Positions 1-64,000 of a DNA stretch of 64,000 bases are shown here, piece after piece. The stretch spans positions 7,648,001 through 7,712,000 of the forward strand of contig CP068257.2 in assembly GCA_009914755.4 (NCBI GenBank), given 5' to 3'. The position numbers and the translations under genes were made by a program. How positions within the stretch are numbered: the stretch's first letter is position 1; every line of letters starts with the position of its first letter. Below the pieces are notes generated by a model. The model ran no database searches. It was not told the DNA's origin and saw only the letters and a list, made by a program, of their open reading frames with translations. This DNA comes from the human T2T-CHM13v2.0 reference genome, Homo sapiens.

Positions 1-308
1 CTCACTGACAATGCCGCTGGTACTCAAGGGCTTTTACAGAGATGTATAAAGAGCTGAATATTGTTTTCATGCCTACTAACCCAACATTCATTCTGGTGCC
101 CTTGGATCAAAGAATAATTTCAACTTTCAAGTCTTATCACTTAAAAAATATATTTCATAAAGCTATAGCTTCTCTAGCAAGTGATTCCTTTGATGGATCT
201 GGGCAAAATAATTGAAAACCTACTGGAAAGGATTCACCATTCTAGACGCCATTGAGAACATTCATGATTTAAAAAAGAAGATCAAAATAGCAACATTAGG
301 AGAAGTTG

Positions 309-650
<342 letters not shown>

Positions 651-1188
651 TCACCACTTCTGTGGAGGAAGTAACTGCAGATATGGTGGAAATAACAAGA
701 GCACTAGAATCAGAGACAGAGCCTGAAGATCTGGCGAGACTGCAGCATCCTCTGGAGAAAACGTGAGAGGATGAGTTGCTCCCACGGATGAGCAAAGAAA
801 GTGGTTTCTTGAGATGAAATCTACTAGTGGTGAAGACAGTGTAAACAATGTTGAGATGACAACAGATTTAGAATAAACTTGGTACAGCAGAAGGAAGGCT
901 TGACAGGATTGAACCCAATGATTTACAATAATACATAAACTTAGTTGGTACTGCAGTACGAAGGTTTGACAGCATTGAATCCAATTTTGAAAGTTCTACT
1001 GTGGGTAAAAAGCTATCATCGTATGCTACAGATAATTCTTTTGTGAAAGGGAGAGTCAATTGACACAGCAAACTTCAATGTTGTCTTTTTTTAAGAAATT
1101 GCGACAGCCACCCCAGCGCTCAGCAACCACCACCTTACATTAAGGTAAGACCCTCCATCAGCAAGAAGACTGAAACTTGGCCAGGTGC

Positions 1189-1447
1189 AGTGGCTCACAC
1201 CTGTCATCCCAACACCTTGGGAGGCCAAGGTGGGTGGATTGCTTGAGCCCAGGACATCAAGGCAACATGGCAAAACCACATCTCTACAAAAAAAAATACA
1301 AAAATTAGCTGGACACGGTGGCATGCACCTGTAGTCCCAGCTAGTCAGGAGTCTGAGGTGGGGGTTTGATTGAGCATGAGGTTGAGGCTGCAATTACTCC
1401 AGCCTGAGCCACAGAGTAAAACCCTGTCACACACACAAAAAAAGATT
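1189..1447 (+). mobile_element. Alu SINE
   Basis: GGCCAGGTGCAGTGGCTCACACCTGTCATCCCAACACCTTGGGAGGCCAAGGTGGGTGGATTGCTTGAGCCCAGGA followed by the right monomer. AluJ/S-like divergence. Confidence 0.85.
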
Positions 1448-1713
1448 GCAGCTTTCTGAAGGCTCAGATGACTGTTAGCACTTGTTAACAATAAAGTATT
1501 TGTAAATTAAAGTGTGCATACTTTGTAGACATATGCTATTGCACACTTTATACAGCACAGTATAAACATACTTTTACATGCACTAGGAAACCAAAAGAAA
1601 TTGTATAAAACTTTATTGCAGTGGTCTGGAACCAAACCCACATATATCTCTGATGCATGGCCGTCCTGTATTGTACACTTAAAAAAGTACTTAAGAGGGT
1701 ATATTTTATGTGA

Positions 1714-2020
<307 letters not shown>

Positions 2021-2144
2021 TCATTTTTTAAAAAGGGTGAGAATGAGAAATATATGGGGAGTGATGGTCAAGTTTACGGCATTATTTGTTGTGATGAGTC
2101 CTGGGGCGAATACTTATCTCTATACTCATTAAGATGTATATATT

Positions 2145-3102
<958 letters not shown>

Positions 3103-3252
3103 AATTTTTAAATACATATAATTAAAAATTAATAAAAAACAGGTATTTGCAAGTTTCTGTTTTGTTATATGCTTATTATTCTTTATCTTTATGTCAGGTT
3201 GCTGTGTCAATACACTTAGGAGATCATAGTTTCTAAATTGAAATACAAATAA

Positions 3253-3594
<342 letters not shown>

Positions 3595-3785
3595 TAAAAT
3601 TTACATTTCTGAGTTAAGAATGCTTAAAATATTATAAAAACAGAAGCACAATTCATTATGTGTTTCATTAATTACCTTTATTAAAAACAACACAATTATA
3701 TTACAATAGGACAAAAAATGTTTTAGCAAATGAAAACGAAACCATGACATACTCAAACTCTGGAGGAGGCAACAAAGGCAGTGCT

Positions 3786-4030
3786 AAAGGCAAGCTTACA
3801 GCTGCAGATGCTTAAATTAAAAAGAAGAAAGATCTCAAACCCATGCTAAAGGGAAGCTTACAGCTGCAGATCCTTAAATTAAAAAGAAGAAAGATCTCAA
3901 ACCCGTGCTAAAGGGAAGCTTACAGCTGCAGATGCTTAAATTAAAAAGAAGAAAGATCTCAAACCCTTGCTAAAGGGAAGCTTATAGCTGCAGGTGCTTA
4001 AATTAAAAAGAAGAAAGATCTCAAATCAAT
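3786..4030. repeat. 61-bp tandem repeat, 4 copies
   Basis: Unit CTAAAGGGAAGCTTACAGCTGCAGATGCTTAAATTAAAAAGAAGAAAGATCTCAAACCCNTG repeated at 3786, 3847, 3908 and 3969. It sits just upstream of an old L1 ORF2 fragment. Confidence 0.85.
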
Positions 4031-5045
4031 AACCTAATATTACACCTGAAGGAGGAAAAAAAAAAACTAATGACAAACCAAGCAAAAGGAAGAAAATAAC
4101 AGATTAGAGCAGAGATAAGCAGAATAAGACCAGAAAAAAAGGAAAAAAAACACTGAGTTTGTTTTTTTAAAGATCAATAAAAATTTTAAAACTCACAGCT
4201 ATATTAAGAAAAAAAGAGAAATCTCAAATACTAAAATCATAAATAAAAGAGTTGACAATACAACAGATGCCACAGAAATGAAAAAGATTACAAGACACTA
4301 ATGTGAGCAACCATATGCCACAAAACTGGGCAACCTAGAATAAATTTATAAATTCCTAGAAACACAAACCACCATACTGCATCACGGAGAAATAAAAAAT
4401 CCAAAGAGACCTGTAACTAGTATGAAGATTCAACCAGTAATCAAAAACCCCACCAAAAAGAAAATTCCAGGTCCAGATAACTTCACTGGAAAATTTTACC
4501 AAACATTTCAAGAAGAATTAATGCCAATCCTCTGCAAAATATTCCAAAAATGTTCAAAAACCAGAAGGGGACATTCCAATCCATTCTATCAGGTCAACAT
4601 TTATCTGGTTCCAGAGCCAGATGAACACCTTTTGTAATAAAAACACTCAAAGAATTAGTAATATATGGAAACTCCTCAGTAAATAAAGATTATACATGAA
4701 AAGCTCACAGCTAACATCATACTCAATCGTGAAAAACTAAAATCTTTTCCTCTAGGGTCAGGAATAAGATAGCAACTTCTCTTCCTGCCACTTCTATTCA
4801 CCACAGCACTGGAATTTCTACTTAGAATAATTAGGCAAGAGAAAGTAATAAAAAGCATGCAAATTGGAAAGGAAAAAGTACAAAATTTTGTTCACAGACA
4901 ACATGATGTAATGTGTAAAAATTCTGAAATTCCACAAAATACTGGTAGAATAATGAAATTCAACAAAGTTTCAGGATATAGTAACACACTCAAGTCAGTT
5001 GCATTTCTATAAACTAACAATGAACAATCTGCAAATAAAATTTTA
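4030..5045 (+). mobile_element. Ancient L1 (L1M/L1PB-like) ORF2 fragment: N-terminal region through RT
   Basis: Translation 4422-4637, ...KKKIPGPDNFTGKFYQTFQEELMPILCKIFQK..., matches the L1 ORF2 motif [15 protein letters not shown]...LPILLKLFQK. The downstream frame gives RT-like ...NGEKLKAFPLRSG.RQGCPLS... Confidence 0.75.
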
Positions 5046-5051
5046 AAAAGA

Positions 5052-6520
<1,469 letters not shown>

Positions 6521-6524
6521 ATAA

Positions 6525-6760
6525 AAGAAAATACCAGTTGAGTGTCCCTTATTTGAAATGCTTGGGATGTGTTTCAGATTTTGTAATATTTGCACTATTC
6601 TTACTGGTTGAGCATCTCGAATTCAAACACCTGAGTCTGAGATGCTCCAATAAGCATTTCCTTTGAGTGTCATGTTGGCACTCAAAAAGTTTCAGACTTT
6701 GGAGCATTTGGGATTTCAGATTTTTGGATCGGAGACATTCAATCTATAGTTGCTCATCAT
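6525..6760. repeat. Short palindromic interspersed-repeat fragment (MITE / DNA-transposon-like)
   Basis: Inverted-repeat arms: ...GAGATGCTCCAATAAGCATTTCC ... TTTGGAGCATTTGGGATTTCAGATTTTTGGAT, and similar GATTTCAGATTTTG arms. The family is not identified. Confidence 0.3.
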
Positions 6761-7859
6761 GTATCTCATAAGAAGTGAACATACAGAATACGTAAAGAAC
6801 TCCTACAGAGAGACTACCAGAAGCAGAGAGGAGCAAACACATTTTCACACTAGGGCACCTCCTATCTCTCCTGGATTCCAATTAGGGCAGAGTAAGTGCT
6901 AGTTCTCTGCCAACCTAGGATTAGGCCCTGCAGCTGCAGTGAAAATAATCACAGAAGAAAACTAAGAAATAAAAAATGGAGAAAGTGAGACATCAAACTA
7001 GAATTACTAGAATCCCCTAGGAAGAAGGAAAAAAAAAACAAAACAGAAAAACAATCAAACCAGATAATTAAACCTTGGTGTGACCAGAAGATCAGGGTTT
7101 CCTAAAGGAGTGGAAATTTATTGACTTGAAGACGATTTATTGATTACTGATTTGAAGAGGAAGAAAAACCATGAATGGTCTAAAGCAAAAGCCTAGTGTC
7201 TGAAGAAGTCAGTAGGGTGAAAACAAGAGCTGGCCAGAATGTCCACAGATGGTGACAAGTTTGCAAAGCCTTTACTAGACTACTTGTGAGGCTAACTAGA
7301 GGCCAAGGAGCCAACACTGCCCTTGTCCTTACAGAGAGACCCTACACAGGATTCCCAGATATACATGGAAGGACAACATCTTATCAGGTCCTCTCTGTGC
7401 AGATGTGGTTATCATTCCAAATAATGAGCTCCAGCCCCAAGACTGTTCCATCCTCAATTGCTTTGAGTGGGCAATGTAGGCTTTCCACACACGAGCTACA
7501 TGTAGGTTCCTTGGGTACCCAGATGGGAGCCGTGAAACACAAACCTTCCATGGTCAGGTCCGTATCTGTTTCCTGCCTTTTCCCCAGCAATCCCCAGGCC
7601 TCAGCAGCAGTGGTCTACCTCTGCTGATTCTCATTCAGAATCTGAACTTAGAAACAATTAGAACCTAGACCCCAATTCTACCTGAAAGTAACAGAATAAC
7701 ATAATCTATACCCTGCAGCATGACTGTTTACCCAACGTAATGAGGATGAACTGAGAGATAATGAATGACCATGACCCTGGCCCAAGTAACAAGAATGAAC
7801 TGTGAGATAAATGAATGATCATGACCAAAAAACCCCACTACAACACAACAACAAAATAA

Positions 7860-8959
<1,100 letters not shown>

Positions 8960-9070
8960 TATAAAAAATTATTTCAAAAAGCCAAAAGATTAATCAAACT
9001 GGAATATTTAGAAATATTTAACCCAAAAGAAGTTAGGAAAGAATATATAGAAGATCAAAACACAGACTAA

Positions 9071-9372
9071 GGCCAGGCATGGTGGCTCATGCCTGTAATA
9101 TGAACAATTTGGGATGCCAAGGTGGGTAGGTTGCTTGAGCTCAGGAGTTCAAGATCAGCCTGTGCAACATGGCAAAACTCTATCTCTACAAAAAATATAA
9201 AAATTAGCCAGGTGTGTTGCCATGCACCTGTAGTCCCAGCTACTCAGGGGGCTCAAGTGAGGATTGGTTGGGCCTGGGAGGCAGAGGTTGCAGTGAGCCA
9301 AGATTGCACCATTGCACTACAGTCTGGGTGACAGAGTAAGACCCTGTCTTAAAAAAATAAACAAACAAATAG
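9071..9372 (+). mobile_element. Alu SINE
   Basis: GGCCAGGCATGGTGGCTCATGCCTGTAATATGAACAATTTGGGATGCCAAGGTGGGTAGGTTGCTTGAGCTCAGGAGTTCAAGA ... GACCCTGTCTTAAAAAAATAAACAAACAAATAG. Confidence 0.85.
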
Positions 9373-9387
9373 AAAATAAGTAGAAAA

Positions 9388-10180
9388 ATGGCAGACCTAA
9401 ATCCAACCTTAGCAATGATTAGTTACAATGTAACTGGACAAATACTCTACTTAAGACAGAGACTGCCAGACCTGAGAGGAAAGCAAGACCCAACAATATG
9501 GCATCCACAGAGACACAATTTAAACACAAAGACACAAACAAAGTATGAGAAAAAATATGCTATGCAGACACTAATCTTAAAAATATGCTATCCAGACACT
9601 AATCATAAAAAGCTTCAACAGAGATGTTAACACTAGATGAAAGAGGCTTCAGAGCAAAATATATCACCAGAAATAAACAGGGTAATTTAATAAAAATAAA
9701 ATAATCAGAGAGGATGATGTTACAATTATAAATTGTGCCTCAAAGTGCACACAAATTACACACACACACAGAGCCTCAAAGTATGTGAATCAAAAACAAC
9801 AGACAAAAGCAGGAAATTGACAATCCAAAATTATAGCTGGTGAATTAATAGTGCTCTCTCAGTAACTGATGGAAGAACCAGATAAAAATATAGGAAAAAT
9901 ATGGATCTAAATGACAAAATCCTGACCCAAATGGTACTTGGCAGTACCAAGATAAACTGTATGTCGATCGATTGAGAAAAGGTTCAAGCCTGAAATAGTA
10001 TACAAAAGATGTTGTCTGAACACTCGAAATTAAATTAGAAACCAACAACAAATTGATATCCAGAAAAGCCTCAAATGTCTGAAAACCAAGTAATAAACTT
10101 TGAAATACCCTGTGAGTCAAAAAGTATTCAAAAGGGGAACTGGAATGTATTTGGAACAAACTTGTTATAAAAATGTCATT
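9388..10180 (+). mobile_element. Ancient L1 (L1M-type) ORF2 5' fragment (endonuclease domain)
   Basis: ORF 9388-9630, MADLNPTLAMISYNV.G..., matches the L1M ORF2 start MADLNPTISIITLNVNGLN. It is a separate element from the upstream L1 3' end. Confidence 0.7.
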
Positions 10181-10199
10181 TCTGGTAGACTAAAGGTGA

Positions 10200-10690
10200 C
10201 AACTTCTTTCCTGCTCCTCTCTCTGTGAGGACCAATTCCCCTTAAACCTTGACCAGACTACTGACTTATTTGGCCAACAGAAGGTGACAAAGGTGGTATT
10301 TGGGGACTTCAGAAGCCAGGCTGAGAAAACAGAACACTTATCCAGGAGAAAGCCAGTCACCAGGCAGGAAATCCCACTACCCTGAGACATGATGGAAACC
10401 ACACTGCCAGTCCATGACTAGCTACATGCATTGACATCCCCCACTGAGCCTCCAGCAACACCGATTTCCAACAACTAGTGAGCCTCCAGCAACATCCACT
10501 CCCAACCACTAGTGAGCCACCCTGCACACCACCCCACTGTGCTTTCACACAATCCAGCTTGGCTGCAACTGTGTGTGAGATGAGCTGACCACCAAGACTC
10601 TCAAAGCCAAAAAACAAGTAATAATGAGTTGTTTTAAGCTGCCAAGTTTTGGGGATGGTTTCTTCAGAATAGAAAACTGGAACAGAATAT
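10200..10690 (+). mobile_element. MaLR-type LTR (MLT1/MST-like) solo LTR
   Basis: The 3' terminus ...GAGTTGTTTTAAGCTGCCAAGTTTTGGGGATGGTTTCTTCAGAATAGAAAACTGGAACAG resembles the MaLR LTR end TGTTGTTTATAAGCCACCCAGTCTATGGTATTTTGTTATAGCAGCCCGAACGGACTAAGACA. The upstream ...GAGCCTCCAGCAACA... repeats are typical of MLT1. Confidence 0.5.
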
Positions 10691-11451
10691 GACCGCTGGA
10701 AATGAGCTGCTGTGGTAATCAGAAGCTACAATATGTGACACGACTGTGAGGCTGACCTGTAACTGGGCCTCAAGGAGACCATTCATGCAACCTGGAAGAG
10801 CATCAAGACTCTTGGTCAGGGCCTGAAGGATGGTGAGAAAATGTCATTGGAAACTGGAGAAAAGGCCTGAGAGTTACGTGCTGAGGGACTGTGGGAAAAC
10901 TACGGCCACAACATGGAAACTGAAAGGGCACTGCACCATCTCAGGGATCTGCCTAAGGAGACATCTGGGAAGAACATGGAAAGTGCTACCAGCCTCCCCT
11001 AACTGTCACTGAATAAATATGACAGGAGAGGGACATGATCTAAACAAGGAGGTTCAGTTTTCAAACAGAATTTAGAGAAAATATAAAGAAATAATTTCTT
11101 GTCTCAAAAGGCCAAAGTAGAAAAAAGAAAGAAAAGAAAAGGAAAAAAAATGAAAAAGAAGCCATTGAATACCCTATTGACCATAAGAAAAAGGCAGGGA
11201 AACTTGGTCAAAGGCAACCCAGGCACTGAAGGAAAAAGGACACAAACACCATTCTCAGGGACCAGGACTGGGCGCCGTTCTCAGGGACCAGGACTGGGCA
11301 CTAATCACAGAACTGTAACAGGCACCCCATGGGAATGACCAACTGTTAGACGGGGCCTGCAGGGCAGCACTTCCTTCTTGCCTCCCACCAACAGCTTCTA
11401 AAGGGAAATGCCGACTGTTTTCACACCAGTCCCCTCACTGCGGCTGAGTTT

Positions 11452-11665
11452 GTGGGCTCAGATGATAGGTCACCACAACCTGATTCAGTCCCCACTGTGG
11501 CTGTGTGTGGGGGGTCAGATGACAGGCCACCACAATCTGATTCAGTCCACACTGTTGCTGTGTCGGGGGGAGGGGCAGATGACAGGTCACCACAACCTGA
11601 TTCAGTCCTCACTGCAGCTGTGTGTGTGTTGGTGCAGATGACAGGCCACCACAACCTGATTCAGG
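11452..11665. repeat. ~55-62 bp minisatellite, ~3.5 copies
   Basis: Unit TCAGATGACAGGYCACCACAAYCTGATTCAGTCCNCACTGNNGCTGTGTGNGGGG recurs at 11458, 11513, 11578 and 11636. Confidence 0.8.
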
Positions 11666-12971
11666 ATTCAGTTGGGCTACCAGCCAGTGCCATAAGGAAA
11701 ACCATTCTGGGGCTCTTGAGAGGGGCAAAGCATAATTTGCATGTAGCAGAAATGTTAATAGTTTGCGACCAGAGGACAAGCTGTGGTTTATTAAAGACTG
11801 CTGCAGGTTCCTACTATGCTTCTCATCAAGAGGTGGAATCTAATCACCTTCCGCCCTTGAATCATGGCTGGCCTCAGTGATGAGTGCGACTGGGCAGTGT
11901 GGCAGGAGAGATGCTCTGGGACTTCTGAGGGGCGATCATGAGAGGCCTTACAGATTCTGCCTGGGCCTCTGGGACACACACCCTGGGAGAAACCAGACAA
12001 ACCTGACTACCTGACGCTGCCAGACTGGGAGGAAGTCCGTGCTGGCCACGAAGAGAGGGCTGGGTGCCTGTTCCATGTCCCCAGCCACTAGAGTCCTTCC
12101 AGATGAGACCAAGGACATCATGAAGCAACCAACCCACACCGCCCTGTCCAGTGTCTTGACCCAGAAAATTGTGACATGTAAAAAAATAAATTCCTGGTTT
12201 AAGCCAGTAAGGTTACTGGTACATTGTTACATCTCAGATAATTAAAACCTTGAAAAACTCATGAGAGATCACAAGTAGAACCTTGATCTGAAACGGCATG
12301 TAGCGATTTATATTGAGTATTAGGTTAAAAATGCAAGAATGGAGCATAGTTAATATTTTACGTTAAAGCTAAAACTATAATTGCCTACTTAAAATTTTCA
12401 GTTAATTAGGTTGTCACTTTTTGTTCTTAACCAAGAAATCAACTAGTTTTAGTCCATAAACAGTTAGAACTGATGCACACATCCGTTTCTCCTTACTCAT
12501 TTTAAACAGCTATCTGAAATAGGAAGCGTAATATAATCTTTAAAGAATCTGAAAACATGACAGAAATGTTTAAACTATAAACATATATTGTATATGTTAG
12601 CATATTGTATACATTGCATATTAACATAAGCTAGAATCATTGACATAAATTTATATAAACGAAAGGTGTAACATATGACAATGTTCTTCTTGATTTTTGT
12701 CTTTGCATATTTCTTTATTGGCCCTTGTCAAATGTGACCCACTAACTCCTGAATACTTTCTCCCTCCCCATTGATTCCTAAGGATGTCACCACAGTGTTG
12801 GCCAGATGCACAGGTCACAGGGGACTGAATCTCATCACCCCACAAACATACCATTCAGGTTTTGCCAAGAATGACACTGTAAATGTAACAAAGCTTCCGT
12901 GCTTGTTAGTGAACACCAACTCAGCTCCTCTCCTGTATTCAGAAATCAGGATGAGATGAAAACAACAAGCA

Positions 12972-13280
<309 letters not shown>

Positions 13281-13678
13281 AACAAGGAAACAAAAGTAAC
13301 AAGGCTTGACACCAGATGAGCCTGAATCTAAGCAAGAAAAGCCCAGAAGAAATCCCATTTTGGGTCACTGGCTGCATGGTAGTAATACCATACACATAAG
13401 GGAAGAGAAGAGGATGTGGCTTTCAGTTTGAATTTTTTGAGCTTAAGGTAAATTTTGTGTAGCTACAAAGAAGCATTCAACAGAGAGTTAAACCTATGAT
13501 GGAAAGACTGAAGGGGTCCAAGCTGTAGAGAAACAGGACTGCAAACCACAAAGGGCTGAATCAGTCAAGGAGAACTGCAGGGCGGGATGAACAGGGACTA
13601 ATGGAACATTTGGATAAGCTGTTGAGAAGAAAGGAGAATTCAGAGAAAAAGAACTGTCAGTGAGGTCATAATAGAAAC

Positions 13679-14156
13679 TGTTACAGTGAACTAAATATGG
13701 CCTGGGAAGGACTCTGTACTTCTAGATTTGAGTCCCTGTGGACAAACTGCAACCTAAATTAATAGGTAGAAAGACTGAAAACCTAACTTAGGAGTATGCG
13801 CCTGTAACTATAGCTGAGTCCTGGCCAATCCCAACTGCCAAACTTCTGCCACTCACACACTGCTGAGTGTTCAGCTGTGTTCAGATAAGGCAAATGCTGA
13901 GCACTGGAACCAGTCCAGTTGTTTCTGGACCTCACTGCTGAGAACTGTAAGGGACCCAGTTGCTTCTGGACCTCACTTCTCACTTCAGATTTCTGTACAT
14001 CACGTTCCCTTTATTGTCTATAAATCTTCCACCATGTAGCTGTGCTGGAGTCTCACCAAATCTGCTGTGATTCTGGGGGCTGCCTGATTCGTGAATCATT
14101 CATTGCTCAATTAAGTTCCTTTAAATTTAATTCAGCTGAAGATTTTCTTTTAATAG
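13679..14156 (+). mobile_element. ERV LTR, candidate 5' LTR of a HERV-L-type provirus (MLT2-like)
   Basis: Starts TGTTACAGTGAACTAAATATGG. It contains a CCAAT box (GGCCAATCCCAACT) and a TATA-like CTATAAATCTTCC. It is ~80% identical to a second copy at 27318-27716 in the same orientation, and is followed immediately by a tRNA-Leu primer-binding site. Confidence 0.55.
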
Positions 14157-14176
14157 ATGGTGTCAGAAGTGGGATC
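14157..14176 (+). promoter_or_regulatory. Retroviral primer-binding site complementary to the tRNA-Leu(CAG) 3' end (PBS-Leu)
   Basis: TGGTGTCAGAAGTGGGATCT against the expected PBS-Leu TGGTGTCAGGAGTGGGATTC, 18 of 20 matching. It lies directly after the LTR end. A Leu PBS is the defining feature of HERV-L. Confidence 0.5.
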
Positions 14177-16490
14177 TGTGGGAGCAGGACTGCTAGGGCC
14201 TCCGGAGCTATAGTGTGGTGAGCAGTGTTGCTAGGGCTTCTAATGACCCCCAGGAGTGCTGAGGTACAAGAAAGGCACCTGCAAGGACTGCTCTGTGATG
14301 GCAGCAGTGGTCCACGTGGAGCAGTTGCTACGGAGACACTGGCTGCAGTGGGGAGGAGTGGCTGGGGCTGTGCGCTCCTCGAAGCTGGTGGGAGCCAGGA
14401 ACGGGTGGGAGCCCCACCCCTTCTAAATTGGCAAGCAGGAGCCCCGCCCTCCCAGGCACAGCTGCAGCCATCCAGCCATGACTGCAAACCCGGGCATCTT
14501 TGCACTCTTAGAGGCCCAGCAAGCCCCCTGCCCCCACAGGCTCAGTCGTACCTGGTCCCACCATCTGGCATCTCTCCACTCCCAGAGCCCACTCCAACTT
14601 CGGATCCAAGTTGAGGCTGAACCCAGGCACAGTCGCAACCCGGCCCGGTTTGTGCAAGCTCAGGGCAGTGCTGACATGCCAGCCTCCTGCCACCTCAGCC
14701 CCCTCCAGACTTTGGGCAGTGACGAGCACAAGAGGGAGGTTGAGGTGGGTCTAAGAGTGGCTCAGCACTGGCCTGAAGGCACTCCTCAGCTCGAACAGCC
14801 TCAGCAATGTGGGAACAGCTAACCACAGTGCGTCTCTCTCAGCTGCTGAGAGCTGAACAGATTTTGGGATGACCTGCCTGCAGAAAGGAGTTACCCACTG
14901 CAGTTCTCCTCTGAGCTCTACTGTTGCTCAATAAAGCACCTCTTCACCTTGCTCACCTTCTACTTGCCCACATACCTCATTCTTCCTGGACTCAGGACAA
15001 GAACTCGGGACCTGCCAACTAGCAGGGCTGAAAGAGGTGTAACATAAACAGGGCTGAAACGCACCCCTTGCTTACCAAATTGCAGGCAAGAAGAAGAGAA
15101 GAGAGAAGGAGACAAGAGCTGTGGCCCTTCAGGGAGCCCAGACCTAGGAGCTCCCCAAGCCAGGGCTGTGATGCCTTCTTTGGGGCTCTGCAGTTCCTGC
15201 ATCTCCAAGTTTCCAGGCACCACTGCATTCCCTGATACACACAGTGGAAGCTGTTTGCAGTCGGTCTGGTCCAGCTGCAGCCTCACAGGGAGCTGGCACC
15301 TGTGCCGGTACCTGGAGCTGCCCACCCCACTGCAGCTGGCATGCTTGGCTGTGTGCAGTGGTCAGATCCCATGCTTGCTTGCTCACACACCATTCACTGC
15401 TCTGTACCCAGCTCATCCTTGGCAGGTGTGGGATCCACACCACTAGCATGAGCCGAGTGGACAGAACGAACCCAGTGGGCCCGAGCAAAACACAGGTAAA
15501 GGCACCACCAGCCAGAGGTTTCAGGCAGAAAAGTGACGTCTCAGGATTCTGTAACACTTGTGCACTTTGACCTCTCAGAGCAGCTGGGGATCATGGTAAA
15601 TTCTCTCTCGGATTTCATAGCTCCATGGATTTGTGTTTTGAGCTCTGAGTTTCTTTGAGCAATTTTCTGTTCCAAACTGCTATCCAGCCATGACTGACTG
15701 GATGTTTTAGAACATCCAGAAACGGGACAGTGTCCAGGATCAGATTTGATCCAGTAGTTAACTGTCTTGAATCCAGTTCCAGTTAGAGACCTCCTACATC
15801 TGAATGGGTCAGAAGGAAAGTGGTAGTAAATGATAATTTTGGAGGGTTGTAAAATTTGGCTTTTGAAAATTCACAGGGATTTTTGTGTTCTACCCCTTTG
15901 TTTCATTTTCCTCGCACGCTTAGGTAGGAAAAAAAATCATTGGCTAAGTCAATCAAGGGAACCTGGGAGTAAAGACAATATATTAGGTAACAATAGGATC
16001 ATTAATTTCTGGAAAACTTAGTTCCTTCTGGCTAATTCATTAGGCCTGGGAAGCAGCAAAGTCTTACAGAAATGGCAAAATCTTACTAAAGATAACTTAC
16101 AGTGGAACATTCCAAATGAATAATGCCCTGAAGTGCATTTAAAAATGAGGGCTCCCAAATTAGTCTCGTCTAGGGATGCCTATTAATATGCAGAAGCTTC
16201 TAAAAAGATTTAGAGGTGGCACGGCCTATCTGAGAGCAAGTTTGGGTCTTACCAGTTTGACACTGGGTGCTAAGCAAAGTGGCACGTGTCTATGTTTTGT
16301 CACATGTATTTTGCTCTGAGCAGAATGAAAAATGTTAATTTGGTTACTCCAAGCAACCCCTTGGGCAGCATCTTACAAAGCTGAGTGGATTCTTCTTGTG
16401 GCTCCATGATTATCATTGTGATGCAGTTTGGCCCCAGAGCTATAATATGGTGAGGAGGGTGACAGAGCAAGACGTTATCTTTAAAAAAAA
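14177..16490 (+). mobile_element. Candidate degraded HERV-L internal region (leader/gag side)
   Basis: Position only: it lies between the PBS and the L1/Alu insertions. It is GC-rich with no intact ORF, and I could not recognise gag or pol motifs by eye. Confidence 0.3.
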
Positions 16491-16491
16491 T

Positions 16492-16780
16492 GGCCAGGGA
16501 CAGTGGCTCACACCTGTAATCCCAACACTTGGGGAGGCCGAGACAGGTGGATCACCTGAGGTCAGGAGTTCAGGGCCAGCCTGACCAACAAGGAAAAACC
16601 CCGTCTCTACTAAAAACACAAAATTAGCTGGGCATGGTGTGACATGTCTCTAATCCCAGCTACTCAGGAGGCTGGGGCGGGAGAATTGCTTGAACCTGGG
16701 AGGCAGGGGGTTGCAGTAAACCGAGATTGCATCATTGCACACCAGCCTGGGCAACAAGAGGGAAAATCCACCTCAAAAAA
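16492..16780 (+). mobile_element. Alu SINE
   Basis: GGCCAGGGACAGTGGCTCACACCTGTAATCCCAACACTTGGGGAGGCCGAGACAGGTGGATCACCTGAGGTCAGGAGTTCAGGGCCAGCCTGACCAAC ... Confidence 0.9.
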
Positions 16781-17921
16781 AGGAAAGAATAATAGATTTG
16801 CCTATAAGGTTTTATGAAAAAGTGGGTGACATTTGGCTTTCTCTCTTTAAAGAAGATTTTCAGAAAATATTAAAAAATAATGGGAGGAGAAGCCAAGATG
16901 GCCGAATAGGAACAGCTCGAGTCTACCGCTCCCAGCATGAGCGACGCAGAAGACGGGTGATTTCTGCATTTCCTTTTGAGGTACTGGGTTCATCTCACTA
17001 GGGAGTGCCAGACAGTGGGTGCAGGACAGTGGGTGAAGTGCACTGTGCACTAGCTGAAGCAGGGCGAGTCATTGCCTCACTCGGGAAGTGCAAGGGGTCA
17101 GGGAGTTAGTTCTCTTTCCTGGTCAAAGAAAGGGGTGACAGACGGCACCTGGAAAATCGGGCCACTCCTACCCTAACACTGTGCTTTTCCGACGGGCTTA
17201 GGAAATGGCACCCCAGGAGATTATATCCGGCACCTGCCTCGGAGGGTCCTACGCACACGGAGTCTCGCTGATTGCTAACACAGCAGTCTGAGATCAAACT
17301 GCAAGGCAGCAGCAAGGCTGGGGGAGGGGCACTGGCTATTGCCCAGGCTCTCTTAAGTAAACAAAGCATCCAGGAAGCTCGAACTGGGTGGAGCCCAACA
17401 CAGCTCAAGGAGGCCGTCCTGCCTCTGCAGGCTCCACCTCTGGGGGCAGGGCACAGACAAACAAAAAGACAGCAGTAACCTCTGCAGACTTAAATGTCCC
17501 TGTCTGACAGCTTTGAGGAGAGCAGTGGTTCTCCCAGCATGCAGCTGGAGATCTGAGAATGGGCAGACTGCCTCCTCAAGTGGGTCCCTGACCCTGACCC
17601 CCAAGCAGCCTAATTGGGAGGCGCCCCCCAGTAGGGGCAGACTGACACCTCACACAACCGGGTACTCCTCTGAGACAAAAATTCCAGAGGAACGATCAGA
17701 CAGCAGCATTCGCGGATCACGAAAATCCACGGTTTTGCAGACACCACTGCTGATACCCAGGCAAACAGGGTCTGCAATGGGCCTCTAGCAAACTCCAACA
17801 GACCTGAAGCTGAGGGTCATGTCTTTTAGAAGGAAAACTAACAAACAGAAAGGACATCCACACCAAAAACCCATCTGTACATCACCATGATCAAAGACCA
17901 AAAGTAGATAAAACCACAAAG

Positions 17922-18938
17922 ATGGGGAAAAAACAGAGCAGAAAAACTGGAAACTCTAAAAAGCAGAGCACCTCTCCTCTGCCAAAGGAATGCAGTTCCT
18001 CACCAGCAATGGAACAAAGCTGGACAGAGAATGACTTTGACGAGTTGAGAGAAGAGGGCCTCAAACGATCAAACTACTCCGAGCTACAGGAGGAAATTCA
18101 AACCAAAGGCAAAGAAGTTGAAAACTTTGAAAAAACTTTAGACGAATGTGTAACTAGAATAACCAATATAGAGAAGTGCTTAAAGGAGCTGATGGAGCTG
18201 AAAGCCAAGGCTCGAGAACTATGTGAAGAATGCAGAAGCCTCAGGAGATGATGAGATCAACTGGAAGAAAGCGTATCAGTGATGAAAGATGAAATGAATG
18301 AAATGAAGCAAGAAGGGAAGTTTAGAAAAAAAAGAATAAAAAGAAATGAACAAAGCCTCCAAGAAATATGGGACTATGTGAAAAGACCAAATCTGCGTCT
18401 GATTGGTGTACCTGAAAATGACGGGGAGAATGGAACCAAGTTGGAAAACACTCTGCAGGATATCATCCAGGAGAACTTCCCCAATCCAGCAAAGCAAGCC
18501 AACATTCAGATTCGGGAAATACAGAGAACACCACAAAGATACTCCTCGAGAACAGCAACTCCAAGACATATAATTGTGAGATTCACCAAAGTTGAAATGA
18601 AGAAAAAAATGTTAAGGGCAACCAGAGAGAAAGGTCAGGTTACCCACAAAGGGAAGCCCATCAGAATAACTGCTGATCTCTCGGCAGAAACTCTACAAGC
18701 AAGAAGAGAGTGGGTGCCAACATTCAACAATCTTACAGAAAAGAATTTTCAACCCAGAATTTCATATTCAGCCAAACTAAGCTTCATAAGTGAAGGAGAA
18801 ATAAAATACTTTACAGACAAGCAAATGCTGAGCGATTTTGTCACCACCAGGCCTGCCCTAAAAGAGCTCCTGAAGGAAGCACTAAACATGGAAAGGCACA
18901 ATCGGTACCAGCCACTGCAAAAACATGCCAAATTGTAA
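17922..18938 (+). pseudogene. L1 ORF1 (ORF1p, RNA-binding protein), inactivated by two adjacent in-frame stop codons
   Basis: Same frame throughout (17922 and 18279 are both in frame 0). The sequence ...CRSLRR TGA TGA DQLEESVSVMKDEMNEMK corresponds to the L1HS CRSLRSRCDQLEERVSAMEDEMNEMK, so CGA->TGA and TGC->TGA. The remainder aligns with ORF1p through ...RYQPLQKHAKL. Confidence 0.85.
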
Positions 18939-19001
18939 AGAACATCAAGACTAGGAAGAAACTGCGTCAATTAACGAGCAAAATAACCAGCTAACATCAT
19001 A

Positions 19002-22816
<3,815 letters not shown>

Positions 22817-23469
22817 ACAATGAGAACACATGGACACAGGAAGGGGAACATCACACTCTGGGGACTGTTGTGGGGTGGGCAGGGGGAGGAGGGATAGCAT
22901 TAGGAGATATACCTAATGCTAAATGACGAGTTAATGGGTGTAGCACACCAGACTGGCACATGTATACATATGTAACTAACTGGCACATTGTGCACATAAA
23001 CCGTAAAACTTAAAGTATAATAATAATAATAGTAATGATAAAATAAAATAATGAAAAATTTGTTTGCCTTGTAAATAAATTACCAAAAAAAAAAGGAAAA
23101 ACAAGAGGCAGATTATTTGTGGAGATAAGTCTTCCCCCTATCAATGAGTAAAGATTTTTGCCCTTTAAAAATTTTTTAAGTCATGATTTTAGGTAAATGA
23201 ATGACTTACGTTGACGTGGAATTCTATTTCATAACATCAAGTGTTTAAACCTTTAATATATTTAATAGGCTTCCCAAAATCAAATTGCATCTTCAAAATT
23301 TTATGTTCTGACCTCTAACTTTGGGATACTACAGAGGCCCCTGAAGCACCCAAAAGAGAGGTAAACAGGACTATTTAACATGTTAAGTCACATGGCTAGC
23401 ACTGTCAAAATAAAAAATAATGTTGAACCTTCTTTAGGTTATATTCAGTGTGTCATCAATCCATTCTAA

Positions 23470-23790
<321 letters not shown>

Positions 23791-24099
23791 TAATTATGGT
23801 TATTAAGTTATTGTAGACCACAGAAATAACCAAATTTCCTTGTCATTTGTCTTTATCTATAACTATTTAAAGTCATTTCCACAGTTAATTGCTTAATGGT
23901 GATGCAGTTTCTAAAAACTTCACAAGCATGCAAAATTCTAGAATATGGTGTCTCTTAGAAGATTCATGAAAGAATGAAAAGGATCCTGAAAAACACTCGT
24001 GAACACAGATTTTTAATAACTTTAATATCATGGGTAAAAATTCCCCATAAGTTCCCTGATACCCCAAGAATTGGACAGGTTAAGAATTCTCAAAAGTTA

Positions 24100-24389
<290 letters not shown>

Positions 24390-25699
24390 CCCAAAAATTT
24401 AATAAAAAGACCAACTGGTTTATAAAACTGCTAACCTAAGTAAAACAAAAATTGTATACCAAGGAAATATTTTGCCACATTTGCATGCTAAATCACCAAT
24501 ATTGAAATTGATTAGATATATAATTTAAATAATCTCCATGGTCTAAGTCAAATCACCTATAACTACTCATCAGTTACCAGTGCCATGCACCTAATTTGGA
24601 GAAACAGCTGGTATTCAAGAGGATGTAAGTCTAATGTTAATTAAGCACAGACTTATGAAGAACCAGGATGGCCACCTTATCCTTCTTAAGTCCTTAAAAC
24701 TTTTGTTATTAAAAGTTCTGCATTCCATAACTCATCATGGAAAGAGAAAATGATCCAAATTAAATATATTGGTGTGGTGATTTCTAAACTGCTAAAATAG
24801 TTTATAACCAATGTTTGGTTTGTCAATACTATATTTCTAGGAAAACAATCAAAACTTCAGGTACATTTGGTTACCTGATGGGCCATTTAAACATTTTATA
24901 AAGGGATTTCATTCAGTTTTCATTTTCAGTGCATGTTTTCTGATTGTATAAAAACTTCCATGCGAGAGAATTGATGTTAAAACAGTAGATAATTACCCTG
25001 AAGTGTATTTTCACCAGGTAAAGAAAGCCTTTTATGGTTCACTGAGGACAGTCAAACCCTTCAAAATCTAGAATCTGATGACTGGATCTTCTGAGAACAT
25101 CAGAGAAGGACTGCCCTTGCCATCCACATGACAGCAAAAATTTAAAACCTTAAACTTTGGGTTCATAGTCTCACAACTCAGAAGGGTCCCTCCACACTCG
25201 GAACCATATGCCCATTGGAACCCTTAAGGTAAAGCTAACAAGGACAGTTCCCCCCAGAAGAAGATGGCATCCTTAATGTGAACAGCTTTTCCCAAGATCA
25301 CAGATCAAGACTTCTCTACTATCATGAGACACTTATCTTAAGTATCTGTGCAGCTGCTAACACTTACAGCATGTGGAGAAAACATGGTGTATTATAAAGA
25401 TTTGGTTGTAGGGAATTAACAAAAAAACCCACTTAGTTAAGCAAGTAAACTCTTTATCTAATTCATTCTTTAATCTATTTGATTTTAGGTGGTTTGATTT
25501 ATGGGGACCCTGAGTTAGGAGCATATACCAAATTCTTGGTGTTATCCCAAGAGTCATAAGAGTCTCCCTGGTGCACTGTACTTACTCAAATGTTTTAAGA
25601 GTTTGCATGCAGGCATCTCTAAAATATCAAATGGTATCTCTTCAACTGGAATGACAAGAGATTAAAAAAAAGTGCAACCATAAGGACACCGTAACCTAT

Positions 25700-26578
25700 G
25701 AGTGACATGCTAAACCGGAAACCCAAAACAATGGGGGTGACATGCTAAACCAGAAACCCAAAACAATGGGAGCGATGTACTAAAACTGGAACCCAAAACA
25801 ATGGGAGTGATGTGCACTAAAACCAGAACCCAAAACAATGGGAGTGACGTGCTAAACCAGAAACCCAAAACAATGGGAGTGACTTGCTAAAACTGGAACC
25901 CAAAACAATGGGAGTGACGTGCCAAAAGCGGAAACGAAAACAAGGGGAGTGATGTGCTTAAACCAGAACCCAAAACAATGGGAGTGACCTGCGAAACCAG
26001 AAACCCAAAACAATGGGAGTGACGTGCTAAACCAGAAACCCAAAACAATGAGAGTGATATACTAAAACTGGAACCCAGAACAATGGGGGTGACGAACACT
26101 AAAATCAGAATCCAAAACAATGGGAGTGACTTGCTAAAACTGGAACCCAAAACAATGGGAGTGATGTGCTAAAACCGGAAATGAAAACAATGGGAGTGAT
26201 GTGCTAAAACCGGAACCCAAAACAATGGGAGTGACCTGCTAAACCAGAAACCCCAAACAATGGGAGCATCCTGCTAAACCAGAAACCGAAAACAATTGGA
26301 GTGATCTGCTAAACCAGAAACCCAAAACAATGGGAGTGACGTGCTAAAACTGGAACCCAAAACAATGGGAGTGACGTGCTAAAACCGGAACCCAAAACAG
26401 TGGGAGTGACCTGCTAAACCAGAAACCCAAAACAATGGGAGTGACGTGCTAAAACCAGAAACCCAAAACAATGGGATCATCCTGCTAAACCAGAAACCCA
26501 AAACAATGGGAGTGACGTGCTAAAACCAGAACCCAAAACAATGGGATCATCCTGCTAAACCAGAAACCCAAAACAGTG
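25700..26578. repeat. Minisatellite / VNTR, ~35-37 bp unit, ~24 tandem copies
   Basis: Unit GGGAGTGACGTGCTAAAACCAGAAACCCAAAACAAT with variants (AACTGGAACCC / AACCGGAAACG; GTGATGTGC / GTGACCTGC / ATCATCCTGC), repeated head to tail across ~880 bp. Confidence 0.9.
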
Positions 26579-26655
26579 GTAACTAAGAGTGATGCTAAGG
26601 CCCTACATTTTGGTCACACTCTCAACTAAGTGAGAACTTGACTGAAAAGGAGGAC

Positions 26656-26947
26656 TTTTTTTTTCTAATACAGAGTCTTGGTCTGTCCCCCAGAGTGGAG
26701 TGCAGTGGCACAATCTTGGCTCACTGCAAGCTCTGCCTCCCAGGTTCAGGCCATTCTCCTACCTCAGCCTCCTGAGTAGCTGGGACTACAGGCACCCACC
26801 AACACACTTCGCTAATTTTTTGTATTTTTAGTAGAGATGGGGTTTCACCATATTAGCAAGGATGGTCTCAATCTCCTGACCTCGTGATCTGCCCACCTCA
26901 GCCTCCCAAAGTGCTGGGATTACATGTGTGAGCCACCGCGCCCAGCC
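26656..26947 (-). mobile_element. Alu SINE (reverse)
   Basis: TTTTTTTTCTAATACAGAGTCTTGGTCTGTCCCCCAGAGTGGAGTGCAGTGGCACAATCTTGGCTCACTGCAAGCTCTGCCTCCCAGGTTCA ... GTGTGAGCCACCGCGCCCAGCC. Confidence 0.9.
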
Positions 26948-27317
26948 AAAAGGAGGAATTTTTTTAAGCAAAATTATGGGAGGCCATTGTTTTGAACTAA
27001 ACTCATGCAATAGGTCCCAACAGACCAAACCAAACCAAAATGGAGTCACTCATGCTAAATGTAACATAATCAAACTAAGACTTTAAGGAAACACATAAAT
27101 CCTAGAACAAACTAGGTTTTGTTTTTCTCCTGTAAACAGGATGTTCCAGCATAAGAAGATACCTTCTACTCAAGTCCTTGTTCCACCTTTTCAAATCTCA
27201 CTGGTCTATTTCCCAGTGGGTTTCTAAACCAAGTAAGTACATTTGCAATGGTAATAGTCACACCAGTGACTGAAGTTTTGGCCAATCTCTCATAATTGAG
27301 AAAATAACCAAAGGGAA

Positions 27318-27716
27318 GGCATTGTTAAAGTGAACTAAGTATGGCCTGAGAAGGACTCCATAATTCTATATATGAGTCCTTGTGGATGAACTGTAACCTA
27401 CCTTAATAGGTATACAAGAATGAAAAACTAACTTAAGAGTATGCACCTGGAACAACAGCTACATCTTGGCCAATCCCAATGACCAAACTTCAACCACTCA
27501 GGCACTGCCAAATGTTCAAAATGTGTTCAAACAAGGCAAACACTGAGTTGTTTCGGTACCTCACTTCCGATTTCGGTATGCTATTTTCCTTTTGTCTATA
27601 AATCTTCTTCCATCACATGACTGCGCTGGAGTCTCTGTGAATCTGCTGTGATTCTGGGGACTGCATGATTCGTGAATCGTTTATTACTCTATTAAACTCC
27701 TTTAAAGTTTTTCTTT
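27318..27716 (+). mobile_element. ERV LTR, second copy of the 13679-14156 family (candidate 3' LTR of the same HERV-L-type provirus)
   Basis: TGTTAAAGTGAACTAAGTATGGCCTGAGAAGGACTCC ... CTGCTGTGATTCTGGGGACTGCATGATTCGTGAATCG ... TTTTCTTTTAACAG is collinear with copy A at ~80% identity with a ~65-bp internal deletion. It is preceded by a purine-rich PPT-like tract ACCAAAGGGAAGGCA. Confidence 0.55.
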
Positions 27717-27764
27717 TAACAGAACTAACACAGAAGAATTTCCAGATCATGAACAGATGTTTTG

Positions 27765-28330
27765 TAATACCCAACGTTGTAACATGAATAGACTCTTCCT
27801 TAGATAGCTAACCTTGTTTTTAATATGAATAGACTCTCCCTTAGCTGAGAAAACCAGACAAACTCCATTTGGCTCCTTCATTTACAAGACATCAAGGGCT
27901 CCCTACCCACCCCCTTTCCTCAAGGACTTTAACTTGTGCAAGCTGACTTTCAACATATCAAAGAGTGGAATTAACTGATAAAGTGCTGAGACAAGCGATG
28001 TCTGCAGTTCCCAGCAATTTATTCAGAGATAGTATCATAAAGCCCCACATTTGTCTGGCAGATATTGCCCAGAGCCCCCTCACCTATCACTTTGTGGTGA
28101 ATTTAAAGCCCCTGCACCGGGAACAGTTTGTTTTCCTGTAACCATCTGTCTTTTTAAATTTTTTGTCTGTTATTATCTTCTGTAAAGTTGCTGCAGCTAG
28201 AATCCCCCCTCCCCTCTTTAAACCAAAGTATAAAAGAAAATCTTGTCCCTTCTTCGGGGCCGAGAGAATTTCGTGCGTTAGCTGTCTCTCAGTCACCAGC
28301 TAATAAAGGACCCCTGAATTCGTCTCAAAG
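27765..28330 (+). mobile_element. Possible solo LTR of a different ERV family (U3-R-U5-like organisation)
   Basis: Starts TGTAACATGAATAGACTCTTCCTTAG with an internal direct repeat of TGAATAGACTCTYCCTTAG. It has a TATA box AGTATAAAAGAAAATC (~28228) and a poly-A signal CTAATAAAGGACCCCTGAATTCG (~28300). The family is not identified. Confidence 0.3.
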
Positions 28331-31099
28331 TGTGGCGTTTATCTCTAAATCACTCGGGTACGACAGTTTCAACTATGGTAGAAGACTTGAGTAAGGCAAA
28401 TACAGTCCCCCTAAATTTGACTATTATTTACGTTAATGGTGAGTTTAGAAGAAATAAGTTAAGACTACAAAGAGTGGGCTAAAGTGCAAATAAACACTGG
28501 AAATATTTCCCAGAAAATATGACTTTGAACAGGCTGCTGCACACCCTGCATGTAGAGATAAACTAAGAAAAATGTCTGGAGAGTTATTTAAGGACCTATG
28601 GTTAACTCAGTACTCAAGATGTTCTGGGTTTCATCCATGAATCAAGGAGGACCTCCCAAAAGCTGTTTGGGACCACACTCTTTGAGCAATGAGCACAACT
28701 TACGATGGAAGCTGTGCTTTAGCGGAAGATGACCGTTTCCACTGCACAACACTACAAGTGGTTACTGCCAGGCCGGTGTGAAATATGTTCCAGCACATAA
28801 TCTATGTCACCAATGAAGGTGGTGGTTCGGACTTGGTACACACAAGCTTTCCTGTCCCACAAGAACACTGCATGCTCTCTTCTCGGGTTCCATTCCAATC
28901 ACGTAACAAATATGACTGCCTTTTTTGTCTCGGCATCAGAAAGATCAGAGGAAAATTTCCACCCAACTTAGACAACTCTAAGCTCTTATAACCTGCCTAT
29001 ATCTACAGGTCAGCTTTATCTTATTTATGTATATTTCCTTCAACCTGAGTTTTACTTATTTCTACTTTTCCTTTTTAATTCACAGACACCCATAAACTCA
29101 GAAAATACAGTGTAAAACAAAGTGAAGAACAAGTAAACAACTCACCAGATATTTATTCGTTTCTTGTTGCTCTTGGAAACACCCAGAGGACACTGGAAAC
29201 ATAGCTGGGATAGAAGGCAAATGACGTGGATTAAGGAGAGAACTGGTGTGGTGTGGTCCCAGATTCTTCTGCCCAATGCTCTAGACACATTACCTGGGAA
29301 AGCCCTCCTCCCTCCTGAAAAAGAAAAACTTCCCCGTGGGAGAAGAGTCCTTCACGCCTCATTAGGGGCAGCAGAGGCTCAAGTTAAGATAAGATACATA
29401 GACAAGTACATTAATTGGTAGACATTAGATGCACAATTTATTTTTGAATAAAAATATGTATTACCTACTAATTTAGTAACAATATTATCTAAAGATATAA
29501 TCTAATAATTTAATACAAAGAAACATTATAAGTTCACTAAAATAAATGTTATAGAAATATACTGGGCTGTATTAACTATTTTCCTATTAATATGTAGATT
29601 CCACAAATAACTTCATATGAGTGTTCCCATGACAGTACCTCTTGCTTTTCTATACCTGAACATCGTGGAAAGTGCATCTTGCAAACCAGCAATTTTGGCC
29701 TACAATTACGTTTTTTAAAATGTACATAATATGTATTTCCTGCAGTACACCATTCTACTCATGTTTCCCAATAACACCTTTCCTTCTATCCAAGCCCTCA
29801 TATTATGCTCTGACAATAAATTGGGCTTTTCCATCTGACTTGTCCAGTGAATGGACAATGGAAAATGTGATGCAAATATCCATTGGTTCTTCCCTTTTTG
29901 GGAGAAATTTTGAAGAGGTCTGGAGCTACCCTGTTGGAGACACAGGGCCTAGCCAAGAGTCACCACAAACCACCAGATTGTGAAGGAAACTATCTTAAAC
30001 CAACCAGGCTCAGTCAACGCACCAGGTGACTAAGGCCTTTTTGTAATCCAGGCAACACAAATATATCAACTACCCAGCTGAATCCACCACACCAAAGTGC
30101 AGATCCACAGAACTTCATACAAATAAAATGGTGATTGTTTTTTATAAGCCAGTAAGGTTTAATTAGTTCCTTAAACAGCAAGTATTAACTGTTACACCTA
30201 AGTGAACAGAATTCACTTCTGTGTTTTTAACAAAATTATGTAGGGGGAGAAAATCTTAAATTACAAATCAAATACAATCAATAGAACTTCGCAATCTAAT
30301 GCTAAATTTGGGGATGGACTAGGTTTAATATATCTCAGACGCGAAAAAACGAGCTAAGATTGAAGGAATGGGACTGTGTTTGGAGAGTATTTTAATCCTC
30401 TCAAGTATGACAGGTCACTGCTGTACCCCAGACCACACTTTCAGGCCCCTTCAAATAAGGAATATTTCCTAAGTCCTTGCCTGTTCTTCTCAGCTGAATT
30501 CACCTCAACCTTCTGAAAGTTCGTCCAAACCTTCTACTATCACCTAGTCTTTGCAAATCTTGTGCATTCTAGGGAGTAGAATTAATATTTCCTGAGCAAG
30601 GAAAACTGGGATCTTCACCTGTGACCTTTTTTCCTCCTCTGAAGCACCAGTGAGAGGTTAGACCAGATGGCTGTTCTTTCAAGTGTGCTTCTTATTCATA
30701 GGGAACCCTCCCTTTCAAACTTTGTAACACACAGTTAAGACTGAAGTACCCTTAAGGCTGACGACCATCATCTATTATGCCATCTCCCTTGTGGAATCAG
30801 TGAGTTCTTCCCTGGAAACTAGGTCTCGTATAAACTTCTGTAAATGCGACCCAGGAGGACTAGGCAGGTCACACAGTGAAGGAGGGAACCAGAAACTTCA
30901 CTTGCTAAAGAGACACCAGGAAACCCAACTAATACAAACACCAAGTTTAAGACTAGCGGCGCACGCGTTTCACACTACTCCTCTGGGAATGGGGAAAGTC
31001 TCCTGAGAACTGTGTGTTAGCACTGGGACAGATGGGCAAACTGAGCATCATGCTGGTTGGTAACCGTGTCCCTCAGCGGCAGGACAGGAGCGCGGCCTG

Positions 31100-31560
31100 C
31101 AGACTCTGGGCCTAGGGCCACTGGCCTCTCCTACCCGCTCCTGTGCCTCTAGAACCCGCTTCACTGCTGGGACCCCACGCCTGTCCTCCCAGCCTCCGCC
31201 TGGGTCCGTGGCCCGCACCTGCTCTTCAGGCCCTGCCCTCCCGCGATTCGCCCATGCGTCTGCTTCCACAACTAGGGAACACTGGTCCGGCCCCCTGGGA
31301 TTCCCTGAGGCCTACGGGTTCCTCTTGGCCCTTGCACCGACCCACAGGGACATAGAACCAAGCCCCAAGCCGGCCCAGCTACAGGACCGACTCTGGGTGC
31401 CACACTTCCGGAGGAAAATGGCGGAGTGGGCCGGGCGGCGCATGCGCAGAGAGAAAAGCTGGTTCCCAAGGTCCTTGATGGTAACATCATTGGAAGGTGA
31501 CACCACAATTCCCATGAGGCTTTGCGGTCCCCCGTTAGGAACCCACGCCGGACATTCTGT
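31100..31560. promoter_or_regulatory. CpG-rich, housekeeping-type promoter-like island with clustered ETS/GABP, YY1, NRF1 and ZNF143-like motifs
   Basis: Within ~130 bp: CACTTCCGG (ETS/GABPA core), AAAATGGCGG (YY1 core, AAnATGGCG), GCGCATGCGC (perfect NRF1 palindrome) and ACCACAATTCCCATGAGGCTTTGCGG (resembling the ZNF143 SBS, TTCCCAnnnnGCnnTGCG). The local sequence is GC-rich and CpG-rich (e.g. GCGCGGCC, CCCGCGATTCGCCCATGCGTC, GGCCGGGCGGCGCATGCGC). Confidence 0.4.
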
Positions 31561-31739
31561 TTTGCCCAGCACTTGAGTCCAGTTACACAGAGACCCGGAC
31601 TTAATGTATCAGGACTGGTCCCTACCCAGGTGACACAGATGTGGCATTCTGGTTCTTTATTAAATCCTGGTTTCACAGCCTGGGACATTGTGAAAATAAT
31701 GGAGAAATTTCAATAGAGGCCAATTGGTCTATGCTATGA

Positions 31740-32044
<305 letters not shown>

Positions 32045-32333
32045 TCAAGTCTATTTTTTATAGATGCATTCGAAAGCATGAAAACAATCATGCCTCTATT
32101 TTACTTTAAAATTTTAAAAACACAACTAATGAATATGGTAATTCTCTTCCAATCCGTTATCTTTTCTCTCACTAAACTAATTTGTGAGCCTTCAATTACA
32201 CAGTTAGAAAATATGCTCTAGTGCATATACTAGGATAAAATAACAGGGTCATAAGACAGGTGCACTCCATAATCTTTGTGACAACTTTCACTTCCAGTGT
32301 CTGATAAATATTTGCCCATAGACTCCCACGTTT

Positions 32334-32367
32334 CATCCATCCATCCATCCATCAATCAAATCTACCT
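32334..32367. repeat. (CATC)n tetranucleotide microsatellite
   Basis: CATCCATCCATCCATCCATCAATCAAATC, read directly. Confidence 0.9.
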
Positions 32368-33965
32368 ATCTTTATTTATTTATTGTGAGAAAGACCTGAA
32401 ATTTGCCTTTCCTTCCCTGATTTCTGCCACAACCTAGGCAAGGAGTTCTGTCTAGGGATTTCTCAGAGCTCCGGCTACCACCGAGGTTCCTAACAGGGAA
32501 ACGCAGGCTTGAATGCTCAGGGTTGATGTGGGAGTGCATGTGAAACGGGGGTGGGGTGAAAGGGCAGTGACGTTTGTAGGTGGGCAGATGAGGGTGTTGA
32601 TGGGCTTTCAGGTAAGAGGCACAGAGGAACCTGGGAGAGGCAGCGAAAGCACCTCACGCCTCAGATCACCAGAAGACGCTCCCACCAGTGCCATGACAGT
32701 TTGCCAATGCCATGGCATCATGAGAAGTCCCCACCCCTTGCCATGGAAACAGATGGAAGTTACTGCCCATTTCTAGCTATTTCTGAATAACCTGCCCCTT
32801 AATTAGCATGCCATTAAAAGTGAATTATAAAAATGACTACAAGCCACCCCTAGGCTGCTGCTCTGGGAGCACAACCCACGGAGGGCACCCTGCCCTGCCG
32901 GAGTGGATGCAGGGCTGTAACACCGCCAATGCCTCCGTAGAGCTGCTTTCTTCCACCACAGGCTTGCTTTTGGATTTCTTCCTGAGCGACGCCAAGAACC
33001 TGCCCTTCCTCAGTGTGACTCTTGCCTAAAACCTATCCCTGATATTCTCTTTTCCTAAGCATGCCTTGACTTGTTCTTTCATCTCCTCTGATCTTGCAAT
33101 TGGTCCTCAGTGACTCTATTCTGCAGATCCAGAAAACTCAACCTTAATCTTCCCAGAGCCCTGTTGTCTCTAATATTGGAATCTCTAGCCTTGTTTTCTC
33201 AGACGCCTAGATTACAGGCTTCTCTCTTGAACACCTATTGGTATGGTATCCGGGGATCCTTTAAATACTTGATGATTGGCAGGGGTTAAATAGCGGAAAT
33301 CAGTGCCTGATAATTCACCTTCCAGGATATGGACTGTCATTCCCTCTCTTGGTGGGCCTCAGTCTCTTATCCATAAAAGTAGAGTATATAATACTCATTT
33401 GAATTGCAGATACCTCAACCCGAACCCACCTAATATAATGTAAAAGCCAAGAATGCAACCCCTTTCTTCACCCCGTGAAGGTAAAGCCCTCAGAGCCAAG
33501 GAGAGAAGGCTCAGGGATGGTATCTGGGTGTTTCCAACGCTAACCATGTATTGTAGTTTTTAGTGTTCAAGTTTAAGCTTCCCCAGCTTTAATTCTATTG
33601 TAACAAGATTTATTTTTATAATTCCATTTTTGGATTCTTGATTTCTTGGTGAAGAAGTACAGTTATTTTTGTATACCAATCTTATATAGTGTTACATTCT
33701 TAAATTTGTTCATGAGTCCTAATACTTTTTAGTAAATTTCTTATGATTTTCTAAATGCAAGATCATGTCATCTGTACATAAAGATAACTGTACTTCTTCC
33801 TTTCCAATCTAGATGCTGTTTATTTATTTACATTGCCAACTTGTCCCAGCTACCACTGTTATCAAGTAAAAGGGTCTCACTGCCCAAAGCACAAGAAGCC
33901 AGTACCATGACACTGAGTTTTCAAGAAAAGAAAAAGTTTAAAGTCAAAACAAAACCTAGGGTACA

Positions 33966-36067
<2,102 letters not shown>

Positions 36068-39000
36068 GAATGGAATGGAATGGAATGCAATGGAATCAAC
36101 CGGAGTTGAATGGAATGGAACGGAATGGAATGGAATGGAATGAAATGGAATGGAAAGGAATGGAATCAAACCGAGTGGAATGGAATGTAATGGAATGGAA
36201 TGGAAAGGCACGGAATGGAATGGAATGGAATGGAATGGAATGGAATGGAATGGAATGGAATGGAATCAACCCGAGTGGAATGGAATGGAATGGAATCAAA
36301 CTGAGTGGAATGGAATGGAATGGAATGCAATGGAATGTAATGGAGTGGAAGGCATTAGAATCAACTGGAATGGAATGGAGTGGAATGGAATGGAATCAAC
36401 GACAGTGGAATGGAATGGAATGGAATGGATAATAATGGAATGGAATGGAATCAATCTGGGTGGAATGGAATGGAATGGAATGCAATGGAATGGAATGGAA
36501 TCAACTCGAGTGGAATGAAATGTAACGTAATGTAATGTAATGGAATGTAATGGAATGGAATAGAATGGAATCAATTCGAGTGCAATATAATGGTATAGAA
36601 TGGAATGGAATGGAATGGAATGGAATGGAATCAACTAGAGTGGAAACGAATGGAAAGGAATGGAATGGAATGGAATGGAATGGAATGGAATGGAATGGAA
36701 TGGAACGGCATGGAATGGAATGGAATGGAGAGGAATCAACCATAGTGGAATGGAGTGCAATGGACTGTAACGGCATGGAATGGAATGGAATGGAGTGGAA
36801 TAAACACGAGTGGAATGGAATGGAATGGAATGGACTGGAATGGAATGGAATGGAATCAACCCGAGTGCAATGGAATGGAATAGAATGGAATGAAATAAAC
36901 ACGAGTGGAAAGGAATGGAATGGAATGGAATGGAATGGAAGAGAATGGAATGGAATCAACTCGAGTGGAAAGGAAAGGAATGGAAAGGAATGGAATGGAA
37001 TGGAAAGGAATGGAATGCAATGGAATGCAATGTTAGGGAATGGAATCAACCCGAGTGGAATGGAATGGAATGGAATGGAATGGAATGCAATGGAATGGAA
37101 TGGAATGGAATGGAATGCAATGGAATGGAATGGAATCAACTCGAGTGGAATGAAATGTAATGTAATGTAATGGAATGGAATGGAATGGAATGGAATGGAA
37201 TGGAATGGAATGGAATCAATTCGATTGCAATGTAATGGTATAGAATGGAATGGAATGGAATGGAATCAACCAGAGTGGAATGGAATGGAATGGAATGGAA
37301 TGGAATGGAATAGAATGGAATGGAATGGAACGGAACGGAATGGAATGGAATGGAATGGAATGGAACGGAACGGCATGGAATGGAATGGAATGGAGTGGAA
37401 TCAACACGAGTGGAATGGAGTGGAATGGACTGTAATGGCATGGAATGGAATGGAATGGAGTGGAATAAACAAAAGTGGAATTGAATGGAATGGAATGGAC
37501 TGCAATCAACCAGAGTGCAATGGAATGGAATAGAATGGAATGGAATGGAATGGAATGAAATAAACACTAGTGGAATGGAATGGAATGGAATGGAAGAGAA
37601 TGGAATGGAATCAACTCGAGTGGAAAGGAATGGAATGGAAAGGAATGGAATGGAATGGAAAGGAATGGAATGCAATGGAATGCAGTGTTATGGAATGGAA
37701 TCAACCCGAGTGGAAGGGAATGGAATGGAATGGAATGGAATGGAATGGAATGCAATGGAATGGAATGCAATGGAATGGACAGGAATGGAATGGAATGGAA
37801 TTCAATGGAATGGAATGGACAGGAATGGAATGGAATGGAATGGAATGGAATGGAATGGAATGGAATGGAATGGAGTGGAATGGACTAGAATGGAATGGAA
37901 TGGAATGAAATCAACCCGATTGGAATGGAATGGAATGCAATGGAATGGAATGGAATCAACTGGAAAGGAATCAAATGGAACGGAATGGAATAGAATGGAA
38001 TGGATTGGAATGGAATGGAATGGATTCAACCTGAGTGGAATGGAATGGAATAAAATGGAATAATGACGAGTGGAATGGAATGGAATGGAATGGAATGGAA
38101 TAGAATGTAGTCAATTCGAGTGCAATGTAATGGTATAGAATGGAATGGAATGGAATGGAATCAACCAGAGTGGAATGGAATGGAAAGGAAAGGAATGGAA
38201 TGGAATTTAATGGAATGGAATGGAACGGAACGGAATGGAATGGAATGGAATGGAATGGAATGGAATGGAACGGCATGGAATGGAATGGAAAGGAATGGAA
38301 TGCAATGGAATGGAATGTAACGGCATGCAATGGAATGGAATGGAGTGGATTCAACCCGAGTGGAATGGAGTGCATTGGACTGTAACGGCATGGAATGGAA
38401 TGGAATGTAGTGGAATAAACACCAGTGGAATGGAATGGAATGGAATGGAATGGACTGGAATCAACCCGAGTGCAATGGAATGGAATAGAATGGAATGGAA
38501 TGGAATGGAATGAAATAAACACGAGTGGAATGTAATGGAATGGAAAGGAATGGAAGAGAATGGAATGGAATCAAATCGAGTGGAAAGGAATGGAATGGAA
38601 AGGAATGGAATGGAATGGAAAGGAATGTAATGCAATGGAATGCAGTGTTATGGAATGGAATCAACCCGAGTGGAATGGAATGGAATGGAATGGAATGGAA
38701 TGGAATGGAATGGAATGGACTGGAATGGAATGGAATGGAATGGAATGGAATGGAATGGAATGGACTGGAATGGAATGGAATGGAATGGAATGGAATGGAA
38801 TGGAATGGAGTGGAATGGACTAGAATGGAATGGAATGGAATGAAATCAACCCGATGGGAACGGAATGGAATGCAATGGAATGGAATGGAATCAACAGGAA
38901 AGGAATCAAATGGAACAGAATGGAATAGAATGGAATGGATTGGAATGGAATGGAATGGAATCAAACCTAGTAGAATGGAATGGAAAGAATGGAATGAACA

Positions 39001-42000
39001 GGAATGGAATGGAATGGAATGGAATGGAATTTAATGGAATGGAATGGAATGGAATGCAATTTAATAGAATGGAATGGAATGGAATGGAATCAAACTGAGT
39101 GGAATGGAATGGAATGGAATGCAATGGAATGTAATGGAGTGGAAGGCATTAGAATCAACTGGAATGGAATGGAGTGGAATGGAATGGAATGGAATGGATA
39201 ATAATGGAATGGAATGGAATCAATCCGGGTGGAATGGAATGGAATGGAATGCAATGGAATGGAATGGAATCAACTCGAGTGGAATGAAATGTAACGTAAT
39301 GTAATGGAATGGAATGGAATGGAATGGAATAGAATGGAATCAATTCGAGTGCAATATAACGGTATAGAATGGAATGGAATGGAATGGAATGGAATGGAAT
39401 GGAATCAACTAGAGTGGAAACGAATTTAAAGGAATGGAATGGAATGGAATGGAATGGAACGGCATGGAATGGAATGGAATGGAGTGGAATCAACCATAGT
39501 GGAATGGAGTGCAATGGACTGTAACGGCATGGAATGGAATGGAATGGAGTGGAATAAACACGAGTGGAATGGAATGGAATGGAACGGACTGGAATGGAAT
39601 GGAATGGAATCAACCCGAGTGCAATGGAATGGAATAGAATGGAATGAAATAAACACGAGTGGTAAGAAATGGAATGGAATGGAATGGAATGGAAGAGAAT
39701 GGATTGGAATCAACTCCAGTGGAAAGGAATGGAATGGAAAGGAATGGAATGGAATGGAAAGGAATGGAATGCAATGGAATGCAATGTTAGGGAATGGAAT
39801 CAACCCGAGTGGAATGGAATGGAATGGAATGGAATGCAATGGAATGGAATGGAATGGAATGGAATGGAATGGAATGGAATCAATTCGAATGCAATGTAAT
39901 GGTATAGAATGGAATGGAATGGAATGGAATGGAATCAACCAGAGTGGAATGGAATGGAAAGGAATGGAATGGAATGGAATGGAATGGAATGTAACAGCAT
40001 GGAATGGAATGGAATGGAGTGGAATCAACCCGAGTGGAATGGAGTGGAATGGACTGTAATGGTCTGGAATGGAATGGAATGGAATGGAGTGGAATAAACA
40101 CAAGTGGAATGGAATGGAATGGAATGGACCGGAATCAACCAGAGTGCAATGGAATGGAATAGAATGGAACGGAATGGAATGGAATGAAAAAAACACGAGT
40201 GGAATGGAATGGAATGGAATGGAATGGAATTCAATGGAATGGAATGGACAGGAATGGAATGGAATGGAGTGGAATGGACTAGAATGGAATGGAAAGGAAT
40301 GAAATCAACCCGATTGGAATGGAATGGAATGCAATGGAATGGAATGGAATCAACTGGAAAGGAATCAAATGGAACGGAATGGAATAGAATGGAATGGATT
40401 GGAATGGAATGGAATGGATTCAACCCGAGTGGAATGGAATGGAATAGAATGGAATAAACACGAGTGGAATGGAATGGAATGGAATGGAATGGAATCAACT
40501 CGAGTGGAATGAAATGTAATGTAATGGAATGGAATGGAATTGAATGGAATAAACACGAGTGGAATGGAATGGAATGGAATGGAATGGAATGGAATGGAAT
40601 AGAATGGAGTCAATTCAAGTGCAATGGAATGGTATAAAATGGAATCGAATGGAATGGAATAAACCAGAGTGGAATGGAATGGAAAGGTATAGAATGGAAT
40701 GGAATGGAATGGAATGGAACGGAATGGAATGGAATGGAATGGAATGTAACGGCATGGAATGGAATGGAATGGAATGGAATGGAATGGAATGGAATGGAAT
40801 GGAACGGCATGCAATGGAATGGAATGGAGTGGAATAAACACGAGTGGAATGGAATGGAATGGAATGGACTGGAATGGAAAGGAATGGAAGAAAATGGAAT
40901 GGAATCAACACGAGTGCAAAGGAATGGAATGGAAAGGAATGGAATGGAATGGAAAGGAATGGAATGCAATGGAATGCAGTGTTATGGAATGGAATCAACC
41001 CGAGTGGAATGGAATGGAATGGAATGGAATGGAGTGGAATGGAATGGAATGGAATGCAATGGAATGGACAGGAATGGAATGGAATGGAATGGAATGGAAT
41101 GGAATAGAATGGAATGGAATAGAGTGGAATGGACTAGAATGGAATGGAATGGAATGAACTCAACCCTATTGGAATGGAATGGAATGCAATGGAATGGAAT
41201 GGAATGGAATCAACTGGTAAGGAAACAAATGGAACAGAATGGAATAGAATGGAATGGATTGTAATGGAATGGAATGGAATCAAACCTAGTAGAATGGAAT
41301 GGAAAGAATGGAATGAACAGGAATGGAATGGAATGGAATGGAATTTAATGGAATGGAATGGAATTTAATAGAATGGAATGGAATGGAATGGAATGGAATG
41401 GAATGGAATGGAATCAACCCGAGTGGAGTGGAATGGAATGGAATGGAAATGAATGGAATAGAATGGAATGGAATGGAACGGAAAGGAATGGAATGAACCC
41501 GAGTGGAATAGAATGGAATGGAATGGAATGGAAAGGCACGGAATGGAATGGAATGGAATGGAATGGAATGGAATGGAATCAACCCGAGTGGAATGGAATG
41601 GAATGGAATCAAACTGAGTGGAATGGAATGGAATGGAATGCAATGGAATGTAATGCAGTGGAAGGCATTAGAATCAACTGGAATGGAATGCAGTGGAATG
41701 GAATGGAATCAACGCCAGTGGAATGGAATGGAATGGAATGGATAATAATAGAATGGAATGGAATAAATCCGGCTGGAATGGAATGGAATGGAATGCAATG
41801 GAATGAAATGGAATCAACTCGAGTGGATTGAAATGTAACGTAATGTAATGGAATGGAATGGAATGGAATGGAATGCAATGGAATGGAATCAATTCGAGTG
41901 CAATATAATGGTATAGAATGGAATGGAATAGAATGGAATGGAATGGAATGGAATCAACCAGAGTGGAATGGAATGGAATGGAATGGAATGGAATGGACTG

Positions 42001-45000
42001 TAACGGCATGGAATGCAATGGAATGGAGTGGAATCAACCCGAGTGGAATGGAATGGAATGGACTAACGGCATGGAACGGAATGGAATGGAGTGGAATCAA
42101 ACCGAGAGGAATGGAATGGAATGGAATGGAATGGAATGGAATGGAATGGAATAGAATGGAATCAATTCGAATGCAATGTAATGGTATAGAATGGAATGGA
42201 ATGGAATGGAATCAACCAGAGTGGAATGGAATGGAATGGAATGGAATGGAATGGAATAGAATGTAATGGAATGGAACGGAATGGAACGGAATGGAATGGA
42301 ATGGAATGGAATGGAATGGAATGGAATGGCATGGAATGGAATGGAATGGAGTGGAATCAACCCGAGTGGAATGGAGTGGAATGGACTGTAATGGCATGGA
42401 ATGGAATGGAATGGAGTGGAATAAACACAAGTGGAATGGAATGGAATGGAATGGACTACAATCAACCAGAGTGCAATGGAATGGAATAGAATGGAATGGA
42501 ATGGAATGGAATGAAATAAACACGAGTGGAATGGAATGGAATGGAATGGAAGAGAATGGAATGGAATCAACTCGAGTGGAAAGGAATGGAATGGAAAGGA
42601 ATGGAATGGAATGGAAAGGAATGGAATGCAATGGAATGCAGTGTTATGTAATGGAATCAACCCGAGTGGAATGGAATGGAATGGAATGGAATGGAATGGA
42701 ATGCAATGGAATGGACAGGAGTGGAATGGAATGGAATTCAATGGAATGGAATGGACAGGAATGGAATGGAATGGAATGGAATGGAGTGGAATGGACTAGA
42801 ATGGAATGGAATGGAATGAAATCAACCCGATTGGAATGGAATGGAATGCAATGGAATGGAATGGAATCAACTGGAAAGGAATCAAATGGAACGGAATGGA
42901 ATGGAATGGAATGGAATGGAATGGAATGGAATGGAATGGAATCAACCCTAGTGGAATGGAATGGAATGAAATCAAACTGAGTGGAATGGAAGGGAATGGA
43001 ATGCAATGGAATGTAATGGAGTGGAAGGCATTTGAATCAACTGGAATGGAATGGAAAGGAATGGAATGGAATGGAATCAACCCCAGTGGAATGGAATGGA
43101 ATGGAATGGATTATAATGGAATGGAATGGAATCAATCTGGGTGGAATGGAATGGAATGGAATGGATTATAATGGAATGGAATGGAATCAATCCGGGTGGA
43201 GTGGAATTGAATGGAATGGATTGGAATGGAATGGAATGGAATGGATTGGAATTCAATGTAATGGAAACAACCCGAGTGGAATGTAATGGAATGGAAAGGC
43301 CTGGAATGTAATGGAATGGATTGGAATCAACCGGATTCCAATGCAAAGGAATGGAATGGAATGGAATGGAAGGGAATGGAATGGAATGGAAAGGAATGGA
43401 ATGAACTGTAATGGAATGGAATGGAATGGAATTTAATGGAATGGAATGGAATCAACCCGAGTGGAGTGGAATGGAATGGAATGGAAATGAATGGAATAGA
43501 ATGGAATGGAATGGAACGGAACGGAATGGAAAGAACCCGAGTGGAATGGATTGTAATGGAAATGAATGGAATAGAAGGGAATGGAATGGAATGGAACGGA
43601 ATGGAACGAACCCGAGTGGAATGGATTGGAATGGAATGGAATGGAAAGGAACGGAATGGAATGGATTGGAATGGAATCAACCCGAGTGGAATGGAATGGA
43701 ATGCAATCAAACTGAGTGGAATGGAAGGGAATGGAATGCAATGGAATGTAATGGAGTGGAAGGCATTTGAATCAAATGGAATGGAATGGAATGGAATGGA
43801 ATGGAATCAACCCCAGTGGAATGGATTGGATGGGAATGGATTATAATGGAATGGAATGGAATCAATCCGAGTGGAATGGAATGGAATGGAATGGATTATA
43901 GTTGAATGGAATGGAATCAATCCTTGTGGAATGGAGTGGAATGGAATGGAATAGAAAGGAATGGAATTCAATGTAATGGAAACAAACCGAGTGGAATGTA
44001 ATGGAATGGAAAGGACTGGAATCTAATGGAATGTATTGGAATCAACCTGATTCCAATGCAACGGAATGGAATGGAATGGAATGCAATGGAAGGGAATGGA
44101 ATGGAATGGAAAAGAATGGAATAAACTGGAATTGAATGGAATGGAATGGAATTTAATGGAATGGAATGGAATGGAATGGAATGGAATGGAATCAACCCGA
44201 GTGAAGTGGAATGGAATGCAATGGAAATGAATGGAATGGAATGGAATGGAATGGAATCAACCCGAGTGGAGTGGAATGGAATGCAATGGAAATGAATGGA
44301 ATAGAATGGAATGGAATGCAACGGAACGGAATGGAATGAACCCGAGTGGAATGGAATGGAATAGAATGGAATGGAAAGGCACGAAATGGAATGGAATGGA
44401 ATGGAATGGAATGGAATGGAATGGAATCAACCCGAGTGGAATGGAATGGAATTGAATGGAATCAAACTGAGTGGAATGGAATGGAATGGAATGGAATGGA
44501 ATGGAATGGAGTGGAAGGCATTAGAATCACCTGGAATGGAATGGAATGGAATGGAATGGAATGGAATGGAATCAACCCGAGTGGAATGGAATGGAATGGA
44601 ATCAAACTGAGTGGAAAGGAATGGAATGGAATGGAATGGAATGGAATGGAATGGAATCAACCACAGTGGAATGGAATGGAATGGAACAGATTATAATAGA
44701 ATGGAATGGAATCAATCCGGGTGGAATGGAATGGAATGGAATGGAATGGAATGGAATGGAATGGAATCAACTCGAGTGGAATGAAATGTAACTTGATGGA
44801 ATGGAATGGAATGGAATGGAATGGAATGGAATGGAATGGAATACAATGGAATCAATTCGAGTGCCATGTAATGGTATAGAATGGAATGGAATGGAATGGA
44901 ATGAAATGGAATGGAATGGAATGGAATGGAATCATCCAGAGTGGAATGGAATGGAATGGAATGGAATGGAATGGAATATATTGGAATGGAATGGAATGGA

Positions 45001-48000
45001 ATGGAATGGAATATATTGGAATGGAATGCAACGGAATCAACTGGAATGGAATGGAATGGAATGGAATGGATTATAATGGAATGGAATGGAATCAATCCGG
45101 GTGGAATGGAATGGAATGGAATGGAATGGAATGGAATTCAATGTAATGGAAACAAACCGAGAGGAATGTAATGGAATGGAAAGGACTGGAATGTAATGGA
45201 ATGGATTGGAATCAAACCGATTCCAATGCAACGGAATGGAATGCAATGGAAAGGAAAGAAATCAACCCGAATGGAATGGATTGGAATAGAGTGGAGTGGA
45301 ATGGAATAGAATGGCATGGAATGCAATGAAATCAACTAGAATGGAATGGAATGGAATGGAATGAAAAGGAATGGAATGGAATGGAATGGAATGGAATGGA
45401 ATGGAAAGGAATGGAGTGGAATGGAATGCAATGGAATGAAATCAACCCGATTGGAATGGAATGGAATGCAATGGAATGGAATGGAATCAACTGGAAAGGA
45501 ATCAAATGGAACGGAATCGAATGGAATGGAATGGAATGGAATGGAATGGAATGGAACGGAACGGAATCAACCTCTCTGGAATGGAACGGAATGGAATGGA
45601 TTATAATGGAATGGAATGGAATCAATCCGGGTGGAATGGAATGGAATGCAATGGAATGGACAGGAATGGAATGGAATGGAATTCAATGGAATGGAATGGA
45701 CAGGAATGCAATGGAATGTAATGCAATGGAATGGAATGGAGTGGAATGGACTAGAATGGAATGGAATGGAATGAAATCAACCCGATTGGAATGGAATAGA
45801 ATGCAATGGAATGGAATGGAATCAACTGGAAAGGAATCAAATGGAACGGAATGGAATAGAATGGAATGGATTGGAATGGAAAGGAATGGATTCAACCCGA
45901 GTGGAATGGAATGGAATAGAACGGAATAAACACGAGTGGAATGGAATGGAATGGAATGGAATGGAATGGAATGGAATCAACTCGAGTGGAATGAAATGTA
46001 ATGTAATGGAATGGAATGGAATTGAATGGAATAAACACGAGTGGAATGGAATGGAATGGAATGGAATAGAATGGAGTCAATTCAAGTGCAATGGAATGGT
46101 ATACAATGGAATCGAATGGAATGGAATCAACCAGAGTGGAATGGAATGGAAAGGAATGGAATGGAATGGAACGGAACGGAATGGAATGGAATGGAATGGA
46201 ATGGAACGGCATGGAATGGAATGGAATGGAATGGAATGGAATGGAATAGAATATAACGGCATGCAATGGAATGGAATGGAGTGGATTCAACCCGAGTGGA
46301 ATGGAGTGGATTGAACTGTAACGGCATGGAATGGAATGGAATGGAGTGGAATAAACAAGAGTGGAATGGAATGGAATAGAATGGAATGGAATGGAATGGA
46401 GTGAAATAAACTCGAGTGGAATGGAATGGAATGGAATAGAATGGAATGGAATGGAAAGGAATGGAAGAGAATGGAATGGAATCAACTCGAGTGGAAAGGA
46501 ATGGAATGGAAAGGAATGGAATGGAATGGAAAGGAATGGAATGCAATGAAATGCAGTGTTATGGAATGGAATCAACCCGAGTGGAATGGAATGGAATGGA
46601 ATGGAATGGAATGGAATGGAATGGACAGGAATGGAATGGAATGGAATGGAATGGAATGGAATGGAATGGAATGGAATGGAGTGGAATGGACTAGAATGGA
46701 ATGGAATGGAATGAAAACAACCCGATGGGAATGGAATGGAATGCAATGGAATGGAATGGAATCAACTGGAAAGGAATCAAATGGAACGGAATGGAATTGA
46801 ATGGAATGGATTGGAATGGAATGGAATGGAATCAAACCTAGTAGAATGGAATGGAAAGAATGGAATGTACAGGAATGGAATGGAATGGAATGGAATTTAA
46901 TGGAATGGAATGGAATGGAATGGAATTTAATAGAATGGAATGGAATGGAATGGAACAGAATGGAATGGAATCAACCCGATTGGAGTCAAATGAAATGGAA
47001 TGGAAATGAATGGAATAGAATGGAATGGAATGGAACGGAAAGGAATGGCATGAACCCGAGTGGAATGGAATGGAATGGAATGGAATGGAATGGAATGGAA
47101 TGGAATGGAATCGAAAGGCACGGAATGGAATGGAATGGAATGGAATGGAATGGAATCAACCCGAGTGGAATGGAATGGAATGGAATCAAACTGAGTGGAA
47201 TGGAATGGAATGGAATGCAATGGAATGTAATGGAGTGGAAGGCATTAGAATCAACTGGAATGGAATGGAGTGGAATGGAATGGAATCAACGCCAGTGGAA
47301 CGGAATGGAATGGAATGGAATGGATAATAATGGAATGGAATGGAATCAATCCGGGTGGAATGGAATGGAATGGAATGCAATGGAATGGAATGGAATCAAC
47401 TCGAGTGGAATGAAATGTAACGTAATGTAATGTAATGGAATGGAATGGAATGGAATAGAATGGAATCAATTTGAGTGTAATATAACGGTATAGAATGGAA
47501 TGGAATGGAATGGAATCGAATGGAATCAACTAGAGTGGAAACGAATGGAAAGGAATGGAATGGAATGGAATGGAGTGTAATGGAATGGAATGGAATGGAA
47601 TGGAATGGAATGGAATGGAATGGCATGGAATGGAATGGAGTGGAATCAACCAGAGTGGAATGGAGTGCAATGGACTGTAACGGCATGGAATGGAATGGAA
47701 TGGAGTGGAATAAACACGAGTGGAATGGAATGGAATGGAATGGACTGGAATGGAATGGAATGTAATCAACCCGAGTGCAATGGAATGGAATAGAATGGAA
47801 TGAAACAAACACGAGTGGAAAGGAATGGAATGGAATGGAATGGAATGGAAGAGAATGGAATGGAATCAACTCGAGTGGAAAGGAATGGAATGGAAAGGAA
47901 TGGAATGGAATGGAAAGGAATGGAATGCAATGGAATGCAATGTTATGGAATGGAATCAACCCGAGTTGAATGGAATGTAATGGAATGGAATGCAATGGAA

Positions 48001-51000
48001 TGGAATGGAATCAACTCGAGTGGAATGAAATGTAATGTAATGTAATGGAATGGAATGGAATGGAATGGAATGGAATAGAATGGAATCATTTCGAATGCAA
48101 TGTAATGGTATAGAATGGAATGGAATGGAATGGAATCAACCAGAGTGGAATGGAATGGAAAGGAATGGAATGGAATGGAATGGAATGGAATGTAACGGCA
48201 TGGAATGGAATGGAATGGAGTGGAATCAACCCGAGTGGAATGGAGTGGAATGGACTGTAATGGAATGGAATGGAATAGAGTGGAATAAACACAAGTGGAA
48301 AGGAATGGAATGGAATCAAACTGAGTGGAATGGAATGGAATGGAAAGCAATGGAATGTAATGCAGTGGAAGGCATTAGAATCAACTGGAATGGAATGGAG
48401 TGGAATGGAATGTAATCAACGCCAGTGGAATGGATTTTAATAGAATGGATAATAATGGAATGGAAGGGAATCAATCCGGGTGGAATGGAATGGAATGGAA
48501 TGCAATGGAATGAAATGAAATCAACTCGAGTGGAATGAAATGTAACGTAATGTAATGGAATGGAATGGAATGGAATGGAATAGAATGGAATCAATTCGAG
48601 TGCAATATAATGGTATAGAATGGAATGGAATGGAATGGAATGGAATGTAACGGCATGGAATGGAATGGAATGGAATGGAATGGAATGGCATGCAATGGAA
48701 TGGAATGGAGTGGAATAAACACGAGTGGAATGGAATGGAATAGAATGGACTGGAATGGAAAGGAATGGAAGAGAATGGAATGGAATCAATACGAGTGGAA
48801 AGGAATGGAATGGAAAGGAATGGAGTGGAATGGAAAGGAATGTAATGCAATGGAATGCAGTGTTATGGAATGGAATCAACCCGAGTGGAATGGAATGGAA
48901 TGGAATGGAATGGAGTGGAATGGAATGGAATGGAATGCAATGGAATGGACAGGAATGGAATGGAATGGAATGGAACGGAATGGAATGGAATGGAATGGAG
49001 TGGAATGGACTAGAATGGAATGGAATGGAAGGAAATCAACCCTATTGGAATGGAATGGAATGCAATGGAATGGAATGGAATCAACTGGTAAGGAAACAAA
49101 TGGAACAGAATGGAATAGAATGGAATGGATTGTAATGGAATGGAATGGAATCAAACCTAGTAGAATGGAATGGAAAGAATGGAATGAACAGGAATGGAAT
49201 GGAATGGAATGGAATTTAATGGAATGGAATGGAATTTAATAGAATGGAATGGAATGGAATGGAATGGAATGGAATGGAATGGAATGGAATCAACACGAGT
49301 GGAGTGGAATGGAATGGAATGGAAATGAATGGAATAGAATGGAATGGAATGGAACGGAAAGGAATGGAATGAACCCGAGTGGAATGGAATGGAATGGAAT
49401 GGAATGGAATGGAATGGAAAGGCACGGAATGGAATGGAATGGAATGGAATGGAATGGAATGGAATGGAATGGAATCAACCCGAGTGGAATGGAATGGAAT
49501 GGAATCAAACTGAGTGGAATGGAATGGAATGGAATGCAATGGAATGTAATGCAGTGGAAGGCATTAGAATCAACTGGAATGGAATGCAGTGGAATGGAAT
49601 GGAATCAACGCCAGTGGAATGGAATGGAATGGAATGGAATGGATAATAATAGAATGGAATGGAATAAATCCGGCTGGAATGGAATGGAATGGAATGCAAT
49701 GGAATGAAATGGAATCAACTCGAGTGGAATGAAATGTAACGTAATGTAATGGAATGGAATGGAATGGAATGGAATAGAATGGAATCAATTCGAGTGCAAT
49801 ATAATGGTATAGAATGGAATGGAATAGAATGGAATGGAATGGAATGGAATCAACCAGAGTGGAATGGAATGGAATGGAATGGAATGGAATGGAATGGAAT
49901 GGAATGGAACGGCATGGAATGGAATGGAATGGAATGGAATGGAATGGAATGGAATATAACGGCATGCAATGGAATGGAATGGAGTGGATTCAACCCGAGT
50001 GGAATGGAGTGGATTGGACTGTAACGGCATGGAATGGAATGGAATGGAGTGGAATAAACACGAGTAGAATGGAATGGAATAGAATGGAATGGAATGGAAT
50101 GGAGTGAAATAAACTCGAGTGGAATGGAATGGAATGGAATAGAATGGAATGGAATGGAAAGGAATGGAAGAGAATGGAATGGAATCAACTCGAGTGGAAA
50201 GGAATGGAATGGAAAGGAATGGAATGGAATGGAAAGGAATGGAATGCAATGGAATGCAGTGTTATGGAATGGAATCAACCCGAGTGGAATGGAATGGAAT
50301 GGAATGGAATGGAATGGACAGGAATGGAATGGAATGGAATGGAATGGAATGGAATGGAATGGAATGGAATGCAATGGAGTGGAATGGACTAGAATGGAAT
50401 GGAATGGAATGAAATCAACCCGATGGGAATGGAATGGAATGCAATGGAATGGAATGGAATCAACTGGAAAGGAATCAAATGGAACGGAATGGAATTGAAT
50501 GGAATGGATTGGAATGGAATGGAATGGAATCAAACCTAGTAGAATGGAATGGAAAGAATGGAATGTACAGGAATGGAATGGAATGGAATGGAATTTAATG
50601 GAATGGAATGGAATGGAATGGAATTTAATAGAATGGAATGGAATGGAATGGAATGGAATGGAATGGAATGGAATCAACCCGATTGGAGTCAAATGAAATG
50701 GAATGGAAATGAATGGAATAGAATGGAATGGAATGGAACGGAAAGGAATGGCATGAACCCGAGTGGAATGGAATGGAATGGAATGGAATGGAATGGAATG
50801 GAATGGAATGGAATCGAAAGGCACGGAATGGAATGGAATGGAATGGAATGGAATGGAATCAACCCGAATGGAATGGAAAGGAATGGAATCAAACTGAGTG
50901 GAATGGAATGGAATGGAATGCAATGGAATGTAATGGAGTGGAAGGCATTAGAATCAACTGGAATGGAATGGAGTGGAATTGAATGGAATCAACGCCAGTT

Positions 51001-54000
51001 GAATGGAATGGAATGGAATGGAATGGATAATAATGGAATGGAATGGAATCAATCCGGGTGGAATGGAATGGAATGGAATGCAATGGAATGGAATGGAATC
51101 AACTCGAGTGGAATGAAATGAAATGTAACGTAATGTAATGTAATGTAATGGAATGGAATGGAATAGAATGGAATCAATTCGAGTGTAATATAACGGTATA
51201 GAATGGAATGGAATGGAATGGAATCAACTAGAGTGGAAACGAATGGAAAGGAATGGAATGGAATGGAATGGAGTGTAATGGAATGGAATGGAATGGAATG
51301 GAATGGAATGGCATGGAATGGAATGGAATGGAATGGAGTGGAATCAACCAGAGTGGAATGGAGTGCAATGGACTGTAACGGCATGGAATGGAATGGAATG
51401 GAGTGGAATAAACACGAGTGGAATGGAATGGAATGGAATGGACTGGAATGGAATGGAATGGAATCAACACGAGTGAAATGGAATGGAATAGAATGGAATG
51501 AAATAAACACGAGTGGAAAGGAACGGAATGGAATGGAATGGAAGAGAATGGAATGGAATCAACTCGAGTGGAAAGGAATGGAATGGAAAGGAATGGAATG
51601 GAATGGAATGGAAAGGAATGGAATGCAATGGAATGCAATGTTATGGAATGGAATCAACCCGAGTTGAATGGAATGGAATGGAATGGAATGCAATGGAATG
51701 GAATGGAATCAACTCGAGTGGAATGAAATGTAATGTAATGTAATGTAATGGAATGGAATGGAATGGAATGGAATAGAATGGAATCACTTCGAATGCAATG
51801 TAATGGTATAGAATGGAATGGAATGGAATGGAATCAACCAGAGTGGAATGGAATGGAAAGCAATGGAAAGGAATGGAATGGAATGGAATGTAACGGCATG
51901 GAATGGAATGGAATGGAGTGGAATCAACCCGAGTGGAATGGAGTGGAATGGACTGTAATGGAATGGAATGGAATGGAGTGGAATAAACACAAGTGGAAAG
52001 GAATGGAATGGAATCAAACTGAGTGGAATGGAATGGAATGGAAAGCAATGGAATGTAATGCAGTGGAAGGCATTAGAATCAACTGGAATGGAATGGAGTG
52101 GAATGGAATGGAATCAACGCCAGTGGAATGGATTGGAATGGAATGGATAATAATGGAATGGAAGGGAATCAATCCGGGTGGAATGGAATGGAATGGAATG
52201 CAATGGAATGAAATGGAATAAACTCGAGTGGAATGAAATGTAACGTAATGTAATGTAATGGAATGGAATGGAATGGAATAGAATGGAATCAATTCGAGTG
52301 CAATATAATGGTATAGAATGGAATGGAATGGAATGGAATGGAATGGAATCAACCAGAGTGGAATGGAATGGAAAGGAATGGAATGGAATGGAATGGAAAG
52401 GAATGGAATGCAATGGAATGCAATGTTATGGAATGGAATCAACCCGAGTTGAATGGAATGGAATGGAATGGAATGCAATGGAATGGAATGGAATCAACTC
52501 GAGTGGAATGAAATGTAATGTAATGTAATGTAATGGAATGGAATGGAATGGAATGGAATAGAATGGAATCACTTCGAATGCAATGTAATGGTATAGAATG
52601 GAATGGAATGGAATGGAATCAACCAGAGTGGAATGGAATGGAAAGCAATGGAAAGGAATGGAATGGAATGGAATGTAACGGCATGGAATGGAATGGAATG
52701 GAGTGGAATCAACCCGAGTGGAATGGAGTGGAATGGACTGTAATGGAATGGAATGGAATGGAGTGGAATAAACACAAGTGGAAAGGAATGGAATGGAATC
52801 AAACTGAGTGGAATGGAATGGAATGGAAAGCAATGGAATGTAATGCAGTGGAAGGCATTAGAATCAACTGGAATGGAATGGAGTGGAATGGAATGGAATC
52901 AACGCCAGTGGAATGGATTGGAATGGAATGGATAATAATGGAATGGAAGGGAATCAATCCGGGTGGAATGGAATGGAATGGAATGCAATGGAATGAAATG
53001 GAATAAACTCGAGTGGAATGAAATGTAACGTAATGTAATGTAATGGAATGGAATGGAATGGAATAGAATGGAATCAATTCGAGTGCAATATAATGGTATA
53101 GAATGGAATGGAATGGAATGGAATGGAATGGAATCAACCAGAGTGGAATGGAATGGAAAGGAATGGAATGGAATGGAATGGAAAGGAATGGAATGCAATG
53201 GAATGCAATGTTATGGAATGGAATCAACCCGAGTTGAATGGAATGGAATGGAATGGAATGCAATGGAATGGAATGGAATCAACTCGAGTGGAATGAAATG
53301 TAATGTAATGTAATGTAATGGAATGGAATGGAATGGAATGGAATAGAATGGAATCACTTCGAATGCAATGTAATGGTATAGAATGGAATGGAATGGAATG
53401 GAATCAACCAGAGTGGAATGGAATGGAAAGCAATGGAAAGGAATGGAATGGAATGGAATGTAACGGCATGGAATGGAATGGAATGGAGTGGAATCAACCC
53501 GAGTGGAATGGAGTGGAATGGACTGTAATGGAATGGAATGGAATGGAGTGGAATAAACACAAGTGGAAAGGAATGGAATGGAATCAAACTGAGTGGAATG
53601 GAATGGAATGGAAAGCAATGGAATGTAATGCAGTGGAAGGCATTAGAATCAACTGGAATGGAATGGAGTGGAATGGAATGGAATCAACGCCAGTGGAATG
53701 GATTGGAATGGAATGGATAATAATGGAATGGAAGGGAATCAATCCGGGTGGAATGGAATGGAATGGAATGCAATGGAATGAAATGGAATAAACTCGAGTG
53801 GAATGAAATGTAACGTAATGTAATGTAATGGAATGGAATGGAATGGAATAGAATGGAATCAATTCGAGTGCAATATAATGGTATAGAATGGAATGGAATG
53901 GAATGGAATGGAATGGAATCAACCAGAGTGGAATGGAATGGAAAGGAATGGAATGGAATGGAATGGAAAGGAATGGAATGCAATGGAATGCAATGTTATG

Positions 54001-57000
54001 GAATGGAATCAACCCGAGTTGAATGGAATGGAATGGAATGGAATGCAATGGAATGGAATGGAATCAACTCGAGTGGAATGAAATGTAATGTAATGTAATG
54101 TAATGGAATGGAATGGAATGGAATGGAATAGAATGGAATCACTTCGAATGCAATGTAATGGTATAGAATGGAATGGAATGGAATGGAATCAACCAGAGTG
54201 GAATGGAATGGAAAGCAATGGAAAGGAATGGAATGGAATGGAATGTAACGGCATGGAATGGAATGGAATGGAGTGGAATCAACCCGAGTGGAATGGAGTG
54301 GAATGGACTGTAATGGAATGGAATGGAATGGAGTGGAATAAACACAAGTGGAAAGGAATGGAATGGAATCAAACTGAGTGGAATGGAATGGAATGGAAAG
54401 CAATGGAATGTAATGCAGTGGAAGGCATTAGAATCAACTGGAATGGAATGGAGTGGAATGGAATGGAATCAAAGCCAGTGGAATGGATTGGAATGGAATG
54501 GATAATAATGGAATGGAAGGGAATCAATCCGGGTGGAATGGAATGGAATGGAATGCAATGGAATGAAATGGAATAAACTCGAGTGGAATGAAATGTAACG
54601 TAATGTAATGGAATGGAATGGAATGGAATGGAATAGAATGGAATCAATTCGAGTGCAATATAATGGTATAGAATGGAATGGAATGGAATGGAATGGAATG
54701 GAATCAACCAGAGTGGAATGGAATGGAAAGGAATGGAATGGAATGGAATGGAATGGAATGGAATGGAATGGAACGGCATGGAATGGAATGGAATGGAGTG
54801 GAATCAACCCGAGTGGAATGGAGTGGAATGGACTGTAATGGCATGGAATGGAATGGAATGGAATGGAGTGGAATAAACACAAGTGGAATGGAATGGAATG
54901 GAATGGACTGGAATCTACCAGAGTGCAATGGAATGGAATAGAATGGAATGGAATTGAATGGAATGAAATAAACACGAGCGGAATGGAATGGAATGGAATG
55001 GAATGGAGTGGAATGGACTAGAATGGAATGGAATGGAATGAAATCAACCCGATTGGAATGGAATGGAATGCAATGGAATGGAATGGAATCAATTGGAAAG
55101 GAATCAAATGGAACGGAATGGAATGGAATGGAATGGAATGGAATGGAATGGAATGGAACGGAATGGAATCAACCTCTGTGGAATGGAATGGAATGGAATG
55201 GATTATAATGGAATGGAATGGAATCAATCCGGGTGGAATGGAATGGAATGGAACGGAATGGAATGCAATGGAATGGACAGGAATGGAATGGAATGGAATT
55301 CAATGGAATGGAATGGACAGGAATGCAATGGAATGTAATGGAATGGAATGGAATGGAGTGGAATGGACTAGAATGGAATGGAATGGAATGAAATCAACCC
55401 GATTGGAATGGAATGGAATGCAATGGAATGGAATGGAATCAACTGGAAAAGAATCAAATGGAACGGAATGGAATAGAATGGAATGGATTGGAATGGAAGG
55501 GAATGGATTCAACCCGAGTGGAATGGAATGGAATAGAACGGAATAAACACGAGTGGAATGGAATGGAATGGAATGGAATGGAATGGAATGGAATGGAATC
55601 AACTCGAGTGGAATGAAATGTAATGTAATGGAATGGAATGGAAGTGAATGGAATAAACACGAGTGGAATGGAATGGAATGGAATGGAATAGAATGGAGTC
55701 AATTCAAGTGCAATGGAATGGTATACAATGGAATCGAATGGAATGGAATCAACCAGAGTGGAATGGAATGGAAAGGAATGGAATGGAATGGAACGGAACG
55801 GAATGGAATGGAATGGAATGGAATGTAACGGCATGGAATGGAATGGAATGGAATGGAATGGAATGGAATGGAATGGAATATAACGGCATGCAATGGAATG
55901 GAATGGAGTGGATTCAACCCGAGTGGAATGGAGTGGATTGGACTGTAACGGCATGGAATGGAATGGAATGGAGTGAAATAAACTCGAGTGGAATGGAATG
56001 GAATGGAATAGAATGGAATGGAATTGAAAGGAATGGAAGAGAATGGAATGGAATCAACTCGAGTGGAAAGGAATGGATTGGAAAGGAATGGAATGGAATG
56101 GAAAGGAATGGAATGCAATGGAATGCAGTGTTATGGAATGGAATCAACCCGAGTGGAATGGAATGGAACGGAAAGGAATGGAATGCAATGGAATGCAATG
56201 TTAGGGAATGGAATCAACCCGAGTGGAATGGAATGGAATGGAATGGAATGCAATGGAATGGAATGGAATGGAATGGAATGGAATAAAATGGAATCAATTC
56301 GAATGCAATGTAATGGTATAGAATGGAATGGAATGGAATGGAATGGAATCAACCACAGTGGAATGGAATGGAAAGGAATGGAATGGAATGGAATGGAATG
56401 GAATGGAATGGAATGGAATGTAACAGCATGGAATGGAATGGAATGGAGTGGAATCAACCCGAGTGGAATGGAGTGGAATGGACTGTAATGGTCTGGAATG
56501 GAATGGAATGGAATGGAGTGGAATAAACACAAGTGGAATGGAATGGAATGGAATGGACTGGAATCAACCAGAGTGCAATGGAATGGAATAGAATGGAATG
56601 GAATGGAATGGAATGAAAAAAACACGAGTGGAATGGAATGGAATGGAATGGAATGGAATTCAATGGAATGGAATGGACAGGAATGGAATGGAATGGAATG
56701 GAATGGCGTGGAATGGACTAGAATGGAATGGAATGGAATGAAATCAACCCGATTGGAATGGAATGGAATGCAATGGAATGGAATGGAATCAACTGGAAAG
56801 GAATTAAATGGAACGGAATGGAATAGAATGGAATGGATTGGAATGGAATGGAATGGATTCAACCCGAGTGGAATGGAATGGAATAGAATGGAATAAACAC
56901 GAGTGGAATGGAATGGAATGGAATGGAATGGAATGGAATGGAATGGAATGGAATCAACTCGAGTGGAATGAAATGGAATGGAATGGAATGGAATGGAATT

Positions 57001-60000
57001 GAATGGAATAAACACGAGTGGAATGGAATGGAATGGAATGGAATGGAATGGAATGGAATGGAATAGAATGGAGTCAATTCAAGTGCAATGGAATGGTATA
57101 AAATGGAATCGAATGGAATGGAATCAACCAGAGTGGAATGGAATGGAAAGGTATAGAATGGAATGGAATGGAATGGAATGGAACGGAATGGAATGGAATG
57201 GAATGGAATGTAACGGCATGGAATGGAATGGAATGGAATGGAATGGAATGGAATGGAATGGAATGGCATGCAATGGAATGGAATGGAGTGGAATAAACAC
57301 GAGTGGAATGGAATGGAATGGAATGGACTGGAATGGAAAGGAATGGAAGAGAATGGAATGGAATCAACACGAGTGGAAAGGAATGGAATGGAAAGGAATG
57401 GAATGGAATGGAAAGGAATGTAATGCAATGGAATGCAGTGTTATGGAATGGAATCAACCCGAGTGGAATGGAATGGAATGGAATGGAATGGAGTGGAATG
57501 GAATGGAATGGAATGCAATGGAATGGACAGGAATGGAATGGAATGGAAAGGAATGGAATGGAGTGGAATGGACTAGAATGAAATGGAATGGAATGAAATC
57601 AACCCTATTGGAATGGAATGGAATGCAATGGAATGGAATGGAATCAACTGGTAAGGAAACAAATGAACAGAATGGAATAGAATGGAATGGATTGTAATGG
57701 AATGGAATGGAATCAAACCTAGTAGAATGGAATGGAAAGAATGGAATGAACAGGAATGGAATGGAATGGAATGGAATTTAATGGAATGCAATGGAATTTA
57801 ATAGAATGGAATGGAATGGAATGGATTATAATGGAATGGAATGGAATCAATCTGGGTGGAATGGAATGGAATGGAATGGAATGGAATGGAATGGACTGTA
57901 ACGGCATGGAATGCAATGGAATGGAGTGGAATCAACCCGAGTGGAATGGAATGGAATGGACTGTAACGGCATGGAACGGAATGGAATGGAGTGGAATCAA
58001 ACCGAGAGGAATGGAATGGAATGGAATGGAATGGAATGGAATGGAATAGAATGGAATCAATTCGAATGCAATGTAATGGTATAGAATGGAATGGAATGGA
58101 ATGGAATCAACCAGAGTGGAATGGAATGGAATGGAATGCAATGGAATAGAATGTAATGGAATGGAACGGAATGGAACGGAATGGAATGGAATGGAATGGA
58201 ATGGAATGGAATGGCATGGAATGGAATGGAATGGAGTGGAATCAACCCGAGTGGAATGGAGTGGAATGGACTGTAATGGCATGGAATGGAATGGAATGGA
58301 GTGGAATAAACACAAGTGGAATGGAATGGAATGGAATGGACTACAATCAACCAGAGTGCAATGGAATGGAATAGAATGGAATGGAATGGAATGGAATGAA
58401 ATAAACACGAGTGGAATGGAATGGAATGGAATGGAAGAGAATGGAATGGAATCAACTCGAGTGGAAAGGAATGGAATGGAAAGGAATGGAATGGAATGGA
58501 ATGGAACGGAATGGAATGGAATGGAATGGAATGTAACGGCATGGAATGGAATGGAATGGAATGGAATGGAATGGAATGGAATGGAATGGAATATAACGGC
58601 ATGCAATGGAATGGAATGGAGTGGATTCAACCAGAGTGGAATGGAGTGGATTGGACCGTAACGGCATGGAATGGAATGGAATGGAGTGGAATAAACACGA
58701 GTGGAATGGAATGGAATGGAATGGACTGGAATCAACCCGAGTGCAATGGAATGGAATGGAATGGAATGGAATGGAATGGAGTGAAATAAACTCGAGTGGA
58801 ATGGAATGGAATGAAATAGAATGGAATGGAATGGAAAGGAATGGAAGAGAATGGAATGGAATCAACTCGAGTGGAAAGGAATGGAATGGAAAGGAATGGA
58901 ATGGAATGGAAAGGAATGGAATGCAATGGAATGCAGTGTTATGGAATGGAATCAACCCGAGTGGAATGGAATGGAATGGAAAGGAATGGAATGCAATGGA
59001 ATGCAATGTTAGGGAATGGAATCAACCCGAGTGGAATGGAATGGAATGGAATGGAATGCAATGGAATGGAATGGAATGGAATGGAATGGAATAGAATGGA
59101 ATCAATTCGAATGCAATGTAATGGTATAGAATGGAATGGAATGGAATGGAATGGAATCAACCAGAGTGGAATGGAATGGAAAGGAATGGAATGGAATGGA
59201 ATGGAATGGAAAGGAATGGAATGGAATGGAATGGAATGGAATGGAATGGAATGGAATGTAACAGCATGGAATGGAATGGAATGGAGTGGAATCAACCCGA
59301 GTGGAATGGAGTGGAATGGACTGTAATGGTCTGGAATGGAATGGAGTGGAATAAACACAAGTGGAATGGAATGGAATGGAATGGACTGGAATCAACTAGA
59401 GTGCAATGGAATGGAATAGAATGGAATGGAATGGAATGGAATGAAAAAAACACGAGTGGAATGGAATGGAATGGAATGGAATTCAATGGAATGGAATGGA
59501 CAGGAATGGAATGGAATGGAATGGAATGGAGTGCAATGGACTAGAATGGAATGGAATGGAATGAAATCAACCCGATTGGAATGGAATGGAATGCAATGGA
59601 ATGGAATGGAATCAACTGGAAAGGAATCAAATGGAACGGAATGGAATAGAATGGAATGGATTGGAATGGAATGGAATGGATTCAACCCGAGTGGAATGGA
59701 ATGGAATAGAATGGAATAAACACGAGTGGAATGGAATGGAATGGAATGGAATGGAATGGAATCAACTCGAGTGGAATGAAATGGAATGGAATGGAATGGA
59801 ATGGAATTGAATGGAATAAACACGAGTGGAATGGAATGGAATGGAATGGAATGGAATGGAATGGAATGGAATAGAATGGAGTCAATTCAAGTGCAATGGA
59901 ATGGTATAAAATGGAATCGAATGGAATGGAATCAACCAGAGTGGAATGGAATGGAAAGGTATAGAATGGAATGGAATGGAATGGAATGGAACGGAATGGA

Positions 60001-63000
60001 ATGGAATGGAATGGAATGTAACGGCATGGAATGGAATGGAATGGAATGGAATGGAATGGAATGGAATGGCATGCAATGGAATGGAATGGAGTGGAATAAA
60101 CACGAGTGGAATGGAATGGAATGGAATGGACTGGAATGGAAAGGAATGGAAGAGAATGGAATGGAATCAACACGAGTGGAAAGGAATGGAATGGAAAGGA
60201 ATGGAATGGAATGGAAAGGAATGTAATGCAATGGAATGCAGTGTTATGGAATGGAATCAACCCGAGTGGAATGGAATGGAATGGAATGGAATGGAGTGGA
60301 ATGGAGTGGAATGGAATGTAATGGAATGGACAGGAATGGAATGGAATGGAATGGAATGGAATGGAATGGAGTGGAATGGACTAGAATGGAATGGAATGGA
60401 ATGAAATCAACCCTATTGGAATGGAATGGAATGCAATGGAATGGAATGGAATCAACTGGTAAGGAAACAAATGGAACAGAATGGAATAGAATGGAATGGA
60501 TTGTAATGGAATGGAATGGAATCAAACCTAGTAGAATGGAATGGAAAGAATGGAATGAACAGGAATGGAATGGAATGGAATGGAATTTAATGGAATGGAA
60601 TGGATTATAATGGAATGGAATGGAATCAATCTGGGTGGAATGGAATGGAATGGAATGGAATGGAATGGACTGTAACGGCATGGAATGCAATGGAATGGAG
60701 TGGAATCAACCCGAGTGGAATGGAATGGAATGGACTGTAACGGCATGGAACGGAATGGAATGGAGTGGAATCAAACCGTGAGGAATGGAATGGAATGGAA
60801 TGGAATGGAATGGAATGGAATGGAATAGAATGGAATCAATTCGAATGCAATATAATGGTATAGAATGGAATGGAATGGCATGGAATCAACCAGAGTGGAA
60901 TGGAATGGAATGGAATGGAATGGAATGGAATGGAATAGAATGTAATGGAATGGAACGGAATGGAACGGAATGGAATAGAATGTAATGGAATGGAACGGAA
61001 CGGAACGGAATGGAATGGAATGGAATGGAATGGAATGGAATGGAATGGAATGGAATGGAATGGCATGGAATGGAATGGAATGGAGTGGAATCAACCCGAG
61101 TGGAATGGAGTGGAATGGACTGTAATGGCATGGAATGGAATGGAATGGAGTGGAATAAACACAAGTGGAATGGAATGGAATGGAATGGACTACAATCAAC
61201 CAGAGTGCAATGGAATGGAATAGAATGGAATGGAATGGAATGGAATGAAATAAACACGAGTGGAATGGAATGGAATGGAATGGAAGAGAATGGAATGGAA
61301 TCAACTTGAGTGGAAAGGAATGGAATGGAAAGGAATGGAATGGAATGGAAAGGAATGGAATGCAATGGAATGCAGTGTTATGGAATGGAATCAACCCGAG
61401 TGGAATGGAATGGAATGGAATGGAATGCAATGGAATGGACAGGAATGGAATGGAATGGAATGGAATGGAATGGAATGGAATGGAATGGAGTGGAATGGAC
61501 TAGAATGGAATGGAATGGAATGAAATCAACCCGATTGGAATGGAATGGAATGCAATGGAATGGAATGGAATCAACTGGAAAGGAATCAAATGGAACGGAA
61601 TGGAATGGAATGGAATGGAATGGAATGGAATCAACCCTAGTGGAATGGAATGGAATGAAATCAAACTGAGTGGAATGGAAGGGAATGGAATGCAATGGAA
61701 TGTAATGGAGTGGAAGGCATTTGAATCAACTGGAATGGAATGGAAAGGAATGGAATGGAATGGAATCAACCCCAGTGGAATGGAATGGAATCGAATGGAT
61801 TATAATGGAATGGAATGGAATCAATCTGGGTGGAATGGAATGGAATGGAATGCAATGTAATGGAATGGAATGGACTGTAACGGCATGGAATGCAATGGAA
61901 TGGAGTGGAATCAACCCGAGTGGAATGGAATGGAATGGACTGTAACGGCATGGAACGGAATGGAATGGAGTGGAATCAAACCGAGAGGAATGGAATGGAA
62001 TGGAATGGAATGGAATGGAATGGAATGGAATAGAATGGAATCAATTCGAATGCAATGTAATGGTATAGAATGGAATGGAATGGAATGGAATCAACCAGAG
62101 TGGAATGGAATGGAATGGAATGGAATGGAATAGAATGTAATGGAATGGAACGGAATGGAACGGAATGGAATGGAATGGAATGGAATGGAATGGAATGGAA
62201 TGGAATGGAATGGCATGGAATGGAATGGAATGGAGTGGAATCAACCCGAGTGGAATGGAGTGGAATGGACTGTAATGGCATGGAATGGAATGGAATGGAG
62301 TGGAATAAACACAAGTGGAATGGAATGGAATGGAATGGACTACAATCAACCAGAGTGCAATGGAATGGAATAGAATGGAATGGAATGGAATGGAATGAAA
62401 TAAACACGAGTGGAATGGAATGGAATGGAATGGAAGAGAATGGAATGGAATCAACTCGAGTGGAAAGGAATGGAATGGAAAGGAATGGAATGGAATGGAA
62501 AGGAATGGAATGCAATGGAATGCAGTGTTATGGAATGGAATCAACCCGAGTGGAATGGAATGGAATGGAATGGAATGCAATGGAATGGACAGGAGTGGAA
62601 TGGAATGGAATTCAATGGAATGGAATGGACAGGAATGGAATGGAATGGAATGGAATGGAATGGAATGGAGTGGAATGGACTAGAATGGAATGGAATGGAA
62701 TGAAATCAACCCGATTGGAATGGAATGGAATGCAATGGAATGGAATGGAATCAACTGGAAAGGAATCAAATGGAACGGAATGGAATAGAATGGAATGGAT
62801 TGGAATGGAAAGGAATGGATTCAACCCGAGTGGAATGGAATGGAATAGAACGGAATAAACACGAGTGGAATGGAATGGAATGGAATGGAATGGAATGGAA
62901 TGGAATGGAATGGAATCAACTCGAGTGGAATGCAATGTAATGTAATGGAATGGAATGGAATTGAATGGAATAAACACGAGTGGAATGGAATGGAATGGAA

Positions 63001-64000
63001 TAGAATGGAGTCAATTCAAGTGCAATGGAATGGTATACAATGGAATCGAATGGAATGGAATCAACCAGAGTGGAATGGAATGGAAAGGAATGGAATGGAA
63101 TGGAACGGAACGGAATGGAATGGAATGGAATGGAATGTAACGGCATGGAATGGAATGGAATGGAATGGAATGGAATGGAATGGAATATAACGGCATGCAA
63201 TGGAATGGAATGGAGTGGATTCAACCCGAGTGGAATGGAGTGGATTGGACTGTAACGGCATGGAATGGAATGGAATGGAGTGGAATAAACACGAGTGGAA
63301 TGGAATGGAATGGAATGGACTGGAATCAACCCGAGTGCAATGGAATGGAATGGAATGGAATGGAGTGAAATAAACTCGAGTGGAATGGAATGGAATGGAA
63401 TAGAATGGAATGGAATGGAAAGGAATGGAAGAGAATGGAATGGAATCAACTCGAGTGGAAAGGAATGGAATGGGAAGGAATGGAATGGAATGGAAAGGAA
63501 TGGAATACAATGGAATTCAGTGTTATGGAATGGAATCAACCCGAGTGGAATGGAATGGAATGGAATGGAATGGAATGGAATGGAATGGATTGGAATGGAA
63601 TGGACAGGAATGGAATGGAATGGAATGGAATGGAACGGAATGGACAGGAATAGAATGGAATGGAATGGAATGGAGTGGAATGGACTAGAATGGAATGGAC
63701 TAGAATGGAATGGAATGGAATGAAATCAACCCGATGGGAATGGAATGGAATACAATGGAATGGAATGGAATCAACTGGAAAGGAATCAAATGGAACGGAA
63801 TGGAATTGAATGGAATGGATTGGAATGGAATGGAATGGAATCAAACCTAGTAGAATGGAATGGAAAGAATGGAATGTACAGGAATGGAATGGAATGGAAT
63901 GGAATTTAACGGAATGGAATGGAATGGAATGGAATTTAATAGAATGGAATGGAGTGGAATGGAATGGAATGGAATGGAATGGAATGGAATGGAATCAACC
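36068..64000 (+). repeat. Human satellite III (HSat3, classical satellite 3): (GGAAT)n pentamer array with interspersed CAACCCGAGT-type 10-mers; ~28 kb, single orientation, continues beyond the window end
   Basis: Near-continuous GGAATGGAATGGAAT with the diagnostic HSat3 motif GGAATCAACCCGAGTGGAATGG (HinfI GAATC sites) recurring every ~50-150 bp. I found no Alu or L1 sequence inside. The abundant HSat2-type CATTCGATGAT 23/26-mers are absent. The window reaches 64,000 still in the array. Confidence 0.92.
51575..54745 (+). repeat. Young higher-order tandem array inside HSat3: 785-bp unit, ~4.0 copies, >99% identical
   Basis: The marker CAACCCGAGTTGAATGG recurs at 51656, 52441, 53226 and 54011, exactly 785 bp apart. 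ORF-track translations at 51748, 52533, 53318 and 54103 are identical over 157 aa apart from one substitution in the last copy. Flanking copies of related sequence (e.g. 47951-48640) are single-copy and more diverged. Confidence 0.85.

What the first reader, a model, noticed from the sequence alone, without database searches (positions are those of the whole stretch)
46400..52200. ~3.7-kb intra-array duplication whose second copy seeded the 785-bp amplification
Sequence at ~46.4-48.5 kb reappears at ~50.1-52.2 kb with a constant offset of 3,698 bp and ~97-99% identity. ORF-track pairs: 46801/50499, 47505/51203, 47943-48350/51641-52048 and 48050/51748. Small indels lie between them. The end of the second copy is exactly where the 785-bp tandem array begins. 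This gives a two-step history readable directly from the sequence: a segmental duplication within the satellite, followed by local amplification of one sub-unit in only one of the two copies.
Basis: seen in the sequence. Interest (0 to 1): 0.55.

Follow-up and report, generated by a model that had tools for sequence, protein, structure and literature searches.

The report
Duplicated block and local amplification in HSat3
Two nearly identical 2.5-kb blocks lie 3.7 kb apart in a human-type satellite 3 array, and the last 785 bases of the second were later copied into four tandem units, which is ordinary satellite turnover and not a new kind of feature.

Summary
Window 46157-48647 (S1) and 49860-52345 (S2) are collinear over about 2.49 kb, with 40 substitutions in 2470 aligned bases (98.4%). 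Six internal indels are each 5 or 10 nt, so the offset switches between 3703 and 3698.

A 785-bp tandem array spans 51575-54773 (4.08 units). U1, U2 and U3 are identical; U4 differs at 2 sites.

- The array does not begin at the end of copy 2. Unit 1 is the last ~771 nt of copy 2 plus 14 nt of right flank (GGAATCAACCAGAGT).
- The unit is flanked by a 39-nt exact direct repeat that copy 1 lacks. This can explain why only copy 2 amplified.
- The amplification came later (0-0.25% versus 1.6-1.7% divergence) and needed at least two rounds.

The claim of one local 3.7-kb duplication is not secured:
- A metagenome contig, L002, carries a third copy at least as close to S1 and S2 as they are to each other.
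- The repeat (2.49 kb) is shorter than its offset (3.7 kb).
- The block edges sit on a landmark that recurs about 40 times.
- The array is a mosaic of related blocks.

The array carries the HSat3B3 marker 24-mer. This is known unequal-exchange dynamics and of low novelty.

The parts
36068..64000 (+). GGAAT-type satellite array (HSat3, subfamily B3 by marker 24-mer). It runs off the window end.
   Evidence: TRF reports period 5 over 36068-63995. There are 100-124 GGAAT per kb and 149 CAACnnGAGT motifs. The HSat3B3-specific 24-mer from PMC4022460 Table 1 is found exactly 12 times, and no other subfamily's 24-mer is found exactly.
46157..48647 (+). Copy 1 (S1) of the ~2.49-kb block. It contains a single 785-bp unit equivalent at 47877-48661.
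   Evidence: S2 is the best in-window match in most 250-nt windows.
48648..49859 (+). 1.2-kb 'spacer' (T1). It is an older, shorter relative of the same block type: 93.8% to 46582-47631, and its end is 93.2% to the end of the 785-bp unit.
   Evidence: offsets 2309/2324 and 2509. One search shows that it starts with an S-start-like sequence lacking the landmark.
49860..52345 (+). Copy 2 (S2) of the block. Its last ~771 nt form unit 1 of the 785-bp array.
51575..54773 (+). 785-bp tandem array of 4.08 units. U1 is 51575-52359, U2 52360-53144, U3 53145-53929 and U4 53930-54714, followed by a 59-nt tail similar to the unit start.
   Evidence: One search gives 99.83% at offset 785. One search shows U1=U2=U3, with U4 differing at unit positions 543 and 681.
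52345..52381 (+). Unit junction 37-mer GGAATCAACCAGAGT|GGAATGGAATGGAAAGGAATGG. It is repeated at 53130, 53915 and 54700, and the same 37-mer also lies just left of copy 1 at 46123-46159.
51575..51613 (+). Left arm of the 39-nt exact direct repeat that flanks the amplified unit (inferred exchange substrate).
   Evidence: One search finds a 39-nt exact match with 54715-54753 at a spacing of 785 once the three added units are removed. The same two positions share only 19 nt in copy 1 and 21 nt in L002.
54715..54753 (+). Right arm of the 39-nt direct repeat, at the start of the block that follows the array (Y).
49851..49860 (+). CAACCAGAGT landmark immediately left of copy 2. Its counterpart left of copy 1 is at 46128-46137.

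Best explanation
This is ordinary structural turnover inside a human-type satellite 3 array of subfamily HSat3B3.

**Array structure.** The array is a mosaic of recurring blocks of 0.25-2.5 kb. A landmark, ...GGTATAGAATGG(AATGG)nAAT-CAAC[C/T]AGAGT-GGAATGGAATGGAAAGG..., recurs about 40 times and lies at several block transitions, including both edges of the pair described here.

**The two copies.** S1 (46157-48647) and S2 (49860-52345) are two neighbouring members of a ~2.5-kb block family that has at least four members. They diverged about 1.6% ago in substitution terms. Their present 3.7-kb spacing results from unequal exchange, duplication or deletion in the array. It need not be a single parent-to-daughter copy.

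**The amplification.** In S2 only, the block start is followed 785 nt later by the start of the next block, and the two share a 39-nt exact direct repeat. Misaligned exchange or replication slippage between these repeats duplicated the intervening 785 nt. That unit is the last ~771 nt of S2 plus 14 nt of its right flank. One daughter unit then acquired G>T at unit position 681 and was amplified again to give the identical U1-U3. U4 kept the ancestral G and gained C>A at position 543.

**Shown versus inferred.** The anatomy, the relative ages and the minimum number of steps are shown. The exchange mechanism and the causal role of the 39-nt repeat are inferred. No cellular function is implied for the duplication itself.
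For: - **Paralogy and statistics:**
- **Units and their two variant sites, polarised by S1 and L002:**
- **Unit spans the copy-2 boundary:**
- **39-nt direct repeat in copy 2 versus 19 nt in copy 1 and 21 nt in L002:**
- **Age order:** 13/766 versus 2/785 and 0/785.
- **Single-unit state is ancestral:** S1, L001 and L002 all have CAACTCGAGTGGAAAGG in front of the unit. L002 also has a non-unit right flank.
- **Mosaic and landmark:**
- **Multi-copy family:** L002 is 96.7% and 96.5% identical to S1 and S2 by blastn. Three-way private changes are S1 14, S2 12 and L002 9. Over 883 nt the pairwise differences are S1-S2 15, S1-L002 9 and S2-L002 10.
- **Subfamily marker:** with PMC4022460 Table 1.
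- **Literature:** rapid expansion and contraction of HSat arrays by unequal crossover or conversion is stated in PMC4022460. Hyper-local evolution of nested tandem repeats in HSat2,3 arrays is stated in 10.1101/2021.07.12.452052.
Against: - Only one haplotype and only 28 kb of the array were seen, so the order and nature of the older events cannot be resolved.
- L002 is a short metagenome contig of unknown sample and locus. Assembly errors in it would inflate its distances rather than shrink them, but its origin is unverified.
- End points of high-identity matches are only weakly enriched near the landmark (28% versus 17% within 60 nt). That signal is driven by the non-independent 785-unit ends.
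- Near-identity of the units could in principle be maintained by gene conversion and need not reflect recent origin.
Confidence: 0.75

Rival explanations
1. One reading: one local segmental duplication copied S1 to a site 3.7 kb downstream (or the reverse), so that S1 and S2 are parent and daughter. One sub-unit of the new copy was then amplified.
For: S1 and S2 are each other's best in-window match over most of their length. They are adjacent, and no other in-window copy of the left 0.9 kb exceeds about 97%. The amplification step is supported.
Against: - L002 is at least as close to each copy as they are to each other.
- In 47657-47906, S1 is closer to 36747 (98.8%) and 39501 (97.2%) than to S2 (96.0%).
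- A single unequal exchange gives a repeat length equal to the offset, but here the repeat is 2.49 kb and the offset 3.7 kb, and no T1-like sequence follows the array.
- The right 'breakpoint' is a family-typical block transition in S2, and the deviation is in S1.
Confidence: 0.3
2. Gene conversion, not duplication: a pre-existing diverged block at 49.9-52.3 kb was overwritten by S-type sequence from S1 or from another family member. This would give a 2.5-kb patch of high identity in an older framework.
For: The framework already consists of the same block types in the same order. The repeat is shorter than the offset. Dispersed near-identical ~400-bp blocks at 42288, 58173, 61022 and 62172 show that non-tandem homogenisation occurs in this array.
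Against: A 2.5-kb tract is long for conversion (general knowledge). Substitutions are spread evenly with no gradient. Nothing distinguishes this reading from duplication followed by rearrangement.
Confidence: 0.12
3. S1 and S2 are two consecutive units of a ~3.7-kb higher-order (nested tandem) repeat of this array. The unit would have decayed at the array edge and be regular further in.
For: The repeat can be read as 1.67 copies of a 3.7-kb period. The array continues beyond the window. A third S copy exists elsewhere.
Against: - Offsets 3698/3703 occur only at 46.2-48.6 kb within 28 kb of array.
- L002's right flank matches neither T1 nor Y.
- Other large paralogies have unrelated offsets such as 2808, 7312, 9617, 16459 and 19884.
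Confidence: 0.1
4. Assembly artefact: the three identical 785-bp units are a mis-assembled expansion or collapse.
For: U1-U3 are 100% identical. Copy number in perfect repeats is a classic source of error.
Against: The whole array is only 3.2 kb and is bounded by unique variants (U4's two sites and distinct flanks). Any long read would span it. This cannot be tested here.
Confidence: 0.03

Closest known systems
Human satellite 3, subfamily HSat3B3 (Altemose et al. 2014, PMC4022460)
   Same: It is a (GGAAT)n-derived array with interspersed CAACCCGAGT-type 10-mers. The subfamily's most common specific 24-mer is present exactly 12 times, and no other subfamily's marker is present exactly. It is pericentromeric-type sequence abutting L1-rich DNA.
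   Different: Assignment rests on one published marker 24-mer per subfamily, not on the full k-mer classifier. The chromosome of origin is unknown; B3 is reported on chromosome 20 and on 1, 4, 5, 7, 13, 14, 21 and 22.
Unequal crossover / replication slippage model of satellite evolution (Smith 1976; Kurnit 1979, cited in PMC4022460), together with hyper-local expansion of nested tandem repeats in HSat2,3 arrays (Altemose et al., 10.1101/2021.07.12.452052)
   Same: The tandem amplification has a unit bounded by direct repeats. The young copies are local and nearly identical, and they sit inside an older, more diverged mosaic. Periodicity differs from place to place within one array.
   Different: Nothing differs in kind. 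This is a small instance of four units (3.2 kb) at an array edge, and the exchange mechanism is inferred and not observed.
DYZ1 (HSat3A6), the ~3.6-kb repeat of the Y chromosome
   Same: It is a pentamer-based HSat3 with a repeat length near 3.6 kb, superficially like the 3.7-kb offset here.
   Different: The HSat3A6 marker 24-mer is absent even with 2 mismatches. The 3.7-kb offset occurs once and is not an array-wide period.
Alpha-satellite higher-order repeat arrays with zones of recent duplication (10.1101/2021.07.12.452052)
   Same: Both show local zones of near-identical recent copies embedded in older layers.
   Different: The monomer is different (171 bp versus 5 bp). There is no regular higher-order unit here and no link to kinetochore position.

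Membership tests
HSat2/3 (classical human satellites derived from (CATTC)n) | Dense CATTC/GAATG pentamers on one strand. PMC4022460 uses a threshold of at least 14 occurrences per read. | tested here: met
   There are 100-124 GGAAT per kb on the + strand and 0-1 ATTCC. 57% of the array is exact GGAAT, and TRF gives period 5 over 27.9 kb.
HSat3 as opposed to HSat2 | Pentamer runs interspersed with a CAACCCGAGT-type 10-mer, and absence of the HSat2 ATCGAATGG/CATCAT-rich longer unit. This definition comes from my own knowledge of Prosser et al. 1986, which I did not read here. | tested here: met
   There are 149 CAACnnGAGT motifs, 69 of them exact CAACCCGAGT, with a median spacing of 130 nt. ATCGAATGG occurs 9 times and CATCAT 0 times. 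HSat2 subfamily 24-mers give 0 hits at up to 2 mismatches.
HSat3B3 subfamily | Presence of subfamily-specific 24-mers (Altemose 2014). The most common one is TTCCTTTCCAGTTGATTCCATTCC. | tested here: met
   There are 12 exact and 19 one-mismatch occurrences on the expected strand. All 13 other subfamily markers have 0 exact hits. Only one marker per subfamily was available, so the assignment is provisional.
DYZ1 / HSat3A6 3.6-kb repeat | HSat3A6-specific 24-mers and an array-wide period of about 3.6 kb. | tested here: not met
   There are 0 hits at up to 2 mismatches. Offsets 3698/3703 are confined to one interval.
Simple two-copy tandem duplication by one unequal exchange | The length of self-similarity equals the offset, giving two full adjacent copies. 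| tested here: not met
   Similarity covers 2.49 kb at an offset of 3.70 kb. The sequence after the 785-bp array does not match 48648-49859: about 90% for 100 nt, then about 80% and falling.
Tandem amplification by exchange between flanking direct repeats (the 785-bp array) | Head-to-tail units, a direct repeat at both ends of the array that is ambiguous as to the exact junction, and a single-copy state in relatives. | tested here: met
   There are 4.08 head-to-tail units. A 39-nt exact repeat lies at 51575 and 54715. The unit is single in S1 and L002, and L001 has the single-copy left context.
Higher-order / nested tandem repeat with a regular period | The same period recurs along the array. 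| tested here: not met
   The top offsets are all local and mutually different. Only 28 kb of the array is visible, so a longer or more distal period is not excluded.

The most novel reading that the evidence does not exclude
The recurrent landmark GGTATAGAATGG(AATGG)nAAT-CAACCAGAGT-GGAATGGAATGGAAAGG may act as a preferred register or hotspot for unequal exchange in HSat3B3. Block gains and losses would then be phased on it. In that case the 785-bp expansion would be a very recent event, possibly polymorphic in humans, made possible by the chance creation of a 39-nt perfect direct repeat at the S2/Y junction.
Probability: 0.2. Interest if true: 0.3.

Novelty: already known. Interest (0 to 1): 0.15.

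Why it matters
The practical value is small. The locus gives a clean, fully resolved example of how a satellite array changes:
- the amplified unit spans a block junction;
- it is bounded by a 39-nt direct repeat that is absent from the sister copy;
- two variant sites show at least two rounds of amplification.

The 47-mer and the unit junction could serve as markers to genotype this locus across pangenome assemblies. The finding does not bear on any open question about satellite function.

Tried and rejected
- **The repeat finder** on 45.5-55.5 kb was swamped by the 5-nt periodicity. It gave only the generic background of 73-81%.
- **TRF** in this tool is limited to periods up to 500, so it reports only the pentamer.
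- **A first windowed blastn scan** timed out, and a second used unsupported gap costs. Both were replaced.
- **The background estimate** was badly sampled and is not used.
- **Rfam** at gathering thresholds found nothing in the window.
- **Searches for other haplotypes.**
  - Genome contigs, searched with a 47-mer and with a 24-mer, gave no hits.
  - Viral contigs gave no hits.
- Metagenome contigs gave two short contigs that are paralogues, not orthologues.
- **Landmark as hotspot:** the enrichment is weak and driven by non-independent unit ends, so I make no claim.
- **Extension of homology past 48647 into the sequence after the array:** there is only family-level similarity.
- **DYZ1** was rejected on marker and periodicity.
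- **Absolute dating** was not attempted, because satellite mutation and conversion rates are uncertain.
Full report
**1. Context**

The window holds 36 kb of non-satellite sequence followed by a pentameric satellite that runs from 36068 to the window end.
- The flank contains L1 ORF1/ORF2 fragments at 18.3-22.2 kb. One 460-aa ORF matches human L1 ORF2p structures at E = 4e-279.
- The satellite has 100-124 GGAAT per kb on the + strand only, and 57% of it is exact GGAAT.
- It carries 149 CAACnnGAGT motifs, and TRF reports period 5 over 27.9 kb.
- Of the 14 subfamily marker 24-mers in Table 1 of Altemose et al. 2014 (PMC4022460), only the HSat3B3 marker occurs exactly. It occurs 12 times, and the HSat2 and HSat3A6 (DYZ1) markers are absent even at 2 mismatches.
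- I therefore file the array as HSat3, provisionally subfamily B3. The chromosome is unknown.

**2. The observation**

Shared 24-mers at offsets 3698 (889) and 3703 (620) are the most frequent after 785 and its multiples. They are confined to 46178-48647.

Stringent blastn returns two abutting matches:
- 46157-47517 vs 49860-51225, at 97.4%.
- 47503-48647 vs 51201-52345, at 97.3%.

A global alignment carried beyond both ends shows 88-100 matches per 100 columns inside the interval and 61-70 outside it.

MAFFT gives 40 substitutions in 2470 aligned positions (98.38%; 17 transitions, 23 transversions), spread at 2-7 per 250 nt. There are six internal indels of exactly 5 or 10 nt. These whole-pentamer indels explain why the offset moves between 3703, 3698, 3708 and 3693.

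For comparison, arbitrary in-register 300-nt stretches are 73-81% identical. Other members of the same block families are mostly 84-97% identical.

Two of the three named k-mers are nevertheless not specific. A specific 47-mer is given.

**3. The 785-bp array and its relation to copy 2**

At offset 785 the self-match runs 51575-53988 vs 52360-54773 with 4 mismatches in 2414 nt, which is 4.08 units.
- U1, U2 and U3 are identical.
- U4 differs at unit position 543, where U4 has A and U1-3 and S1 have C.
- U4 also differs at position 681, where U1-3 have T and U4 and S1 have G. L002 also has G there.

U1-3 therefore share a derived state and U4 has a private one. The array needed at least two rounds: a first duplication, then mutations, then re-amplification of the T-bearing unit.

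Unit 1 is the end of copy 2. Copy 1 has the single equivalent at 47877-48661. The S1/S2 homology stops at 48647/52345, which is 14 nt before the unit junction 52359|52360. The unit ends ...GGAATCAACCAGAGT, whereas copy 1 reads GTAACGGCATGGAAT at that point.

The amplified unit thus includes 14 nt of copy 2's right flank. This independently places the amplification after that junction existed.

The divergence figures agree:
- S1 vs U1: 13 substitutions in 766 nt.
- U4 vs U1: 2 in 785 (Fisher p = 0.004).
- U1 vs U2: 0 in 785 (p = 1e-4).

**4. Why only copy 2 amplified (inference)**

The first 39 nt of the unit (51575-51613) are identical to the 39 nt that follow the last unit (54715-54753). Before amplification, a 39-nt perfect direct repeat therefore stood at a spacing of 785 nt.

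The same two positions share only 19 nt (a generic GGAAT run) in copy 1 and 21 nt in the external copy L002. Misaligned exchange or slippage between the 39-nt repeats gives exactly the observed junction.

The repeat exists in copy 2 for two reasons:
- The block is followed there by the canonical start of the next block, CAACCAGAGT-GGAATGGAATGGAAAGG....
- Copy 2 has one extra GGAAT in its own start.

Copy 1 lacks the landmark at its right end. Relative to the six other family-typical transitions at 36580, 38120, 39349, 41898, 49794 and 60845, copy 1 carries a deletion there.

**5. The array is a mosaic, and the 'duplication' is not a clean two-copy event**

A self-comparison of the 28-kb array lists 336 matches of at least 250 nt, mostly at 90-99% identity, at many unrelated offsets. 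For most 200-nt windows the best match elsewhere in the array is 90-100% identical.

The CAAC[C/T]AGAGT landmark occurs about 40 times. It lies immediately left of S1 (46128), immediately left of S2 (49851) and at every unit end.

The 1.2-kb 'spacer' 48648-49859 is itself an older and shorter relative of S. It is 93.8% identical to 46582-47631, and its end is 93.2% identical to the unit end.

The self-similar length (2.49 kb) is shorter than the offset (3.70 kb), which one unequal exchange cannot give. The sequence after the array does not continue the homology with 48648 onward.

Within S1, two sub-regions have a better in-window partner than S2. For 47657-47906, the partner at 36747 is 98.8% identical while S2 is 96.0%.

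**6. A third copy outside the window**

The S1/U-specific 47-mer was searched in public collections. There was no hit in genome contigs or viral contigs, and two short metagenome contigs were found. These are presumably host DNA; the samples are unknown.

L002 (OOQC01006812.1, 1724 nt) aligns to S1 47068-48647 at 96.7% and to S2 at 96.5%.
- It has the single-unit left context, CAACTCGAGTGGAAAGG.
- It has a third kind of right flank.

Three-way site patterns over 1.58 kb:

| Pattern | Sites |
|---|---|
| S1 private | 14 |
| S2 private | 12 |
| L002 private or S1+S2 stem | 9 (six clustered at the contig end) |

Over 883 nt, with L001 and two in-window paralogues as outgroups, S1-S2 differ at 15 sites, S1-L002 at 9 and S2-L002 at 10. 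At nearly every S1/S2 difference, L002 has the majority state.

S1 and S2 are therefore not demonstrably each other's closest relatives. S is a family of at least four members that extends beyond this window. The single-unit state is ancestral, and the amplification is specific to S2.

**7. Verdict on the interpretation**

The second step is well supported and can be sharpened. It was a local amplification in one copy only, younger than the split of the copies. It spans the copy's right junction, is bounded by a 39-nt direct repeat, and took at least two rounds.

The first step, a single 3.7-kb segmental duplication, is one possibility among several (sections 5 and 6). The alternatives are two members of an older multi-copy family brought to their present spacing by later exchanges, a conversion patch, or remnants of a longer period. 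It cannot be decided from one haplotype.

**8. Comparison with what is known**

Expansion and contraction of HSat2,3 arrays by unequal crossover or conversion is the textbook model (Smith 1976 and Kurnit 1979, as cited in PMC4022460). The T2T centromere study reports new nested tandem repeats in HSat2,3 arrays. [quoted passage not shown]

The feature here is a small instance of exactly that. I rate it as already known in kind, with low interest. Its only distinctive value is as a tidy worked example and as a possible genotyping marker.

**9. Limits**

- No orthologous haplotypes or ape sequences could be obtained.
- The assembly itself could not be checked.
- The subfamily call rests on one marker per subfamily.
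- The exchange mechanism is inferred.
- The suggestion that the landmark is a preferred exchange site is not established: 28% versus 17% of match ends lie within 60 nt, and the signal is driven by the repeated unit ends.

Noticed in passing
window 42288-42693, 58173-~58500, 61022-61427, 62172-62577: A block of about 400 nt is present four times, dispersed over 20 kb and nearly identical. There are 1-2 mismatches in 406 nt among three copies, and the fourth has 1 mismatch in its first 329 nt. It is as young as the 785-bp array but not tandem, which suggests recent conversion or dispersed copying within the array (offsets).
   Followed up: partly
window 55953-57817 vs 58761-60626: This is a second kb-scale intra-array paralogy, with offsets 2808-2828 and 96.8-97.9% identity in three pieces. 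Like the 3.7-kb pair, its repeat length (1.9 kb) is shorter than its offset.
   Followed up: no
window 36068 (array start) and 35800-36067: The satellite begins abruptly after A-rich sequence that looks like L1 ORF2 coding sequence on the + strand. The array edge therefore appears to abut or interrupt a truncated L1. This is seen in the raw sequence and was not tested by alignment.
   Followed up: no
window 18279-22208 (+): L1 ORF1-like and ORF2-like open reading frames are present. The 460-aa ORF at 20278-21660 matches human LINE-1 ORF2p (PDB 8uw3, residues 429-887) at E = 4e-279. The element is broken into several ORFs and so is inactive.
   Followed up: partly
window 36109-37101: The very first block of the array is itself a member of the S family. 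It is 94-96% identical by blastn to 46994-48011 and has 97.7% substitution identity to S1 47129-48011.
   Followed up: partly
L001 (OONO01005601.1) and L002 (OOQC01006812.1): Two metagenome contigs consist entirely of this HSat3 block family, presumably host DNA carried into metagenome assemblies. L002 looks close to the ancestral S sequence, with only about 2 private changes in 883 nt.
   Followed up: partly
window 14001-16000 and 31001-32000: GC-rich patches (GC 0.52-0.56) occur in the otherwise AT-rich flank. They were not examined.
   Followed up: no

What the first reader, a model, noticed from the sequence alone, without database searches (positions are those of the whole stretch)
51575..54745. 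Near-identical 785-bp x 4 tandem amplification embedded in diverged HSat3
Background HSat3 monomers and higher-order blocks in this window differ from one another by several percent or much more. Yet four consecutive 785-bp units (starts 51656, 52441, 53226, 54011) are essentially identical: their six-frame translations are identical over 135-157 aa with a single substitution in the final copy. This implies a very recent local expansion (unequal crossing-over or replication slippage) within the array. Alternatively it could be a collapsed or duplicated assembly artifact. A related single-copy, more diverged version of the unit exists at ~47.95-48.64 kb, which suggests the ancestral state was one copy.
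Basis: seen in the sequence. Interest (0 to 1): 0.6.

Follow-up and report, generated by a model that had tools for sequence, protein, structure and literature searches.

The report
Young 785-bp fourfold repeat in HSat3
A 785-base stretch of human-type satellite 3 DNA was copied head to tail into four almost identical copies very recently, which is the ordinary, already described way these satellite arrays grow, not a new kind of element.

Summary
Window 51575-54753 (3179 bp) is a perfect-register tandem of 4.05 x 785 bp. Copies 1-3 are 100% identical. Copy 4 differs at two bases (54473 and 54611). The surrounding (GGAAT)n array (36069-64000) has a median nearest-paralogue identity of about 90%. 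A single diverged copy lies at 47877-48647 (97.9%). It belongs to an older 2.5-kb duplication (46157-48647 and 49860-52345, 98.4%), so one copy was the ancestral state. The two ends of the tandem share a 39-bp identical pentamer stretch, as expected for homology-guided unequal exchange or replication slippage. At 54611, copy 4 keeps the G found in most paralogues checked, including the closest ones, while copies 1-3 share a derived T. So the unit duplicated once, mutated, and the mutated copy was then re-amplified: at least two rounds. That ordered pattern argues against an assembly artefact, but no reads were available to test this. Published T2T work already describes "nested tandem repeats" in HSat2/3 that expand hyper-locally by unequal exchange. 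This is a clean small example of that known process. The ORFs are only pentamer translations, and I found no sign of function. Interest is low.

The parts
36069..64000 (+). HSat3-type (GGAAT)n satellite array. Its edge abuts an old L1 ORF2 fragment.
   Evidence: About 220-240 GGAAT per 2 kb from 36 kb onward and almost none before. Junction read. TRF period 5, 74% matches. 69 exact CAACCCGAGT and 183 relaxed decamers, with 96% of spacings multiples of 5.
51575..52359 (+). 785-bp unit, copy 1
   Evidence: 100% identical to copies 2 and 3
52360..53144 (+). 785-bp unit, copy 2
   Evidence: 100% identical
53145..53929 (+). 785-bp unit, copy 3
   Evidence: 100% identical
53930..54714 (+). 785-bp unit, copy 4. 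It differs at 54473 (A, private and derived) and at 54611 (G, the inferred ancestral state).
   Evidence: 99.745% to the unit. States polarised against A, L001, L002, L003 and older paralogues in the window.
54715..54753 (+). 39-bp start of a fifth period. It equals 51575-51613 (GGAATGGAATGGAAAGGAATGGAATGGAATGGAATGGAA) and is the stretch within which the exchange must have occurred.
   Evidence: Periodicity runs to 54753. Sequence read.
52350..52416 (+). Junction-specific 67-mer (end of X2 joined to start of unit). It recurs at 53135 and 53920 only.
   Evidence: 3 exact matches in the window. The right end of the tract (54705) differs by 2 bases.
47877..48647 (+). Single-copy paralogue A of the unit
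   Evidence: 97.9%, 16 mismatches in 771 bp, ungapped. Alignment.
46157..48647 (+). Older duplication block A
   Evidence: Pairs with 49860-52345: 2431 matches, 40 mismatches, 6 indel events, 98.4%
49860..52345 (+). Older duplication block B. Its last 771 bp are copy 1 of the amplified unit.
54575..54900 (+). X2 of copy 4 plus the right flank. It is an older sub-repeat, roughly 94% identical (my count from the alignment) to X1+Y inside the unit (51705-52010).
   Evidence: Alignment

Best explanation
This is a real, evolutionarily very young, stepwise tandem amplification of a 785-bp segment inside a heterogeneous HSat3 array. It is the birth stage of a 'nested tandem repeat'. The ancestral locus held one copy of the segment, as paralogue A and the unrelated contig L003 still do. 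Two identical 39-bp pentamer stretches lay 785 bp apart in direct orientation: GGAATGGAATGGAAAGGAATGGAATGGAATGGAATGGAA at the start of the segment and just after its end. They allowed misaligned homologous exchange (unequal sister-chromatid or interhomologue crossing-over) or replication template slippage, which gave two copies. The left copy then acquired G>T at unit position 682. The right copy acquired C>A at position 544 at some point after the first duplication. Further unequal exchanges or slippage re-amplified the T-bearing copy to three, and no mutation has occurred since. Shown here: the anatomy, the identities, the junction homology, the single-copy paralogues and the direction of the two substitutions. 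Inferred: which molecular mechanism acted (exchange or slippage) and the absolute age. The amplification needs no function. It is neutral satellite turnover.
For: Perfect 785-bp periodicity over 51575-54472, with two substitutions in the last copy. The tract is unique in the window, where nearest-paralogue identity has a median of 90%. The left flank plus unit is collinear with paralogue A at 98%. In A, L001 and L003, X2 runs into a different sequence and not back into the start of the unit. A 39-bp identical stretch lies at both ends of the tract. The junction 67-mer occurs only at the three internal junctions. At site 682, G is found in A, L001, L002, L003 (position 1470) and the older copies at 39.3, 41.8 and 49.7 kb, while copies 1-3 have T. 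At site 544, A, L001, L003 and copies 1-3 have C, and copy 4 has A. The array holds other local duplications of various periods and ages: 1150, 2319, about 2808 and about 3700 bp at 94-99%. So local duplication is this array's normal mode of change. [quoted passage not shown]
Against: No read-level or population data were available, so the copy number is unverified. A T at site 682 also exists in more distant paralogues (47412, and L003 position 347). The T in copies 1-3 could therefore have come from gene conversion instead of point mutation, or the G in copy 4 could be a conversion. That would weaken the two-step inference but not the amplification itself. The junction could not be found in any independent data set. 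Those collections hold very little human satellite DNA, so this negative result carries little weight.
Confidence: 0.8

Rival explanations
1. Assembly artefact. The true haplotype has fewer or more copies, and the assembler mis-resolved a short tandem, giving a false duplication or a partial collapse.
For: Three copies are 100% identical, which is also what a false duplication would give. No reads were available to check. No independent sequence containing the junction was found.
Against: Copy 4 differs at two sites, and one of them is the state shared with the closest paralogues. That is what real descent predicts, not random error. The tract is only 3.2 kb, so it would lie inside single long reads if the assembly was built from them. 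The tandem has clean flanks collinear with paralogue A on the left and with an older sub-repeat on the right.
Confidence: 0.08
2. An older four-copy tandem array that was recently homogenised by gene conversion, not recently amplified.
For: Gene conversion is known in satellites. T at site 682 exists in other paralogues that could act as donors.
Against: Identity is uniform over the whole 2.9 kb, junctions included, with no mosaic tracts. The close paralogues A (98%), L003 and L001 do not show X2 joined back to the start of the unit. Amplification must therefore post-date the A/B split anyway. No other 785-bp periodicity exists in the window.
Confidence: 0.07
3. The amplification was selected because the unit carries a functional element, such as a protein-coding ORF, a structured RNA or a factor-binding module.
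For: ORFs of 99-157 aa occur on both strands.
Against: The ORFs are translations of the stop-free pentamer (MEWNG / IPFHS), and similar ORFs lie just outside the tandem in the same listing. There was no exact gene on record and no HMMER hit at E<=1e-20. The unit's composition is ordinary for the array (80 GGAAT, 11 decamer-like motifs by the looser pattern, 39% GC). I did not scan the satellite part against Rfam or Pfam, so this is not a complete test.
Confidence: 0.02

Closest known systems
Nested tandem repeats (NTRs) of HSat2/HSat3 (Altemose et al., T2T-CHM13 centromere maps, 10.1101/2021.07.12.452052)
   Same: A multi-hundred-bp to kb unit built of diverged CATTC/GGAAT pentamers and repeated head to tail. 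Copies are far more alike than the pentamer-level background. Periodicity is local to part of an array ('expanding hyper-locally').
   Different: There are only 4.05 copies (3.2 kb), not an array-scale NTR. It is an incipient or abortive NTR. Whether 785 bp matches any catalogued NTR period could not be checked.
DYZ1 (HSat3 on Yq12), a ~3.6-kb NTR (10.1101/2022.12.01.518724)
   Same: HSat3-derived. Evolves by iterative tandem duplication and unequal exchange. This window also holds a pair of blocks with a ~3.7-kb lag.
   Different: DYZ1 has thousands of units that are mostly >98% identical. Here the 3.7-kb lag links just two partial blocks separated by a 1.2-kb spacer, and no 3.6-kb periodicity runs through the array. 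Nothing indicates a Y-chromosome origin.
Alpha-satellite higher-order-repeat expansion (layered expansion model)
   Same: A young, homogeneous block is embedded in older, more diverged satellite, with nested layers of decreasing age: ~86%, 94.6%, 98.4% and 100%.
   Different: The satellite family is different, there is no fixed monomer comparable to 171 bp, and there is no link to kinetochore function.
Tandem duplication by non-allelic homologous recombination or replication slippage (general structural-variant mechanism; my own knowledge)
   Same: Direct orientation, clean junctions and an identical 39-bp stretch at both breakpoints.
   Different: In a pentamer satellite, short junction homology is available almost everywhere, so it does not discriminate strongly between mechanisms.

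Membership tests
Human satellite 3 (HSat3) | Diverged tandem pentamer GGAAT/ATTCC | tested here: met
   TRF period 5, 74% matches over 36068-63995. 57% of bases lie in exact GGAAT, all on the + strand.
Human satellite 3 (HSat3) | Interspersed ~10-bp CAACCCGA(G/A)T-type motif, the complement of A(T/C)TCGGGTTG. That this motif defines the family is from my own knowledge of the classical satellite 3 description. | tested here: met
   69 exact CAACCCGAGT and 183 CAANNNGAGT. Median spacing 105 bp, and 96% of spacings are multiples of 5.
Human satellite 3 (HSat3) | Location in hominoid pericentromeric, acrocentric or Yq12 heterochromatin, and subfamily-specific 24-mers (A1-6, B1-5) | not testable with these tools
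   No human reference or subfamily k-mer lists were available. The flank holds Alu-like and L1 sequences, which fits a primate genome.
Nested tandem repeat / higher-order repeat | Head-to-tail copies of a composite unit that are much more alike than the sub-repeats within the unit | tested here: met
   Copies are 99.7-100% identical. The internal sub-repeats X1+Y and X2+flank are roughly 94% alike, and generic HSat3 matches are about 80%.
Nested tandem repeat / higher-order repeat | Array-scale repetition (tens to thousands of units) that dominates a region | tested here: not met
   Only 4.05 copies. No 785-bp periodicity elsewhere in 28 kb of array.
Homology-mediated tandem duplication (unequal exchange or slippage) | Direct repeats at both breakpoints, and junction equal to end of unit joined to start of unit with nothing inserted | tested here: met
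   39-bp identical stretch at 51575-51613 and 54715-54753. The three junctions are identical.
Homology-mediated tandem duplication (unequal exchange or slippage) | Copy-number polymorphism or reciprocal deletion alleles in the population | not testable with these tools
   The junction 67-mer has no match in metagenome or prokaryote genome collections. No human assemblies are held.
DYZ1 (Y-specific HSat3 NTR, ~3.6 kb) | Regular ~3.6-kb periodicity with mostly >98% identity across many units | tested here: not met
   Only one pair of partial blocks at lag 3698-3703. The rest of the array is a mosaic of other lags.

The most novel reading that the evidence does not exclude
The pentamer run and CAACCAGAGT segment at the end of sub-repeat X2 is a preferred, recurrently used exchange site. 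Three independent paralogues (A, B and contig L003) lose their 96.5-98% identity at this point and continue into different flanks, and the L001-to-unit match (about 99%) ends there too. The right breakpoint of the 785-bp amplification lies 15-50 bp away. If so, the window would catch both a sequence-determined recombination hotspot and the birth of a new nested tandem repeat at the edge of an HSat3 array.
Probability: 0.1. Interest if true: 0.4.

Novelty: new member of a known kind. Interest (0 to 1): 0.13.

Why it matters
It matters little on its own. It is a tidy small example of how HSat3 arrays change: nested local duplications of decreasing age, at about 86%, 94.6%, 98.4% and 100% identity. 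One informative site orders the steps of the youngest event. In practice the 67-bp junction sequence is a specific marker that could be used to genotype copy number across human long-read assemblies. That would give a small data point on the rate of unequal exchange in pericentromeric satellites. If the copy number proves wrong, it would flag a local assembly error.

Tried and rejected
1. TRF cannot see the 785-bp period under the dominant 5-bp period, with either the tool's 500-bp limit or my own run at maximum period 2000. I replaced it with lag analysis.

2. A gapped BLAST painting of 400-bp windows timed out. I replaced it with an ungapped all-lag scan.

3. I searched for the junction in independent data. 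An exact 67-mer scan of metagenome contigs and genome contigs gave 0 hits. Exact look-ups of the junction-spanning 154-aa ORF and the internal 157-aa ORF gave nothing on record. An HMMER search with the junction ORF gave no hit at E<=1e-20. These collections are essentially non-human, so the negatives say little.

4. A unit-internal 37-mer recovered three short metagenome contigs, L001-L003. They are paralogues, 92-97% identical overall with a ~99% core in L001, and are not this locus. I used them only as outgroups.

5. Rfam on the flank (1-37 kb) found nothing at gathering thresholds.

6. I considered and rejected a DYZ1-type regular 3.6-kb NTR, because no array-wide periodicity exists.

7. 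I considered and rejected the idea that the 785-bp period is a pre-existing NTR of the array. The tandem unit-like matches near 41.2-42.7 kb are only 81-86% identical, close to the generic ~80% HSat3 background.

8. I considered and rejected a coding function for the ORFs, which are pentamer translations.
Full report
**Context.** The window has two parts. Bases 1-36068 are ordinary interspersed-repeat DNA of primate type. This part holds an Alu-like translation at 5348-5716, a near full-length L1 at about 18.3-22.2 kb, and an older L1 ORF2 fragment that runs right up to 36068. From 36069 to the end of the window the + strand is a diverged (GGAAT)n satellite. It has about 220-240 exact GGAAT per 2 kb and essentially no ATTCC. 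TRF gives period 5 with 74% matches. There are 69 exact CAACCCGAGT decamers and 183 relaxed ones, and 96% of their spacings are multiples of 5. From my own knowledge, these are the classical hallmarks of human satellite 3. Chromosome and subfamily could not be determined with the tools at hand.

**The observation.** Comparing the sequence with itself at lag 785 gives a perfect match from 51575 to 54472. Inside the tract there are only two mismatches, 53688->54473 and 53826->54611, and the periodicity ends at 54753. The tract is therefore 3179 bp, or 4.05 units.
- BLAST of the unit gives three copies at 100% (51575, 52360, 53145) and a fourth at 99.745% (53930).
- One further copy lies at 47877-48647, at 97.9%.
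- Every other match is 90% or lower, and generic HSat3-to-HSat3 alignments are about 80%.
They are simply MEWNG / IPFHS translations of a pentamer that has no stop codons.

An all-lag scan shows that 400-bp windows elsewhere in the array have a best off-diagonal identity with median 90.4% and a 5-95% range of 80.7-98.0%. Fewer than 1% of windows reach 99%, and none does so for more than a few hundred bases. No other lag up to 15 kb gives a comparable tract.

**Anatomy and history.** The diverged copy near 48 kb does not stand alone. Block A (46157-48647) and block B (49860-52345) are collinear, with 2431 matches, 40 mismatches and six indel events, giving 98.4%. Their lag is 3698-3703 bp. The last 771 bp of block B are copy 1 of the amplified unit.

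Older, unit-like copies at 85-87% lie at 46753, 49099 and 50451, spaced 1.1-1.35 kb apart. A 94.6% pair lies at lag 2319. The region is therefore a set of nested duplications of decreasing age: about 86%, 94.6%, 98.4% and 100%. Other parts of the array show their own local duplications at lags of 1150 and about 2808 bp.

Inside the unit there is an older sub-repeat with a period of about 510 bp. X1+Y (51705-52010) matches X2 plus the sequence to the right of the tandem (54575-54900) at roughly 94% by my count from the alignment, with indels of 5 and 10 bp. This shows that the right flank is the original neighbour of X2. The join between the end of X2 and the start of the unit is therefore the new junction.

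That 67-bp junction sequence occurs only at the three internal junctions. In paralogue A and in two human-type metagenome contigs recovered with a unit-internal 37-mer (L003 and L001), X2 runs on into other sequence and not back into the start of the unit. One copy was the ancestral state.

**Mechanism.** The first 39 bp of the unit (51575-51613, GGAATGGAATGGAAAGGAATGGAATGGAATGGAATGGAA) recur exactly after the fourth copy (54715-54753). Before amplification, the locus therefore had two identical 39-bp stretches 785 bp apart in direct orientation. That is the substrate expected for unequal homologous exchange or for replication slippage or template switching.

The two variable sites order the events.
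- At 54611, copy 4 has G. So do A, L001, L002, the orthologous position of L003, and the older copies at 39.3, 41.8 and 49.7 kb. Copies 1-3 share T.
- At 54473, copy 4 has a private A, whereas A, L001, L003 and copies 1-3 have C.

The most parsimonious history is: a first duplication; then G>T in the left copy; then re-amplification of that copy to three, with no mutation since. The C>A change in the right copy happened at some time after the first duplication.

One caveat applies. T also occurs at this site in more distant paralogues (47412, and L003 position 347). Gene conversion could therefore have introduced the T instead of a point mutation.

Rough ages, using an assumed 0.5e-9 substitutions per bp per year, are as follows.

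| Comparison | Estimate |
|---|---|
| Three identical copies | Under about 2.5 Myr (95% bound) |
| Copy 4 versus copies 1-3 | About 2.5 Myr |
| A versus B | About 20 Myr |

With only 0-2 differences, and with unknown mutation and conversion rates in satellites, these are order-of-magnitude figures only. Which mechanism acted (exchange or slippage) is inferred, not shown.

**Rival explanations.**
- *Assembly artefact.* This cannot be excluded without reads. However, one of the two differences in copy 4 is the ancestral state, which real descent predicts and error does not. The tract is also short enough to lie inside single long reads.
- *Homogenisation of an old four-copy array.* This is disfavoured by the uniform identity across junctions and by the single-copy state of the close paralogues.
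- *Functional selection.* Nothing supports this. There is no gene on record and no HMMER-significant relative for the ORFs, and the unit's composition is typical of the array. The satellite part itself was not scanned against Rfam or Pfam.

**Comparison with what is known.** The T2T centromere study names the long composite units of HSat2/3 'nested tandem repeats'. [quoted passage not shown] The present tract works like an NTR at its birth. It meets the head-to-tail and homogeneity criteria but not the array-scale criterion, with only four copies. It is not DYZ1-like, since no regular 3.6-kb periodicity exists.

**Unexplained.** A, B and L003 all lose their high mutual identity at the same place, and the L001-to-unit match ends there too. 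This is the pentamer run after GTATAGAAT at the end of X2 (A 48647 / B 52345). From there each continues into a different flank. The right breakpoint of the 785-bp amplification lies only 15-50 bp further on. It may be a coincidence, alignment ambiguity in an indel-prone run, or a recurrently used exchange site. I could not decide between these. Also, A and B are separated by a 1.2-kb spacer and have non-homologous right flanks. They are therefore not an intact simple tandem duplication.

**Verdict.** The finding is an ordinary instance of a known process, so interest is low.

Noticed in passing
window 35193-36068 / 36069: The satellite array begins abruptly at 36069, directly against a decayed L1 ORF2 (reverse-transcriptase) fragment. 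So the window contains an edge of the HSat3 array.
   Followed up: partly
window 18279-22208 (+): Near full-length L1. ORF1-like 219 aa and ORF2 endonuclease/RT pieces of 302, 460 and 145 aa, interrupted by stops. An Alu-like translation lies at 5348-5716 (-).
   Followed up: no
window 14000-16000 and 30000-32000: GC-richer patches (52% and 49%, against about 38-43% around them) in the non-satellite flank. Nature not examined.
   Followed up: no
window 55937-57817 and 58745-60626: A second local duplication in the array at lag 2803-2808 bp, in segments of 95.5-99% identity. It is a two-copy repeat of about 2.8 kb, older than the 785-bp one.
   Followed up: partly
window 60951-61519 and 62101-62669; 42222-42703 and 62106-62587: Short blocks at 96.8% (lag 1150, with a 400-bp stretch at 99.5%) and 98.3% (dispersed, 19.9 kb apart, with a 400-bp stretch at 99.75%). 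These are the only other places that come near the identity of the 785-bp copies.
   Followed up: partly
window 45632-46262 and 55249-55884: About 630 bp at about 98.5% identity lies just upstream of block A and again about 500 bp downstream of the amplified tract. It brackets the whole A...B region and hints at a still larger, older repeat of about 7.3 kb before the amplification.
   Followed up: no
window 48647 / 52345; L003 (rc) about position 1572; L001 about position 657: Paralogues A, B and L003 end their high mutual identity at the same pentamer run at the end of sub-repeat X2, and the L001-to-unit match also ends there. This is next to the right breakpoint of the amplification and may be a recurrent exchange site.
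   Followed up: partly
L001-L003 (ENA metagenome contigs OOKD01005476.1, OONO01005601.1, OOQC01006812.1): Metagenome assemblies contain 1.3-1.7-kb contigs of HSat3 that are 92-97% identical to this array. A 417-bp stretch of L001 is about 99% identical to the unit. This is presumably human DNA in the samples.
   Followed up: partly
satellite-wide (36069-64000): The indels seen between paralogues in the alignments I read are multiples of 5 bp, and 96% of decamer spacings are multiples of 5. The pentamer register is kept through the duplications.
   Followed up: partly
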